Notes under the pieces: generated by a model
Databases searched by the model: none
What the model was told of the DNA's origin: nothing
What the model saw: the letters and a program-made list of their open reading frames with translations, nothing else
Part shown: piece after piece, positions 1 through 64,000 of the stretch
How positions within the stretch are numbered: the stretch's first letter is position 1
How the letters are laid out: each line of letters begins with the position of its first letter
Made by a program: the position numbers and the translations under genes
Assembly: GCF_026571515.1 (NCBI RefSeq)
Contig: NW_026867291.1
Location: 1-64,000, forward strand
Reading direction: 5' to 3'
Source of the DNA: Ruditapes philippinarum
Lineage: Eukaryota
Length of the DNA: 64,000 bases

Positions 1-360
1 GGCCGCTGGGCCGCCAAACTTCACAAAAAATGACAAAATTAAAATAATTTCTGAAAGTGATTTTTTCTTTAGATTTATCGTTTAAATAACAATAATTATC
101 TTTTAAAACTTCATTAAATGCCGTTTTATTGTTAAAAAAAAACATTTTTACAACATTAAAATTTTTGGCCGCTAGGCCCGCCAGGCCGCTAGGCCGCCAA
201 CTTCACGCCGCTAGGCCGCCAGGCCGCCTGGGCCGCCAACTTCACGCCGCTGGGCCGCCAGGCCGCTAGGCCGCCAACTTCACGCCGCCAGGCCGCTAGG
301 CCGCTAGGCCGCCAACTTCACGCCGCCAGGCCGCCAGGCCGCCTAGGCCGCCAACTTCAC
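1..360. repeat. GC-rich short tandem/sub-terminal repeats (ggccgctaggccgccaacttcac units)
   Basis: Many imperfect copies of ggccgc(t/c)ag and ccgccaacttcacg at 1-24 and 167-360 in an AT-rich background. Confidence 0.85.
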
Positions 361-2053
361 ACATCTTCTCTTAGTTACAAATTAATTAAGACTCTTTCCT
401 ACAATCTTAATAAAAATATTAATTGACTCTACTTTTACACGAGCAGTATCTTTATCGCAAAGTCGTGGATTTAAATCTGAACTGCATGCAGAACTATATC
501 CTTTTTTCAATAAATGCAAAATTAAACAAAAGTTGGCCTTTTGACGTAATTTTTACTTATTAATAATTGATATTCAAAAGCGGCACATGACACTGCATGT
601 GCAAATTTTTGCAAATGACTTTTTTTACAAACGCGGTTCTATGAAGCACTATGAAAAATATAAGGCGACTATGAACGGAATTTGATTTAGCGTCCAGAAC
701 TTTATTTGTTATCCGATGAAAACGCTGACGTAGTGACGTAATTAAGTGCATTATTATGAGGCCAAATAAAGCTTGACACTAAATATGTAAGTATTCACCC
801 ATAGCTGTTCTACAGAAATTAGAAACATTCTCCTGTCGTCGAAGTTTATGTATATGTTAAAGTTTATTCGTAGATACTTAAAAAATTAAATTGCTCAGGC
901 ACGGCACAGCCACGCGTCTAATTTTATATTGTGCTGAGAAACAGATTTTTTTCTTGCCCTTTTATTTCTTTGTCTTTTCTTCTTTTTCTTCTTCTTTTTT
1001 AAATGTTTTTTTTTACTCAAAACACGATTATATCCCGTGAAATTGAACATATTGACGTAAGTTTTATCTATTTGATTGCGTTTGCAAATTTAATTTTTTA
1101 TAAATTTCAGCTTTGTTTTTCTTGAAACAGGCCTGGTAGTGTTGGAATTGTAAGCAAAATTAAAAGTGATGTACCAAATGGGGACATTATAAACAAGTTT
1201 TACATTCATTGAAAAGTGGGAAATAACGAAATTATATTGATAATATTCGTATTTATCAACAGTTCACGAATAAATCAGTAGTACACTTAAAAGCAATAAA
1301 TATTGCGCAATGATGACTACATACTTGTCTGTACAGCGTTAGCTTAGACCTTACTTTACTGATAAGGCATAAGATAAAAAGAAATTGTGTTGTTTGTTTT
1401 TGGTCGTAAATATGATATCACAAATCGAAATTAGAAAACATGTATACGTACCAAACAAAAAGAGGTACCACATGGGGAAATTATTAAGAAGAAAAGCGTG
1501 AAATCATATTTTGATAATATTCACTATAAAATTATAATTTAAGTTTCACGGAAAAATCAGTCATTCTCTCAAAAGCTTAAAATAATGCCCAATAAGGGTT
1601 ACATGTACATACTTGAATTACTTTTGTTTGTGCAGCGTTCGTGTAGCCGTTGAACCCGTGCCACAATGAAAACAGTCGAGAAATAGCTCTTACAATACTA
1701 AAGTCAAAGAAAAAAAAAGTTAAATATAAAAATGCTATATAACACAAATCGAATGGAGAAAATTTACATCTGTACCAAACAAAAAATGTATATAATTGAT
1801 TTAACGGGACAGAACACATACTTCATTTCTGACTTGGGCTTAACACCCATCATCATAACATACAATGCATGCATCAAATCATAATAAATTCAATCAGTAA
1901 TATTTACATTATAAAAATACGTACAAAACATGATAGTGTTAATCAAATTAATTGAGAATGTCGAAAAATAAATTAATTTATTAATTATATCATATTGATA
2001 TGTAAATCTACAAAATTTCCCTGTCCTTCAAACGCTTTAATACAAAATATTGC

Positions 2054-3121
2054 TTATTTTCTTATGACCAATGTCATTTGCCGCCGAATCTGGATTTCAT
2101 GACTGCAGCGTTTGATCTCTTTCAGAATTTTCTTTGCGCGTTTCTTACGAATTGTTTTGATCTTCGTTATGTCGCAAACCACGAAATCTGACGTTATGAA
2201 TAGCAATGATAAAACCATAAACAATAGCATTATTCTTCTCCAGAGGTTTTGCACGTCTTCACTTTCTTCATTCAAACTTTGAACAGCTATATCACCTTCA
2301 ACGAGAATCTTTTCCAACATTTCATCAGATGGGTTTTTAAAGTAAAGACATTTATATGTATACTCAATGTCATGGAACGCGGATGTTACCGCAAAACAAG
2401 GCATATACATTAAACAGAACTCTTTTGTTTTAACGATATGCTCTTCAGCTTTCCGAATATTACCTGCTTCAACTTCTGTTATTGCCATTTTTGAATGGAA
2501 AACAATTTGCAATGATGTATTATCAACCCCGTTCGTTTCTGTACCTATTGCTTGATGCAATATTCGTTTGCGTTCTTCAACGTCCTTGTATTGCTGAATT
2601 AGTAAAACTGTAGCTGCTGCTTTTCGCTCAATGGCAAACTGTCGATCATGGTTCGATATTTCATCACTATTCATCATGATTTTTTCATCTTGTTTGTGCA
2701 TGAATTGCATTAATATTTCTCTATTATCACCCCAAAACGAATTATTATCTATGCAGCTTTTAATACGTTGGTAGTAATCATGAGTCCGTTTGGAATGAGG
2801 CATTTCTATTTGTGGGAGTCTCCGGTAACGAATTGTAAACCTTTTTGTTCTTAGATTAGAGGCGATATCAGTATACCCCTCTTCTTCAATTAGAAAACAC
2901 ATATTGTCATACGACAGAATGGGCAACAAATTGCATAGAAGCTCGATAATTTGTACATACCCAGAATCGTCATGTGTGCTATGTAAATTATTGTATTGCC
3001 GTTTATTTATTAAACCGTGTTTTTTCAGTTTTTCAATGAAGCTGCTTATATGAAAGTCTCTTCGTGTCTGATGCTGAAATACCTCCACTATGCACTGGCG
3101 TTCCCTCCTTATGTTAGCCAT
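2054..3121 (-). pseudogene. C-terminally truncated paralog of the CARD/death-fold-like helical protein (355 aa, no TM tail)
   Basis: ORF is colinear with 16468-17880 up to ...EIQIRRQM. It then runs into sequence homologous to 13145-13164 (deletion junction at ~2073) and stops after TLVIRK. It may still be expressed as a soluble form. Confidence 0.75.
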
Positions 3122-3744
3122 TTAATACAATTGGACTTATCAGTATTTTGATGTATCAAGGAAATCTGAAATGAAGATAACTAATGTATGCTTTCTAACG
3201 TTTATTTGTATAACATACTTTATAGTGCAAGACCATTTTCAATTCACTCTTAAGTGTGTAAGACCATTTACATAACACTGTTAAGTTTGTAAGACCGTTT
3301 ATATTTCACACTTAAGTGTGTAAAATCATTTACATGACACTCTCATTTGTGCAAAACCTTCATATTGCAATCTCAGAATGTACAAGACCATTTATAATTG
3401 TTTATACATGTCTTAAAAATAAAACCGGAGGTATTAAACTGTACTTTTACATGTAATATATTTACTAGTAACGAGGCTGTCAAGTCCACTACATGTCCAG
3501 GTCTAAATACGTTATCATATTGTTTAAGATGTCACTAGGTAAACATATATTTCTAATATCACACAATTGAAAGAAAGAAACATAACGAAATGTGTCATTG
3601 ATTTAGTATATGTATCACTATCAAGAACACTGCTTTTTCACTTTTTTATTTTCTATTTTTTTTATTTATTTTTTCATTCTATTTTATTTAATTATTTTTT
3701 ATTTTATTTATTTATTTATCTATTTTTTCGGGGGGGGGGGGTGG

Positions 3745-3955
3745 ATGTACGTGGCATCAACAAATTATAAGTCATATGACCTTCCAGATTTACTGGAGAA
3801 AGAAGACCTTGGGTGCTCTTCCTCGCATTATTTCAGGCACGAACGGTCACCTAGGTATAGATAACTTCCTCACATTTAGGAATCAAAATTCCCTGTCGGG
3901 ATCCGAACCCATCGCGGTGAGAAGAAGTTGAAGACGCACTAAGCCACGGATGCCC
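3745..3955 (-). mobile_element. tRNA-derived SINE, family A (degenerate)
   Basis: B-box-like GGTTCGGATCC on the minus strand. Body (gtgcctgaaataatg...cttcctccaccag) is shared with 18580-18810, 48495-48670 and 57395-57530. Confidence 0.6.
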
Positions 3956-5103
3956 CCTCACCGTTTTATGTTTCTTTTTGACAGTATCATGCTACATTAA
4001 CATATTGAATATATCTCCGATTTACAATAGAGGACTTGATTTTCTGATTTTTTCGTCGACGACCCGTATCATTTACAGCACGAGCTATTTCAATTTGACA
4101 AGTAAAGAAACAAAACGTGTAAAATACTAACCGGTCCTAACCTCCCAGTTTATTCCAGAAAAAATCTTATAATATCCTTTTCCTTTTTATGAATACGCTA
4201 TGTTACGCTTTGTATATGTAAAAACGACGCTTAAATATTTTATCAGTAAATCTCACGCTAGATTAACCTATATTTAAATATCTGGCTCATCATCCCGAAA
4301 ATCGTCGGAAACAGCTACTTACATCAATGCAAGTTGACGAACAATTAACTGCAAAATAATTTAGAAAATAACCTTGTACTTTCCTACCATGTTACGTTAC
4401 AGATCTTTAATGTTATTACAAAATAATTTCTTTATTCAATACAATTATGAACCCACGCATGCCGACACGATCACACGATCAATATTAGAGGAAATTTAAT
4501 ACCCCTGCCTTTGTCATAGATATTTGCAGACAGCAGATATCATTGATTTTATTGTGTCATTCTCCTGTATAGTACGTGTAATATAAGACTTAGATAATGA
4601 CATTATAAACTTATTACAATAAAGATTTTTAAGGATTTTTAAGGAAGATAAATAAACTTACCAATTCTTTATCATTTATTGAAAGGATTGGTGTGTTCGA
4701 CACATAATTATTACTGTCTATCACTCACATACAAGGCTTATCTTAATTGAAGCTTGTATGACAAGTATTATGGTACCTATCATGTGATAAAATATAGCTT
4801 TATGTAAATTCATTAATGCTCTTTTTTTACACTTATTTTCTTAAAATAAGAGACAAGCTATTTTATAATAACACCTAGTCAAAATAACCATCATGTTGAA
4901 ATAAAATATTTGTAATAAAATAATTCATCAAAATAATGATCTAACCAACTATATATCATGATCTATATAATGAAATAACAATATAATTATTAAGCTGAGT
5001 ATGTCATAAATGACAGTTTTAATGTTGGTCATGTTTAGGTGTTAAATTAGTGCTTTTTAACGGTCGATGATTCATTTAAATTTGAACTGTTTATATGTAT
5101 CAA

Positions 5104-7487
5104 ATTCAATAATTCAATTCAATATTTTATTTGCAATAATCAGCATACAAAATGCCTCTGGCAAAGGTTAACAAACTACAATATATATACAAATAAAATA
5201 GTGAAAAACAGAATCTCTAAAGAAAGTCCAACACGGCAAAATTGTAAAATGTTGCAGGCTCGGTTTGATTGAGCCTGTTCATGGACGGTACTGGAAAGTG
5301 CAAGTTACCGTCCACGCCTCCTAGCGCCGGCTAAAGCATCACACATGCATCAAATGACATATGATTGTTACATAATCGTTACATCATTGCGAAGCTGATT
5401 TGGAGAAACAGTAAAGTATATGACATGCATTAACTTACATATTAATTTCATTTCTTTTCAAAAATGCTTCATTTAAAAATTTCGATACATTCAGTAAAGT
5501 TGACTGTTTTCTACTTGACATTAAACTATAAAATTTAGGTAAAGATGGCCATGCTGTGTTTGGAAAATATTTCTTGCGAATTTCAGAATAATGAGTACAG
5601 ATTAAAAGAAAGTGGTATTCACTTTCAACAACATGCATTGTACAATGTTCACACAATCTATTCTGTCTATCTATACCTCGATAACGACCAGTTTCTATAG
5701 CTAGATTATGACTGCTTAACCTAAAGAATGCAAACAGTTTCACTAATTTGTCACTTTTTATTTTGTTAAGTTATTCCTCTGATTCAAATACAGTTTTAAA
5801 TTGAACATAATAAGATAATTTCGGCAAATTATTGATTGTCGTATGCCAATGTTGGATAAATTGATCTCTCAATCTTAGTGACAAAGTAGGAAAATAGTTT
5901 ACATCTTTATTAAAATTATCCCATATATCATTTAAACCAAGATTATACAATAGTTTTTTTACAGAGAGAGCCCAATTTTGATCATTATTACCATTACACT
6001 CAGTAGAAAATAACTTACACATTAATGACTCTGGATTTGATTTTTATTTAGTGTAATATTTGAGAGATTTTTCTTGGCAAATAACTGATAAGAGGAATCC
6101 CCCTCATTCACCTAAAACAGCGTAATTTGGAGTCTGCGATTTCACACCTAATATGGTTTTGCAAAATTTTATGTGAATCTTATCAACCTGTTTAGGACAA
6201 TATATTCCCCATACTTACAAGCAAAATTGGTGCAACTAGGGAATCAAACAGTTTAAGCTTCGTTATAATATCGACATGTATTCTTGTAAAAAGACTTAAA
6301 AAATTGTACATTGCCTTTAAAGCCTGATCAGAAAGAATTTTAGCTGTTTTAGCAATGTTACCATTTGAAACAAAAGTCACTCCTAGATAACAGAAACTGT
6401 CTACAATATCAATAACAATATCATCAATGTAAAATTGTCTTTGCTCTCGAGATTTACGTTTTTCATTTCTTTATATTGATCTTAAGACCCCATTGTTTCG
6501 AATATTCATATAGTTTACATAGTTAAGGTGATTCTGAAAGTATTAGGATCGGTAGAAAATACAACCATATCATCTACAAAAAGCAACATAAATACACATA
6601 ATTGGTGAAGATCATAGTCTGATAAACTATTAAGGTTAATGTTTTTGCATACATCATTTATGAAGAGTATAAACATTATCGTTGAAAGTGGCTCTCCTTG
6701 TTTCAATCCAATTTATATATCGAAAAAATCTGAAAATTTACAAGCATTTTTAACACATGACGAAACTTTTTCATATATTGCTTTTATCATATTCACCATT
6801 TTACTGCCAATTCCATCTTTTAACAATTTAACAAATAATGCTCCTCTATTAACTGTATCGAAGGCTTTTTCGTAGTCTATAAAAGCACAATACAATTTCT
6901 TTTTATCATGTAACACTTTTTGGATAATACAATGTAATAAAAATATACAATCGGTTGTGCTTTTTTTATCTCTGTAACCAAACTTATTTTCACAAAATAT
7001 ATCTTCTGTCTCGCACCATTTGTTTATTCTGTTTCTTAAAACAAGGGAAAAAAGTTTAGCCATGCTATTCACAAGAGAAATACCCTTGTAATTACTAGGA
7101 TCGGATTTATCACCCTTTTGTAAATTGGGACAATTATCCCCTTGGTCAAAGAATCAGGATAAACCCCTGCATCATAGATAATGTTAAATAATTTAACTAA
7201 GTATGGTGTAATGAAGTCTTTAGCGTCGATAAAAAATTCGGCCACAATTTTATCCGTTGATGCAGCTTTATTTCTATTGCATGAGGAAATCGCTTTTAAG
7301 ATTTCATCTTTGGTGATATTTGTATCTAAAAAATCTACATGAATTTCATCTAAGTTTACTTCTAAATCATTCATATCTGTGTTTCTTGGCATGTTACAAA
7401 CTCATCTAAAGGAACATCGAAGTTTGTACTCTCCTTCTTATTTCGGAATTTAATAATTTTCTGCCAAAATTTAAGAGGTGATCTTTT
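5104..7487 (-). mobile_element. 5'-truncated, frameshifted non-LTR retrotransposon (LINE, RTE-X-like) reverse transcriptase
   Basis: ORF fragments carry RT motifs: KGIIVPIYK, FGYR..STTDCIF.L, AFIDYEKAFDTV.R, KQGEPLS..F..FIND, LLFVDD (YADD equivalent). C-terminal RLSSHNLAIETGRY...C..C...E.EYHFL..C zinc knuckle. 3' end has AATAAA plus a (TTGAA)n tail at ~5104-5130. Confidence 0.93.
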
Positions 7488-8799
7488 AAATATTTATAAT
7501 AAAATAATTCATCAAAATAATGATCTAACCAGCTATATATCATGATCTATATAATGAAATAACAATATAATTATTAAGCTGCGTATGCCATAAATGACAG
7601 TTTTAATGTTGGTCATGTTTAGCTGTTTAGGTGTTAAATAAGTGCTTTTTAACGGTCGATGATTAATTTCAATTTAAACTGTTTATATGTATCAACATGC
7701 ACTGAAATAATGAGCATTCACTCCTTATCGGAGCGATAGCGTTTGCGCGATAAACGTTTAAATAACAAGCAGAACAAAATCCATGAGCATAAATATCTTC
7801 CGGGTCTGGCTAAACCTTTGAAATATGCAAAACGCTCTAGACATACGTGTTTTTTACGCTTTAGTTTATCTAATATTTCCACTGTTTTCGATCGATTAAA
7901 CCAGAATTGATGCGCTTTTGAACTGCATAATACTCTGGCGAATTCAAATTTCAGGTTTTCGCACCAATGTGTGGTAAAGATGAAAGCTCAGTTATGAAGC
8001 ATTCAATTTATGTTATTTAACTATTGACATATTCTTAAGCGTCTCTAATTGCAAGCAGTCTCAAAAAAGAAATCACGTGATTGTCACGTGTTTATACTTA
8101 ATGCGTCCTTTCATCTCAATTTATGTAGTTTGTAGCTGTGAAATTTTATATCTCTGTCATAAACGCACAATCTGAGTACAATAATATAGTCCAGTTTGAA
8201 ACGATGCACTTTTCAAATTTACATTAGTCATAGTTCACTGATTACTCTTGAGAAATACCCTCCCTATGAATGACCTGTAATATATTGTAACATGCCTGCA
8301 CATTTTTAGAGCTCATTGTTCTTTATGTTATGCCTCAAATGATTCATATTTATCTTATCACATTAGTTTATAAAGACGACGTGGAATTGTTAAACTCCAA
8401 CACTTACTGTTGATGCGTTGTATAATTATCCTTTATTTGTCATGTCCGTCGATAAAACATTTTAATGAAATTCTTAAACGTTTTAAAACAACCAAATCAT
8501 CCTTAAACGTAGCTTGTATGATTATAATAAAGAACACGGTAATATATGCATATGTATAGTCATTAATAAATCCAAGATAGTTCACTCCTGAGGTTATGCG
8601 TATCTTATTTATGTCTAGTTATATCCCTTGGTTTAAAAGATTTAAACATTTTAATCAATTTTCAAATTACAATTTTGTTTCTGTTTGATTAAAAAAAAAT
8701 TATGCTTCTTGCTGTAAATTCACATCTGCATATCATATGTATCTGATTCGTTTTGCGTTCGTTTGTTTTTGTTTGTATTTGTTTTTGTTTGTTTTTATG

Positions 8800-8862
8800 C
8801 TGTTGTTGTTGTTGTTGTTGTTGTTGTTGTCGTCGTCGTTGTCGTTGTTGTCGTTGTTGTTG
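8800..8862. repeat. (GTT/GTC)n microsatellite
   Basis: Seen directly; a shorter paralogous tract is at ~21727-21760. Confidence 0.95.
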
Positions 8863-9268
8863 TAAAATCTTTTACTCTGACCGAGAGTGGTAGAATGGTT
8901 ATCCTTACAGCGGTAAACATATTTATCAACCATTTTCATACAGACCCCCGCCTCAATGAAAAGCCTCTCACCATTAATGAATGAGAAAAGGGGTTAGGTA
9001 CGGTGGCATAACAAGAGAATAGAACATCATTTATTCATTACGTGCGCTTTGCTATGCGCGTCACGTGATATGTATTTGTATTACGTGGTTACATGTGCAC
9101 GCGAAAGCTAGTATATGACGTGCAGGTAGAATATAATACTTATTACGTAACACTTGAATAAATCGTACGCCACAAATTTCACCATATTAACATAACGCAG
9201 TAACATGATTACTTTTAACAAATGTATTTGGCGTAAATTGACCAGTTCAAATGTAACAACTAACTATT

Positions 9269-9496
9269 TGAGACCCGCGATTACAAAACCAGCATAGTGC
9301 GTTTACGACCAGCATGGATCCAGACCAGCCTGCGCGTCCGCGCAGTCTGATCAGGATCCATGCTGTTCGCTTACAAACCCTATTACAAGTAGAGAAACAA
9401 ATAGCGAACAGCATGGATCCTGATCAGACTGCGCGGATGCGCAGGCTGGTCTGGATCCATGCTGGTTGCAAACCCATTTTGTCATGGCGCAGCTCA
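9269..9496. mobile_element. Palindromic MITE, family P (TGAGCCGCGTCATGACAAAACC termini)
   Basis: Near-perfect internal inverted repeat (agcatggatccagaccagcctgcgc...gcgcaggctggtctggatccatgct). Absent from the paralogous site at ~22140. Confidence 0.9.
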
Positions 9497-11714
9497 TTTT
9501 AGCCAACTATGAGCTTTTGATAAGAATGTTAATTTAAAGAAGTTAAATTCTTTATCGAAAAGAGTTTCATCATTATAAAAAACTGCATTTTTAAAAAAGA
9601 AACAAATGTAAGCATTGTTTATTCTATCAAAGAAGGAACAAAAACACATTTCTTGTGATACACGGCGTAATAAACTGTCTATCTGTGTGCTTACTAAGAT
9701 AATATGTGACAGAAAATATAAACAAACGTTTTTTTATGATAACAACCAAGGTTAAACACTTTTATCATTCAGTAGGGCGCCCGGTTTATATGTAACATAT
9801 TATACGCTTTATACTGGTTAAGAAATATAGTAAAAGTGTTATTAAAATAAATACAATACAAAAATCAATATAACAGACAGTGGCGCTTTTATGATCTCAA
9901 TATTAATAAACATAAAAGATTTTTTTTCAAAGCATTCAACTTACATGTATTTTAAACAAGTTAAACAAATAAAATACATACAAAGTACAAGTCATGTTAT
10001 TGATAAACTCAGCAAAGATTAATTGGAAAATGCAGATAGTAGTTTATAGATATCGTTAATTAGGGCATAATCTAACTTGAAATTTGATAACGCGCTTGTA
10101 ACACAAAAACAAGTTTTACCTTGACCTAAAGTTCATTATGTCAAATGCTCTATCTTTATGAACTCACATATTGTGTAAATCTATTTGATAAACTAACTTA
10201 GAGTGCCGAAAATAACCTTGTAGAAAATATGTGTTTTCCGTTGTTTTTCTGGTTTTTTGGGGGTTTTTTTGTTGTTTTTTTTTTTGTTTCTTTACAAAGA
10301 TAAATAGCGTATAGTTATTTTATTAAATATTGTTGTTGTTTTTTTTTTTTGTTTTTTTTTTTAATAATATGTTTTTTCCTTTGTTCTCAATACTTTTTTA
10401 AGACTTAAGACCACTGCACCCGCTTTTATAATATCGACAAACTTTGAAGGAGTCTTTAACGTATTTCCATTTAAAACTTGATTTCATTCTGTGTACATAT
10501 TAGGTTATTTTATTTTTGGAAATCACAGTATTGTATAATATTACGTAGAAATATTCAAGTTACGTTAAATAACAGAGTAAGGACTAAGGATATACTTATC
10601 GGGAGTGGGGGGTGACACAAATGTGAAAATTCGATAAAAAAGCATAGCTTTAAACAAAATTAACCCTCATTTTGCGGGGAAAAACACACGAACCAAAAGA
10701 AAAGTATATGAGGTGTTCAGCTATAGCATTCTCTTACAGGCTTTTTTATCTTTTGGTTTATACAATTTTGTTTGTTCGATTGATAAGGAATGTATTAGCT
10801 TAAGGTCTTCAGCGTATCCAATTATTACAATGACATGACGTGAACGCTGAAGACAGACCCGTAGGGAAAGTCCACCAATAATCCAATAAACCAATAATCG
10901 GACTAATATTCACTTTATTACGTCACTACCAGTCCGCTTTCTAAATGTTGGGTTTAATATGACTTTATTAAAATGCATGCTTTTAGGTCACTATGCGCGC
11001 GAAGACGCTTGTACCCTTGTGTTTCAGTTGCATATGCAATGGTAGGATACTACGTCATCGCACACCTGCTAAATGCTCCCACTTGGACCATTTTTTCGTC
11101 GACTCGAAGCTTAAATACAATTTTATTATAAGAAAACGTAAGAGTATCAAAAAATCATGTAGCGCACCAAAGATGGCTATAGTTCTTGAGATAATTGTAA
11201 AAAAAGTTTATAGATCCATTGCCTAGTTTAAAAATAATTTTCAAGAAGGTTTTCATCCTTATTTCTTATATGTTTCGGGAAAAGTCCGAGTGGGAGCATT
11301 CAGAGAAAAACACTTATCCCGTTTTCAGGCATAAACCAGGCAATAAATCTATAAACATTTTTTTATATCCTGTGAAATTTAACATATTGACGTAAGTTTT
11401 ATCTATTTGATTACGTTTGCAAATTTGATTTTTTATCAATTTCAGCTTTGTTTTTCTTGAAAGAAGCCTGGTAGTGTTGGAATTGTAAGTGATGTACCAA
11501 ATGGGGACAGTATAAACAAGTTTTAAATTCATTAAAAGGTGGGAAATAACGAAATTATATTGATAATATTTGTATTTATGAACAGTTCACGAATAAATCA
11601 GTAGTCCACTTAAAAGCAATAAATATTGCACAATGATGACTACATACTTGTCTGTACAGCGTTAGCTTAAAACGCAATGATGACTACATACTTGTCTGTA
11701 CAGCATTAGCTTAT

Positions 11715-12449
11715 GCCGTGTCTACACCTATTCAAGTTTCTTACATGTCACATTTAGATAAGCTAAATAAATGGCCCTTTCAATATTTAATCTGGAACAA
11801 TTTTTACTGAAATTTCTAATTAAGATTGCCCACGATTTATACCTTTGTCTTTGAAATACTATCATGTTTCTGTAAAATATGTGAATAAAAAAGCGGGAAA
11901 AAAAAGCGGGAAAATGATGCAATTTAAGCTAAAAACAATGGAGTTAATGAAATTGAAATGTGTACATTCTTTTAAAATGATGGAAAATGTGAGAAAATTA
12001 TTTTTTGAGCTGGTAAATTGATGCAAATTTTTTATTTGATGAAAGTTATTCACTAAATTAAAATCCATTTTGACTACTTGAAAAATTGATTTTTTTTTTT
12101 TTTGATTTTTTTTGCTCTTCTGTGTATCAGTCATCAGTGTATTGATCTGTTCCTCTGACAAAGATATTTTATACATTTACTAAAATTTACAGATCATGAA
12201 CACTGAATCAGTAACAAAAAGTCAGAAAATAATAAAAAAAAAACCCTTCGGGGCACATGTTTTGTGTCAAACGGTGTTATCAGTGTCTTGACAGCCAAAA
12301 ACTTGTAGAAAAATAGAACGTGCAAGGAATTATCTTCTTGGATGTCACATAATTTCTCTTTAAAACTCATTCAAGTAGGGTGTCTACATTATCCAATACA
12401 AGAGAATATGATACTTGCATTCAAGACTTGGATAGGTGTAGACGGGCCC
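11715..12449. mobile_element. Non-autonomous TIR element (~735 bp)
   Basis: Termini gccgtgtctacacctattcaagt and acttggataggtgtagacgggc are imperfect reverse complements. The segment is absent from unit 1 at ~1345-1372. Confidence 0.8.
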
Positions 12450-13789
12450 TAATAAAAGAAATTGTGTTGTTTGTTTTTGGTCGTAAATATGATATCACAA
12501 ATCGAAATTAGAAAACATGACGTATACGTACCAAACAAAAAGAGGTACCGCATGGGGAAATTATTAAGAAGATAAGCGTGAAATCATATTTTGATAATGT
12601 TCACTATAAAATTATAATTTAAGTTTCACGGATTAATCAGTAATTTCCTCAAAAGCTTAAAATAATACCCAATAAGGGTAACATGTACATTCTTGAATTA
12701 CTTTTGTTTGTGCAGCGTTCGTGTAGCCGTTGAACCCGTGCCACAATGAAAACAGTTGAGAAATAGCTCTTACAATATTAAAGTCAAAGAAAAAAATGTT
12801 ATAAATAAAAATGCTATATAACACAAATCGAATGGAGAAAATTTACATCTGTACCAAACAAAAAAAAATGTATGTAATTGATTAAACGGAACAGAACACA
12901 AACTTCATTTCTGACTTGGGCTCAACACCCATCATCATAACATACAATGCATGCATCAAGAAATCAAATCATAATAAATTCAATCAGTAATATTTACATA
13001 TAAAATACATACAAAACATGATAGTGTTAATCAAATTAATTGAGAATGTCGAAAAATAAATTAATCTATTAATTATATCATATTGATATGTAAATCTACA
13101 AAATTTCCCTATTCTTCAAACGCTTTAATAATACAAAATATTGCTTATTTTCTTATGACCAATGTTCTATTTACGTTTAACAATTGTATGAATTTGTAAA
13201 TACTGGGATTAAGGGTGAAGTATCTTTAAACGTACATGCTTCGATAATCGCTATAAAATTAACATATAAATATAAAATGAAATTCATCCTATACAATAAT
13301 ATATTTTGATCTTAAATGCATAAAACTTTAAGTTTCTTAGTCCGTTTCTTAGTCTATTTCTTAGTTTCGTGACATGAAACCATATGAAAAAATATGTTTA
13401 AAATAGCAACCAAGAACCACTGAAGTTGTCGTTGTCAAACAAATTTATTAGGATTAATATTATTAATATAAAAGTTACAAGTACAAATGTTGCTGCAATG
13501 CCCCTCGCAAAAGAATGCGCTTATTACAGATACCATACCAAATCATTTCTGTGCACAAGTCATTTTCTATTTAGACAAGAATTTGTAACAGAGTTACCAA
13601 CGTCCCGCGCCTCAGGGAACTTTTATATGAAGCTTAAAACTGTGCTATTAAAAATAATTTCAAAAGATTGAGGTATGGATCTCAGGACTTTCAGTCCAAA
13701 ATAATGATACATGCTAGATCTGCAACTGCAAAACTAAATTTATTAAAGAAATAAAATAAAACACGGAAATTAAAAATCTATCATGTTAA

Positions 13790-14310
13790 GCGTTGACCTC
13801 TAAGTGTGACCTTGACATTGGAGGTAGGGTGCAGGTGTTGTGCATGACATTATCGTCTTATTGTTGTAACTATTTGTGCAAAGTATTTTCAAAATACCTT
13901 GAACTATGATCGGACACAAAATTTACCCTATAACAGACTATGTTAATTTTTGACCTCTTAGTGTGACCTTGACCTTTAAGGTAGGGATGCAGGTGTGGCG
14001 CATGACACACCGTCTTATTATAGTGACTATTTGTGCCAAGTATTTTCAAAATCCTTTGATCTATGAAAATACCCTATAACAGACTATGTTAATCTTTGAC
14101 CTCCAAGTGTGACCTTGACCTTGGAGGTAGGTGACTGGTTGTTGCGCACGACACAATGTCTTATTATTGTGAACAATTGTGGCAAGTATATTTACATAAT
14201 CACTTCAAAGATAAGAAAGTTATGAACCGGACACACCATATATACCCTCAAAAAGACAATGTTGACCTTGAATGAGCAAGTGCGACCTTGACCCTGGAGA
14301 TAGGGGATGT
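13790..14310. repeat. Satellite-like tandem array, ~150-165 bp period, about 3.5 units
   Basis: Recurring ttgacctc..agtgtgaccttgacct...ggtaggg at ~13792, 13949, 14096 and 14262. Confidence 0.85.
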
Positions 14311-15889
14311 GTGCAACATTGTTCTTTTTGTGTCACTACTGTAGTCAGTTATATTAGATGATAAAAATATCAAAGCATGTACATTTACTTTTTTACCTAT
14401 AAATTTACTCACTTTCAACAAATATCAACATTGTAGGAAATATTAAAATCCACATGTAAATAAGCCAAATCGACCTTATTTTTCAAAATGTCCGTTACAT
14501 GTTGCGCGCCAAATGGTATATCATGTTAAACAAGCATCAAATGGCGTCCAAGCATGGCATGAAATGCAGCAGGTGACGATGAACTAGTAGACATCTGATG
14601 ACCAGATATTCTCTTAAACTTTTCAATGGTTAATTGGATTTTACCAGAATTGTACATGTATATCATAGATGAATGGGCGGACGAAAGACATTGTTCGTCA
14701 TGAACTTTGGTCGGCTTGCTAAAAATAAAAATATTAAATTTGGAACATACAAAACAGTAGTCAAATTGAACAAAGTCTGTTTTTTTTATTATAATTGTAA
14801 CAAAGATACAAACAGCATATAAAACATAGTTACAGAAGAGACTAATATTGTAATATAACAGAAATGGTTTCTTTTGATGCATTGGACTTAAGATATAGTA
14901 GCTTTATTTTAAGTCTCAGATAAATACTGAAAGAAAATCACACACTGGAAGGATGAATTTCTAAAAGACCAAATTCAGGATATTTTTGTTATACGCGTTG
15001 ACAAAAATAATGGTACATTTAAAATCATGAATAAATTTGCATGGCATGTTGATATATTGAAACACTATTTATCAATGGAAGGCTGTTACCTGTTTTTAGA
15101 CAGGTATCATAGGGTATGAGGAAGTTCACTAACATTATGTTCACACCGTACAATCAATTAAGCAGACAGCAGTTGAAGTGTCGCCGACATGTATATACCG
15201 GTACAACTGTCGACGCTTGAACTGCGCTCTGCCCATTTGATTGTACGGTGTGATGTTCATGGAGTCAAAGATATAAAAGCTACTTGACATAGGTTATAAA
15301 TAAAGAGCTATCGTAACTTGATTTATTGGGACTACTATTTTGTTGTATTGTTTCAAAATCCTCGTCTGACCCACCAGTGTGTTTACATTCCTATCAATAA
15401 ACCCATAACACCTCGACGTTAAAATACATGTGGCAGTATTCGGCCAATCAACATTCCACTCAAACAAAATGGAATCAACTTCTATAGCAAAAATTCGGGA
15501 CACCAGGGTTGATTTAAATAATCAGGGGAGCTATTAATTTATTTATTTTTTTCGATAAGTTATAAGGGTGAATATGTTTTCATTTCATTCTGCAAAACTC
15601 TTCAGTTCGTTCAATTACCTTAGCGGTTAATTAAACTACGTCTATAAATAGATTTTCGGACTTTCTCAATGTTAAGGTCATATCTATTTATAGCTTTGTT
15701 CCCGTTCTCATTCATTATCACCGAAGGGGAGACCAATATATGAGTTTACATAAAAAAATCGAAAGGAAATCGTGCGTCCGAATTTATTTTTAGCTGTAAA
15801 TCGAAGGGATTAATTGATAAAAATCGGGTCCATGGACAAAAAAAATAGAAAACACAAATAGCTCCGCGCCTGTGTGAATTCTAATTACA

Positions 15890-16170
15890 ATTAAAGCAAG
15901 CATAAAACATTTTCTTATATTTGTGCAATTATTTTTCTTTGAATACTTCTCAAATATGCTTTAACATTTTGTTTTTCTATATCACGAAAACAACCACCAT
16001 TGTCTGCGTTGTTTACTGCATGTTTCGCATACATTTCGGCGATTTTAATATCATTTTCTTCTTCAAGCACGGCTAAACACAGATTTAATATCATTTGCCG
16101 CCGAATCTGGATTTCACGACTGCAGCGTTTGATCTCTTTCAAGATTTTCTTTGCGCGTTTCTTATGAATT
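15890..16170 (-). pseudogene. 3' fragment of the CARD-like gene (duplicated C-terminal part)
   Basis: KEIKRCSREIQIRRQMILNLCLAVLEEENDIKIAEMYAKHAVNNADNGGCFRDIEKQNVKAYLRSIQRKIIAQI* matches the C-terminal helical part of 16468-17880. A 1-nt indel gives a stop just before the TM tail. Confidence 0.9.
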
Positions 16171-16467
16171 GTTTCTTTTTATAAGCATGCTAGAACGGAA
16201 AAAGCTTAAATTTCTTGCAATAATGCATTGTTTATTATTTAAATGCATTTTAATAATTATTATTAATCAGACCTATCGACCTTCGTATTTATACTCTTGC
16301 GCATTTGACCTTGAACCTTGCATTATTCTTCTACAATGCAATAAAAATTTGATATATATTACATTGGTTTTAAATTGTTACAATGAGATAAATCTATATG
16401 TCAATTATAATGCATTAAAAACATACAATTATCTAAAGTCATCTAAAATGCATAATGTCTTAAGTTT

Positions 16468-17880
16468 TTAATCTCGTGACATGAAAGAAAATGGAAAAAC
16501 CTGACTAAAATAGTTACCAAGAATCACACAAATAGTCGTTGTAGAACAATATATTAGGAAAACGATACATTTATCATCAGTTGTGAAATAAACCATGAAA
16601 CAGTGAATTCCAAAGCATATTCCAATTATAATAGAAACAAGCATAAAACATTTTCTTATTTTTTGTGCAATCATTTTTCTTTGAATACTTTTCAAGTATG
16701 CCTTAACATTTTGGTTTTCTATATCACGGAAACAACCACCGTTTTCTGCGTTGTTTACTGCATGTTTCGCATACATTTCGGCGGCTTTAATATTATTTTC
16801 TTCCTCGAGTACGGCTAAACACAGATTTAATATCATTTGCCGCCGAATTTGGATTTCATGACTGCAGCGTTTAATCTCTTTCAAAATTTTCTTTGCGCGT
16901 TTCTTATGAATTGTTTTGATCTTCGTTATGTCGCAAACCACGAAATCTGCTGTTATGAATAACAATGATAATGCCATAAACAATAGCATTATTCTTCTCC
17001 AGAGGTTTTGAACGTCCTCACTTTCTTCATTCAAACTCTGAATAGCTATATCTCCTTCAACGAGAATCTTTTCCAACATTTCGTCTGATGGGTTTTTAAA
17101 GTAAAGACATTTATATGTATACTCAATGTCATGGAACGCGGATGTTACCGCAAAACAAGGCATATACATTAAACAGAACTCTTTTGTTTTAACGATATGC
17201 TCTTCAGCTTTCCGAATATTACCTGCTTCAACTTCTGTTATTGCCATTTTTGAATGGAAAACAATTTGCAATGATGTATTATCAACCCCGTTCGTTTCTG
17301 TACCTATTGCTTGATGCAATATTCGTTTGCGTTCTTCAACGTCCTTGTATTGCTGAATTAGTAAAACTGTAGCTGCTGCTTTTCGCTCCATGGCAAACTG
17401 TCGATCATGGACCGATATTTCATCACTACTCATCATGATTTTTTCATCTTGTTTGTATATGAATTGCATTAATATTACTCTTTTATCACCCCAAAACAAA
17501 TTATTATCTATGCAGCTTTTAATATGTTGGTAGTAATCATGTGTCCGTTTAGAATGAGGCATTTCTATTTGTGGGAGTCTCCTGTAACGAATTGTATACC
17601 TTTTTGTTCTTAGATCAGAAGCGATATCAGTATACCCCTCTTCTTCAAATAGAAAACAAACGTTGTCATACGACAAAAGGGGCAACAAATTACGTAGAAG
17701 CTCAGCGATTTGAACATATCCAGAATCGTCTAGTGTGCTATGCAAATTATTGCATTGCCGTTGATCTATTAAATTTAGTTTTTTCAGTTTTTCAATGAAG
17801 CTGCTAATATCAAAGTCCCTCCGGGTGTGATGCTGAAATACTTCCACAATGCACTGGCGATCCCTTCTTATGTTAGCCAT
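16468..17880 (-). CDS. Uncharacterised 470-aa protein: N-terminal CARD/death-fold-like domain, alpha-helical (TPR-like) body, two C-terminal hydrophobic helices
   Basis: Intact ORF. ATG at 17880 is preceded by an in-frame TGA and a tttcag acceptor at 17925-17930. The N-terminal ~90 aa show a CARD-like pattern (FIEKLKKLNLIDQRQCNNL...IAELLRNLL...FLFEEEGYTDIASDL). Hydrophobic FMLVSIIIGICFGIHCFMVYF and CIVFLIYCSTTTICVILGNYF. The domain call is pattern-based inference. Confidence 0.85.
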   Translation of the reverse strand: MANIRRDRQCIVEVFQHHTRRDFDISSFIEKLKKLNLIDQRQCNNLHSTLDDSGYVQIAELLRNLLPLLSYDNVCFLFEEEGYTDIASDLRTKRYTIRYRRLPQIEMPHSKRTHDYYQHIKSCIDNNLFWGDKRVILMQFIYKQDEKIMMSSDEISVHDRQFAMERKAAATVLLIQQYKDVEERKRILHQAIGTETNGVDNTSLQIVFHSKMAITEVEAGNIRKAEEHIVKTKEFCLMYMPCFAVTSAFHDIEYTYKCLYFKNPSDEMLEKILVEGDIAIQSLNEESEDVQNLWRRIMLLFMALSLLFITADFVVCDITKIKTIHKKRAKKILKEIKRCSHEIQIRRQMILNLCLAVLEEENNIKAAEMYAKHAVNNAENGGCFRDIENQNVKAYLKSIQRKMIAQKIRKCFMLVSIIIGICFGIHCFMVYFTTDDKCIVFLIYCSTTTICVILGNYFSQVFPFSFMSRD

Positions 17881-18579
17881 TTGATACAATTTGACCAATC
17901 AGTATATTGATGTATCAAGGAAATCTGAAATGAAGATAACTAATGTATGCTTTCTAACGTTTATTTGTATAACATACTTTATAGTGCAAGACCATTTTCC
18001 ATTCACTCTCAAGACCTTTTACATAACACTGTTAAGTTTGTACGACCTTCATATTGCAATCTGGGAATGTAGAAGACCATTTAAATTACTCTTAAGTTAA
18101 TGTTATATTCTAATGTTTGTAATTTGTATTATACATGTATATATAACATACATTTGTATTTATCTAATCTAAAATGACCCTCCTTATAGTGAGTTGCATG
18201 ATATGTCTATCAATGTCTTAAAAATAAAACCGGAAGTATTTAACTGTACAATCTAGTAACGTGGTGGTCAAGTCCACTATCCCGGTATGGATACGTTATC
18301 ATATTGTTTAAGTTGTCACTAGGTAAACATATAATTATAATATCACGCAAAAAAAAAAACAACTGTGTCATTTATTTAGTATACATATATCACTATCAAG
18401 AAAACTGTTTCTTTTTCTTATCCTTTTTATTGTTTATTTACTTTTTATTTTTATTTATTTATATATATTTATTTTTTAGGTTTTTTAGTTATTAATTTTT
18501 TTATCTATTTATCTTATTTTTTTAATATTTTTTTAATTTTTTTTTTTTGTTTTTTTTTTTTTTTGGGGGGGGGGGGTTT

Positions 18580-18810
18580 ACGTGGCACCAACACAGTATA
18601 GGACATATGACGACCTTCCAGCTTAACTGGTGGATGAAGACCTCGGGTCCCTCCCGTGGCACGAACGGGCACCTAAGTAGATGATTTCCTCACATGAAGG
18701 AATAAAAAGTCACGCAGTGAGAGGCAAGTTAACAGAGATATTGACAAATGGTTTTACGCTTAAGTATATCTTTTATTGTTAACGATCTCAACCACTAGGT
18801 CACGGATGCC
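18580..18810 (-). mobile_element. SINE family A (duplicated with the segment)
   Basis: Same position and sequence as 3745-3955 in unit 1. Confidence 0.6.
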
Positions 18811-21800
18811 CCTCACCGTTTTATGTTTTCTTTTTGACAGTTTCATGCTACATTTACGTATTGAATATATCTCCGATTTACAACTTGGTCTTCTGATTTT
18901 GCCACCGGCGACCCGTATCATTTACAAGACATAAATAATTCTACGTTAATATGTAAATAAACAAAACTTATAAAATACTAACCGGTCCTGTCCTAGTTTA
19001 TTCCAGAAAAAATCTTATAATATCCTTTTCCTTTTTATGAATACGCTATGTTACGTTTTGTATATATGAAAAACCGACGCTTAAATATTGTATCAGTAAA
19101 TCTCACGCTAGATTAATCTATATTTAAATGTCTGGCTCATCATCCCTGAAATAGTCGGAAACAGCTACTTGCATCAATGCAAGTTGACGAACAATTAACT
19201 GCAAAATAATATAGGAAATAACCTTGTACTTTCCTATCATGTTACGTAACAGTCTTTAATGTAATTACATTCAATAAAATTATAAACCCACGCACACCTA
19301 CACGATCAATATTAGAGGAAATTTGATATCCCTAAATATTGTCATACAGCAGATTGTATTCATTTTATTGTGTCGTTCTTACGGAATACCGTTCCAGTAT
19401 AGTACGTGTAATTGATCCAATTACATTTTTGTTTTATCTATAAGACTTAAATAACGACTTTACAAAATTTTAGATAATAAAGATTTTTAAGGCAGATAAA
19501 TTCACCTATCAGTTCTTTATCATTTATTTTAGCATTGGGTGTGTACGACACATAATTATAACTGCCTATCATTCACAAACAAGGCTTATCTTGAAGTTTG
19601 CTTGACAAGAATTGGGGTTCTATATTAAACCTCCTGTTAAAAATATATATAAAAACATCTTAAGTAGATTCATTAATGTTCATTTATTTTCTTAAAATAA
19701 TATACTAATATAAAATTATTTTATAATATCATCTTGTCTAAAAATCTAAAAAAATCATGTTTTACATGACAGACAGACAGACAGATAATTTATTTCAATA
19801 AAATAAGGCTTATAAGCCCATGATGACAAAATAAAAGCATATTTACAAGATAACGAACAGTGCGTATGTTAACGTACAAAACATTATCACAATATAATTA
19901 AGACTTTACAGTAGTGTAGAAATAAAAAAAAATACATAATAATTATAATGATCTAAATAAAAAGTGACAATGAACTAGTAGACATGATGACCAGATATTT
20001 TTATAACTATTCAATGATTAATTGGTTTTTACCAGAATTGTATATCATTTATGAATGGGCGGACAAAATACATTGTTCATCATGAACTTTGGTAGACATG
20101 CTAGAGATGATATGAATATAAAATGTTTTTGTTTTTTTCACATGTACTTGAAATTCTATCAACATTAAGGATAATATCCGAAATATACAGGTCTATGATA
20201 TCCCAAATATACTCCCTATATGGTATAAGTTTATTTATACTATATAGGGGGGATTTTTGGATATTATCATACATATTTGATAGAATTTCAAGTTCATGTG
20301 GTATTTTCTTTGGAACATACAAATAAGTAGTCAAAATGAACAAAGTGTGTTAATTTATCTATTGCGAGGTCAATCTACTATTTTAAAGAATTTCTCGTCT
20401 GACCCACCAGTGTGCTTACATTCTTATCAATTAACCCATAACAACACACGTTAAAATTGTACAGTGAAAATGTCACAATATTGGGCAAACCAACATTCCA
20501 CTCAAACTACCATAAAATCGATTGTCTTCAAAAAATCACTGTCGATTTTAGCTAAAGAGACTTGAACAGCGAATAGGTTTTATAGTATACTACTACTAGA
20601 CCTGTTAACTGTCGCACAACGTGAAAATAAAAGCGACATTTAAAGTTATGAGCTAGGACTATTTAAATATTCACGGTAAAAGTCTAAAAAAGAAAACCGG
20701 AAAGAACAAACGGAAAGACAATTTCAAAATGATTATACTTTCATATAACAATTCGTAAAAATGGCCCACTTAAACTTTTTCTAGATTTATAAAGAGGGCA
20801 ATTAATTGTTTGAATATGTTTGTATTTCATTTCCTGCAAAATTCTCCAGTCCGTCATTTATTACCATAGCGCGACACGAATGACCGTTTCGTAAACTAAA
20901 ACTACTTCTATAAATAGATTTTCTGACTTTCACAATGTTAAGGTCATCATTCTATTTATAGGTACAACGATAACATACATGATAACCCATTGTGTACTGC
21001 AAAATGATTAATTAAAAAAACCTAAGAACGCAAATTAATTGACGGATAAGATAATTTGATTTGAATATGTTTGCACTGCGCAATTGTACAGTTCGCTATT
21101 CATTGTACCAATCGCGACTTTTCATTTTTGATGATCAAACACCCTCTTACCAATCGGAATGATCGGCTATTATGACCGACGAAAAGGCGCTGCCCTTTCA
21201 CGAACCATATAGGGCGTCGCGCTTCGTCGCGGACGGTGGGAATGTTAGACTCCAACACTACTGTTGATACGTTGTAAATCCATTATTTGTCCCGTCCGTT
21301 GATAAAACATTTTAATGACATTCTTACAAATAAATCATCCGAAAACGTAGCTAGTATGTTTATGATTAAGATCACGGTAATACATGTATAGTCTATAATT
21401 GTAGTAAAGTTATTCGGGCATTATAAATTCCAAGGTAGTTCACCACTGGTGTTATGCTAATCTTATTTATCAATCTCCTACGCAGTGATCTCCCTTTTAT
21501 CAGTACAATTCTGCCAAGGGAGGTAATCACTGTGAGGATTTTGCTTATTTATTTGTAGTTATATCCCTTGGTTTAAAAGGTTTAAATAAATTACAATTTT
21601 TTTCTGTTTAATTAAAAAATAAATGTCATTTGCTGTAAATTCACATCTGCATATCATGTGTATCAGATTCGTTTTGTGTTCGTTTGTTTTTGTTTTTTTC
21701 ATAATTGTTTTTGTTTGTTTTTATTTTGTTGTTTATGTTGTTGTTGTCGTTGTTGTTGTAAAATCTTTAACTCTGACCGAGAATGGTAAAATGGTTATCC

Positions 21801-22625
21801 TTTCAGCATCAACCATTTTCATACAGACCCCACCTCAATGAAAAGCCTCTAACCATTAACGAATGAGGAAAGGGGTTAGGTACGGTGGCATAACATCATT
21901 TATTCATCACGTGCGCGCTTGCGATTGTTATATAAGCTCGTCACGTGATAGGTATATGTATTAGGCGGTTACATGTGCACGCGAAAGCTAGTATACGACG
22001 TACAGGTAGAATAATTATTACGTAACACTTGAAAAAATCGTACGCCACAAAACTCGCCATATTAACATAACGCAGTAACATGATTACTTTTAACAAATGT
22101 ATTTGGCGTTAATTGACCAGTTCAAATGTACCAACTTACGATTTTAACCCAATATGAGCCTTTGATAAGAATGATACTTTAAAGAAAGTTAAATTCTTTA
22201 CCGAAATGTGTGTTTTCATTATCAAAAAAACTTCACTTTAGAAATAGAGCAGAGCAAATGAAAGCATTACTTATTCTATCAAGAAAAAAACAAAACATAT
22301 TTCTTGTGATAAACGGCGTAATAAACTGTCTATAGTCTACTTACTAAGATAACTTGTGACAGAACATATAAACAAACGTTTTTTATGATAACAACCAAGG
22401 TTATACACTTTCTTGTTCAGTAGGACGCTCGATTTATATGTATATATTTAACATATTTTTCGCATTATAATGGTTTAGAAATATAATACAAGTGTTTATA
22501 AAATTAAATACAATAAAAAATTAATAAACCAGACAATTTGAATATAAAAAAAACATAAAAGATTTGTTTTGTTTTTTTCAAAGCATTCAACTCACATGTA
22601 TTTAACAAGTCACGTTATTGATAAA

Positions 22626-23164
22626 TATGGTGGCATATTTCTGCCACCAGATAACCTGATAACAAACTAGTTAATTAAGAGGTTAACTAGTTACGTAACT
22701 AGTTAACCTGATAATTAACTAGTTAATTAAGAGGTTAACTAGTTACGTAACTAGTTAATTTTTTCAATAAAGAAAAGATCATAACGGGAAATAAATGCAT
22801 GTTAGTGCCTGCAACTGCCATCCTTTTATTATATCATCATCTTAAAATTAAGAGGTTAACTAGTTAAGTATTTATTTAACTAGTAAACCTATTAATTAAC
22901 TAGTTAATTATCAGGTTAACTAGTTATGTAACTAGTTAACCTCTTAATATTAAGCTTACAATAAGGGATGGCAGTTTGCAGGCACTAACATGCATTTTTT
23001 TCCCGTTATGATCTTTTCTTTATTAAAAAAATTAACTAGTTACGTAACTAGTTAACCTCTTAATTAACTAGTTAATTATCAGGTTAACTAGTTACGTAAC
23101 TAGTTAACCTCTTAATTAACTACTTAATTATCAGGTTATCTGGTGGCAGAAATATGCCACCATA
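22626..23164. mobile_element. Foldback/palindromic MITE (539 bp) with 6-bp TSD GATAAA
   Basis: Termini TATGGTGGCATATTTCTGCCACCAGATAACCTGATAA and its exact reverse complement. GATAAA at 22620-22625 and 23165-23170. The empty site in unit 1 (~10002) has a single GATAAA. Confidence 0.93.
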
Positions 23165-24234
23165 GATAAACTCACCAAAGATTAATTAGAAAATGCAGAT
23201 AATGGATAGGGCATAATTTGAAATTTGATAACGCTCTTGTAACAATGTGACAAAAACAAGTTTTACCTTGACCTAAAGTTCATTATGTCAAGTGTTATAT
23301 CTAAATGACACAAATATCACATGCTGCGGTAATCTATTAGATAAAATTACTTACAAGTTTATAAGTGTGCCAAAAATAACCTTGTAGAAAATAGGTGTTT
23401 TTTCGGGTTTTTGTTTTGTTTTTCTATCTTGGTTTGTGTCTTTTTTATTATCTTTTTTTACAAAGATAAATAGCGCATAGCTATTTTTCCGACGTTGTTG
23501 CTGTTGCTTTACTGTTTCTTTTTTTTTAATAGTAATGTTGAGTCATCTGATTTCTTCCTTGGTTCTCAATAAGTTTATTAAAAGTTGCCACCAGAAACCC
23601 ATATAGACTACTAACTTCCTTCTATTAAAAGTCAGGGGTTACAGAAATTACTTCTGTCTTGGAGAATCAATTGATTCTTTTCATCCAAGGTATGAAGGAA
23701 TAATATAATAACTTTTTTTAAAGATACATCCGTTTTTAACTGGATCGATCATGTGTCCCTGATTTTCTTGTGAAAGAGTATTATCACTTAAGACCACTGC
23801 GCCCGCTTTAATTTAATATTGACAACCTTTGTAGGAGTCTTTAAATAGTTACATTTACGTATTACAATTTAAAACTTGATTTAATTCTGTGTACATATTA
23901 GGTTATTTCATTTTTGGAAATCACCGTATTGTATAATATGACGTAATAAATATTCAAGTTACCTTGAATAACAGAGTAAGGACATACTTATCGGTGGGGG
24001 GGTGTACATGACACAAATGTGGAAATTCGATACAAAATATAGCTTTTAATATAAATATTCTTCTCTTTTTTGCGAAAACAAACACATAAAACACATACAC
24101 AAACCAAAAGAAAAGTATATGAAGAAGTTCCAGCTTAATGTTCAGCTAGAGCATCCTCTTAAAGGCTTTTTTATCTTTTGGTTTATACAATTGTTTAAGT
24201 TTAGGAATGTATAAGCTTATTGACACACTTTCGA

Positions 24235-24372
24235 ATCCGTTCATGTATAACTTATAAGTGTAAACCTCCTTGCTTATGAAAACAACGACGCGCCCCTGAT
24301 GAGGATTGAACCCATACAGATAGCAATCATTAGTATACTAGTCCGAAGCGTTAACCACTCGGCCATGCGACA
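24235..24372 (-). mobile_element. tRNA-derived SINE head
   Basis: Minus strand has A-box TGGCCGAGTGG and B-box-like GGTTCAATCC. No intact cloverleaf. Confidence 0.45.
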
Positions 24373-25553
24373 CTTTGTTTGTATAATCATGGGCTGATTT
24401 TAAGTATTCTCCAAGATGTCGAAAACATGGTTAAATTCAGTTAAGCTCTTTATTCAGCATTTCTTTATAGAAAGTTATTCTTTTTTTTCTAGTTCATAGG
24501 TTTATTCCGTTTATTCCTGTCAGTCGTTTGTTTGTTGCAAATATATAGCTACTTAAAGTGAATACTGGTATAATTTTCATTTTATGAAATTGAGACAAGT
24601 GGCACCTGGATTATACAAATGAAAACAAACCGTATTGTTCGGTGAAAACACCTGTTTTTATCTTCTGCACGTGCCATATTTGATAAAATAATTATAAACA
24701 AACGATAGAACAAAAACATATAAACTGTAACAATTTTAATATTTGATATGCATGCCCTTTATTTCATATATTATGTACAGTAATACACAATAAACATACA
24801 TGTAGTTGATTTGTCTGCCCTATAATACAATGTACAACAAGCAACTTTTTTCATTTTTGAGCTTTCCATGAAATTTCTTGAACAATTTTGGTCCTCGTTC
24901 AAACTCATATATTTCACAAACAAAATGTATTGCATCTATTTCCCTCAAAAAACCATGAGCATGCGTATTAAAAAAATTTCTTAGCGTTTGTTTTGATTAC
25001 AAAGCGGTTTCCCGTCCAATTTATTCATATATATTTTAAGCATTATGCACTTGTAAAAAAATGCTTCAAGTGATCGATTACATATCTTAAGTACCTTCGT
25101 TTTGGACATTATTTCTAATATGATTTGAAATAATGAAACAAACAAGGCGTTAAAAAGATGATCCAGGTCCCTGAAAGCGGTTAATAGTACCAATTTTGCA
25201 CAATCCAAAAATATCTTGATTTAAAATGTTAGACAATATAACACAACTGTTTGACAGTAAAATGACTAAATTCTACTGTTGAGCAATTTTATCAATTCCA
25301 TATATGCTTACAAGCATGAAATGGAAATGATAAAACATGATATATTATATTTTAACAAATAAAACATACAATAAATAATTACATAGGTAGCAACATATAC
25401 ATATACATAAAATCATCGGCAACAACAACAAAACTGAGATCGTTAAAATTTGCCATTAATCCATTATACTCTTGTTATAATTATAAATCCCTCTTCATAT
25501 ATAAATAAACAACTATAATCAGATCAGATTTGAAAAGAAAACCTGACAGCAAC

Positions 25554-28500
25554 TCAAATTTCCAGGATACCGAATACATGGGCCCAAGGATATGGGGACA
25601 ACGAATGAGAAATAACGTTTAGATAGTAAGAAGCGGTTTCATGACTCGGTACCTTAATGACTTTTTGAAAATTTAAGGATAGTGAGAAGGAGTTCGTGAC
25701 ACCCATGCAACTCTGCCTAACATGTGCTATAGCATTATTATGCCCTCCACTGTCCTCTATTATTTCATATTGAAACACCCTGAAAAATAACAGACAAAAG
25801 ATGGTAATAATGTATAGACATCTTCATGTTTTATAAATTCATCAGTTTCATTTGTTACTTTTCTGAAGCCAAGGAATGCCATTTTATTTCATCCATTCAG
25901 AACTGTCCCTATTACTACAGTTCTATGTAGTCAGGCGTTTATCACTTACACATCATCTTTTTACTAAATCAATAAAACAAACTGAGCTTAACATGTTTAA
26001 ATGTTGAATTCTGCTTAAGCCGATGCAAGGGGGTATGAACGGTAGCTGTCCATGAACAGGCTCAATCAAACCAATGCTGCAAACGTTTCAATTTTGCCGT
26101 TTTTGGCGGTTTTTGTTAATTCTGTTTTTTTTCTATTCATAATATTTTCTAAAATTAATGAAATTTACAAAAGTAATTAACTATCACATCATCATGTTTT
26201 TTATACGTGTGTACGTAAATTTTATTACTTATATCATAACCTATGATACTCACTCGCCATCCGTGCAATTATCTTTCTTGAACTGTATATTTGTGTACAT
26301 ATAAAATGTTCCGCCACTTTGAACGTGCAATCCGTTGTTGTTTGTGGAAATGATGTCTCCAATTTTAATATCTTGTTGCCATTCAATAGAATTGGATTTT
26401 GCTAAACAAATATAATCAATAAATTGTATATATATAAATAGAATGTATAAGCACGATTTGAATTATGAAAGAAAATATTTAATCATCTAATTGGTAGGCG
26501 ACCCTTAACATTACGGACTAATCTTGAGACTATAAGAATCTTTTTTCATCATGCAAAATAAAAGTTTACTCACTTTTTTTTCAGAATCTTTATGACATTT
26601 TAACTCTTTAACGGACTGGTCTTATTTGAAAGTACAGTAGGCTATGACAGGGCCACTTTCATTGTATAACTAGCAATACATTCATTGGCGTTTAGATATT
26701 TTAAAGAAAATACGCTTAACAAATTTGCAAACGAATTTATAAAGTGAACTGTTCGATACCCATTTAAGTATTTTAAACATACAAATTAAACCTTAAGAAA
26801 TCTTTTCACTGTCATTTGTATCTAGATTAAATTACATTTCAATATCTTCGATAGAAATTTAAATCTGTTTAGATTTCGGAAAATGCGAAACTAAATGACG
26901 AAGGTTGAACTTCACCTCATGTATATTCCTATTTTATCAGTTGGTATGTATTTTCTTCAATAATTCTGTATCAATGCTTAATATCTATTAATTCGACTTA
27001 CATAATAATATTTTGATTTTGATTTCTTCAACTATTTCAATAGAAAGCCGAAAGCCTTTAAGAACACTTCAAACGGAAAAAAGGAAACTGTTACAGGTTT
27101 GGTTAAAAAGAAGCCTGTTCATGAAAGAAAGTTGCCATGTGCAAGCTACTGTCCACCCCTTAACACCGGCTTAAGCAGAACCTAACGTTAAACCACAATT
27201 ATAGTGAAATCTATCATTCAGAAACATCTGCAGAGGAACTTATACATCGGGATTAGGCAAATCAAACCTTAATTGCGAAACGTATGTGTAATTCCATGAG
27301 AGATGGAGTATAAAAAATGCATGTGTTCTAAATAAGAACAAGAAAAGCATTGATGCTTAGCATCAAAGGGCGTCCAAACAAGATATGCAGCAGGTGCAGA
27401 TGAACTAGTAGATATATAATGACAAGATATTCTTATAAACTGTTCAATGGTTCATTGGTTTTTACCAGAATTGTATATCACTTATGAATGAACGAACGAA
27501 AGACATTGTTCATTATTTATAACTTTGATTGGCATGCTAGAAATTAGAATACTACTTGCTATTTCTTTATGATCGTGGTTATTAATAGCAACGGATATAC
27601 ATGTATACAATCATTTATAATCCATATGAGTAACGCATGATCAACACCACACTTGTGTAATTGTCCCTTATTATGTTATCGCTATTAGCGAAGACCCCCA
27701 CTTAAGCTATCTGTTCACACTTAGTAACAATATGACACTTGTTGTATTACCATGTTGAGCATAAATGTTTATTATACACTAATTGTAATATCTTTTTTAA
27801 TAAAAAAATACAGATTTTATGAATATTGTTTTCTTTTCTTTTTTGTGTTTTATGCACTACTTTAATACTGAGTTTTTACGTTTACTACTATTTTAAGAAC
27901 AAATTGTCATAATGACCGACGATTATAAGTCAAAACTCAACAGGAAAAAGTCAGTAAATTATGGTTAAACTTTCAATATATAATATTGTTTATTCTTAAA
28001 CCATATACATGTATATACATTTGTATTTTTCTTTATCATTTTTTAAATTATCAATCAATTGAATAATTCATAAAATCTGATTTGTAACTTTGAATAATTC
28101 CTCGGCATCTTTACTAAACACGAATAACAAATTAAATAAAATGTTTCAAAGTTGATAGTGTCATATTAATGCCATAAAAATGTACATTTTTTCTCAATTA
28201 TTGTACATATTTATTGTTTTTATCTCAGATAGATAAAATAAAACATGCGATTTGTGTTGTTGGTTTTTTTTTCGAATTGTATGTTTATGTATAACAATAA
28301 TCAATAAATTTGAGAGTTGATCTATTTTTATTAATTATTGTAACCAAACTAAGTGACAAACATTCATTTTGAAAAAAAGCTTATTTATCTGTAAAATATT
28401 TGTTCTGTTCTGTAACGATATCAAACATCTACTCCAAAACCGGAAGAGACCGGACAATAAACGTGTGGTACTATTCGCCGGTCGTCAAAATAGACCAGGA

Positions 28501-31500
28501 GAGACCGGGAATTACCGACAAGAGTACATCTATAAATAGATTTTCGGAATATTTAGGTTATCAACTCAACATTCTATTTACAGCTTTCGGAATAACATAC
28601 CATAATAACCCACTGTGTACTTCAAAATGATAAATAAAAATACCCCGAAGAGCGCGATTTATTGACGGAAAAGGTTAATTAATAATTCGAAATTCTCCAG
28701 TTCGCTATTCATTGTAATTAATAATCAAGCACCCTCATACCGATCGGAATGATCGACTTTTATTATGAACAACTATAAAGGCTCGAGAAGTTGCTGTCGC
28801 CCTTTCACAAAATCTGATTTCATTACATAAAAGGCGCCGCGCTTCGGCGCGGACGCCAAAAATAATAGACATAACTAAATAAAATGAATTCTAAAATACA
28901 AAGTATATTCATGCAAATATTGACTTGGATGAAATTGTTTTATTAAAATTATAAACAACAATTTTTACTATTATTTTAAATCACCTAGTTATTGGATATT
29001 TTCCAAAGTATTTTTTATTTTATTTTCGGACTTTGTTCTAAATTCCCCTTTAAATATTGACAACTAATAAGCTAATTGTTTTATTTCATATATTTATTGT
29101 CATTGTTGGCTTACCAATGGTAATTATATCAGCGATTATTTTTAAAATACTAGTATTCAATTTCATTTTTGTCTAAATTTGGCATGAACGTTTAACTATT
29201 GTACAAATGATACACTAAGCAAAAATATATAAATAACAATTCCCTGTGATTGGTAATTATAATACATGTACATTTGACAACCTCTATCTATTTTTAGGTA
29301 TGACGTCAGAGTGTTTATTTTAACCTATGAGTTATAACGAATAAAAATTTATTAAAATCACCAAGTAGAAAAATACACAATCCAAAAAGAATGCGACTAA
29401 ATCCGACAAAATATAGAAAATGGAATACCTAAAGAACGGCCAAAACGACAAAATTGAAAATGTTGCAGACTCGGTTTGATTGAGCATGTTTATGTACCTC
29501 GCTGTAAAGTTACCGCCCAAGTCCTTTATCTTTGGTTCAAGCAAACCTTAAATGATGCAAGATAGTTTTTGATAAAGCCCACTCAAAGATAGTGGTATGT
29601 GCACTTGCACCGGTCTAAGCAGTATGACTGTGTTGAAACTTTGAAGAAGGAAACATTTGTTGATCGTATTATATGAAGGTGACAAATGAGGCTGACATGA
29701 AAAGGAGTGAACGGTCTCCAATTAAATGAATTCGTGTGTCGTAAACAAGAACACAATCGGCGGAACAAAATTGAATCGAATATTGAAAATGCATCCAATG
29801 TCATGCTGCCTGCATATCACAGACATATATTAAAAGACCTGAGTTACACTTTCCATGTTCTACACAGAATTTAAAAATACATTCATTTATAACGGAATAG
29901 AGACTATATACACATTTTGATATTCACCCTTAGGATAAAATGCATGCTTTTTATTAATTAAAAAAGCAGGCATTTTATCCTAAGGGTGAATATCAAAATG
30001 TGTATATAGTCTCTATTCCATTAAAAATGAATGTATTTTTAAATTCTGTGTAGAACATGGAAAGTGTAACTCCGGTTTCGATAGTTACCCATTTCTCAAT
30101 CTAAATTGCCAAGAGCATAATTATTTTAACTGATCATGAATAATAACTTTGAACATTTAATTACCGTTTCCTTTGAGTTGCATAGAAGAACGTTTCCAGT
30201 TTAGTAATTTATTCAATAGTTTGTTATTGACTGCCACTCGACTTTGCAAAACGGTTCTTTCAAATATACTTTGCGATGATGCAGAATGTCTATGCACGTC
30301 TTTATTTTCCCTGTTATGCTGAAGGATAATTACTTCGTCTTCTAACTTGATAATCCCTAGAAACAAAGACAATTAATAGCGCCAATGGTAAGTCAGCTGA
30401 ACCATTGGTAATTCATTTTATAAAGACTGATTCATTATAGTTTAATACGATGGTTTGTTTGAAAATTTATTGTAAATTATAATTTACCTGAAATTAATAG
30501 GGGGATATTTCAAAGTTGCTGTCTTTTTTGCTTGACCTACCGTTTATGGAGTTCGTAAGTTAGATGAATGCTGGAAAATCTTCAACAAGTTTCATAAATT
30601 TACTAAGTATGTTTCATAAATGAAGGGAATTAAGTAATTAAATTAGAACCATATATCACATATATTTACAGGCATTTTTCAATTTATTTTTATTTTTCTT
30701 CTTTTTCTTTTGAGATAGAGAGAGGGGGAGGAAAGAGGAAGAGAGAGAGAGAGGTATAGAATAGAGAACGGGTCGGCATGACCACTCAATGCGTTGGACA
30801 GTTGAGGTTTTTAAATTCTTAATTGCCATTCCCTTTTTAACAAAAGAAATTAACATTACAAGATGTAACTTACTGTTGTGATGCTCTTGTAAACTCGAAG
30901 AGTGTTTTTCTAATTTCTGCGGAAACAAATAAAGACAATTACTAGCACTGTTCATAATTATGGAAATCATACCACAGCAATACAATGAAAACATTTAAAA
31001 ACATATTAATTCCTTTATTATTTAAAGCAAATCACATAATTATATAATTTGAACAATATATACCTCAGTAAATGTGTCTTTGAACGTTGTAAAGTCATTA
31101 AATGCATTCTCCTGACAACATTCCAGTTCACCTGGGTCTCCAAAGTCTTTACTTTGATATGAATGTCTTCCTTTTTCTTGGCATTTATCACAGAAAATTT
31201 GCCTTCGTATTATTTCTTTAGCTCTTTGTGAACGAAGTTTTTCGAATAAAATTTCTTTAAAAGCCACTTCCATTGTTTTAAATATTCCATGACTTTCAGA
31301 TTTGTCATTGCCATTTGGACGGGTTTCCATTCGAAATGAAACCAAAATAACTGCCAGAACAGAAATCGTACAAATTATCAACACGATGCATAGAATCGCT
31401 AGGATTAAGAACATTTTTCTTAAACTCTTATAGCTTTTCTTGAGTTTTGAAATTTTAGAATACTCCGATTTGAAGAATCTCTTACATTCTTCTCTTACCC

Positions 31501-31828
31501 AGTCATCTCTAAGCAACGGGATTGCTTCTTGTGTATTGCCCTCGTTTTTCATTAATGTATCTGGCTGTTGTCTTTTGAATGGTATTCGGTTGCTTGTCAA
31601 TTGAGACTGTACAGGTGCAAAGTGTGGTTTCTCCCTATGGCACTGGGTGTAAAAGCCTGTGGCGGGTGTAGAAAACTCCTCATCCGCATTTTTAGTACCT
31701 TGTCTCGAGTGTGTTTTTGGATTGTACCCGGAAGTAATGTCTTCGTCTGACACATCTGTTTCCTCGGAATATTCAGAGACGTTAGTTGTGTTCGAACTCT
31801 CGCTTGTGTATCGCGCGTGTGAATGCAT
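25554..31828 (-). CDS. TNF-superfamily ligand, paralog 1 (type II membrane protein, ~457 aa, 5 coding exons)
   Basis: Exons 31828-31064, 30916-30874, 30356-30165, 26401-26254 and 25779-25554, all GT-AG with phases 0/1/1/2. TM MFLILAILCIVLIICTISVLAVILVSF. TNF homology domain: SSMQLKG...SIEWQ...NNNGLHVQSGGTFYMYTNIQF...HVFGILEI*. Confidence 0.9.
29841..30072. repeat. Near-perfect 232-bp palindrome in intron 3 of TNF paralog 1
   Basis: gagttacactttccatgttctacacag...ctgtgtagaacatggaaagtgtaactc; arms ~110 bp with a few mismatches. Confidence 0.95.
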
Positions 31829-32150
31829 ATCTTCAAGAGGAATTAGTTGTGTTAGAACTCTCGCTTGTATGTTGTGCGTTTAAATGCATATCTTCAAGGG
31901 GAATTAGTTGTGTTCGAACTCTCGCTTGTATGTTGTGCGTTTAAATGCATATCTTCTAGGGGAATTAGTTGTGTTCGAACTCTCGTTTGTATATTGTGCG
32001 TTTTAATGCGCATCTTCAAGAGTAATTAGAATTAGTTGTATTCGAACTGTCCTTGTGTATCGTTCGTGTAAATGCATATCTTCAAGAAGAATAAGTTGCA
32101 TTTGAACTCTCGCTTGTGCATCGTGTGATCAAGAGAAATTAGTTGTCTTG
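31782..32150 (-). repeat. 61-bp minisatellite (~6 units) overlapping the start codon of TNF paralog 1
   Basis: Unit ttagttgtgttcgaactctcgcttgtatgttgtgcgtttaaatgcatatcttcaaggggaa recurs at ~31782, 31843, 31904, 31965, 32032 and 32092. Confidence 0.92.
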
Positions 32151-33059
32151 TGTATCCTGCGTGTACATATTTTGTTTAAAATAAACAGACACGAGAATAC
32201 TCGTTTCTCTCATCGAAATTTAATAATCCTGCAAAAAAATGTATGTGAAGGTAAAATCTTTTTATTAAAAAACGGAGTAACATAGATACGAACAGCAAAA
32301 ATCTGTTATATATATTTTTTTGTTTCTTCGGTTATACATGTGACGGTATAAGAGAGCAATTTAAAAAATATTGTAGTTTTATCTACGTACGTCCGCTTTC
32401 GAACAATTATGATATCATACATATATTGTATATTTCACCCAGTATATTTTAAATGTAGTTACAACAGACATTTAATTAAATTTTAACTTCCTCCTTAAAC
32501 TTAAATCTTTATTTGAGTAAACAGTTATTCATCAAACACAAAACTTCCTAGTTATAAGAAATATATTTTTAATTATATGTTTAACTTCAGTCACCAATCA
32601 TTGGCATTAAACTGACTAGCAATTTTATTATACTTTAAAATACAATTCTTAAAATTCCAATGATTATCAAAGTATTTGGCGGAACTATTTGTTGATTTGA
32701 CTTGATTTGTTAACATTTTTATGTGTCATTACTTAATATGTCCAATGGTTGTTTTGTTGAAATCACTGGAATAAGAATGTAATTTGATTCCTTCCTTTTA
32801 ACCTATTTGATGTGACGATCATATTATTAAACTGAGTACGGTCCAATAGAAAGGTGTATTGAATCGCACAAAAAAGCATTTATGACTGAAATGAAATCTT
32901 TTCAAGGTTGTACATTACAACGTGTAAGGACGAGACGAAATAATTATTCTTCGCGTTCGGAAATTCAAGTATTTTTCTCTCACTTAAATTGAAGAGAACG
33001 TTGAGTACAATCACATTAATGGTTATCAATTTTTGATCGATGCTGAGTTAACATTAAAT

Positions 33060-33345
33060 GATGGTGGGGTTGGTAGTTTTCACTCCGGATCACGGCCGTA
33101 AGCCACATTGAATTTACAAGAGCACAGTTCAGCAACCGCATCGTTCCTCGGCAGACTATCAAGCAGTTAACCTGTGCTAGTTTTCTCCATTGAAACTTCT
33201 GTACATGCCAGAGCAGTGGTACAGTTCGGAATGCCGTAGAAAATATTTTATGATAAATCACAACGGAAGTGACCTGTACAGTTCGGGAATCGAACCCGTG
33301 TCGCCCGAATTCACAGTCCAGTGCTTTACCTTTTGAGCTAACCGG
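33060..33345 (-). mobile_element. tRNA-derived SINE, family B
   Basis: Head ccggTTAGCTCAAAAGGtaaagcactggactgtgaattc...GGTTCGATTCCc (A and B boxes). Body (aactgcttga, ctgaactgtgctct, gtggcttacggccgtgatccg) is shared with 37735-37965. Confidence 0.75.
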
Positions 33346-33886
33346 TATAAACATTACGTGAAGGGGCGGTACATTGTATTTAAACAGATGATTTTAATAT
33401 TTTTTTATTTTTAATAAATGATAAATAAACAAACAAATAAATAAATAAATAATGAATAAATAAATAAATAAATAATCAAAACGTTTTCAAATAAGATGTA
33501 CTCATTAAGACATTAACACAAACGCGTCGTGTTCAAAATATCTTGTGTTAGAATGTTTCATTTAGAAATAAAAGCAAATGTAAGGGGATATTTTTAGTAT
33601 GCTTTTTCTATTAATTGTTTTATCAATTATTTACTATATGATGTATTCGGTTTAGTAAACCTTTTTTAACGATGAAAGTATAACAAATCAAAATAATAAT
33701 ACCTTTCTTAGTGACTCCGTACAAAGAATATATAATACCTTGATAAACATACTATGATTCCGTTCGTGTCGCTTGTCTGACAAATAGTAGTATATATCGC
33801 AAGTTAGGTAATTCATGCCTAAAGAGGAAGAAGAAGTATATTATACGGATTACCTGAACGTAAACGTGCTTACTCTGAAATATACT

Positions 33887-33936
33887 TATATAATCTATTA
33901 AGCTATTCCGGGAAAGTGTATATTATCTTCCATGAA
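33887..33936 (-). promoter_or_regulatory. Putative promoter of TNF paralog 1: TATA box plus two STAT/GAS sites
   Basis: TTCCGGGAA (33906-33914) and TTCCATGAA (33928-33936) match TTCN3GAA. TATATAA on the minus strand at ~33893-33887. Candidate 5'UTR donor AAG|GTATTA at ~33702 and acceptor at 32229. Confidence 0.5.
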
Positions 33937-34159
33937 AGTATCAGTATATTTGCGATAATATAAAATTAATTAGGCCATTTACGTACGACATTAACTAGGA
34001 TATTTCGATTTTCTTAAAATAAAATTAAATACATTTGTTATCTACCACGGCATGTGAAAGCGACTTTGACGAATGGTATCTAAATGAGATCTAGTGTATT
34101 CAGTAGCGTTTGAACGACTGTTACTTAGTAGTTCTTTTATAGTTTGAGTGTCAAGTATA

Positions 34160-34275
34160 GGTTAGAGTGCATATTGGGTGTTCTTCGTAAATAAGAAAGC
34201 TAAAAAGGAGCGGAGCTTGCGAAGCGACTGTAGCTTTCTTATTTACGAAGAACATCCAATATATGCACTCTAACC
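34160..34275. repeat. Inverted repeat/hairpin (~42-bp arms, GCGAAGC in the loop), probably a non-autonomous element
   Basis: ggttagagtgcatattgggtgttcttcgtaaataagaaagcta ... tagctttcttatttacgaagaacatccaatatatgcactctaacc. Confidence 0.8.
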
Positions 34276-37200
34276 GGCTTAGTGCTCCGCCCACTTGCGT
34301 TTTATAATATAAAACGTTCAGTTTATATAAAATCTGTTCTATTAAGATTTGAAACCTGGAAATTTGAAAAATACTCGTCGGTGATTGGCTTAAAAAAATT
34401 GGCGAGCACTAATTACTAGATGTAGAACCTAACTAAAAAAATCTTAATTTCTTAATTGTAAAGTAAATATTAATATTGTTGTATCATTACTCAAAATCAT
34501 TTAATTATACTTCAAAGTTAAATATAATTATATACAATTGCATTTATCAAAATTTGGTTTAATATATGAGTATATTTTCCACTTTATAAGTTTAAAAGTG
34601 ATATTATGCCCATCCAAGAGTAAATGGTAAAAAAAAATCTGGAAAAGATGTGATCCCTCGTGGGCATTAATCACAACAAAATAACATGAAAATTGCAGGC
34701 TAGGTTTGATTGAATCTGTACATGAGGGATAATGAAAAAGAGCAACATTCCTCACGCCCCTGGCATCGGCTTCAGCGGTACTCAGTTTTCAACAAGTGCT
34801 GGAATCACTGATGCCGTAGGACCAGAAAAATATATGTCCAGTTGTTTTTCAATTAAAATAACTTTTTTGAAATTACTTTTTGTCATATTTATTTTCAATT
34901 TCTATAATAAAATTCACCTGAGTAATCAATAACCTTTGTCACACTCATACATGTCTGTAAATGGCCTTCGGAAAATATCGGAACGTTCAATATTTTTAAA
35001 GAGTGTCGCAGTATGTATATTTTATCCATTATCATTTTTTGTTCAGGAGCCATTTAAATATTCTTTTGAAATATCAAATTATTTTATCTCAGCTTGACAT
35101 TGAAATAAAATGTGCTTAATGACACTTTAAAGGTAAACTCGTTATAAATCAAAAGCAAAAGAAAAATGCAAACTAAAAAAAATATAAAAAATACTATGTA
35201 TGTAACAGCCTTGACCTGATTGCAGTTAAGTTAGTTTTACCACCACCTGTCAGTTTTCATATTTTAGGCTATGCTATTTCATACTCGCTCTGTTTACTAT
35301 AACTTAAAAGAAGCATGTAGTACTATAACTACGCATAAGGAGATGTTAATGTAAACTTACCATACATACATTATAACACTTTGTAAACTGATATGTGTCG
35401 CCGCATGACCATTAATGTGTTAGTGCGACGAAGCCCCCCCCCAAAAAAAAAGTGCGTGGCGAGAAAAAAATTATAATCATATATACGACAACTGACTTAA
35501 ATACGGGATATATCGTTTGTATCAGAAAGAAGCAAAAAATCATTATTCATTATCATAAACGACTGAAAATAGAAGAATCATTAAAAAAATGCCCATTACG
35601 CCCAAGAAATGTTTTACACTCTTATTCTCAAAAGCTTTTTATTTTTGGTGACCCGTTATAGTTTCCAAAATTTCCCCCATACCTGAAACATCTTTTGCAT
35701 CTGTTGCTGTTGTAAATTATTGTCAAATTATTGTAGTGATTTAAATATTTTGTATGGAAGCCAAAATACTACTTTGTTTACATTTTGGTACTTTTATGAC
35801 AATTTATTTCACATTCTTCAGGTGATAAGTATAAAAAATTCCCTAAAATCATTATGATTTATACATTTTAAAACACATCCTTGCCCTTACTGAAGATGGA
35901 AAAAATTATTTATTTCTGAGGCATAATGTGTCTAAATTAATGTCGATTAACTATTATAACAACTTTTCAATCAACTAACCTAAAATATTAATGTTAAAGT
36001 TGCTCCTTTCTCACCCAATGAAAGATACAAATGTAAAAGAGGGCGGTTACAAGTAGTGGAGGCGGAGTGAAGTGCAACAAATACTAACGTGAAAGATCTT
36101 TTTACATTTATAGAATAACAAGATTCGCTCTAATGCAGGCGTGCAATGAACTTTTTGCAAAGGTGCAACTTTTTTCACTGTTAAAAGTGACTAAGCAAAA
36201 CAAATGATTAATGACTTTACACTCTAATAGTAAAAAGAGTAACAAAATACGATACTTTGTTATTATATAACAAGTTTGCTTAGTGCATTCTTGTACACTT
36301 AAAAACCACTATCTTTCACTGAATTTACTCTATTTAGTCCTTTAAATACGATTTGAAATTGCTTTATAGAATTTCAATTTGTATTGTATTAAATAGTTTA
36401 GTTTATCCTTTTTTATGATATACATTAATATGTAAAATCAACATATTTGATATCAAACGAATATTCAATACCCTATCATAATAATGTATTTCATGTTTTG
36501 TTCTATTCAAATTAAGGCGCGTTTGATTTATTTAAAAAATGTATTAAACATAAGTTTGCACAAATAACTATGTTGAAAATGGTCTGCAGAATATAAAGGC
36601 TTAGAAGTACAACACCAATTATAACTTAGATGGTCATGTTCCAGCAAATCTTATTGTGTGCTACTATTTATTTAATTGAAAGTAGATTTACAGGTTAAGT
36701 GTTATATGACACAATATAGCAATACAATCATTGCGCTAAATACAGTATGCAAACGGTTCGTTGATTTAATAGTACTCTCGTGCGCATCGGCCGAATGTTT
36801 CACTATCGCTCACTGTCTAACGTGAGCTGCGAAGGGAGCTTAACGTCATTGGTGATGCAGTGTCGCGATTGCTTGTCATGGAGGAGTTTTGGCGCTGAGA
36901 TTGAGACTGTAATCAACTATAGACAATAATGATTTAGATAATTAAAACATGATATTTCATCAACGTGACAAATCCAGTTTTCAAATCGATAAACGCTTGC
37001 ACGTTGCTAACATGCCGCTTTTCATTTTTGCTTGTTTTGTCATTGCTACCTTATATAACCGTAAAGCGACATTTGGTTTCAAGTTTAAATTGACTTGTAT
37101 TTCCAAAGATTGATAAATGAAATGATGATTCACTAATAGTTAATATGGCAAATGTTTAGGTATGCCTTATATTATATATACATGTTTATACAAGGCAAGG

Positions 37201-37734
37201 CTACACTCTTTTTATAAATTAAAAGTTACAGATAAATTCCGATGGATATTTACAGAAATTCCCTTGGTCCTTATGTAATTTCTCGTCGAGCGAAGTAAAT
37301 AATACAATTGAAGGAATTAAGGCAAAATTTAAACTCATTTTGACTTTCACGTGTTCATGCACTATATGCCCTTGGATGGACATAATGTCACTTAAAAAAT
37401 GATTTAATTATATTTAAGATAAGTCATTTTGACTGATACTCCTACCGTTTTCATTTGTTTAAGATTTAACAACGGTAAATCAAAGTTATTATCGAGTAAT
37501 GAAATTATCTTGAACAGTCGAAAACAGTATACTGAGTTGTGGTAAACACAATGGCATAGAGGCACGTTCAAATAATTTTTAAGCGTTATATTGTGTGTTT
37601 CTGGTACTTTTGAATCAATAATGATTATACTGTCATCGTGGTTTACTCAAAAGATAGTTAAGCCGGGGTGCAACATTGCCGGATTAATATACTAGTACTC
37701 AAGCAGACAATGGCATTTAATTTTTATTCATATC

Positions 37735-37965
37735 TAACAGCTCGTTGTACTGTGAATCGGGCGAGCCTCGTCATATCTTAAATCCTTCTCTACGGTCATT
37801 CGCCCTGTATCTCTCGCGCTAGTAGTTATCAGTTCATTGCATAGTATAGGCACTTGTACGAGTAAACTGCTTGACAGCCTGTCCAGGATCGATGCTGCGG
37901 CTGAACTGTGCTCTGATGGAGTCTGAGTGGCTTACAGCCGTGATCCGCAGGATAACCTAACACTA
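37735..37965 (+). mobile_element. SINE family B, degenerate copy
   Basis: Shares body motifs with 33060-33345 in the opposite orientation. Confidence 0.55.
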
Positions 37966-38340
37966 CCACCAAGAGTCACAACATAATGATTTTATTGCAG
38001 ATACAACAATTTATACTTTATACATATTAACTTCCCTTGCTCTCCTTTGTTATCAGTAATATTTTGTCATTTTAGAGTTTAGATTTCCAATACTTAATTC
38101 TTTTTATACACAACACACTTTTCATGGGCTCTTATCAGCAAACTCAATGAAAATTAATAAATTTGATCTAATCGAAATGCTTGAAGTCCAAATACTTTTT
38201 CCCTATCCAGTTGTTGTGTGTACAGTTTTCCAATATCATTACATTTATATAAAAATACATTCTTTATCTTTCAAGTGATTCTTTTTAAAAACTTGGTTAT
38301 TTTAGATTCTTTTGTCATTTAATTCAGGAAGTCTGCTAAA

Positions 38341-40060
38341 ATGAAATATTTACATTTATTGTTTGGTTTGGCTTTTATTTCATGTGTTTTTAATGGTAAG
38401 TACTTAAACGGAACTTATTTCATATGATATTTAATTCTTGGTTATTTTGCCTCGATGATGTTTTAACATTCTTTCTTAATTTAAGTGACTTCAAGATAAG
38501 ATTCTAATTGTTTATTTTTTATATTTTACATGGTGTTCGTATATTGTCTCGCTGAACCAAAACGTTATTGAATGGTGTTTCACATTTTTTTATGCTGATA
38601 TTAGTAACTAAATGCAGTCTCACTATTTTATCCACTTGTGAGTCATAATCATACAGTTGTTAATAAAACAGAACATGGAGATTTACAAACCTCTTTTATT
38701 TTATTAAAGTTGCTTTTCTAAGTAAAAGTCAAAATATAATTTTATTATAATAAGTTTTTTTTTGTATTTGATTTAGAATCGTTCTGTCACAAACATTTAT
38801 TGTTTTACCATCATTATGAAAATATTTTCTAAATGAATTACATTATTATCTTCTAGTATGTTTAATGCTTTATATAGGACATGATTATCAGACTCTTTTT
38901 TTTCAAAATGTCAGCTTAAAAATATATTGAATTGTAATTTCATATCATACTTATTGTTTTAGGGGTAGCATCAATACAATGTAATCAAACTTTAACGGTG
39001 CATCAAACAAACCCAGACGTCTTCTGTGAAGGCTCGTGTGTTAAATCTATAAAGGGTGAAAGTAAGTCACTCATTTTCATTTTTCTTTATATAAAATAAT
39101 TGAATTTATCATATATTTCACGAAAGTTGATAAACTCAAGACGGAATAGCCGTCCTTGTTAAGAGAGGTTTTACACTATCACAACTCATACATGTACTTA
39201 TTCTTTTTCATCTAATATACGTTTTTCTAAATCTCTGACATTTTTTTAAAATAGGTTTAAAACATATCTTGCATTTCAAATAAATATCTTCATAACTCTA
39301 TCATTATGTCATTTTGTTATAATACTTGTCATGCATGTATATTTGTTAAAGGAAATTGTATAAATGATATTTAATATCTAAAAGGAGCGTCTGTCAAGTT
39401 ATAGGATAAAATCTTAACGGAATAGTTGTTATTGTTTAATGATGTTTTGTGTTTGTGTTTCTATATATTGTTAAAGGGATATTGAGGCAAAATAATGACA
39501 AAAATATCAAAATGATCTTTTGTACTCAACTCGCGCTAAATGACATTTTTAAAAGTTTCAGCATGAATTTTTCTTTAAATTCTATTATATTTTGGATTTG
39601 AAACATAAATATATCTATATATGTTTAACAAAATTTAGACACCAATAGAATCACCGAATAGTTTTAAAACAAGTCAGGTGACTTGAACAAATCCTTGAAG
39701 TTACATTAACATATACTAAGGATATTGTATAATTGAAACAAGCCAAATTCATTCATTTGACATGTTCTTTAACGTTTCCAGCGTTCACTGTGACAATTAT
39801 TGTGAAATACTAGCGCTCTAACCTGACCCACGCGGGTCAGGTTAGGAAACCACAATTTTATTCTTTATATGGAGAAAAGTTTTGTTCCTTTGACTGTCTA
39901 ATATATTCATTGCGAGGGAATTTACAGAATTAGGAATGAAAAAATTCAAAACTAAGAAATGAAATGTCTGTGTCTCTCTTTAAGGTCACATATAAAGTTA
40001 AGATATGTTATTTGTTTTCTACGATGTTATATATTCATTTGTTACCTTCTTTAAATAAAG

Positions 40061-40123
<63 letters not shown>

Positions 40124-40561
40124 CATTATCAGGGACACTTGTTGAATCTTCGACAGTTATAAAACAACAATAAGAAGCGCGTTCTTGAATTGGTTCAACT
40201 TCATATTAAGTTTATTCGTTAGCATAGATAGTTTTGTTTCATTTTGAAATTATTGAGTCAAAGAGTAAGATATGAAAACAAAAATCAAAAAGGAAGGGCG
40301 ACCATTTCTGGTTGTATATTCCATGCTGTTTCCTGCTTATCTCGACAATTACTATATGTAATATCTGCAGAATCATTTATATTTTCAGCAGTTTCAATGG
40401 GTTGTTCAAGTGTTAGTCTGATACCAAAATGTGAACGACAAGACGACCTAACAGTGTGTGCGTGCGATTCCGACTACTGCAACAGATCTTCTAAAACACG
40501 GATATTTGAGCCGTTTATATCTTGTATCATATTTCTCCTTGTAGCAATTATTTTAGACTGA
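38341..40561 (+). CDS. Ly6/uPAR (three-finger)-type small protein with signal peptide and probable GPI signal, 108 aa, 3 coding exons
   Basis: Exons 38341-38395, 38963-39061 and 40389-40561 (phase 1/1, GT-AG). Protein: MKYLHLLFGLAFISCVFNGVASIQCNQTLTVHQTNPDVFCEGSCVKSIKGETVSMGCSSVSLIPKCERQDDLTVCACDSDYCNRSSKTRIFEPFISCIIFLLVAIILD. Terminal CxCxxDxCN motif, hydrophobic tail, AATAAA at 40609. Confidence 0.88.
40060..40122. repeat. (AAT)n(ATT)n microsatellite
   Basis: Seen directly, in intron 2 of the Ly6-like gene. Confidence 0.95.
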
Positions 40562-40741
40562 TCCGAGACTTGCGGGTTAAAAAACTATTTGTTTCAATTG
40601 TATCCCAAAATAAAAGTCGATTAGTTGCCAGATTTACTTGATTTTTCTTTGCATCATTCTCAATTGCTTACTATTTCGAATCGAGTCGTGTTCTCGTTAT
40701 TTGTTTGTACTGTCCAAAATGTTTTAGATGCGGTGAAGCTT

Positions 40742-43321
40742 TGTAACACCGCATTAAGGGGCCAATCGCATTCGAAGTTCGTTACGTTCTTTGAGGTTCA
40801 GTCTGGTCCAACATGCAATTGGGGGTTCAAATATCTTACAAAGGTACATATGATTTCAGTCAAACAACCGAATTTAGGGTCATAGAATTTAATAAAAAAT
40901 GAATGCTAGTGAAAAGGAGATATTAAAGCCCGACATTTGAGCACTGTAACGTTGCACTTTGGGTCAAACGCACTTTGGGGTCCGACACCAAAGTGCGGTA
41001 AACTTCACAGCGCAGTTTGGGGTAAAATGGACTTTGGGGTCCAAATCAAGGAATTGACGTTGAAAAGTGCGTTGATATGCTACATATCAACGCCCTTTTG
41101 GTTCCAGAGTTCTGATGGTGTCAACTTAGTTCTGCTTTAATACTGAGTGCTGACTTATTTTTGATCTGCGACACTGAAATATTTGACTTCAAACTGACGG
41201 TCGATACTTATATACATCAACATTTCAAAGTGCATTTAAATGCTGATGTAGCAGTTTTAAAATATGAGTGTGTTGATTCTTAAGTGGTAAGTGTTTTATC
41301 AATTTTACCACTTGAAAATCTAACAATTGCGGCTATAACAAAGTACTATAGTACTTACGAATGTATTCCTTCAAATTCGAAAAATATCCTGTTCTCTCAG
41401 TCATTTACTAGATAACCTATGGTGCCATATTGGACCCCATGTTAAATATGAAGGGGTGTAATAAAATGCAAATATCGTCACTTCAGTGCATTTAAATTTT
41501 TATCTAAATGACATGTAACAAGTAAGTTAGAAATAAATTTATCAAAAATTGAACAAAGTTACGTGACGGTTACGTCAAGCCTTTTTCACATCAGTTAATG
41601 CCTTACAGTAAAATTTTGGATTTCTTCTCGTAAATCCTCATGAATTTGACATTTGTCAGGTACAAGTCATGTTATTTTATGAAAGTAACTGCTACTTAAA
41701 GGAAACTTAAACTTTTCTTAAATATACAATATTATTTTCCGCAACGACTTTCTTTTAATTTGTGGCCATTTTGGACGACGTCCTGAGACTGAAAAATAAA
41801 CTGAAAGGACTAAAATTTGATGTAAACGTTAATTTACAGCACTGTGAATTAAAATAATCTTACATGTTATTTTGGGGAATACTCTAGTTTTTGGAAAAAA
41901 ACGTTTCTGTTTGAGAAACCACCAAAACCGCTGCCATTTTGAAATGAGACGAGATTTTTCCGAAAATTACGAAATATACGTGATTGAAAATAATTCCCGC
42001 AATAAGTGGACACGCACTTCATTTAAATAATTATATACTTATGATCTTGCTCAGCATGGTGAATTCTTATAATATGGCATCCATTTTGGAAACCTTCTTA
42101 AATGTTTCGTTTTTCCAGGAGTGGCAGATTGACACAACCTGAATTCCTTTCAATGCAAGTCTTTTCTACAACATTCAACATAGAAAAAACTATAATTAAT
42201 TCAGAAAGGTTACCTCCGTTCAATATAAATGAAAATAGTGCAAATCCAGATTTTTTATGGGTCCTGAACATATCATATCGTATAAGGAACTGGATTTTAA
42301 TTAGATACATGCAATCTGTACAATTATCGGCACACAATAGTACACATAGTACATGGATATGTTATCTTATGTATTATTACACACAATACACATCATACAT
42401 ATCAATATATCTTATTACTTTAAGGCAAATATCCTATGAGACAAACAATTGAATATAAAACATAATAATGATAATAAATTGCAACCATTAGATATAACAA
42501 ATTAAAATAATCAATAATCTGCTATTGTTAGCCAACTTAATACATTTCGCCTAATTCTGTTCACAATTGGCATCAACTACAAGACTTGATTTTTGATCGT
42601 TCTTATTGATTGACCCCAAAGTGCGGTCGTTTGTCTGATGTCAAAAAATGCATATGTACCAAAGTGTGTTTGACCTCAAAGTGAGGTGTTACAGAGCATA
42701 CGTAGTGGTTAATTACGAATTCGTACTTGCTGAAGGGAGAGAATGCACATTCTGTTTGCTTGGCATTCGGTATCCATCGCTCGATATTCGAGATGCAGTG
42801 TGACATCGGAAATGAACATCTTGCTATTTTGTATTTATATCTCGGCATTCGATATGCATAAAATAGAGAGAAATAAAAAAAATCCATAAGGGCCGCACAA
42901 AACTGACAATTGTGCAGGCTTGATTTGATTTAGCCTGTTCATGGACGAAAATGGAAAGTGCAAGTTACCGTCCATATCTTTAGCACGACATTTGGAATGT
43001 AAACGGAATGCATAGACAGCTCAACATCCTGTTTGTCGAGCTCGAAATTCGGTATGCATATCTCGAAATACTGTTTGCATAGATCGATTTCTTTTGATAA
43101 TTGCTATATCAGAACTTAAACGGTACTAAAAGATATTATTTGTTTCTATAGTAAATATCGACCGTCAATCTTGCATTTCACCTTAAATATGTCAAAGTTG
43201 CCGATCGTAAATAAGTCAGTACTCGGTATTTAAGCAGAACACAGTTAACACTTTCAGAACTTTGGAACCAAGTGCGCGAGTTTAATCTCAAGTTCGTTTG
43301 ACCCTAAAGTGTGGCGTAACA
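40742..43321. mobile_element. Degenerate TIR element(s) with TGT...ACA termini and cactttggggtcaa sub-terminal repeats
   Basis: Left-type ends at 40742 and 40945 (tgtaacgttgcactttgggtcaaacg). Right-type ends at ~42693 (tttgacctcaaagtgaggtgttaca) and 43321 (cgtttgaccctaaagtgtggcgtaaca). No clear TSD. Confidence 0.5.
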
Positions 43322-43973
43322 AAGTTTTCTAACATACAGATTACATTTTTGTATATTATACTATAGATAACCAAAAAAAATAGATAGTTCATTTGATGAT
43401 GTAAAGCCCCGAAAGTAAATGAATATTCAGTAATTCTGGACTTTTAAAGTTTATTAATCTGCACCTCATTCTGTTGTTTTTAATATTTATACTTTGATAC
43501 CAAATGTAATTTAGCAATTAAATATCCAATAACATTGTTTATACTTGTTTGTTTAGGTTCGCTCATTTGTACAAGGTTTTCGTGTGGAAACTTTGAAAAT
43601 GTGTGCTTCTGTATATATGCTTCTTATTATTGATAAAGACCCTTTGTTCGAACAGTCTATTCATAGAATCAGTTAGCAGTAAATCTATTGCGTCAAAGTG
43701 ATCGAAAAAAGATGAAGTGAATGAACAGTTAATACTTGGTGATAATAATAATATGTCATGATGTCTGTGGCAACGTGATTTATAGACGCGTTCCTTTGCT
43801 GTCCATTGCCCGTCTTTATTTTCGTGTTTTATTAATTGTATGTATGTATTCTAGGCTAAATGAGAGTACGTACCCCGGTCATCCTAAAGATTATTATTTG
43901 CCAAAATGTGACTTATAATTTTTTAATTCAGTAATACACTGAATAACACTAAGTGAAATTTCGTAATTTTGTA

Positions 43974-44353
43974 ATAGAAAGAGCATCGAAACACGAGGCT
44001 ATCTTATTTGTACGATGGGGCATAGCCCCCGAGTATTAATCAGATTGCCGAATGTTTTAGCGTTCTTTCTCTTTTGTATCATAGTCAAACATAAAAACAC
44101 GTTCCCTGTTGTCACAATATGAAACCCCAGAAAAAAGTAACCAATGAACGACCATCTGAATATGATATTTTTATCGCTTTCCCTTTCTCTGCCGTCATAA
44201 TAAGTTAACCCCAGCAAAAAAAGACCAATCAATGGGCATGCTCTGGAGTGCGGGTAACTAATATCTGCACTCCAGTTTACGCTCTGTGCATGTATATGTA
44301 TACGATTTAACCCCGACACATTTTCAACAGAAAGGTCCCCAAACTATGATACA
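43974..44353 (+). mobile_element. Dispersed ~380-bp non-autonomous element, copy 1
   Basis: Highly similar to 59961-60342. Contains a gggc(a/g)tagccc hairpin and inverted tgtatcatagt/actatgataca motifs. Confidence 0.85.
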
Positions 44354-44625
44354 TGCACGAGAGGTCAATGAGACCATTGTTTTATCAATTTATTGTGCTT
44401 TAACGATAACATGTTTTCTGATATTAACAACTATGTTAATTATGATCCTATTACTCAAATTACTTCTATGCGCATGTATAATAAATCAAAAGGACATGGA
44501 AATTAATCAATTACATGAAGTATGATGTTATTACTTATGTTTGTTATTATGTTAATTCTTTTTATAATGCCATTTTTAGTACGATTAGCGATTCTACGTA
44601 TTACAGATGTAGGTCAAACATAAGG

Positions 44626-44629
<4 letters not shown>

Positions 44630-44681
<52 letters not shown>

Positions 44682-44708
44682 TGCGTGTGTGTGTGTGCGT
44701 GCATGCGT
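44630..44708. repeat. (TG)n/(TGCG)n microsatellite
   Basis: Seen directly. Confidence 0.95.
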
Positions 44709-45827
44709 TTGATGGGGTATTTAATTCGGCCATTAATATAAAGAAGTAAATGTAATCAACGCGGTTTCCCAACGTAGGCCTAAAATACATTTTTTACACA
44801 TTTCACACAAAGAAGTATTTAAAATTTAATCAATTTAACGAGCGTATTCCTCCCTATAAAAGGAGTAAAGTTAACAAGACATGTACCTTTGTTGTAACAA
44901 AAATGTCTGACATTGTCGCACCCTAAAGGATCCTTTCGAGAAGTGTACCAAAGAGGAGCTTTATTCGATGAATTGCACACAATGTATTGTGAAGCACTAT
45001 ATGGCGATAAGCATGCATATCGTCGAATAGAGCCCTCGTGATCAAAATGATGATAATAAAAAAAATAACAACAGAACTTGTCACTGACGATAGAAATATA
45101 TGCAAAAAAGGGAGGCAATTCCTCGCGTGGTGCTTAACCATTGTCAAATGGTTCCCTGTATGATCACGGACGTGGTTTCAACTTCTAGCTTATTTAATTA
45201 TTTCATACAAAGCATATACTATGATTGTTTTAGGTTAGAATGTTTTGATAAAAAAAACTTATGATTGTGATTTAACTCATGTTATCAAAAAGCAGAAATT
45301 ATCGGGTCGTTAAAGATCGTTATTTCAGTACGTTTAAAGGATTTGTAACAAAAATCTAATTCATGACTTAGCAGACGGACAGACAATAAAACCAAAATAG
45401 ACATATGTTGTCATAAAACTAAGAATATATCAGAATTAACAACCTAAAATGTTATAACTTTTCGTAATGGCTGACAGAGAGAGACGGATTTATACCACCA
45501 TGTAGACAAGCAGAGAGACAAATAGTAATCTAATCGAATAGACACAGACAAACAGGCGGGTTGACGGATAGACAAAGAGAAAACCAGATTAATATTGTAT
45601 CGAAATGTTATATCTATTATTTCTATCCTTCAAAAAGCAACATCTTCTCCGAATTCCTTATCGCAATTTGGATTCAAAGAAAAGTCCGAATACGAATACA
45701 GATCCCCGAGTGAGGAACTAAAGTTTTGTTCTTGTTGTTGACCCGGCTAACTGTAATTTACCTACTGCTACTGCTATTGCTACTACTACTGCTTCTACTA
45801 CTACGACTACTGCTAATGCTAATGATA

Positions 45828-47030
45828 CGAGGGGTGATCAAGAATTACGTAGACTGGCTCAATATCTCATTTATTGTTTGACAAACGTACATAAAACTTA
45901 TATCACATGAAAGTACGTTTTATCAACAAACAACATGCAATTTTGATTTACAATATGTTTACATAATTCGGAATAACAAACCATGAAAATGTGTCACTAT
46001 CGCGGTACCGGCCCACGTCGTGAAAAAACTCTTGACGTCAGCGACGTCGCAGCGTCGTAAGTATTGAAGGAAAAGCGTCAACTGGCACATGACATTCACT
46101 CTTTTTCAAAGTACAAGCCAGAACATGCAATGCAACGTTCATGCCTCTTAGGCCACTGAGAGAAGAATATATTCCTGTAATACTCTGCTGGATACTGACG
46201 TATTAGGGTGTTTGTCGCTGACTGTAACTCCTCCAAATTCTCAAAGCGCTGGCCCTTCAGCTGGCGTTTCAAATCTGGGAACACTGAAAAATCAAACGGA
46301 GCAAGGTCCGGGGAATATGGGTGATGAGGCAGGAGTTCAAATCTTATGACACCTATTGTGAGCTGTGTGGAGGCTGCCGTATGCGACGATGCATTATCGT
46401 GATGCAGTACTCAGCGCCCGGATAAAATCTCGATTCAGCACCTGTTAAATTGTGTATTTTATTCAGATGCATGTTCTGTATTATTTTGTGCATCGGCACG
46501 TTAAATAAAATTATATCGTTGCTCGATTTAATTAATGAAATCATGGGAGAAATAGTTTTAAAGGATTAAATTAATTGATAGTATTATTTCAAAATAAATC
46601 TTATAAATAAAACGGTTACAATACGGATACGGATACATGTAACTATTATTGTCATTATTGTTTAATAAATGTATAAATATAGTAAACATTATATTTTACC
46701 TTCGAATAATAGTCTGCATTGATGGTAGTCCCGACTGGCACTGCATGGCATAGAAGCATACCCCTGCAGTCGGCGAACATCATGTACATCTGTTTTCCGG
46801 CAGATCGTCCTACACGGGCTTTCACTGGAGGTGGCGACCCTGCTTGCCTCCAAACAGCAGACTGTGCCTCGGTTTCTGGATCTCTAAAGTATAACCAGGT
46901 CTCATCAGTCGTGATCACATAGTCCGGGTTCGATCTGAAGCGTCGGAGAAATCGCCGGGACTCCTGCACTCGTTTATTCATTTCCACATCTGTCAAGGGG
47001 CAAGGAACCCACCGGGCGTGAACCTGCAAG
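45828..47030 (-). mobile_element. Mariner (Tc1/mariner DD34D) transposon remnant, 5'-truncated, intron-containing
   Basis: Motifs ARWVP, ITTDETW, LHHDNA...H, PYSPDLAPFD (34 residues between the 2nd and 3rd D), C....G.YFEKE*. One TIR, TA|CGAGGGGTGATCAA, at 45826-45842 next to a (CTA)n tract. Frameshift/deletion between RAL and VLHHDNA. Confidence 0.93.
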
Positions 47031-48288
47031 GTTTCAAATGTTTATACTTGATAAGCAAATATTAAGGTATTTTGTAAAATTATTTAAGTTTTTTATACAT
47101 TGTTTATAAATTTGAATTACGCAGCATGTTTGAAACAAATGTGTATCCGCGCATTTTATTGTTTATTGTTTATAATAATGATCATGATAATACAATAGTT
47201 TTATTAGTAAGAAATATGAAAATAAAATAACAATAATAATGTCTTGCGACAGAAGTGAACAGTCAAGAATAGAAGTTAAGTCAATATAGTTGATTTCAAC
47301 ACACTTTCTCATCTCCATACTATGTTGATAGTAAAAACAATACTATCAGCTATTCATTTTAAATATTATACTGTATACCTTGCCTTGACCTAAATATTAT
47401 GATAGTAGGTAAGTATATGCGTTTTATCAAAGTTAAAACGAGAACAATGTGCTGTTTTTTATATTTAAACATAATATATCATAGTATTATTTAATTTGCT
47501 TAGCTATCTATACGCCCGTCACATGTTTTGTTTGTGTTTACTATTTTATTTTTTAATTCTTCGATCTCTATGTAACACAGAAGTTATCTGACCAAAACAG
47601 TATAGAATTGTAAATGTTTTTATTTATCTTTTCTATTTTATTTTCGTAATCATCACCAGGATGTACTTCATGACGGACTTATAAAATGTCTAAATCTGCG
47701 AACAGCTAATTCACTATCTTCTTCTGATAACCTAGTTTAATATTGTATCGATTCATTTAAACAACTCTGTATACAATCAAAAATTAATCTATTTTTATGA
47801 CTCAGCTAAGTGATAAGAAGAATCAACAACATGTCCAGTAATTTTATAATTTGATACAATGGTTAATTTTAATGTCACTAGTAAAATTATTAAAGAAAAA
47901 AAATAATAAGTTCCCATTTTTCATAAAATATTATATGAATACCACTTACAAAAATCAAACTAAAACGAAATTAGAATATCGACTAGTATATCACGTTACT
48001 TCTATTCAGCTCCCCCATGTCACTATAAATTACTACAAATAACAGATGTTGTTTATATAAACACTAATGATAATATAACAATAAAAATAGTTTGCTGCCA
48101 AAATTATGAATAGATTTAAGTTCACGATTCTTTATTTAACATTGTCATACAAATATTTATTTCACTTTGCGTTGTTTACTCTATACCAGAATAGAATGTA
48201 TTTCTTTTGAGGAGAGTCAAGAAGTTTAAAATCAAATCACTGCATGACAATCAAAAAGAAAATACTAGTGCCTGTGAGTGAAAGTCTA

Positions 48289-48495
48289 TTAACCCTTTAC
48301 CTCATATATACACGAAACAACGCTCTTTCGAGCCACCCCCCCCCCCTCTTTTAGGCCTCAAATAGTGAAAAAATGTCCTATTTGGGCCCCAAACACATGT
48401 TTTCGTTTAAGAAATGTTGCTAAAAAAAGTGAACACTTTTTCTGCGCCGCCCCCCATCCAAAAGATACATCAGGGGGTTGCCAGAAGGGGCATGT
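48289..48495 (+). mobile_element. Partial copy of the TTAA-CC(C) MITE seen at 55029-56174
   Basis: TTAACCCTTTACCTCATAT start and shared body (aatagtgaaaaaatg.cctattt.ggccccaaacac). Confidence 0.7.
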
Positions 48496-48670
48496 AGACT
48501 TTGGATTTTTTCATGGGAAGAAACTATCCAAATAGCTTACAGAACGTGGGGGTTCTACTCGGGTGCCTGCTCGTGCCTGAAATAATTCAAGGATTGGCGG
48601 CACCTGAGTATTTCGTCCTCTCCACCAGTCAGGTTAGAATGTCGCTATATGATCTATACTGAGGTGAGTA
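48495..48670 (+). mobile_element. SINE family A, plus-strand copy
   Basis: gactttggatt...gtgcctgaaataat...ccaccagt...atatgatctatactg. Confidence 0.6.
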
Positions 48671-49685
48671 GCGTTGAGTTTTTGGGACACCCCCCCATGC
48701 CCCCCCCCCTTCCAACACTGCCGACACACACAATAAAACCGTTAATTTATATAAATTTCGCTACAAGAAAATTAAGATCGAAACATTTTCTTTCCGTAGT
48801 TTTGGGCAGAATATGGCAGGTGAACATGTAAGTTATTCAGTTCTGTATCAGGTATTTTAACAAGGTAAAATATAAATAGGCGCGAATCGTAGTAAATTTG
48901 CGGATGCGCGTACATTTACTTCTACACCACTGTGAAATAATTATGCATATTTATGTAATAAATGTGTGCGGACGAACGGGCTGTGAAAGTGAAGCGTGAA
49001 GCACCTACTGTTTCGTGGGTTTGTCTCAAAATAATAATGTTTGCTTATCATACAACTACTGTAAAATGTGACAATATTATTTGATTTTATTAACCTGTCA
49101 ATTGCATACTGATTACACGGTCAATGCACATACTATATTAATCTTCGATAAATGATCGGTAAACTTCGTGAGATCGAAAACATTTATAAAAGGCAATGTT
49201 ATTAGTGTAATTTCTGTAAAAAGATTGTTTTCTACTTTTGAAAGAATTTTTTTGCAAAACGAAATAAACGTTACAATATATCATTAACAAAACAAGTCAT
49301 AATTATTTAAGTACACGACGATTTTAAGGCATTTTTACACAAAATAAGATTAGATTTTATACCATTGAGAAACAATAAATTTAATTATGGTTTCGTTTGT
49401 TTTGTTTTTTTCTTTTCTTTGGGTTCCTTGTCAGTTACAAATTATTTATCATTTTGGTAATTGACCTGTCTGTGCTCTGTCATGTGCCCTGTCCTGTTTT
49501 TGTTTGGTATCCGCCTGGGCCTTGTTGCTGGGTCATATGGGGGTTGCGTTCATTGAACGCCACCTTTCCTTGTTGGTCTTGTTTATCATATTTCGTGCAG
49601 TACAAGCATATTTTTCAAAAAGCAACCAGTTACAAAATCCTAGTAAATTATAAACACTGTTATATTTATATGCATATTGTTTCAG

Positions 49686-49953
49686 TGAGCTTTTTACGGA
49701 CTTTAAAGCCGCAGAACGCAGGCTTGTTAACAGACCAGCAGCTGGACAAGCAGATCAGCGGGGACAAAGCCTGCTAATGGACCGCAACCAAAAACCAGCC
49801 GATCACGATCAAGCACGGCCGAAACAGCAGCACCCACATACAGCAGCCGCTCCCAAACGAGACATGTGTGACAATACAGCTGCTGAGCCTTCCTCTTCTG
49901 TGACAACGACGTCAACAGAGAATCCCTCGCAGACGTCGCCGACCGCTAGCTGA
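49686..49953 (+). other. Orphan exon-like segment: open frame ELFTDFKAAERRLVNRPAAG...SPTAS*
   Basis: ttgtttcag acceptor at 49685, GC-rich open frame of ~88 codons to TGA, then AATAAA at ~50083. Upstream exons not securely identified. Confidence 0.4.
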
Positions 49954-50269
49954 ACTAGTCCGGAAAAGTCGTTTTATAACTGTATAATAGATTTGTGAAA
50001 AGGAAAATGGCAAGGCTTTAGAGAGACATTGGCTACGATTCGTCTTAATCTAATTATATGTTGTGCTTTCAAATACTATATTAATAAAAATAATGTCTTG
50101 AAATAATTTGTATTTGCCTTGCTTACAGCTAAACGTGTTTTGAGAAATTTTCCAAATATAATGTATAGTTCACGGTCCGCTCTCCGTGTTTATTGTCGTC
50201 CGCACAACAGATGTATGTGCGAAGTAACCAGTGAACAGTGAGCTAAGCAAAATGGCATGCCAATTCGTA

Positions 50270-50940
50270 TAGGGAAAATAATGTTCTGCCAGAATGTTAA
50301 GCAGGCTAAGCAATTTAGCTAAGTATATAGTAAACATATTCTGCTGGAATGCTTAGCTCGAAGAGAAGTCTAGCGGGGCATTCCAAAATATGCTGTAACA
50401 AATGCTTTGTTAGAAGGCTCAGCTGGCTTGACAATCTTTTAGTGCATTCCTAAATATAGTGTAAAAATACTCTGCTTGAATGCTTAACTGGCTAAGAAAG
50501 CTAGTTGGGCATTTTTAAATATAGTATAAAATTGACCTGCTGAAATGCCGAGCTGGCAGAGCAATCTAGCGGGACATTCTTAAATATAGTGTAATAAATT
50601 TTCTGCCGCAATGCCGAACTTGCAGTGCAATCTAGTGGGGCATTCCTTAAAAAAATGTAAAAATGCTCAGCTGGAATGCTCAGCTGGCATAGCAATCTAG
50701 CAGAGCATGTTTAAATATACAGTCATTAATGCTCTGCAGAAATACAGAGCCGGCAAAGCAATCTTGCACGGCAACTTGAAATATAGTGTAATAAATGTTC
50801 TGCTGGAATGCTCAGCTGGCTATGCAATCTAGCGGAACATTCCTGAAATTAGTGTAAAAATGCTCTGCTAGGATGCTCGGCTGGCAGAGCAATCTAGCAG
50901 AGCATTCTGAAATATAGGGTAAAAGATGCTCTGCTTGAGT
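50270..50940. repeat. ~61-bp tandem repeat, ~11 diverged units
   Basis: Unit approximates gctctgctggaatgctcagctggcagagcaatctagcggggcattcctaaatatagtgtaaaaat. Confidence 0.9.
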
Positions 50941-53900
50941 GTTCAAATGCTCTTAGCAAATTATGCACACATTATGTCAAGGCCACTCATAATAAAACCA
51001 GGATGGTAGATGGACTGATTGGTGGACTCATTGTGAGTAAGATCCGTTTCATTACACAAGTAAAAATGTAACTGATTTGTCGTCGCGTCCTTCTACCAAC
51101 CTCCAACTTTGGTCAAGTCAAATTCCCGCTGATGAGTGTACAAACACCGGACCCGCAAACGTGCAAGTATTCTGGCCCTTATGATAAATTTCAGCGACAT
51201 CTATATATATAACAAATATGCGTTATCACTTTGCAAAATGAGTGCAGGACTTCTCAATATACTGATGTTTTTACATTTTATAATTTTACCGTGGAAATTT
51301 TCTTCTGAAATACATGTGCGTAATGCAGAATCAAAAACATATATTTGTGTACGCAGTATCTGGATTTTTTTAGAGAGTATGCAGTATCATAATGTCTTTT
51401 TCCTGTAAGTAATTCGTTTTAAGACATTATTCGTTCAAAGGAAAAATACCAAAGAATGAAAATATATTTGTGAAATAGATTTTACAATAAACTAACTTCC
51501 AGTTGTGTGAAACTTTTAGTTTAATCGAAAATTTCTCAATTTCTGTAACATTTCAACGCCGGGTGTACGCACTATCCAGAATCAAAATCGCATTCAACGC
51601 TAAATACTGACGAGAAAGGGAAGACTTATGTCCAGGCATTTGGAATATTAAAACTAGAAGTAAGGACATCTTTTTTGCAAAAGAAATTAAATTCAAATAT
51701 ATTCTGATTGCTTTACATGACTCGTTTTTAGTTCAAATACCGGTGGAAAAAGTGTTCGCGGTATCAGAATTTTGAGGATGCGCGCGCATTGTATGACCCC
51801 CTTGTATTAGAAATATACTTGTCAACTACTCGCAGCATAAATTACTATTTGTTTACATGTTTAGTTTCTTAGCGTAGGTTAGACCGAAATACCGCATCCG
51901 TTCTGTGTATTCTTATTTTTGTGTTTGAGGTCCTTATCCGAAGACTGACGGAAGGGGCCGAAACGTTACCATTGTACGAAATCCTCGCATACTTCATATC
52001 CATATTCTAAACCCCCGTATACTTCACCACACGTGACGAATCTTCTCAGATAGATTACAGAACGTGCAAATACAACATATGACTTCTACGTAGCGGCGAG
52101 TCTTTGGAACCCCATCCCTAAAAGAAACAAGCAAGCACAAACAAACAGAAATGAAAATATAAAGAATTAAACTATAAATAATAGAAAAAATGGAATAGGC
52201 CTGTCTGAACATCAGTGCTTGTCACTTCTAAAATTTAGTAACTTGATTTTGAAAATTTTAATAGAAATAACACTTAGCATTCACACATATTTGAAAATGG
52301 TAACGGGTGAAGATGTCAGTCATGTTTTTGAGCTGGAGACATTTTCTTTGCATGATAATGAGCGGGAAACGGCAGGTGTGTAAGTTATTCAGGCCTACAT
52401 CAGGTATTTTCAATGGTTTTAATATAGGCGCCAATCGTAGTAAATTCGTGAACGCGCGTATATTTTACTACACACTGTGACATGATTATGGTTATTTATA
52501 TAATATCCATTCAGATTGACATTTGACTGTAACAGAAATAATGTTTTGAAGTTAATGTGAATGAGTTGTTCACATTTTTATGCGTACAGCATAGTACAAT
52601 ATAGTTAAAGTCTTTTAAAAGAGTAACAGTAGATCAGCGTTGAAATACGGTCTTTAAAAGGGGTTAAATAACAGGATAAACCCGTCGGCATAGTGGAGCG
52701 GTCTCTTGTTGCAGGTTTTATTTTAATGTTATCTTCGTTTACTTTTGGAAATTTATCATAAGCCTGAACTCTTATTATAACATGAAAATCGTGATAACAT
52801 TTTCCAACTTCTGGCAAATAGACGTCTTTGTGGATTTCAAAAGATAGAGCTATATTTATTTTAGAAAACTTTTTTGTTTACTGCCTGTGTTCCATTTCAG
52901 GTCTTACTAGAGAAATACAAGATATTTTGTTTCTTGCATTAAGTGTGCTTGTTACAAAAATAGGACTTGAAAGTACACGCTGACATAATTTTCATTTTCG
53001 GAAAATACTTATCAATGATATAAACATCTGCCTAAATTATAAAAAAATCAAAGCTATATTACTATACTTTTATTTATCTTGTACACGAATTGAAATTTCC
53101 AAAAAAAAAATTGTTAAATGAAATGAACAATTGTGTTTACTGTTCAATCCTACTTGAATCTTTAAATATGCTTTTTTCCGAGGAAAGTTGTACTTTTTTT
53201 AATTTTGGGATTTATATGTGTTTACTTATGTTTCGAACTGTGAAGAAATTCTATATTGTGTTCAAGTTATTCCAATTAGGCTACCCTTGACAAACGAATT
53301 TCAAAGAAACAAACACTCAGTATATAAGCGGTAACAATTTAATATTTTAATTTGTAGAACATGCCATTTACATATCATATCATATATCATATACAAACAA
53401 AACTATATAATATATTGTGTATGTACATACATTTTATTATCTGCCCTATAATAAAACAAGATATTTCTATTCACATCTGCTCGTTACAATGCAGTGTTAT
53501 AATATTATTATCTTTAATACTTTCGTTTATCATATTTGCACATTTGCATTTAAAGGCGCAGATTGCCTCTGAAACTATTAAAATTCTCTTCCTCATGAGC
53601 AAATAACATTTACATTGTGGTTTTTGAGCATGTTAGAGGCTTATAACCTGAAAAATGTTGTACCAAATGTGAAATAAAAGTAGCAAAATGGAAACAACGT
53701 AGTACTTTGACTTCCATACAAAGTAATAAATCACTGTTATAATAATTCACAGAAAGTAACAGAAGGAAAATACGATTCAGGTGAGTGACCAATTGTACAA
53801 ACTATAACAAATTTTGAGAAAAGTAATAAGGCATATCTGGGGCATAAAGGACCTTTAAATTAAACATTTTTTGCAGAGATTCCATTAACAAATTGTGTTA

Positions 53901-54727
53901 TCAACTTGCCTCAACAACCTATATCGGGGCCCCATAATTATGTACAGTAGTGTCTCTTTGCATTTTTTTATGCTTTTAGCACCACGCCATTTAAGTCCAT
54001 CGAAATGTTCCTTGTTGACTGCCCTGCCCTTCTTATGAAACATTTATCTGCTTGTTACATAATGATATTTAAACCTTTAATCAATCTTTAGCATATATAT
54101 ATTATACGTCCGTTTTTTGAGCAACACTAGTTAATACGAAAATATCCTTAAGCACAAAACATAGAAATATACAAAGTTTAATGAGCAATATGTAATAAAA
54201 ATACGCCCTGAACAAATGTTAGAAAAAAATATCGACCATTCCATACAATGTTGCAATTTTTTAAACATCTATTTAGAGTTTTTAATGCAATATGTTGCAT
54301 CACAAATTGCATAATCAATGTTGCAATTTTTAAACATTTATTAAGAATTTTCTTTAATTCAATTATAAAAATATAGATCTAGACCACAGACGAGATATTC
54401 ACGAACTTTAACATCTTCTATAAAGATTATAAAAATACTCTTTTTGATGAACTTGCATCAAGGAATAAATACATAATTAACAAAAAGATACACACACATA
54501 TATATAGTAAATGAGATCTTTTACTTTTCTAGTTAAAATAGTCTGCCATTTTTATAACAATATTTTACATATTTTGCATATTATTTTACAAAATAATTAA
54601 TCAGTTTATGAATATTTATAAAGATGAATGCATTTATAAATGAAGAATATATAAATGAATGACTTCATAAATGAATGACTATGAATTTTGGCCGTTGAGC
54701 AATAACACTCCCCCCCCCCCCCCCAAC

Positions 54728-56918
54728 TCAAATTTCAATAAGACCAAAAACATGAGTCCATGGGTCTAAGGACAAAGAATGTGATGATACGGTCATAGAA
54801 AATGATTCCCCTTGACGTACATCTACGACCTTCTGAAAATTCAAGGATATCGCAAAGGAGTTCGGGAAACCAATGCAGGTCTGTTTGACATGAGCTATGA
54901 TTCTCTTGTATCCGTCTCTGTTTTTAAATATCCTATATTCAAAAACCCTGAAAAATAAAAATATCTCGACGTAAGAATAGTTACAAGATATACAGATTAT
55001 CAAGTTATTTCAAAGTATTACCATTTCATTAACCTTTCACCTCATATAGACGTGTTTTGGCGGCTTTACCCCCCCCCCCCCACCCCACCTTGAGGCTTCA
55101 AACAGTGAAAAAAATGCCCTATTTAGGCCCCAAACACTTTTTCGTTTGAGAATTTTTTTTTTTTTAAGTGAGCACTTTTTCAGCCCAACCCCCTATCAAA
55201 AAGGTACATCAAGGGGCCAAGAACATTTTGGACATGTGACAGGCTAAAAATGGCCTCAGGTCGATCTTAAGGTAACGTGTAACCAACGCTGAAAAGCCTT
55301 TTACTCTATCTCAATCCATTGAAAAGTTGCAGCACTTTGAAATCAGTTTGATAAAAAAACAATGCAAAATAGTGATTTTTGGCGTTGTCATGGTAACAGG
55401 AAATTTACGATAGAGCATGCTGTTATAGAGGCTTGGCCCAGTCAAGATTTGTGCCAAGTTTCATAAGTATTAAAGCATTCTTCATAGTTTCATAGCAGTT
55501 TCAACTATTAACCCATTACACGATATAACACGCCTTGTATCGCCTTTTTCACCCCACCCTTTTTGTTGTCTCAAATGGTGAAAAAATGCCTTATTTAGGC
55601 CACCAGCACTTGTTTTTGTTTTGAGAAATGCGACCACTTTTTCGGCGCGCCCCGTTATCTAAAGGATACATCAGGGGGATGTGCCCCCTTCTGTTTGGGT
55701 GGTTTGAAGGGGGCGGCAACTCCCTTATAGCCAAGAAAACTTTGGATTTGTGAGAGGCTAAAAATGACCCCAGATCAATCATAAGGTAATGTGTAACCAA
55801 CGTTGAAAAGCCTTTGCCTCTAACTCAATCAACTGAGAAGTTGCAGCACTTAAAAATCAATTGTGATTGAAAAAAATAACGCAAAATAGTGATTTTTTAG
55901 CAATTGTGTTGTCCCCTCGATGCCATGGTAACAGCAAATTTAAGACTGAGCACGTTGGTACAAAGTCAATGGAGCAGTCAACATTTGTGCCAAGTTTGAT
56001 TAGTATTGAAGCAGTTTTTTTTTATAGTTTTATAGCAATTTGAACTTGTAACGGGAGACTTTTCAATGAAAACAGCCATTTTTCACAAAATGCTCATGAA
56101 GTAATGGGTAAACAGGTGGCTTTTCAATGAAAACGGCCATTTTTTCACAATATGCTCATGCTGTAAAAGGTTAATGAATGATTGAATTAATCAATTAATT
56201 AATCCAGTCATTAATAAATTAATTTATTTATTTATTTTATAGTAATACCAACAGTAAATTAAGTTTATTGCCCCTCTATCGATTTTCGAGTTGACTGGGG
56301 TTTATAGATAAATATACCTTTGGTAATGATTATAAGCTATGTACAATTAATTTATAGTCATCAAAGTACACTGCTCAGTTTTAATTGATACTCACTCGCC
56401 ATCCGTGCAATTATTTTTCTTGAACTGTATATTTGTGTACAAATAATATGTTCCTCCACTTTGAACGTGCAACCCGTTGTTGTTTGTGGAAAAGATGTCA
56501 CCATTTGTTATATCTTCTTGCCATTCAATAGCATTGGATTTTGCTACAATGATAAGAACAATATTTTATTCAGAATCCATGCTATTCGCTATCAGTTTCT
56601 CTACTTGTTATAGGGTTTGTAAGCGAACAGCATGAATCCTGATCAGACTGCGCGGATGCGCAGGCTGGTCTGGATCCATGCTGGTCGCAAACCTATTACG
56701 TTGGTTTTGTCATGACGCGGCTCATTTTATGAAACGATAGGTCTAGATGAAAATATTAACCTATATTTTTTATTTAAGAGATAATAAACAATGTAAGTCT
56801 CAGCAGTTTTTATTGGCTATTTAACACCAGCTTGACCATAGGATCAATTTTGAGAAATATTAAGATGGGCATATTACCTAAAATATATCTACATAAAGCG
56901 ATAAAATGAAATTGCTGC

Positions 56919-56950
<32 letters not shown>

Positions 56951-59158
56951 GATTAAATGCCGAACATGTTAGTTTTCGGAAAAAAAATCGGGCAGTTTTA
57001 ATTTTTCGAAATCCAGTGGAATTTTTCCAAATCCGATTAATATATATACATGTATAATATAGAAATAAACTGCAGGTCATAACGATTACTAAATTTAAAT
57101 TCTGATTGAATTAAAAAAAAGATGTGTATGTAGTCTATAGTATATGCCATTATGTCTTTTCAATCTGTCAATTCACGGATCCATTAATTACTTTATTTGC
57201 ATTTTTCAGTGTTATGTCAGTAGCATTGACTTTTAATTTGATCAAATGTCGTAAAGTATCATTTTTGCCATGTTTTAATACTAGATAAATTAGCTTTGCA
57301 ACAGGGTACGCTCTTTCTATGCTAACTTTTTGTACGAAGTTTTAGTAACACCAACATTGTTTGAGTCATTTTGTGACTCTCCAGGTTTTCTGAACAGGTG
57401 CCCCTTCCGGCCTAAGCGGGAACCTGAGTCGGGGTTTTTTTGTAATAGGGTTCTCGTTTGTGCCTGAAATAATGTCCAGAGGCACGTCTGGGGTCTTCTT
57501 GTACAAAAAAGCTTGAAAGTTATCATATCACCATTAATTTAAGATTTTATCAATAAAACACATATATCTTTTATTCTAATTGAAAATAAAATGCCTAAAG
57601 TAGTAGTATAAAAACAAAATACCTGTCCCTTTTAGTTGCATAGAAGAACGTTTCTGGCTTAGCAATTGATTCAATAGGTTGTTATTCAGGGCAACACGGT
57701 TTTGCAAAATTGTTCTCCCAAAAATATCTGGCGGCGATGTTGAAGTAATGTTTCCCTCTGACTTATTGCCGTTATGTTGAAGTCGAATAACTTCATCTTC
57801 CAACTTAAAAATCCCTAGAATAAGCATAATTGATCATTAGCTGCTGGATGTATGGTGGCTGATTTGTGCCATGTCGTATTTCGCTCTGCTTGGCGACAGG
57901 CGGAAAACACAAAAATACGACATGTGTTATTCGCCTTGCCCTCCGCTGAGCTAAAATACGACGATTCACAAATCAGCCACCATATGGATGCGCTATTTAT
58001 TACTAGTTCATACTTTGAAAATGTATGATATAAATAAAAGAAATCGCACACGTCTTTTTGTTTGATTTTCCGACTTAATATCGTTGTATAGTTTTTCGAA
58101 CGTGATAATCTTATGACTTACTGTTGCCAAGGTCTTGAATATCCTTGAAGTATGATTGCAATTTCTGTGAAACAAATAAAAAATAGTTTAGTTTCACACA
58201 GACTTAGAATATAATTAATATTGAAATCATTTTGTTTACTTTCAAAACATATTTGAAGCATTGCAATTAATTTAGAACAGATATCAGTCATAAAATCAAA
58301 TTATTCTGTACATAAATCTAGAAATCTGAAAAGATAATTAATATGTTAATAAACTTAACATGAACTACCTCTGTAAATGTGTCTTTGAACGTTGTGAAGT
58401 CATCAAATACATTCTCCTGACAACATTCCAATTCGTCTGGGTCACCAAAACCTTTCCTATCGTATGAATTTCTTCCTTTTGCCTGACACTTATCACAGAA
58501 AATGTGTTTTCGTATTATTCCTTTAGCTATTTGTGAACGAAGTTCCCTGAACATAAAGTTTTTAAAGGCCTCTTCCATCGCCATGGTCGATAATGTACCG
58601 GAGGATTTATCATTCGTATCTGGACTGTTTCCCATTTTAAACGAAACCAAAATAACTGGCAGAACAGAAATGACACAAATGATCAACACGATGCATAGAA
58701 ACGCTAGAATTATGAACATTTTTCTTAAATTCTTGTAGTTTTTCTTGAGTTTTATAATTTCATCGCACTCAGACCTGAAGAGTCTTCTACATTCTTCTCG
58801 TATCAAGTCATCTCCTAGCAACGGTGCACGTTCGTGTGCATTTGCAAAAAGACCCCTGACTAAAAATTTCCGAAATGTGCCTTTGGGAAAAAGATTTTCC
58901 CCCCATTTTTAAAAATTTCAATTTTGACTTTTAACAACACGTTTTTTCTGCCCCTGTAAACCCCATGAAATTTTCGCCTACGGCGGCATCCCGATATCCT
59001 GCCCCCTTGCAAAAAGGGGATGCTTTTGGATTTTTTGGCGGGTGGCGGAAGGACGGGCGCCAAACCCGAAAAAATGGACACCCTCCCCTCTGTTCGGTAC
59101 TCCGGGAAAAAATTTTTTGTGTTCGAATCCCCCTCTTTTTGTATAAAAAATTTAGCAT
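54728..59158 (-). CDS. TNF-superfamily ligand, paralog 2 (5 exons; 5' part of exon 1 frameshifted as assembled)
   Basis: Exons ~59158-58369, 58164-58122, 57814-57623, 56543-56396 and 54947-54728. Internal exon sizes (43/192/148) and phases are identical to paralog 1. THD AIEWQ...NNNGLHVQSGGTYYLYTNIQF...HVFGLIEI*. The frame is clean from ~58845 downstream; the start codon is uncertain. Confidence 0.82.
55029..56174. mobile_element. Nested piggyBac-like (TTAA) MITEs in intron 4 of TNF paralog 2
   Basis: Outer TTAA|CCTTTCAC...GTAAAAGG|TTAA (55029-56174). Inner TTAA|CCCATTAC...GTAATGGG|TAAA (55508-56112). The two bodies are homologous. Confidence 0.8.
56574..56724. mobile_element. MITE family P, half copy
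   Basis: Ends ggttttgtcatgacgcggctca. Confidence 0.85.
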
Positions 59159-59465
59159 GTCCTCCTTTGAAACTTTCTAATAGCAAGTCTAAATCACTGT
59201 GTTGTTTTTGTTGTTGTTGTTGTTGTTGATGATGATGTGCAAATCTAGCACTAATAATTATACGGAGCATATAAGATTTTAATGTGTTTATTTTTTTGTA
59301 AGATATATAGAACTTTCATAAACTAAAAAAACGAACAACTGTAATTTCCTTCTAATAGACAGATTCTGGCAAACTTCTCTCTCCCGCTCACTACAACGTA
59401 TGATAAGTAAACCCTGCAAGAATGTAAGTATAGAAAAAATTAGCATCGCTTGACCTAGATTTTTT

Positions 59466-59600
59466 GAAAGTGAAACTATAAATTACTATTGCCCGGTACA
59501 TTTTTCTGTTTCCGCAGTAATTTATATGAGTGAAGAAAAAAGAAATTGAACATTTTTAGGAAAATTATGTAAATAAGTATGCGGATATTTTTCTGTTTCC
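59466..59600. promoter_or_regulatory. ISRE/IRF-type motifs upstream of TNF paralog 2
   Basis: GAAAGTGAAACT at 59466-59477 matches the ISRE consensus GAAANNGAAACT. TTTCTGTTTCC (GGAAACAGAAA on the minus strand) occurs twice, at ~59502 and ~59590. Confidence 0.45.
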
Positions 59601-59960
59601 CCAGTTATATTAATGATAGATAAAAAGATAGTAACTGAATATTTTGGACACACTCATATAAATAAATATGAAATATCATACAAGAGATATTATACATATT
59701 GTTTTTAGTCCACAGCATTATATATTTAAATGACACGAATATTCGTGTGTAATCTTGATACAAACTGCACACTATAGTTTGTGTTCATTAAAATATAATA
59801 TAATATTAGATCAGATAAATTCGAGCCATAAAAAACACACGCACAAGCCAACGGAATGATTTCTACAAATTGTGTACTAACAGTGTAAATGAATGCATTT
59901 AGTTTGATTTTCGGAAATAAACGATTTAATACCCTTTGTAGTTTATCTCATTGGTTAAGC

Positions 59961-60342
59961 AATAGAAAGAGCACCGAAACACGAGGCTATCTGATTTGTA
60001 CGAGGGGGCGTAGCCCCCGAGTATTAATCAGATTGCCGAGTGTTTTGGTGTTCTTTCTCTTTTGTATCATAGTCAAACATAAAAGCACGTTCCCTGTTGT
60101 CACAATATGAAACCCCGGCAAAAATGAACCAATGAACGAACATCTGAATATGACATTTCTATCGCTTTCCTTTTTTTCTGCCGTCACAGTATGTAAACCC
60201 CAGCAAAAATGAGCCAATCAATGGGCTAGCTCTGGAGTGCAGGTAACTAATACCCGCACTCCAGTTAACGCATTGTGCATGTATATGTATACGATTTAAC
60301 CCTGACACATTTTCAACAGATAGGTCTCCAAACTATGATACA
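59961..60342 (+). mobile_element. Dispersed ~380-bp non-autonomous element, copy 2
   Basis: Homologous to 43974-44353. Confidence 0.85.
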
Positions 60343-60361
60343 ACAAAATGATATAATTTAA

Positions 60362-60598
60362 TGAGCCGCGTCATGACAAAACCAACATAGTGTGTTTGCG
60401 ACCAGCATGGATCCAGACAAGCTTTCGCATCCGCACAGTCTGATCAGGATCCATGTTGTTCGCTATCAGTTTCTCTACTCGCAATAGGGTTTGAAAGCGA
60501 ACAGCATGGATCCTGATCAGACTGTGCGGATGCGCAGGCTAGTCCGGATCTATGCTGGTCGCAATGACACTATGTTGGTTTTGTCATGACACGGCTCA
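60362..60598. mobile_element. MITE family P, full copy
   Basis: TGAGCCGCGTCATGACAAAACCAACATAGTG ... CACTATGTTGGTTTTGTCATGACACGGCTCA. Confidence 0.93.
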
Positions 60599-61255
60599 AA
60601 TTAAATACTTCAATATGATAATCGATTGATAGAAGCCTCCGATTTACCAAGCTTCAACATAGACATCAATTTAGGTATAATATTCAATTTAGTCTATTCA
60701 ATTTATCCGGCAAACACATTTAACAGTAACATGCATTTATAAATATTTTAGATTTGTCATAAATTCATATTTTTTCGCCAAAAAAAGCAAACTGTATAAA
60801 TAACAACATTTGCATTAAGAGATTGAAATGAAAAGCTGTTGCGAATGTCGATTAAAATAGTTTATTTCTTGCGTCAAGGTTAGCAAGCTAAATGTAGAAT
60901 TTATATATAAGCTTTAGATCTATATTGCTGTCAGCTGTGCCCTGTAATATTGATTACCGTCCAGTTGTTTTTTATACGATTATGTATGTTACGTGTTGTC
61001 TTAATATTTGCAGGGCAAAACTGTATCTTAATTTAATTTTAAGACAAATTTTCAGTACTAAAAAGCGTAACCATTTAATTTGCTTGCAAGATAACGAGTG
61101 GCATATTTAGCATAAATGACGTACATTCTTTCCGTTTACTCTCAGTTATGATATTCATTAAATTTTACGATTATATATCCCCCACATTAGCATGACAGAA
61201 TTCTAATATAATAGCAATCATCAGATTGATTAGTTAGTTTTCTTGCATTGAAATT

Positions 61256-61477
61256 TGAGCCGCGTCATGACAAAACCAACATAATGCGTTTGCGACCAGC
61301 ATGGATCCAGACCAGCCTGCGCATCCGCGCAGTCTGATCAGGATCCATGTTGTTCGCTTACAAACCCTATAACAAGTAGAGAAACTATTAGCGAACAGCA
61401 TGGATCTTGGTCAGACTGCGCGGATGCGCAGGCTGGTCTGGATCCATGCTGGTCGCAGACCCATTATGTTAGTTTTC
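61256..61477. mobile_element. MITE family P, right end truncated
   Basis: Left TIR is intact and the body is palindromic. ttagttttcttgcattg occurs on both sides. Confidence 0.88.
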
Positions 61478-62661
61478 TTGCATTGCAATATGTACCGTAG
61501 CCTTACTGGGATTATTCAGGACGTGTACGTATTATATGGGCACGTAGTAGATTACACATGCTTTCTGTAAAGGTATAACGTATACACGTGATGACAATTA
61601 ATGTAGTTGACAACACGTTCACCAATCAAAACGTGTGCATATACCATCTACTACGTTCGCATGCAGTCTGCTAGCACTTGCAAATGAAATACTGACACGT
61701 GCGCATGCGCACGTGATAATAAAATATTTCAAATTTCCCATTTATACCTATAAGTATAATATCAAAAATGAGTTTAAAATGCGCACAAAGTAAAATTTGG
61801 ATATAAAAAAAATTGAAATTAATTAAAGCAAGGTCACAAATGCATTTTCCGAAAATCCAGCATTTATTATTAAAAAGTATGTGAAAGCTTTTTTTTTCAA
61901 ATGTCAATAAAAATAGGAAAAAACTTAAACTTCTTGACTTGCAATAAGCGCTCAGTTTAGTATGATAATGATGCAGTCTACTTTGTGATGGAAATAGTAT
62001 AAACAATGACAAACCAAAACAAAACATGACACACTTACCTTGATTATTAACTCCGGAATAAGCGCGCGCAAAAAATTAATATGATACATAAAATTGTTAC
62101 TATCATATTTCGTTACGCTTGTATTATTTTCTTTAGACATATATTCATTTTTAGAAAAGCACATAACCTATTTAGCTGGTTTATAATGCGTTTAATTTTG
62201 TTATCTACATACTATTATGTAGAGGTAAACCAGGGTCATGATCAGGTAAAGCAGGAAGTATATTGAATGTAAATCGATGTAATAAAAAATATTTGCCTTA
62301 AATCACTCTTTAATCAAATATTGTACTGTAATGGTTTCTTGAAATTGATTAACTGTGTGATTGACCTTATTCCGTGAATATATGTATACAAGCCTATTGA
62401 ACATGTTTTTATTAGTTCTCAAGGTCAATTATATCAAAATTTGCAAACATTATTCTGAATTCAAAATGCTTTACAGCAGTCCCGGCGAAAAATATGCTAT
62501 TGATTTTGAATAGCTTTGCTCCGGAATTAAAAATATTTTTCCCTAACTTATCCGGGGGTACAAACTATTACAGTAACAGCTTCGAAAGTAAGCGCAATAG
62601 GTTGACTTTGTAGCTGTGCCCAGTAGTGCAACGTTAATCTATAACAGTAAAGAAGAATTCT

Positions 62662-62878
62662 NNNNNNNNNNNNNNNNNNNNNNNNNNNNNNNNNNNNNNN
62701 NNNNNNNNNNNNNNNNNNNNNNNNNNNNNNNNNNNNNNNNNNNNNNNNNNNNNNNNNNNNNNNNNNNNNNNNNNNNNNNNNNNNNNNNNNNNNNNNNNNN
62801 NNNNNNNNNNNNNNNNNNNNNNNNNNNNNNNNNNNNNNNNNNNNNNNNNNNNNNNNNNNNNNNNNNNNNNNNNNNNNN
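62662..62878. other. Assembly gap (217 N)
   Basis: Run of n. Confidence 1.
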
Positions 62879-64000
62879 TGAAAAAAAATAACACAAAAAA
62901 CAGGCACATTTGCGGGTTCCATATATTAAGTCAAAAGTTGCAAAAACGCAAATTTTAGATAAACAAATATGCACCCCTAAGTTTTCTGCATTTCATCATG
63001 CACGGGCACACGTGCTGAAAGTAGTAACCTTGATAACAGGGTAAATCTATATACAAAAGGTAGCATGAAGTCCAGTCACTGTTGTAAAAATGTAAGAGTC
63101 TATGTTCTCAGTAGCAAGATATCTTGTTTCGTACAATTAACGAGATTAATTAATCTTATTATGATTTTCAATTCGTTGAATTAAAAACATTCAAACTTTT
63201 CTTGTTTATATCAATCAAGGGATTTAGAATACAATTTTATGTACAAGTTAGAGTTTATAAAAAGCATTTACAATATTAAATGGTAAAGAATGGTTCGACC
63301 ACTTTAATGAAGTAAATGCTTACTACTGAACACTAATAACCAATTTATTGAGTGCAATTATTTTTTTTTATAAAACTGTCGATTTTTACTGGACTGATTT
63401 ACCAACGTTTATGTGTTACCATTCATTAGAAATACTGCATATATTTAGATAAGAAAATAATTTCAAACATTAAAAATAAATAATACTTTAAAATATTCTT
63501 TATGTTTGCTTTAGATCAGCTGACATAGCACTTTTTAATTTTGCATATTTTACAATATACATAGCTGCTAATAAAAAAAAAAAGTGTAACTGTTTATACC
63601 ACAAAGCTAAAAAAATGTTAATACGATAACAAGACTAGAAGATGTCCTTGACATATTTGTACTTTCAGTTTCACAGGATCTAGGTTAATTGTACCATGTG
63701 TTACGAAGTACTTACATATTTTTCAGACTCCAGCATTTTTTCCCACTCGCTAGCTAAAATATAAGGCGGGAAACATGTCAAATAACATATCAAAGCATAA
63801 GCACGAGTATTATTGTACATTTAATAGTTAAAAGTAAATGCCCCTTGTTAAGAGAGTAATAAGTAAAATTATGGATTGATATCAGTTAAAAGGGTATATC
63901 AACTACATCTTATGATTTTTTTTAGACAATATAAAATCGGTTAAATATGTTTAGATTAATCATATTTTATTGATTTTTCACTTCTATACAATGTCACGAG

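Follow-up and report, generated by a model that had tools for sequence, protein, structure and literature searches.

A start-codon minisatellite forms upstream open reading frames in the leader of a TNF-superfamily ligand gene of the clam Ruditapes philippinarum

The TNF-superfamily genes of the window

The window, a stretch of 64,000 nucleotides from Ruditapes philippinarum (contig NW_026867291.1, positions 1 to 64,000 of the forward strand), consists of AT-rich animal DNA with a GC content of 26-38% and contains two TNF-family genes, paralog 1 and paralog 2, on the minus strand (Table 1). Exon A of paralog 1 was a 100% match to XP_060578481.1 (LOC132735542, R. philippinarum), and the paralog XP_060578479.1 was also matched. 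Five exons with GT-AG ends reproduced the RefSeq protein, and 457 amino acids were obtained when reading from ATG 31828. A different scaffold carries an intact copy of paralog 2, XP_060567002.1 (P0004), which also has 457 amino acids; it starts with MHAHVLYTREDSNTTN, and its start aligns to ATG 31828. Judged by its conservation in venerid relatives, ATG 31828 is the main start. The RefSeq start at Met93 probably lies too far downstream, and in both RefSeq models of the scaffold the N-terminal tail appears to be missing (92 residues in paralog 1 and about 142 in paralog 2).

Table 1. Features of the two TNF-family genes and of the minisatellite in the window.
Feature	Position	Strand	Remarks
Exon E	25554..25779	-	Remainder of TNF domain and stop
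Exon D	26254..26401	-	First part of TNF homology domain
Exon C	30165..30356	-
Exon B	30874..30916	-	43 nt; both joints in X1, X2 and X4, not in X17
Exon A, coding part	31064..31828	-	ATG 31828, Ser/Thr-rich N-terminal motif (codons 6-12), cytoplasmic tail, transmembrane helix, Cys-rich stalk
Met139, in frame	31412..31414	-	Start of transmembrane segment; A at -3
Met93, in frame	31550..31552	-	Weak context; start of RefSeq XP_060578481.1 (365 aa)
Core minisatellite	31782..32117	-	61-nt period, 5.4 units
U0	31842-31782	-	Functional copy
U1	31903-31843	-
U2	31964-31904	-
U3	32031-31965	-
U4	32091-32032	-
U5 and U6	32092..32188	-	Two decayed upstream units with internal deletions
uORF	31833..31889	-	18 aa; main-start context GAAGATATGC; stop 4 nt before ATG 31828
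uORF	31894..32013	-	In-frame starts at 32013 (39 aa) and 31950 (18 aa); stop 4 nt ahead of ATG 31889
uORF	32003..32101	-	Starts 32101 (32 aa) and 32077 (24 aa); extends past ATG 32013
uORF	32032..32121	-	From ATG 32121, 29 aa
uORF	32139..32213	-	Starts at 32213 (24 aa) and 32168 (9 aa); located at the decayed edge of the array or upstream of it
Splice acceptor	32229..32230	-	AG after T-rich tract; TGCAG|G context, same as paralog 2 at 59414
Candidate promoter and first-exon donor	33855..33914	-	TTCCCGGAA at 33914-33906, TATATAAG at 33892, AG|GTAATC at 33855; inferred only
Paralog 2	54728..59413	-	Five-exon layout as in paralog 1; one start unit at about 59158; 2 uATGs in 255-nt leader

The initial annotation as a TNF gene was borne out by profile, predicted fold and family matches. 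P0002 and P0004 scored 31 bits with Pfam PF00229 (cut-off 23), while P0001 remained below the cut-off with 18.2 bits. A profile of 13 relatives matched APRIL/BAFF at 6e-10 and FasL at 4e-6. The predicted structure of P0001 is a jelly-roll beta-sandwich with a pLDDT of 79-92 over residues 231-365, and its best Foldseek matches were CD40L, LIGHT, FasL, lymphotoxin and TNF (E about 1e-9 to 1e-7, target TM 0.63-0.80). On profile and predicted structure the gene is a TNF-superfamily ligand, with the C-terminal domain placed firmly in the superfamily and no preference for TNF-alpha. The description as a 'potent cytokine' had been borrowed from mammalian TNF-alpha and could not be kept, with the best matches spread over CD40L, LIGHT, FasL, APRIL and lymphotoxin and with dozens of TNF genes in hard clams. 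The single hydrophobic segment peaked at 3.38 (residues 145-163) and was preceded by 7 K/R in 15 residues and followed by 3; this agrees with a predicted type II membrane topology of one helix with basic residues on the N side.

The accessible text of PMC8905726 gives about 76 TNF genes for hard clams, many in tandem, and the clam gene resembles the venerid expansion described there in its tandem paralogs, one transmembrane helix and one C-terminal TNF domain. The same portion of that paper describes no leader regulation. The nearest named relatives were Mercenaria LOC123553907 and LOC123553902. Among 24 sequences scanned, 8 carried the motif R-x-[TI]-S-[ED]-S-S near the first Met (within residues 1-25), corresponding to 6 distinct genes and including three named Mercenaria loci; many of the 16 sequences without it were truncated or distant, and an aligned variant is present in P0003/P0004. 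It follows directly after the first Met in P0005, P0006, P0008, P0009, P0011 and at 31813-31793 (-) of the window. The tails of the venerid TNF subfamily sharing this Ser/Thr motif otherwise differ by hundreds of residues, and the motif is a candidate phosphorylation site for reverse signalling. Casein kinase I motifs in the tails of mammalian TNF-family members are used in reverse signalling, as far as the excerpted text of PMC6389649 goes, and by resemblance the clam motif may be a casein-kinase reverse-signalling module. A further sequence, P0007 (a 2556-nt contig), was 89% (204/229) identical to exon A of paralog 1 with a 5-aa insertion and is either a third paralog or a very diverged allele. 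Its called protein begins only after 25 residues, near the expected place of the array.

Upstream of paralog 1, what we take to be a STAT-type site, TTCCCGGAA, was the only strict match in the window, and a presumably TATA-like box, TATATAAG, was found 22 nt downstream of it. Together with a good donor at 33855, these make the segment 33855-33914, which lies beyond the region onto which contigs were mapped, a candidate inducible promoter of paralog 1.

The start region of paralog 2 had 38% of its bases in runs of at least four, compared to 8-10% in neighbouring coding DNA. The 5' coding part of paralog 2 at 58830-59160 (-) looks like a corrupted copy of the N-terminus of P0004, with 100% identity up to 58839 and 45% with frameshifts thereafter; this pattern points to a likely assembly error truncating the RefSeq model of paralog 2 to 317 aa. 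A (CAT)(CAA)n microsatellite at 59183-59240 (-) occupies the paralog 2 leader about 45 nt before the start. The upstream regions of the two paralogs have just a mobile element and a weak AT-rich match in common.

Several other elements were observed in the window. A second minisatellite (50340-50935; period 65, 9.1 copies, 71% matches) lies between the TNF paralogs, as does a Cys-rich ORF with a hydrophobic tail and a weak ET-module match (E 0.086) at 40232-40561 (+), which looks like the last exon of a gene for a small GPI-anchored protein. Tandem paralogs at 2057-3121 and 16471-17898 (-) encode a single-exon protein of 355-470 aa with no Pfam match; the longer one has C-terminal hydrophobic segments, and the pair is located inside a larger segmental duplication. 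Broken pieces of a DDE transposase (46099-47041, -) and of a reverse transcriptase (5438-7401, -) were present, together with several copies of palindromic MITE-like elements (22646-23144, 9266-9532, 56570-56726, 60360-60602 and 61252-61476).

The minisatellite and its upstream ATGs

A tandem array of 61-bp units at the TNF start had been described initially, and Tandem Repeats Finder recovered it at 31782-32117 with a period of 61 nt, 5.4 copies, 83% matches and a score of 429. The peptides, ATG positions, 4-nt gaps and acceptor given for it were all exact on the minus strand. The units are arranged head to tail, and their length is within the 10-100 nt of a VNTR. A 20-nt motif of the unit occurred five times in the window, every time inside the array (chance mean 0.01; 5 copies were reached in 0/100 shuffles), and two decayed partial units carry the array on to about 32170-32188. 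Because the Ser/Thr motif recurs near the first Met of relatives, the duplicated unit can be recognized as the conserved N-terminal motif of the venerid TNF subfamily.

The identities to U0 by unit were 54/60, 52/61, 53/61 and 53/61 (10-15% diverged). U1 and U2 were identical at 59/61 positions and are the sole young pair of units, indels are present in U3-U6, and the differences from unit to unit range from 3 to 20%. The longest exact repeat within the reference array was 41 nt. A repeat coding in frame for a long N-terminus was rejected, as none of the three frames is open across the array and the relatives begin with a single unit. The statement that paralog 2 is without an array held in that no such repeat family was found there, but its start region is low-quality sequence here.

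The array likely arose through slippage or unequal crossover where the head of the unit (CTAA-TTCCTCTTGAAGATAT) has a short resemblance to the stretch following the last unit (CTAA-CGTCTCTGAATAT). Relatives carry N-S-S at residues 16-18, like the upstream copies, and this, together with the resemblance of the post-array sequence to the unit head, is why slippage or unequal crossover over short homology fits. With a period not divisible by 3, every copy would close as an 18-codon uORF instead of forming a longer N-terminus.

The leader comprises 400 nt from the exon start at 32228 to ATG 31828 and contains 8 upstream ATGs (uATGs), which open ATG-initiated reading frames upstream of the main start in the same transcript. 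The uATGs listed in the initial annotation (31889, 31950, 32013 and 32077) all exist, but four more had been missed (32101, 32121, 32168 and 32213). ATG 31889 (-) encodes MHLNAQHTSESSNTTNSS*, whose stop ends at 31833, 4 nt ahead of ATG 31828, and ATG 31950 (-) encodes MHLNAQHTSESSNTTNSP*, whose stop ends at 31894, 4 nt ahead of ATG 31889. The stop-to-ATG gap of 4 nt is repeated because of the 61-nt period, and the two gaps are not independent observations. ATGs 31889, 31950 and 32077 share the context of the main start, GAAGATATGC. ATG 32013 is in frame with 31950, giving one uORF of 39 aa, and is a new ATG 2 nt upstream of the place of the copied ATG; like 32101 and 32121 it is a mutational gain within the decayed units.

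The number of uATGs in the leader was not in excess: 8 in 400 nt compared to a shuffle mean of 5.3 (P=0.10). The background of the window was 8.4 ATGs per 400 nt, and at least 8 were present in 59% of 314 bins. In the part of PMC3045505 that treats the subject, uORFs in real leaders tend to be fewer than expected by chance, and by that measure even a neutral density of ATGs remains high in a leader. The leader of paralog 2 has 2 uATGs in 255 nt. The folding energy of the leader was -77.8 kcal/mol (z=-1.8; 4/100 shuffles as good), a weak signal.

Transcription, selection and length of the array

Contigs from 4 of the 24 runs listed were mapped onto 30100-33400, namely X1, X2 and X4 from three studies, and X17. 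X1, X2 and X4 were taken as RNA solely from their GT-AG joints, and X17, which was without them, behaved as DNA. The joints 30916/31064 and 30355/30873, with CT..AC ends, were found in X1, X2 and X4 and not in X17. Contig 24 of X4 (2675 nt) continued unbroken from 32320 to 31064 through the array and was GT-AG-joined to exons B and C, and contig 18 of X2 covered 32275-31064. Cover in X4 ends at 32327, which was not counted as a sign of a transcript start. As a spliced contig runs through the array into the coding exons, the array is transcribed as part of the leader, which confirms the position in the 5' leader assigned to it initially. The summed contig depth of X1 was 22-47 over the array, which was covered in pieces, compared to 0-2.5 in the intron bins 30433-30876, which were used as the silent control. 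X2 also had an unspliced intron contig with a depth equal to that of its exon contig; the contigs give neither transcript starts nor levels and may fuse pre-mRNA and mRNA paths. A high-copy interspersed element was observed at 33062-33300 and 37862-37971, in the putative first intron, where the summed depth of X17 exceeded 100,000 and that of the spliced runs was also high.

That the array is transcribed yet bypassed, and neutral, is a fairly unlikely reading. Most mRNAs would then begin within the last units or shortly before them, or be spliced at a weak acceptor, CCCCTAG, at 31956, with little effect on output. The depth of X1 declines towards the 5' end, from about 40 to 22 across the array, which also fits starts inside the array; the RefSeq model starts downstream, at Met93; 31956 is a candidate cryptic acceptor; and the main ATG, to judge from constraint on the N-terminal tail (see below), is used while the uATGs are without selection. 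Against this reading, contigs of the spliced runs (three runs from three studies) reach or pass 32230, and no joint skipping part of the array was found among the 15 of 31 joints listed. In addition, one X1 contig matches exactly from the acceptor at 32230, after 14 loose letters. Three other contigs pass the acceptor unspliced. The X1 contig ending at the acceptor had 11 differences in 188 nt and may be a diverged allele or a third copy like P0007.

The possibility of an assembly artefact was considered in view of the corrupted stretch at paralog 2 on the same scaffold. The units differ by 3-20%, and the array was recovered with allelic SNPs in contigs from independent runs of two further studies, by which an artefact is practically ruled out.

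The N-terminal tail looks constrained. With 40 of 186 substitutions listed, 5 of 9 SNPs between ATG 31828 and Met93 were silent compared to an expectation of 0.22-0.27 (P 0.03-0.07 in this small test), 7 of 9 were at third positions, no stop was present, and the one indel was in frame (9 nt). In the rest of exon A 7 of 9 SNPs were silent. Constraint on the tail implies that initiation at 31828 is probably still frequent enough to be visible to selection, and a brake in the leader is probably not an off switch.

No purifying selection on the uORF peptides was found, the differences of U1/U2 being at all codon positions. The 7 coding differences between U1 and U0 comprised 2 first, 2 second and 3 third positions, U3 and U4 are frameshifted, and the Arg-Tyr of the family is lost in U1/U2. 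ATG retention in three lineages equalled the neutral simulation (total 3 compared to a mean of 2.87, homologous 2 compared to 2.00). The SNP density of the array was not in excess of that of the coding exon (2 listed sites in 346 nt vs 9 in 765 nt, Fisher P=0.52), a comparison of low power that gave no excess decay. Neither conservation nor enrichment of the uORFs was found with the shuffle count (P=0.10), neutral retention and absence from paralog 2 taken together.

Selection for the brake itself, as dosage compensation after duplication or as restraint of a cytotoxic ligand as with thrombopoietin, is very improbable. It could draw on the new ATGs in decayed units (32013, 32101 and 32121), on the merely 2 uATGs of paralog 2 and on the listed substitutions of X2 (15 of 17) and X4 (15 of 16), which spare all 8 uATGs. 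The latter is the chance expectation at this density, and the number of ATGs fits shuffles and neutral decay.

The initial annotation had also proposed a VNTR with a copy-number-tuned output. Compared to the reference span, the contigs of X2 and X4 showed a net change of +6 nt with 12 gap letters and no 61-nt step; the coding tail has gained 9 nt in frame, and 3 letters are lost. In X2/X4 the allele at 31867 leaves 28 nt as the longest exact repeat, instead of the 41 nt of the reference. Since 28 nt is shorter than a 31-mer (we take the run contigs to have been assembled with k=31), the array of X2/X4 could be resolved without collapse. The contigs of X1 and X17 break inside the array, for which the 41-nt exact repeat is a sufficient explanation. 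All 15 listed substitutions are common to X2 and X4, which are probably one haplotype. The unit number equalled the reference in 2 of 4 runs, both of them resolving the array and probably representing this one haplotype, while the other two break inside it. Two haplotypes with the same array length argue weakly against variation. Metagenome scans for array alleles or the paralog 2 leader found nothing.

A variable repeat, in which the unit count would set ligand output among individuals, is accordingly held to be improbable. It would agree with the 59/61 identity of U1 and U2, by which the array gained a unit fairly recently, with the breaks in the X1 and X17 contigs, and with a modelled output dropping stepwise from 0.41 to 0.09 over 0-5 units (see below). 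Both resolved contigs match the reference unit number, no joint skipping or going back by 61 nt was present among the 15 of 31 joints listed, the exact repeat accounts for the breaks, and one young unit alters the modelled output by only 1.16-fold (0.54-1.65). Interrupted arrays with 83% identity are expected to be stable. The labels 'VNTR' and 'copy-number-tuned' were therefore not retained: the resolved contigs are at the reference unit number, the array is old and decaying, and one unit changes the modelled output about 1.2-fold, sometimes in the opposite direction. As the copy number is the same in the readable versions, the array is probably a tolerated duplication accident and not a tunable dial.

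Predicted brake and comparison with known systems

Our preferred reading, which we consider somewhat favoured, is that of an old slippage array whose extra starts would act as a fixed, mild, few-fold brake on the full-length protein, tolerated and not tuned. Scanning ribosomes would face three copies of the main start's context and five other ATGs. Ribosomes finishing the last uORF would stop 4 nt before ATG 31828 and would mostly be unable to restart there, and the full-length protein would be made via leaky scanning and restarts after earlier uORFs. According to the accessible part of PMC3045505, short distances from uORF to AUG impede reinitiation, and C/EBPalpha still reinitiates at 7 nt. 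The loss of output would be tolerated, probably via close paralogs and compensating transcription; the tandem redundancy of TNF genes in hard clams implies that a weaker copy can be absorbed.

For illustration, output was calculated with a toy deterministic model of leaky scanning and reinitiation using 96 assumed parameter sets and mammalian start-context classes. The modelled full-length output of the native leader was 0.09 (0.004-0.43) of that of a uATG-free leader. With 0 upstream units, which leaves two uATGs, it was 0.41, and for paralog 2 it was 0.76. Five upstream units compared to none gave 0.25-fold (0.03-0.88), which is about 4-fold damping, and the 1.16-fold change mentioned above resulted from deleting one young unit. 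In the Drosophila data excerpted from PMC6070289, multiple translated uORFs lower efficiency by 18-61%, a milder effect than in the toy model. By the scanning rules given in the available sections of PMC3045505, a leader of this kind would be expected to restrain full-length translation.

The geometry is also that of C/EBP-type genes, with a uORF ending a few nt before the full-length AUG and downstream in-frame AUGs. In the same sections the short uORF ends 7 nt (C/EBPalpha) or 4 nt (C/EBPbeta) before the full-length AUG, the start context is intermediate, and downstream in-frame AUGs give N-truncated forms. The C/EBP genes have a single conserved and tested uORF there, while the clam has a stack of unconserved, predicted uORFs copied from its own start in one paralog. 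By analogy, C/EBPbeta would be the closest mechanism, and otherwise the clam leader would work like an ordinary multi-uORF leader.

A switch of this kind, in which the last uORF shunts ribosomes to Met93/Met139, giving a ligand without the Ser/Thr-rich tail, with stress/mTOR setting the ratio of long to short forms, appears rather unlikely. The 4-nt spacing is as in C/EBPbeta LAP, whose uORF drives the short isoform (PMC3045505, in the portion cited above), and CKI motifs in TNF-family tails mediate reverse signalling (PMC6389649, likewise in part). Both paralog 1 and its close copy P0007 carry Met93, which P0004, P0005 and P0006 lack at that column, and the modelled share of the short form was 0.25 compared to 0.11 without uATGs. 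Against the switch, Met93 is in weak context, and five out-of-frame ATGs lie between 31828 and Met139. The modelled short share was also flat over unit number (0.23-0.28 at 0-5 units), the two uATGs upstream of the array already giving it. The combined proposal of a start-codon minisatellite that varies among clams and dials both the amount of ligand and the ratio of long to tail-less forms, as a self-made switch of C/EBPbeta type, is likewise highly doubtful.

The favoured reading of a tolerated, fixed brake has a further parallel in thrombopoietin, where leader uORFs of a signalling ligand lower output in the accessible text of PMC3045505; the lowering is predicted for the clam. Unlike in thrombopoietin, as far as that text describes it, the clam array is of repeat origin, shows no sign of selection and has no link to a disease or phenotype. 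No case of a start-codon-bearing minisatellite building uORFs was found in the literature searched, whose coverage excluded most subscription papers, and within the same coverage nothing was found on uORFs of bivalves or molluscs. Minisatellites or VNTRs in 5' regions, of which TYMS and INS are examples, resemble the array in having head-to-tail units near the gene start. Unlike the VNTRs of TYMS and INS, the clam unit carries the start codon and the first codons, the units are diverged, and length variation was not found in resolved contigs.

As a mechanism this is ordinary uORF biology, and the brake function is predicted. Slip-copying of a start with a period not divisible by three would be a one-step route to a stack of uORFs with the gene's own start context. 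The RefSeq models, apparently shortened, conceal a Ser/Thr motif that is conserved in a venerid TNF subfamily. Should the brake be borne out by a reporter, the array would offer a clean natural series with which reinitiation could be measured in a mollusc, and if length alleles exist, it would be a PCR-scorable candidate marker for immune dosage in the farmed clam.
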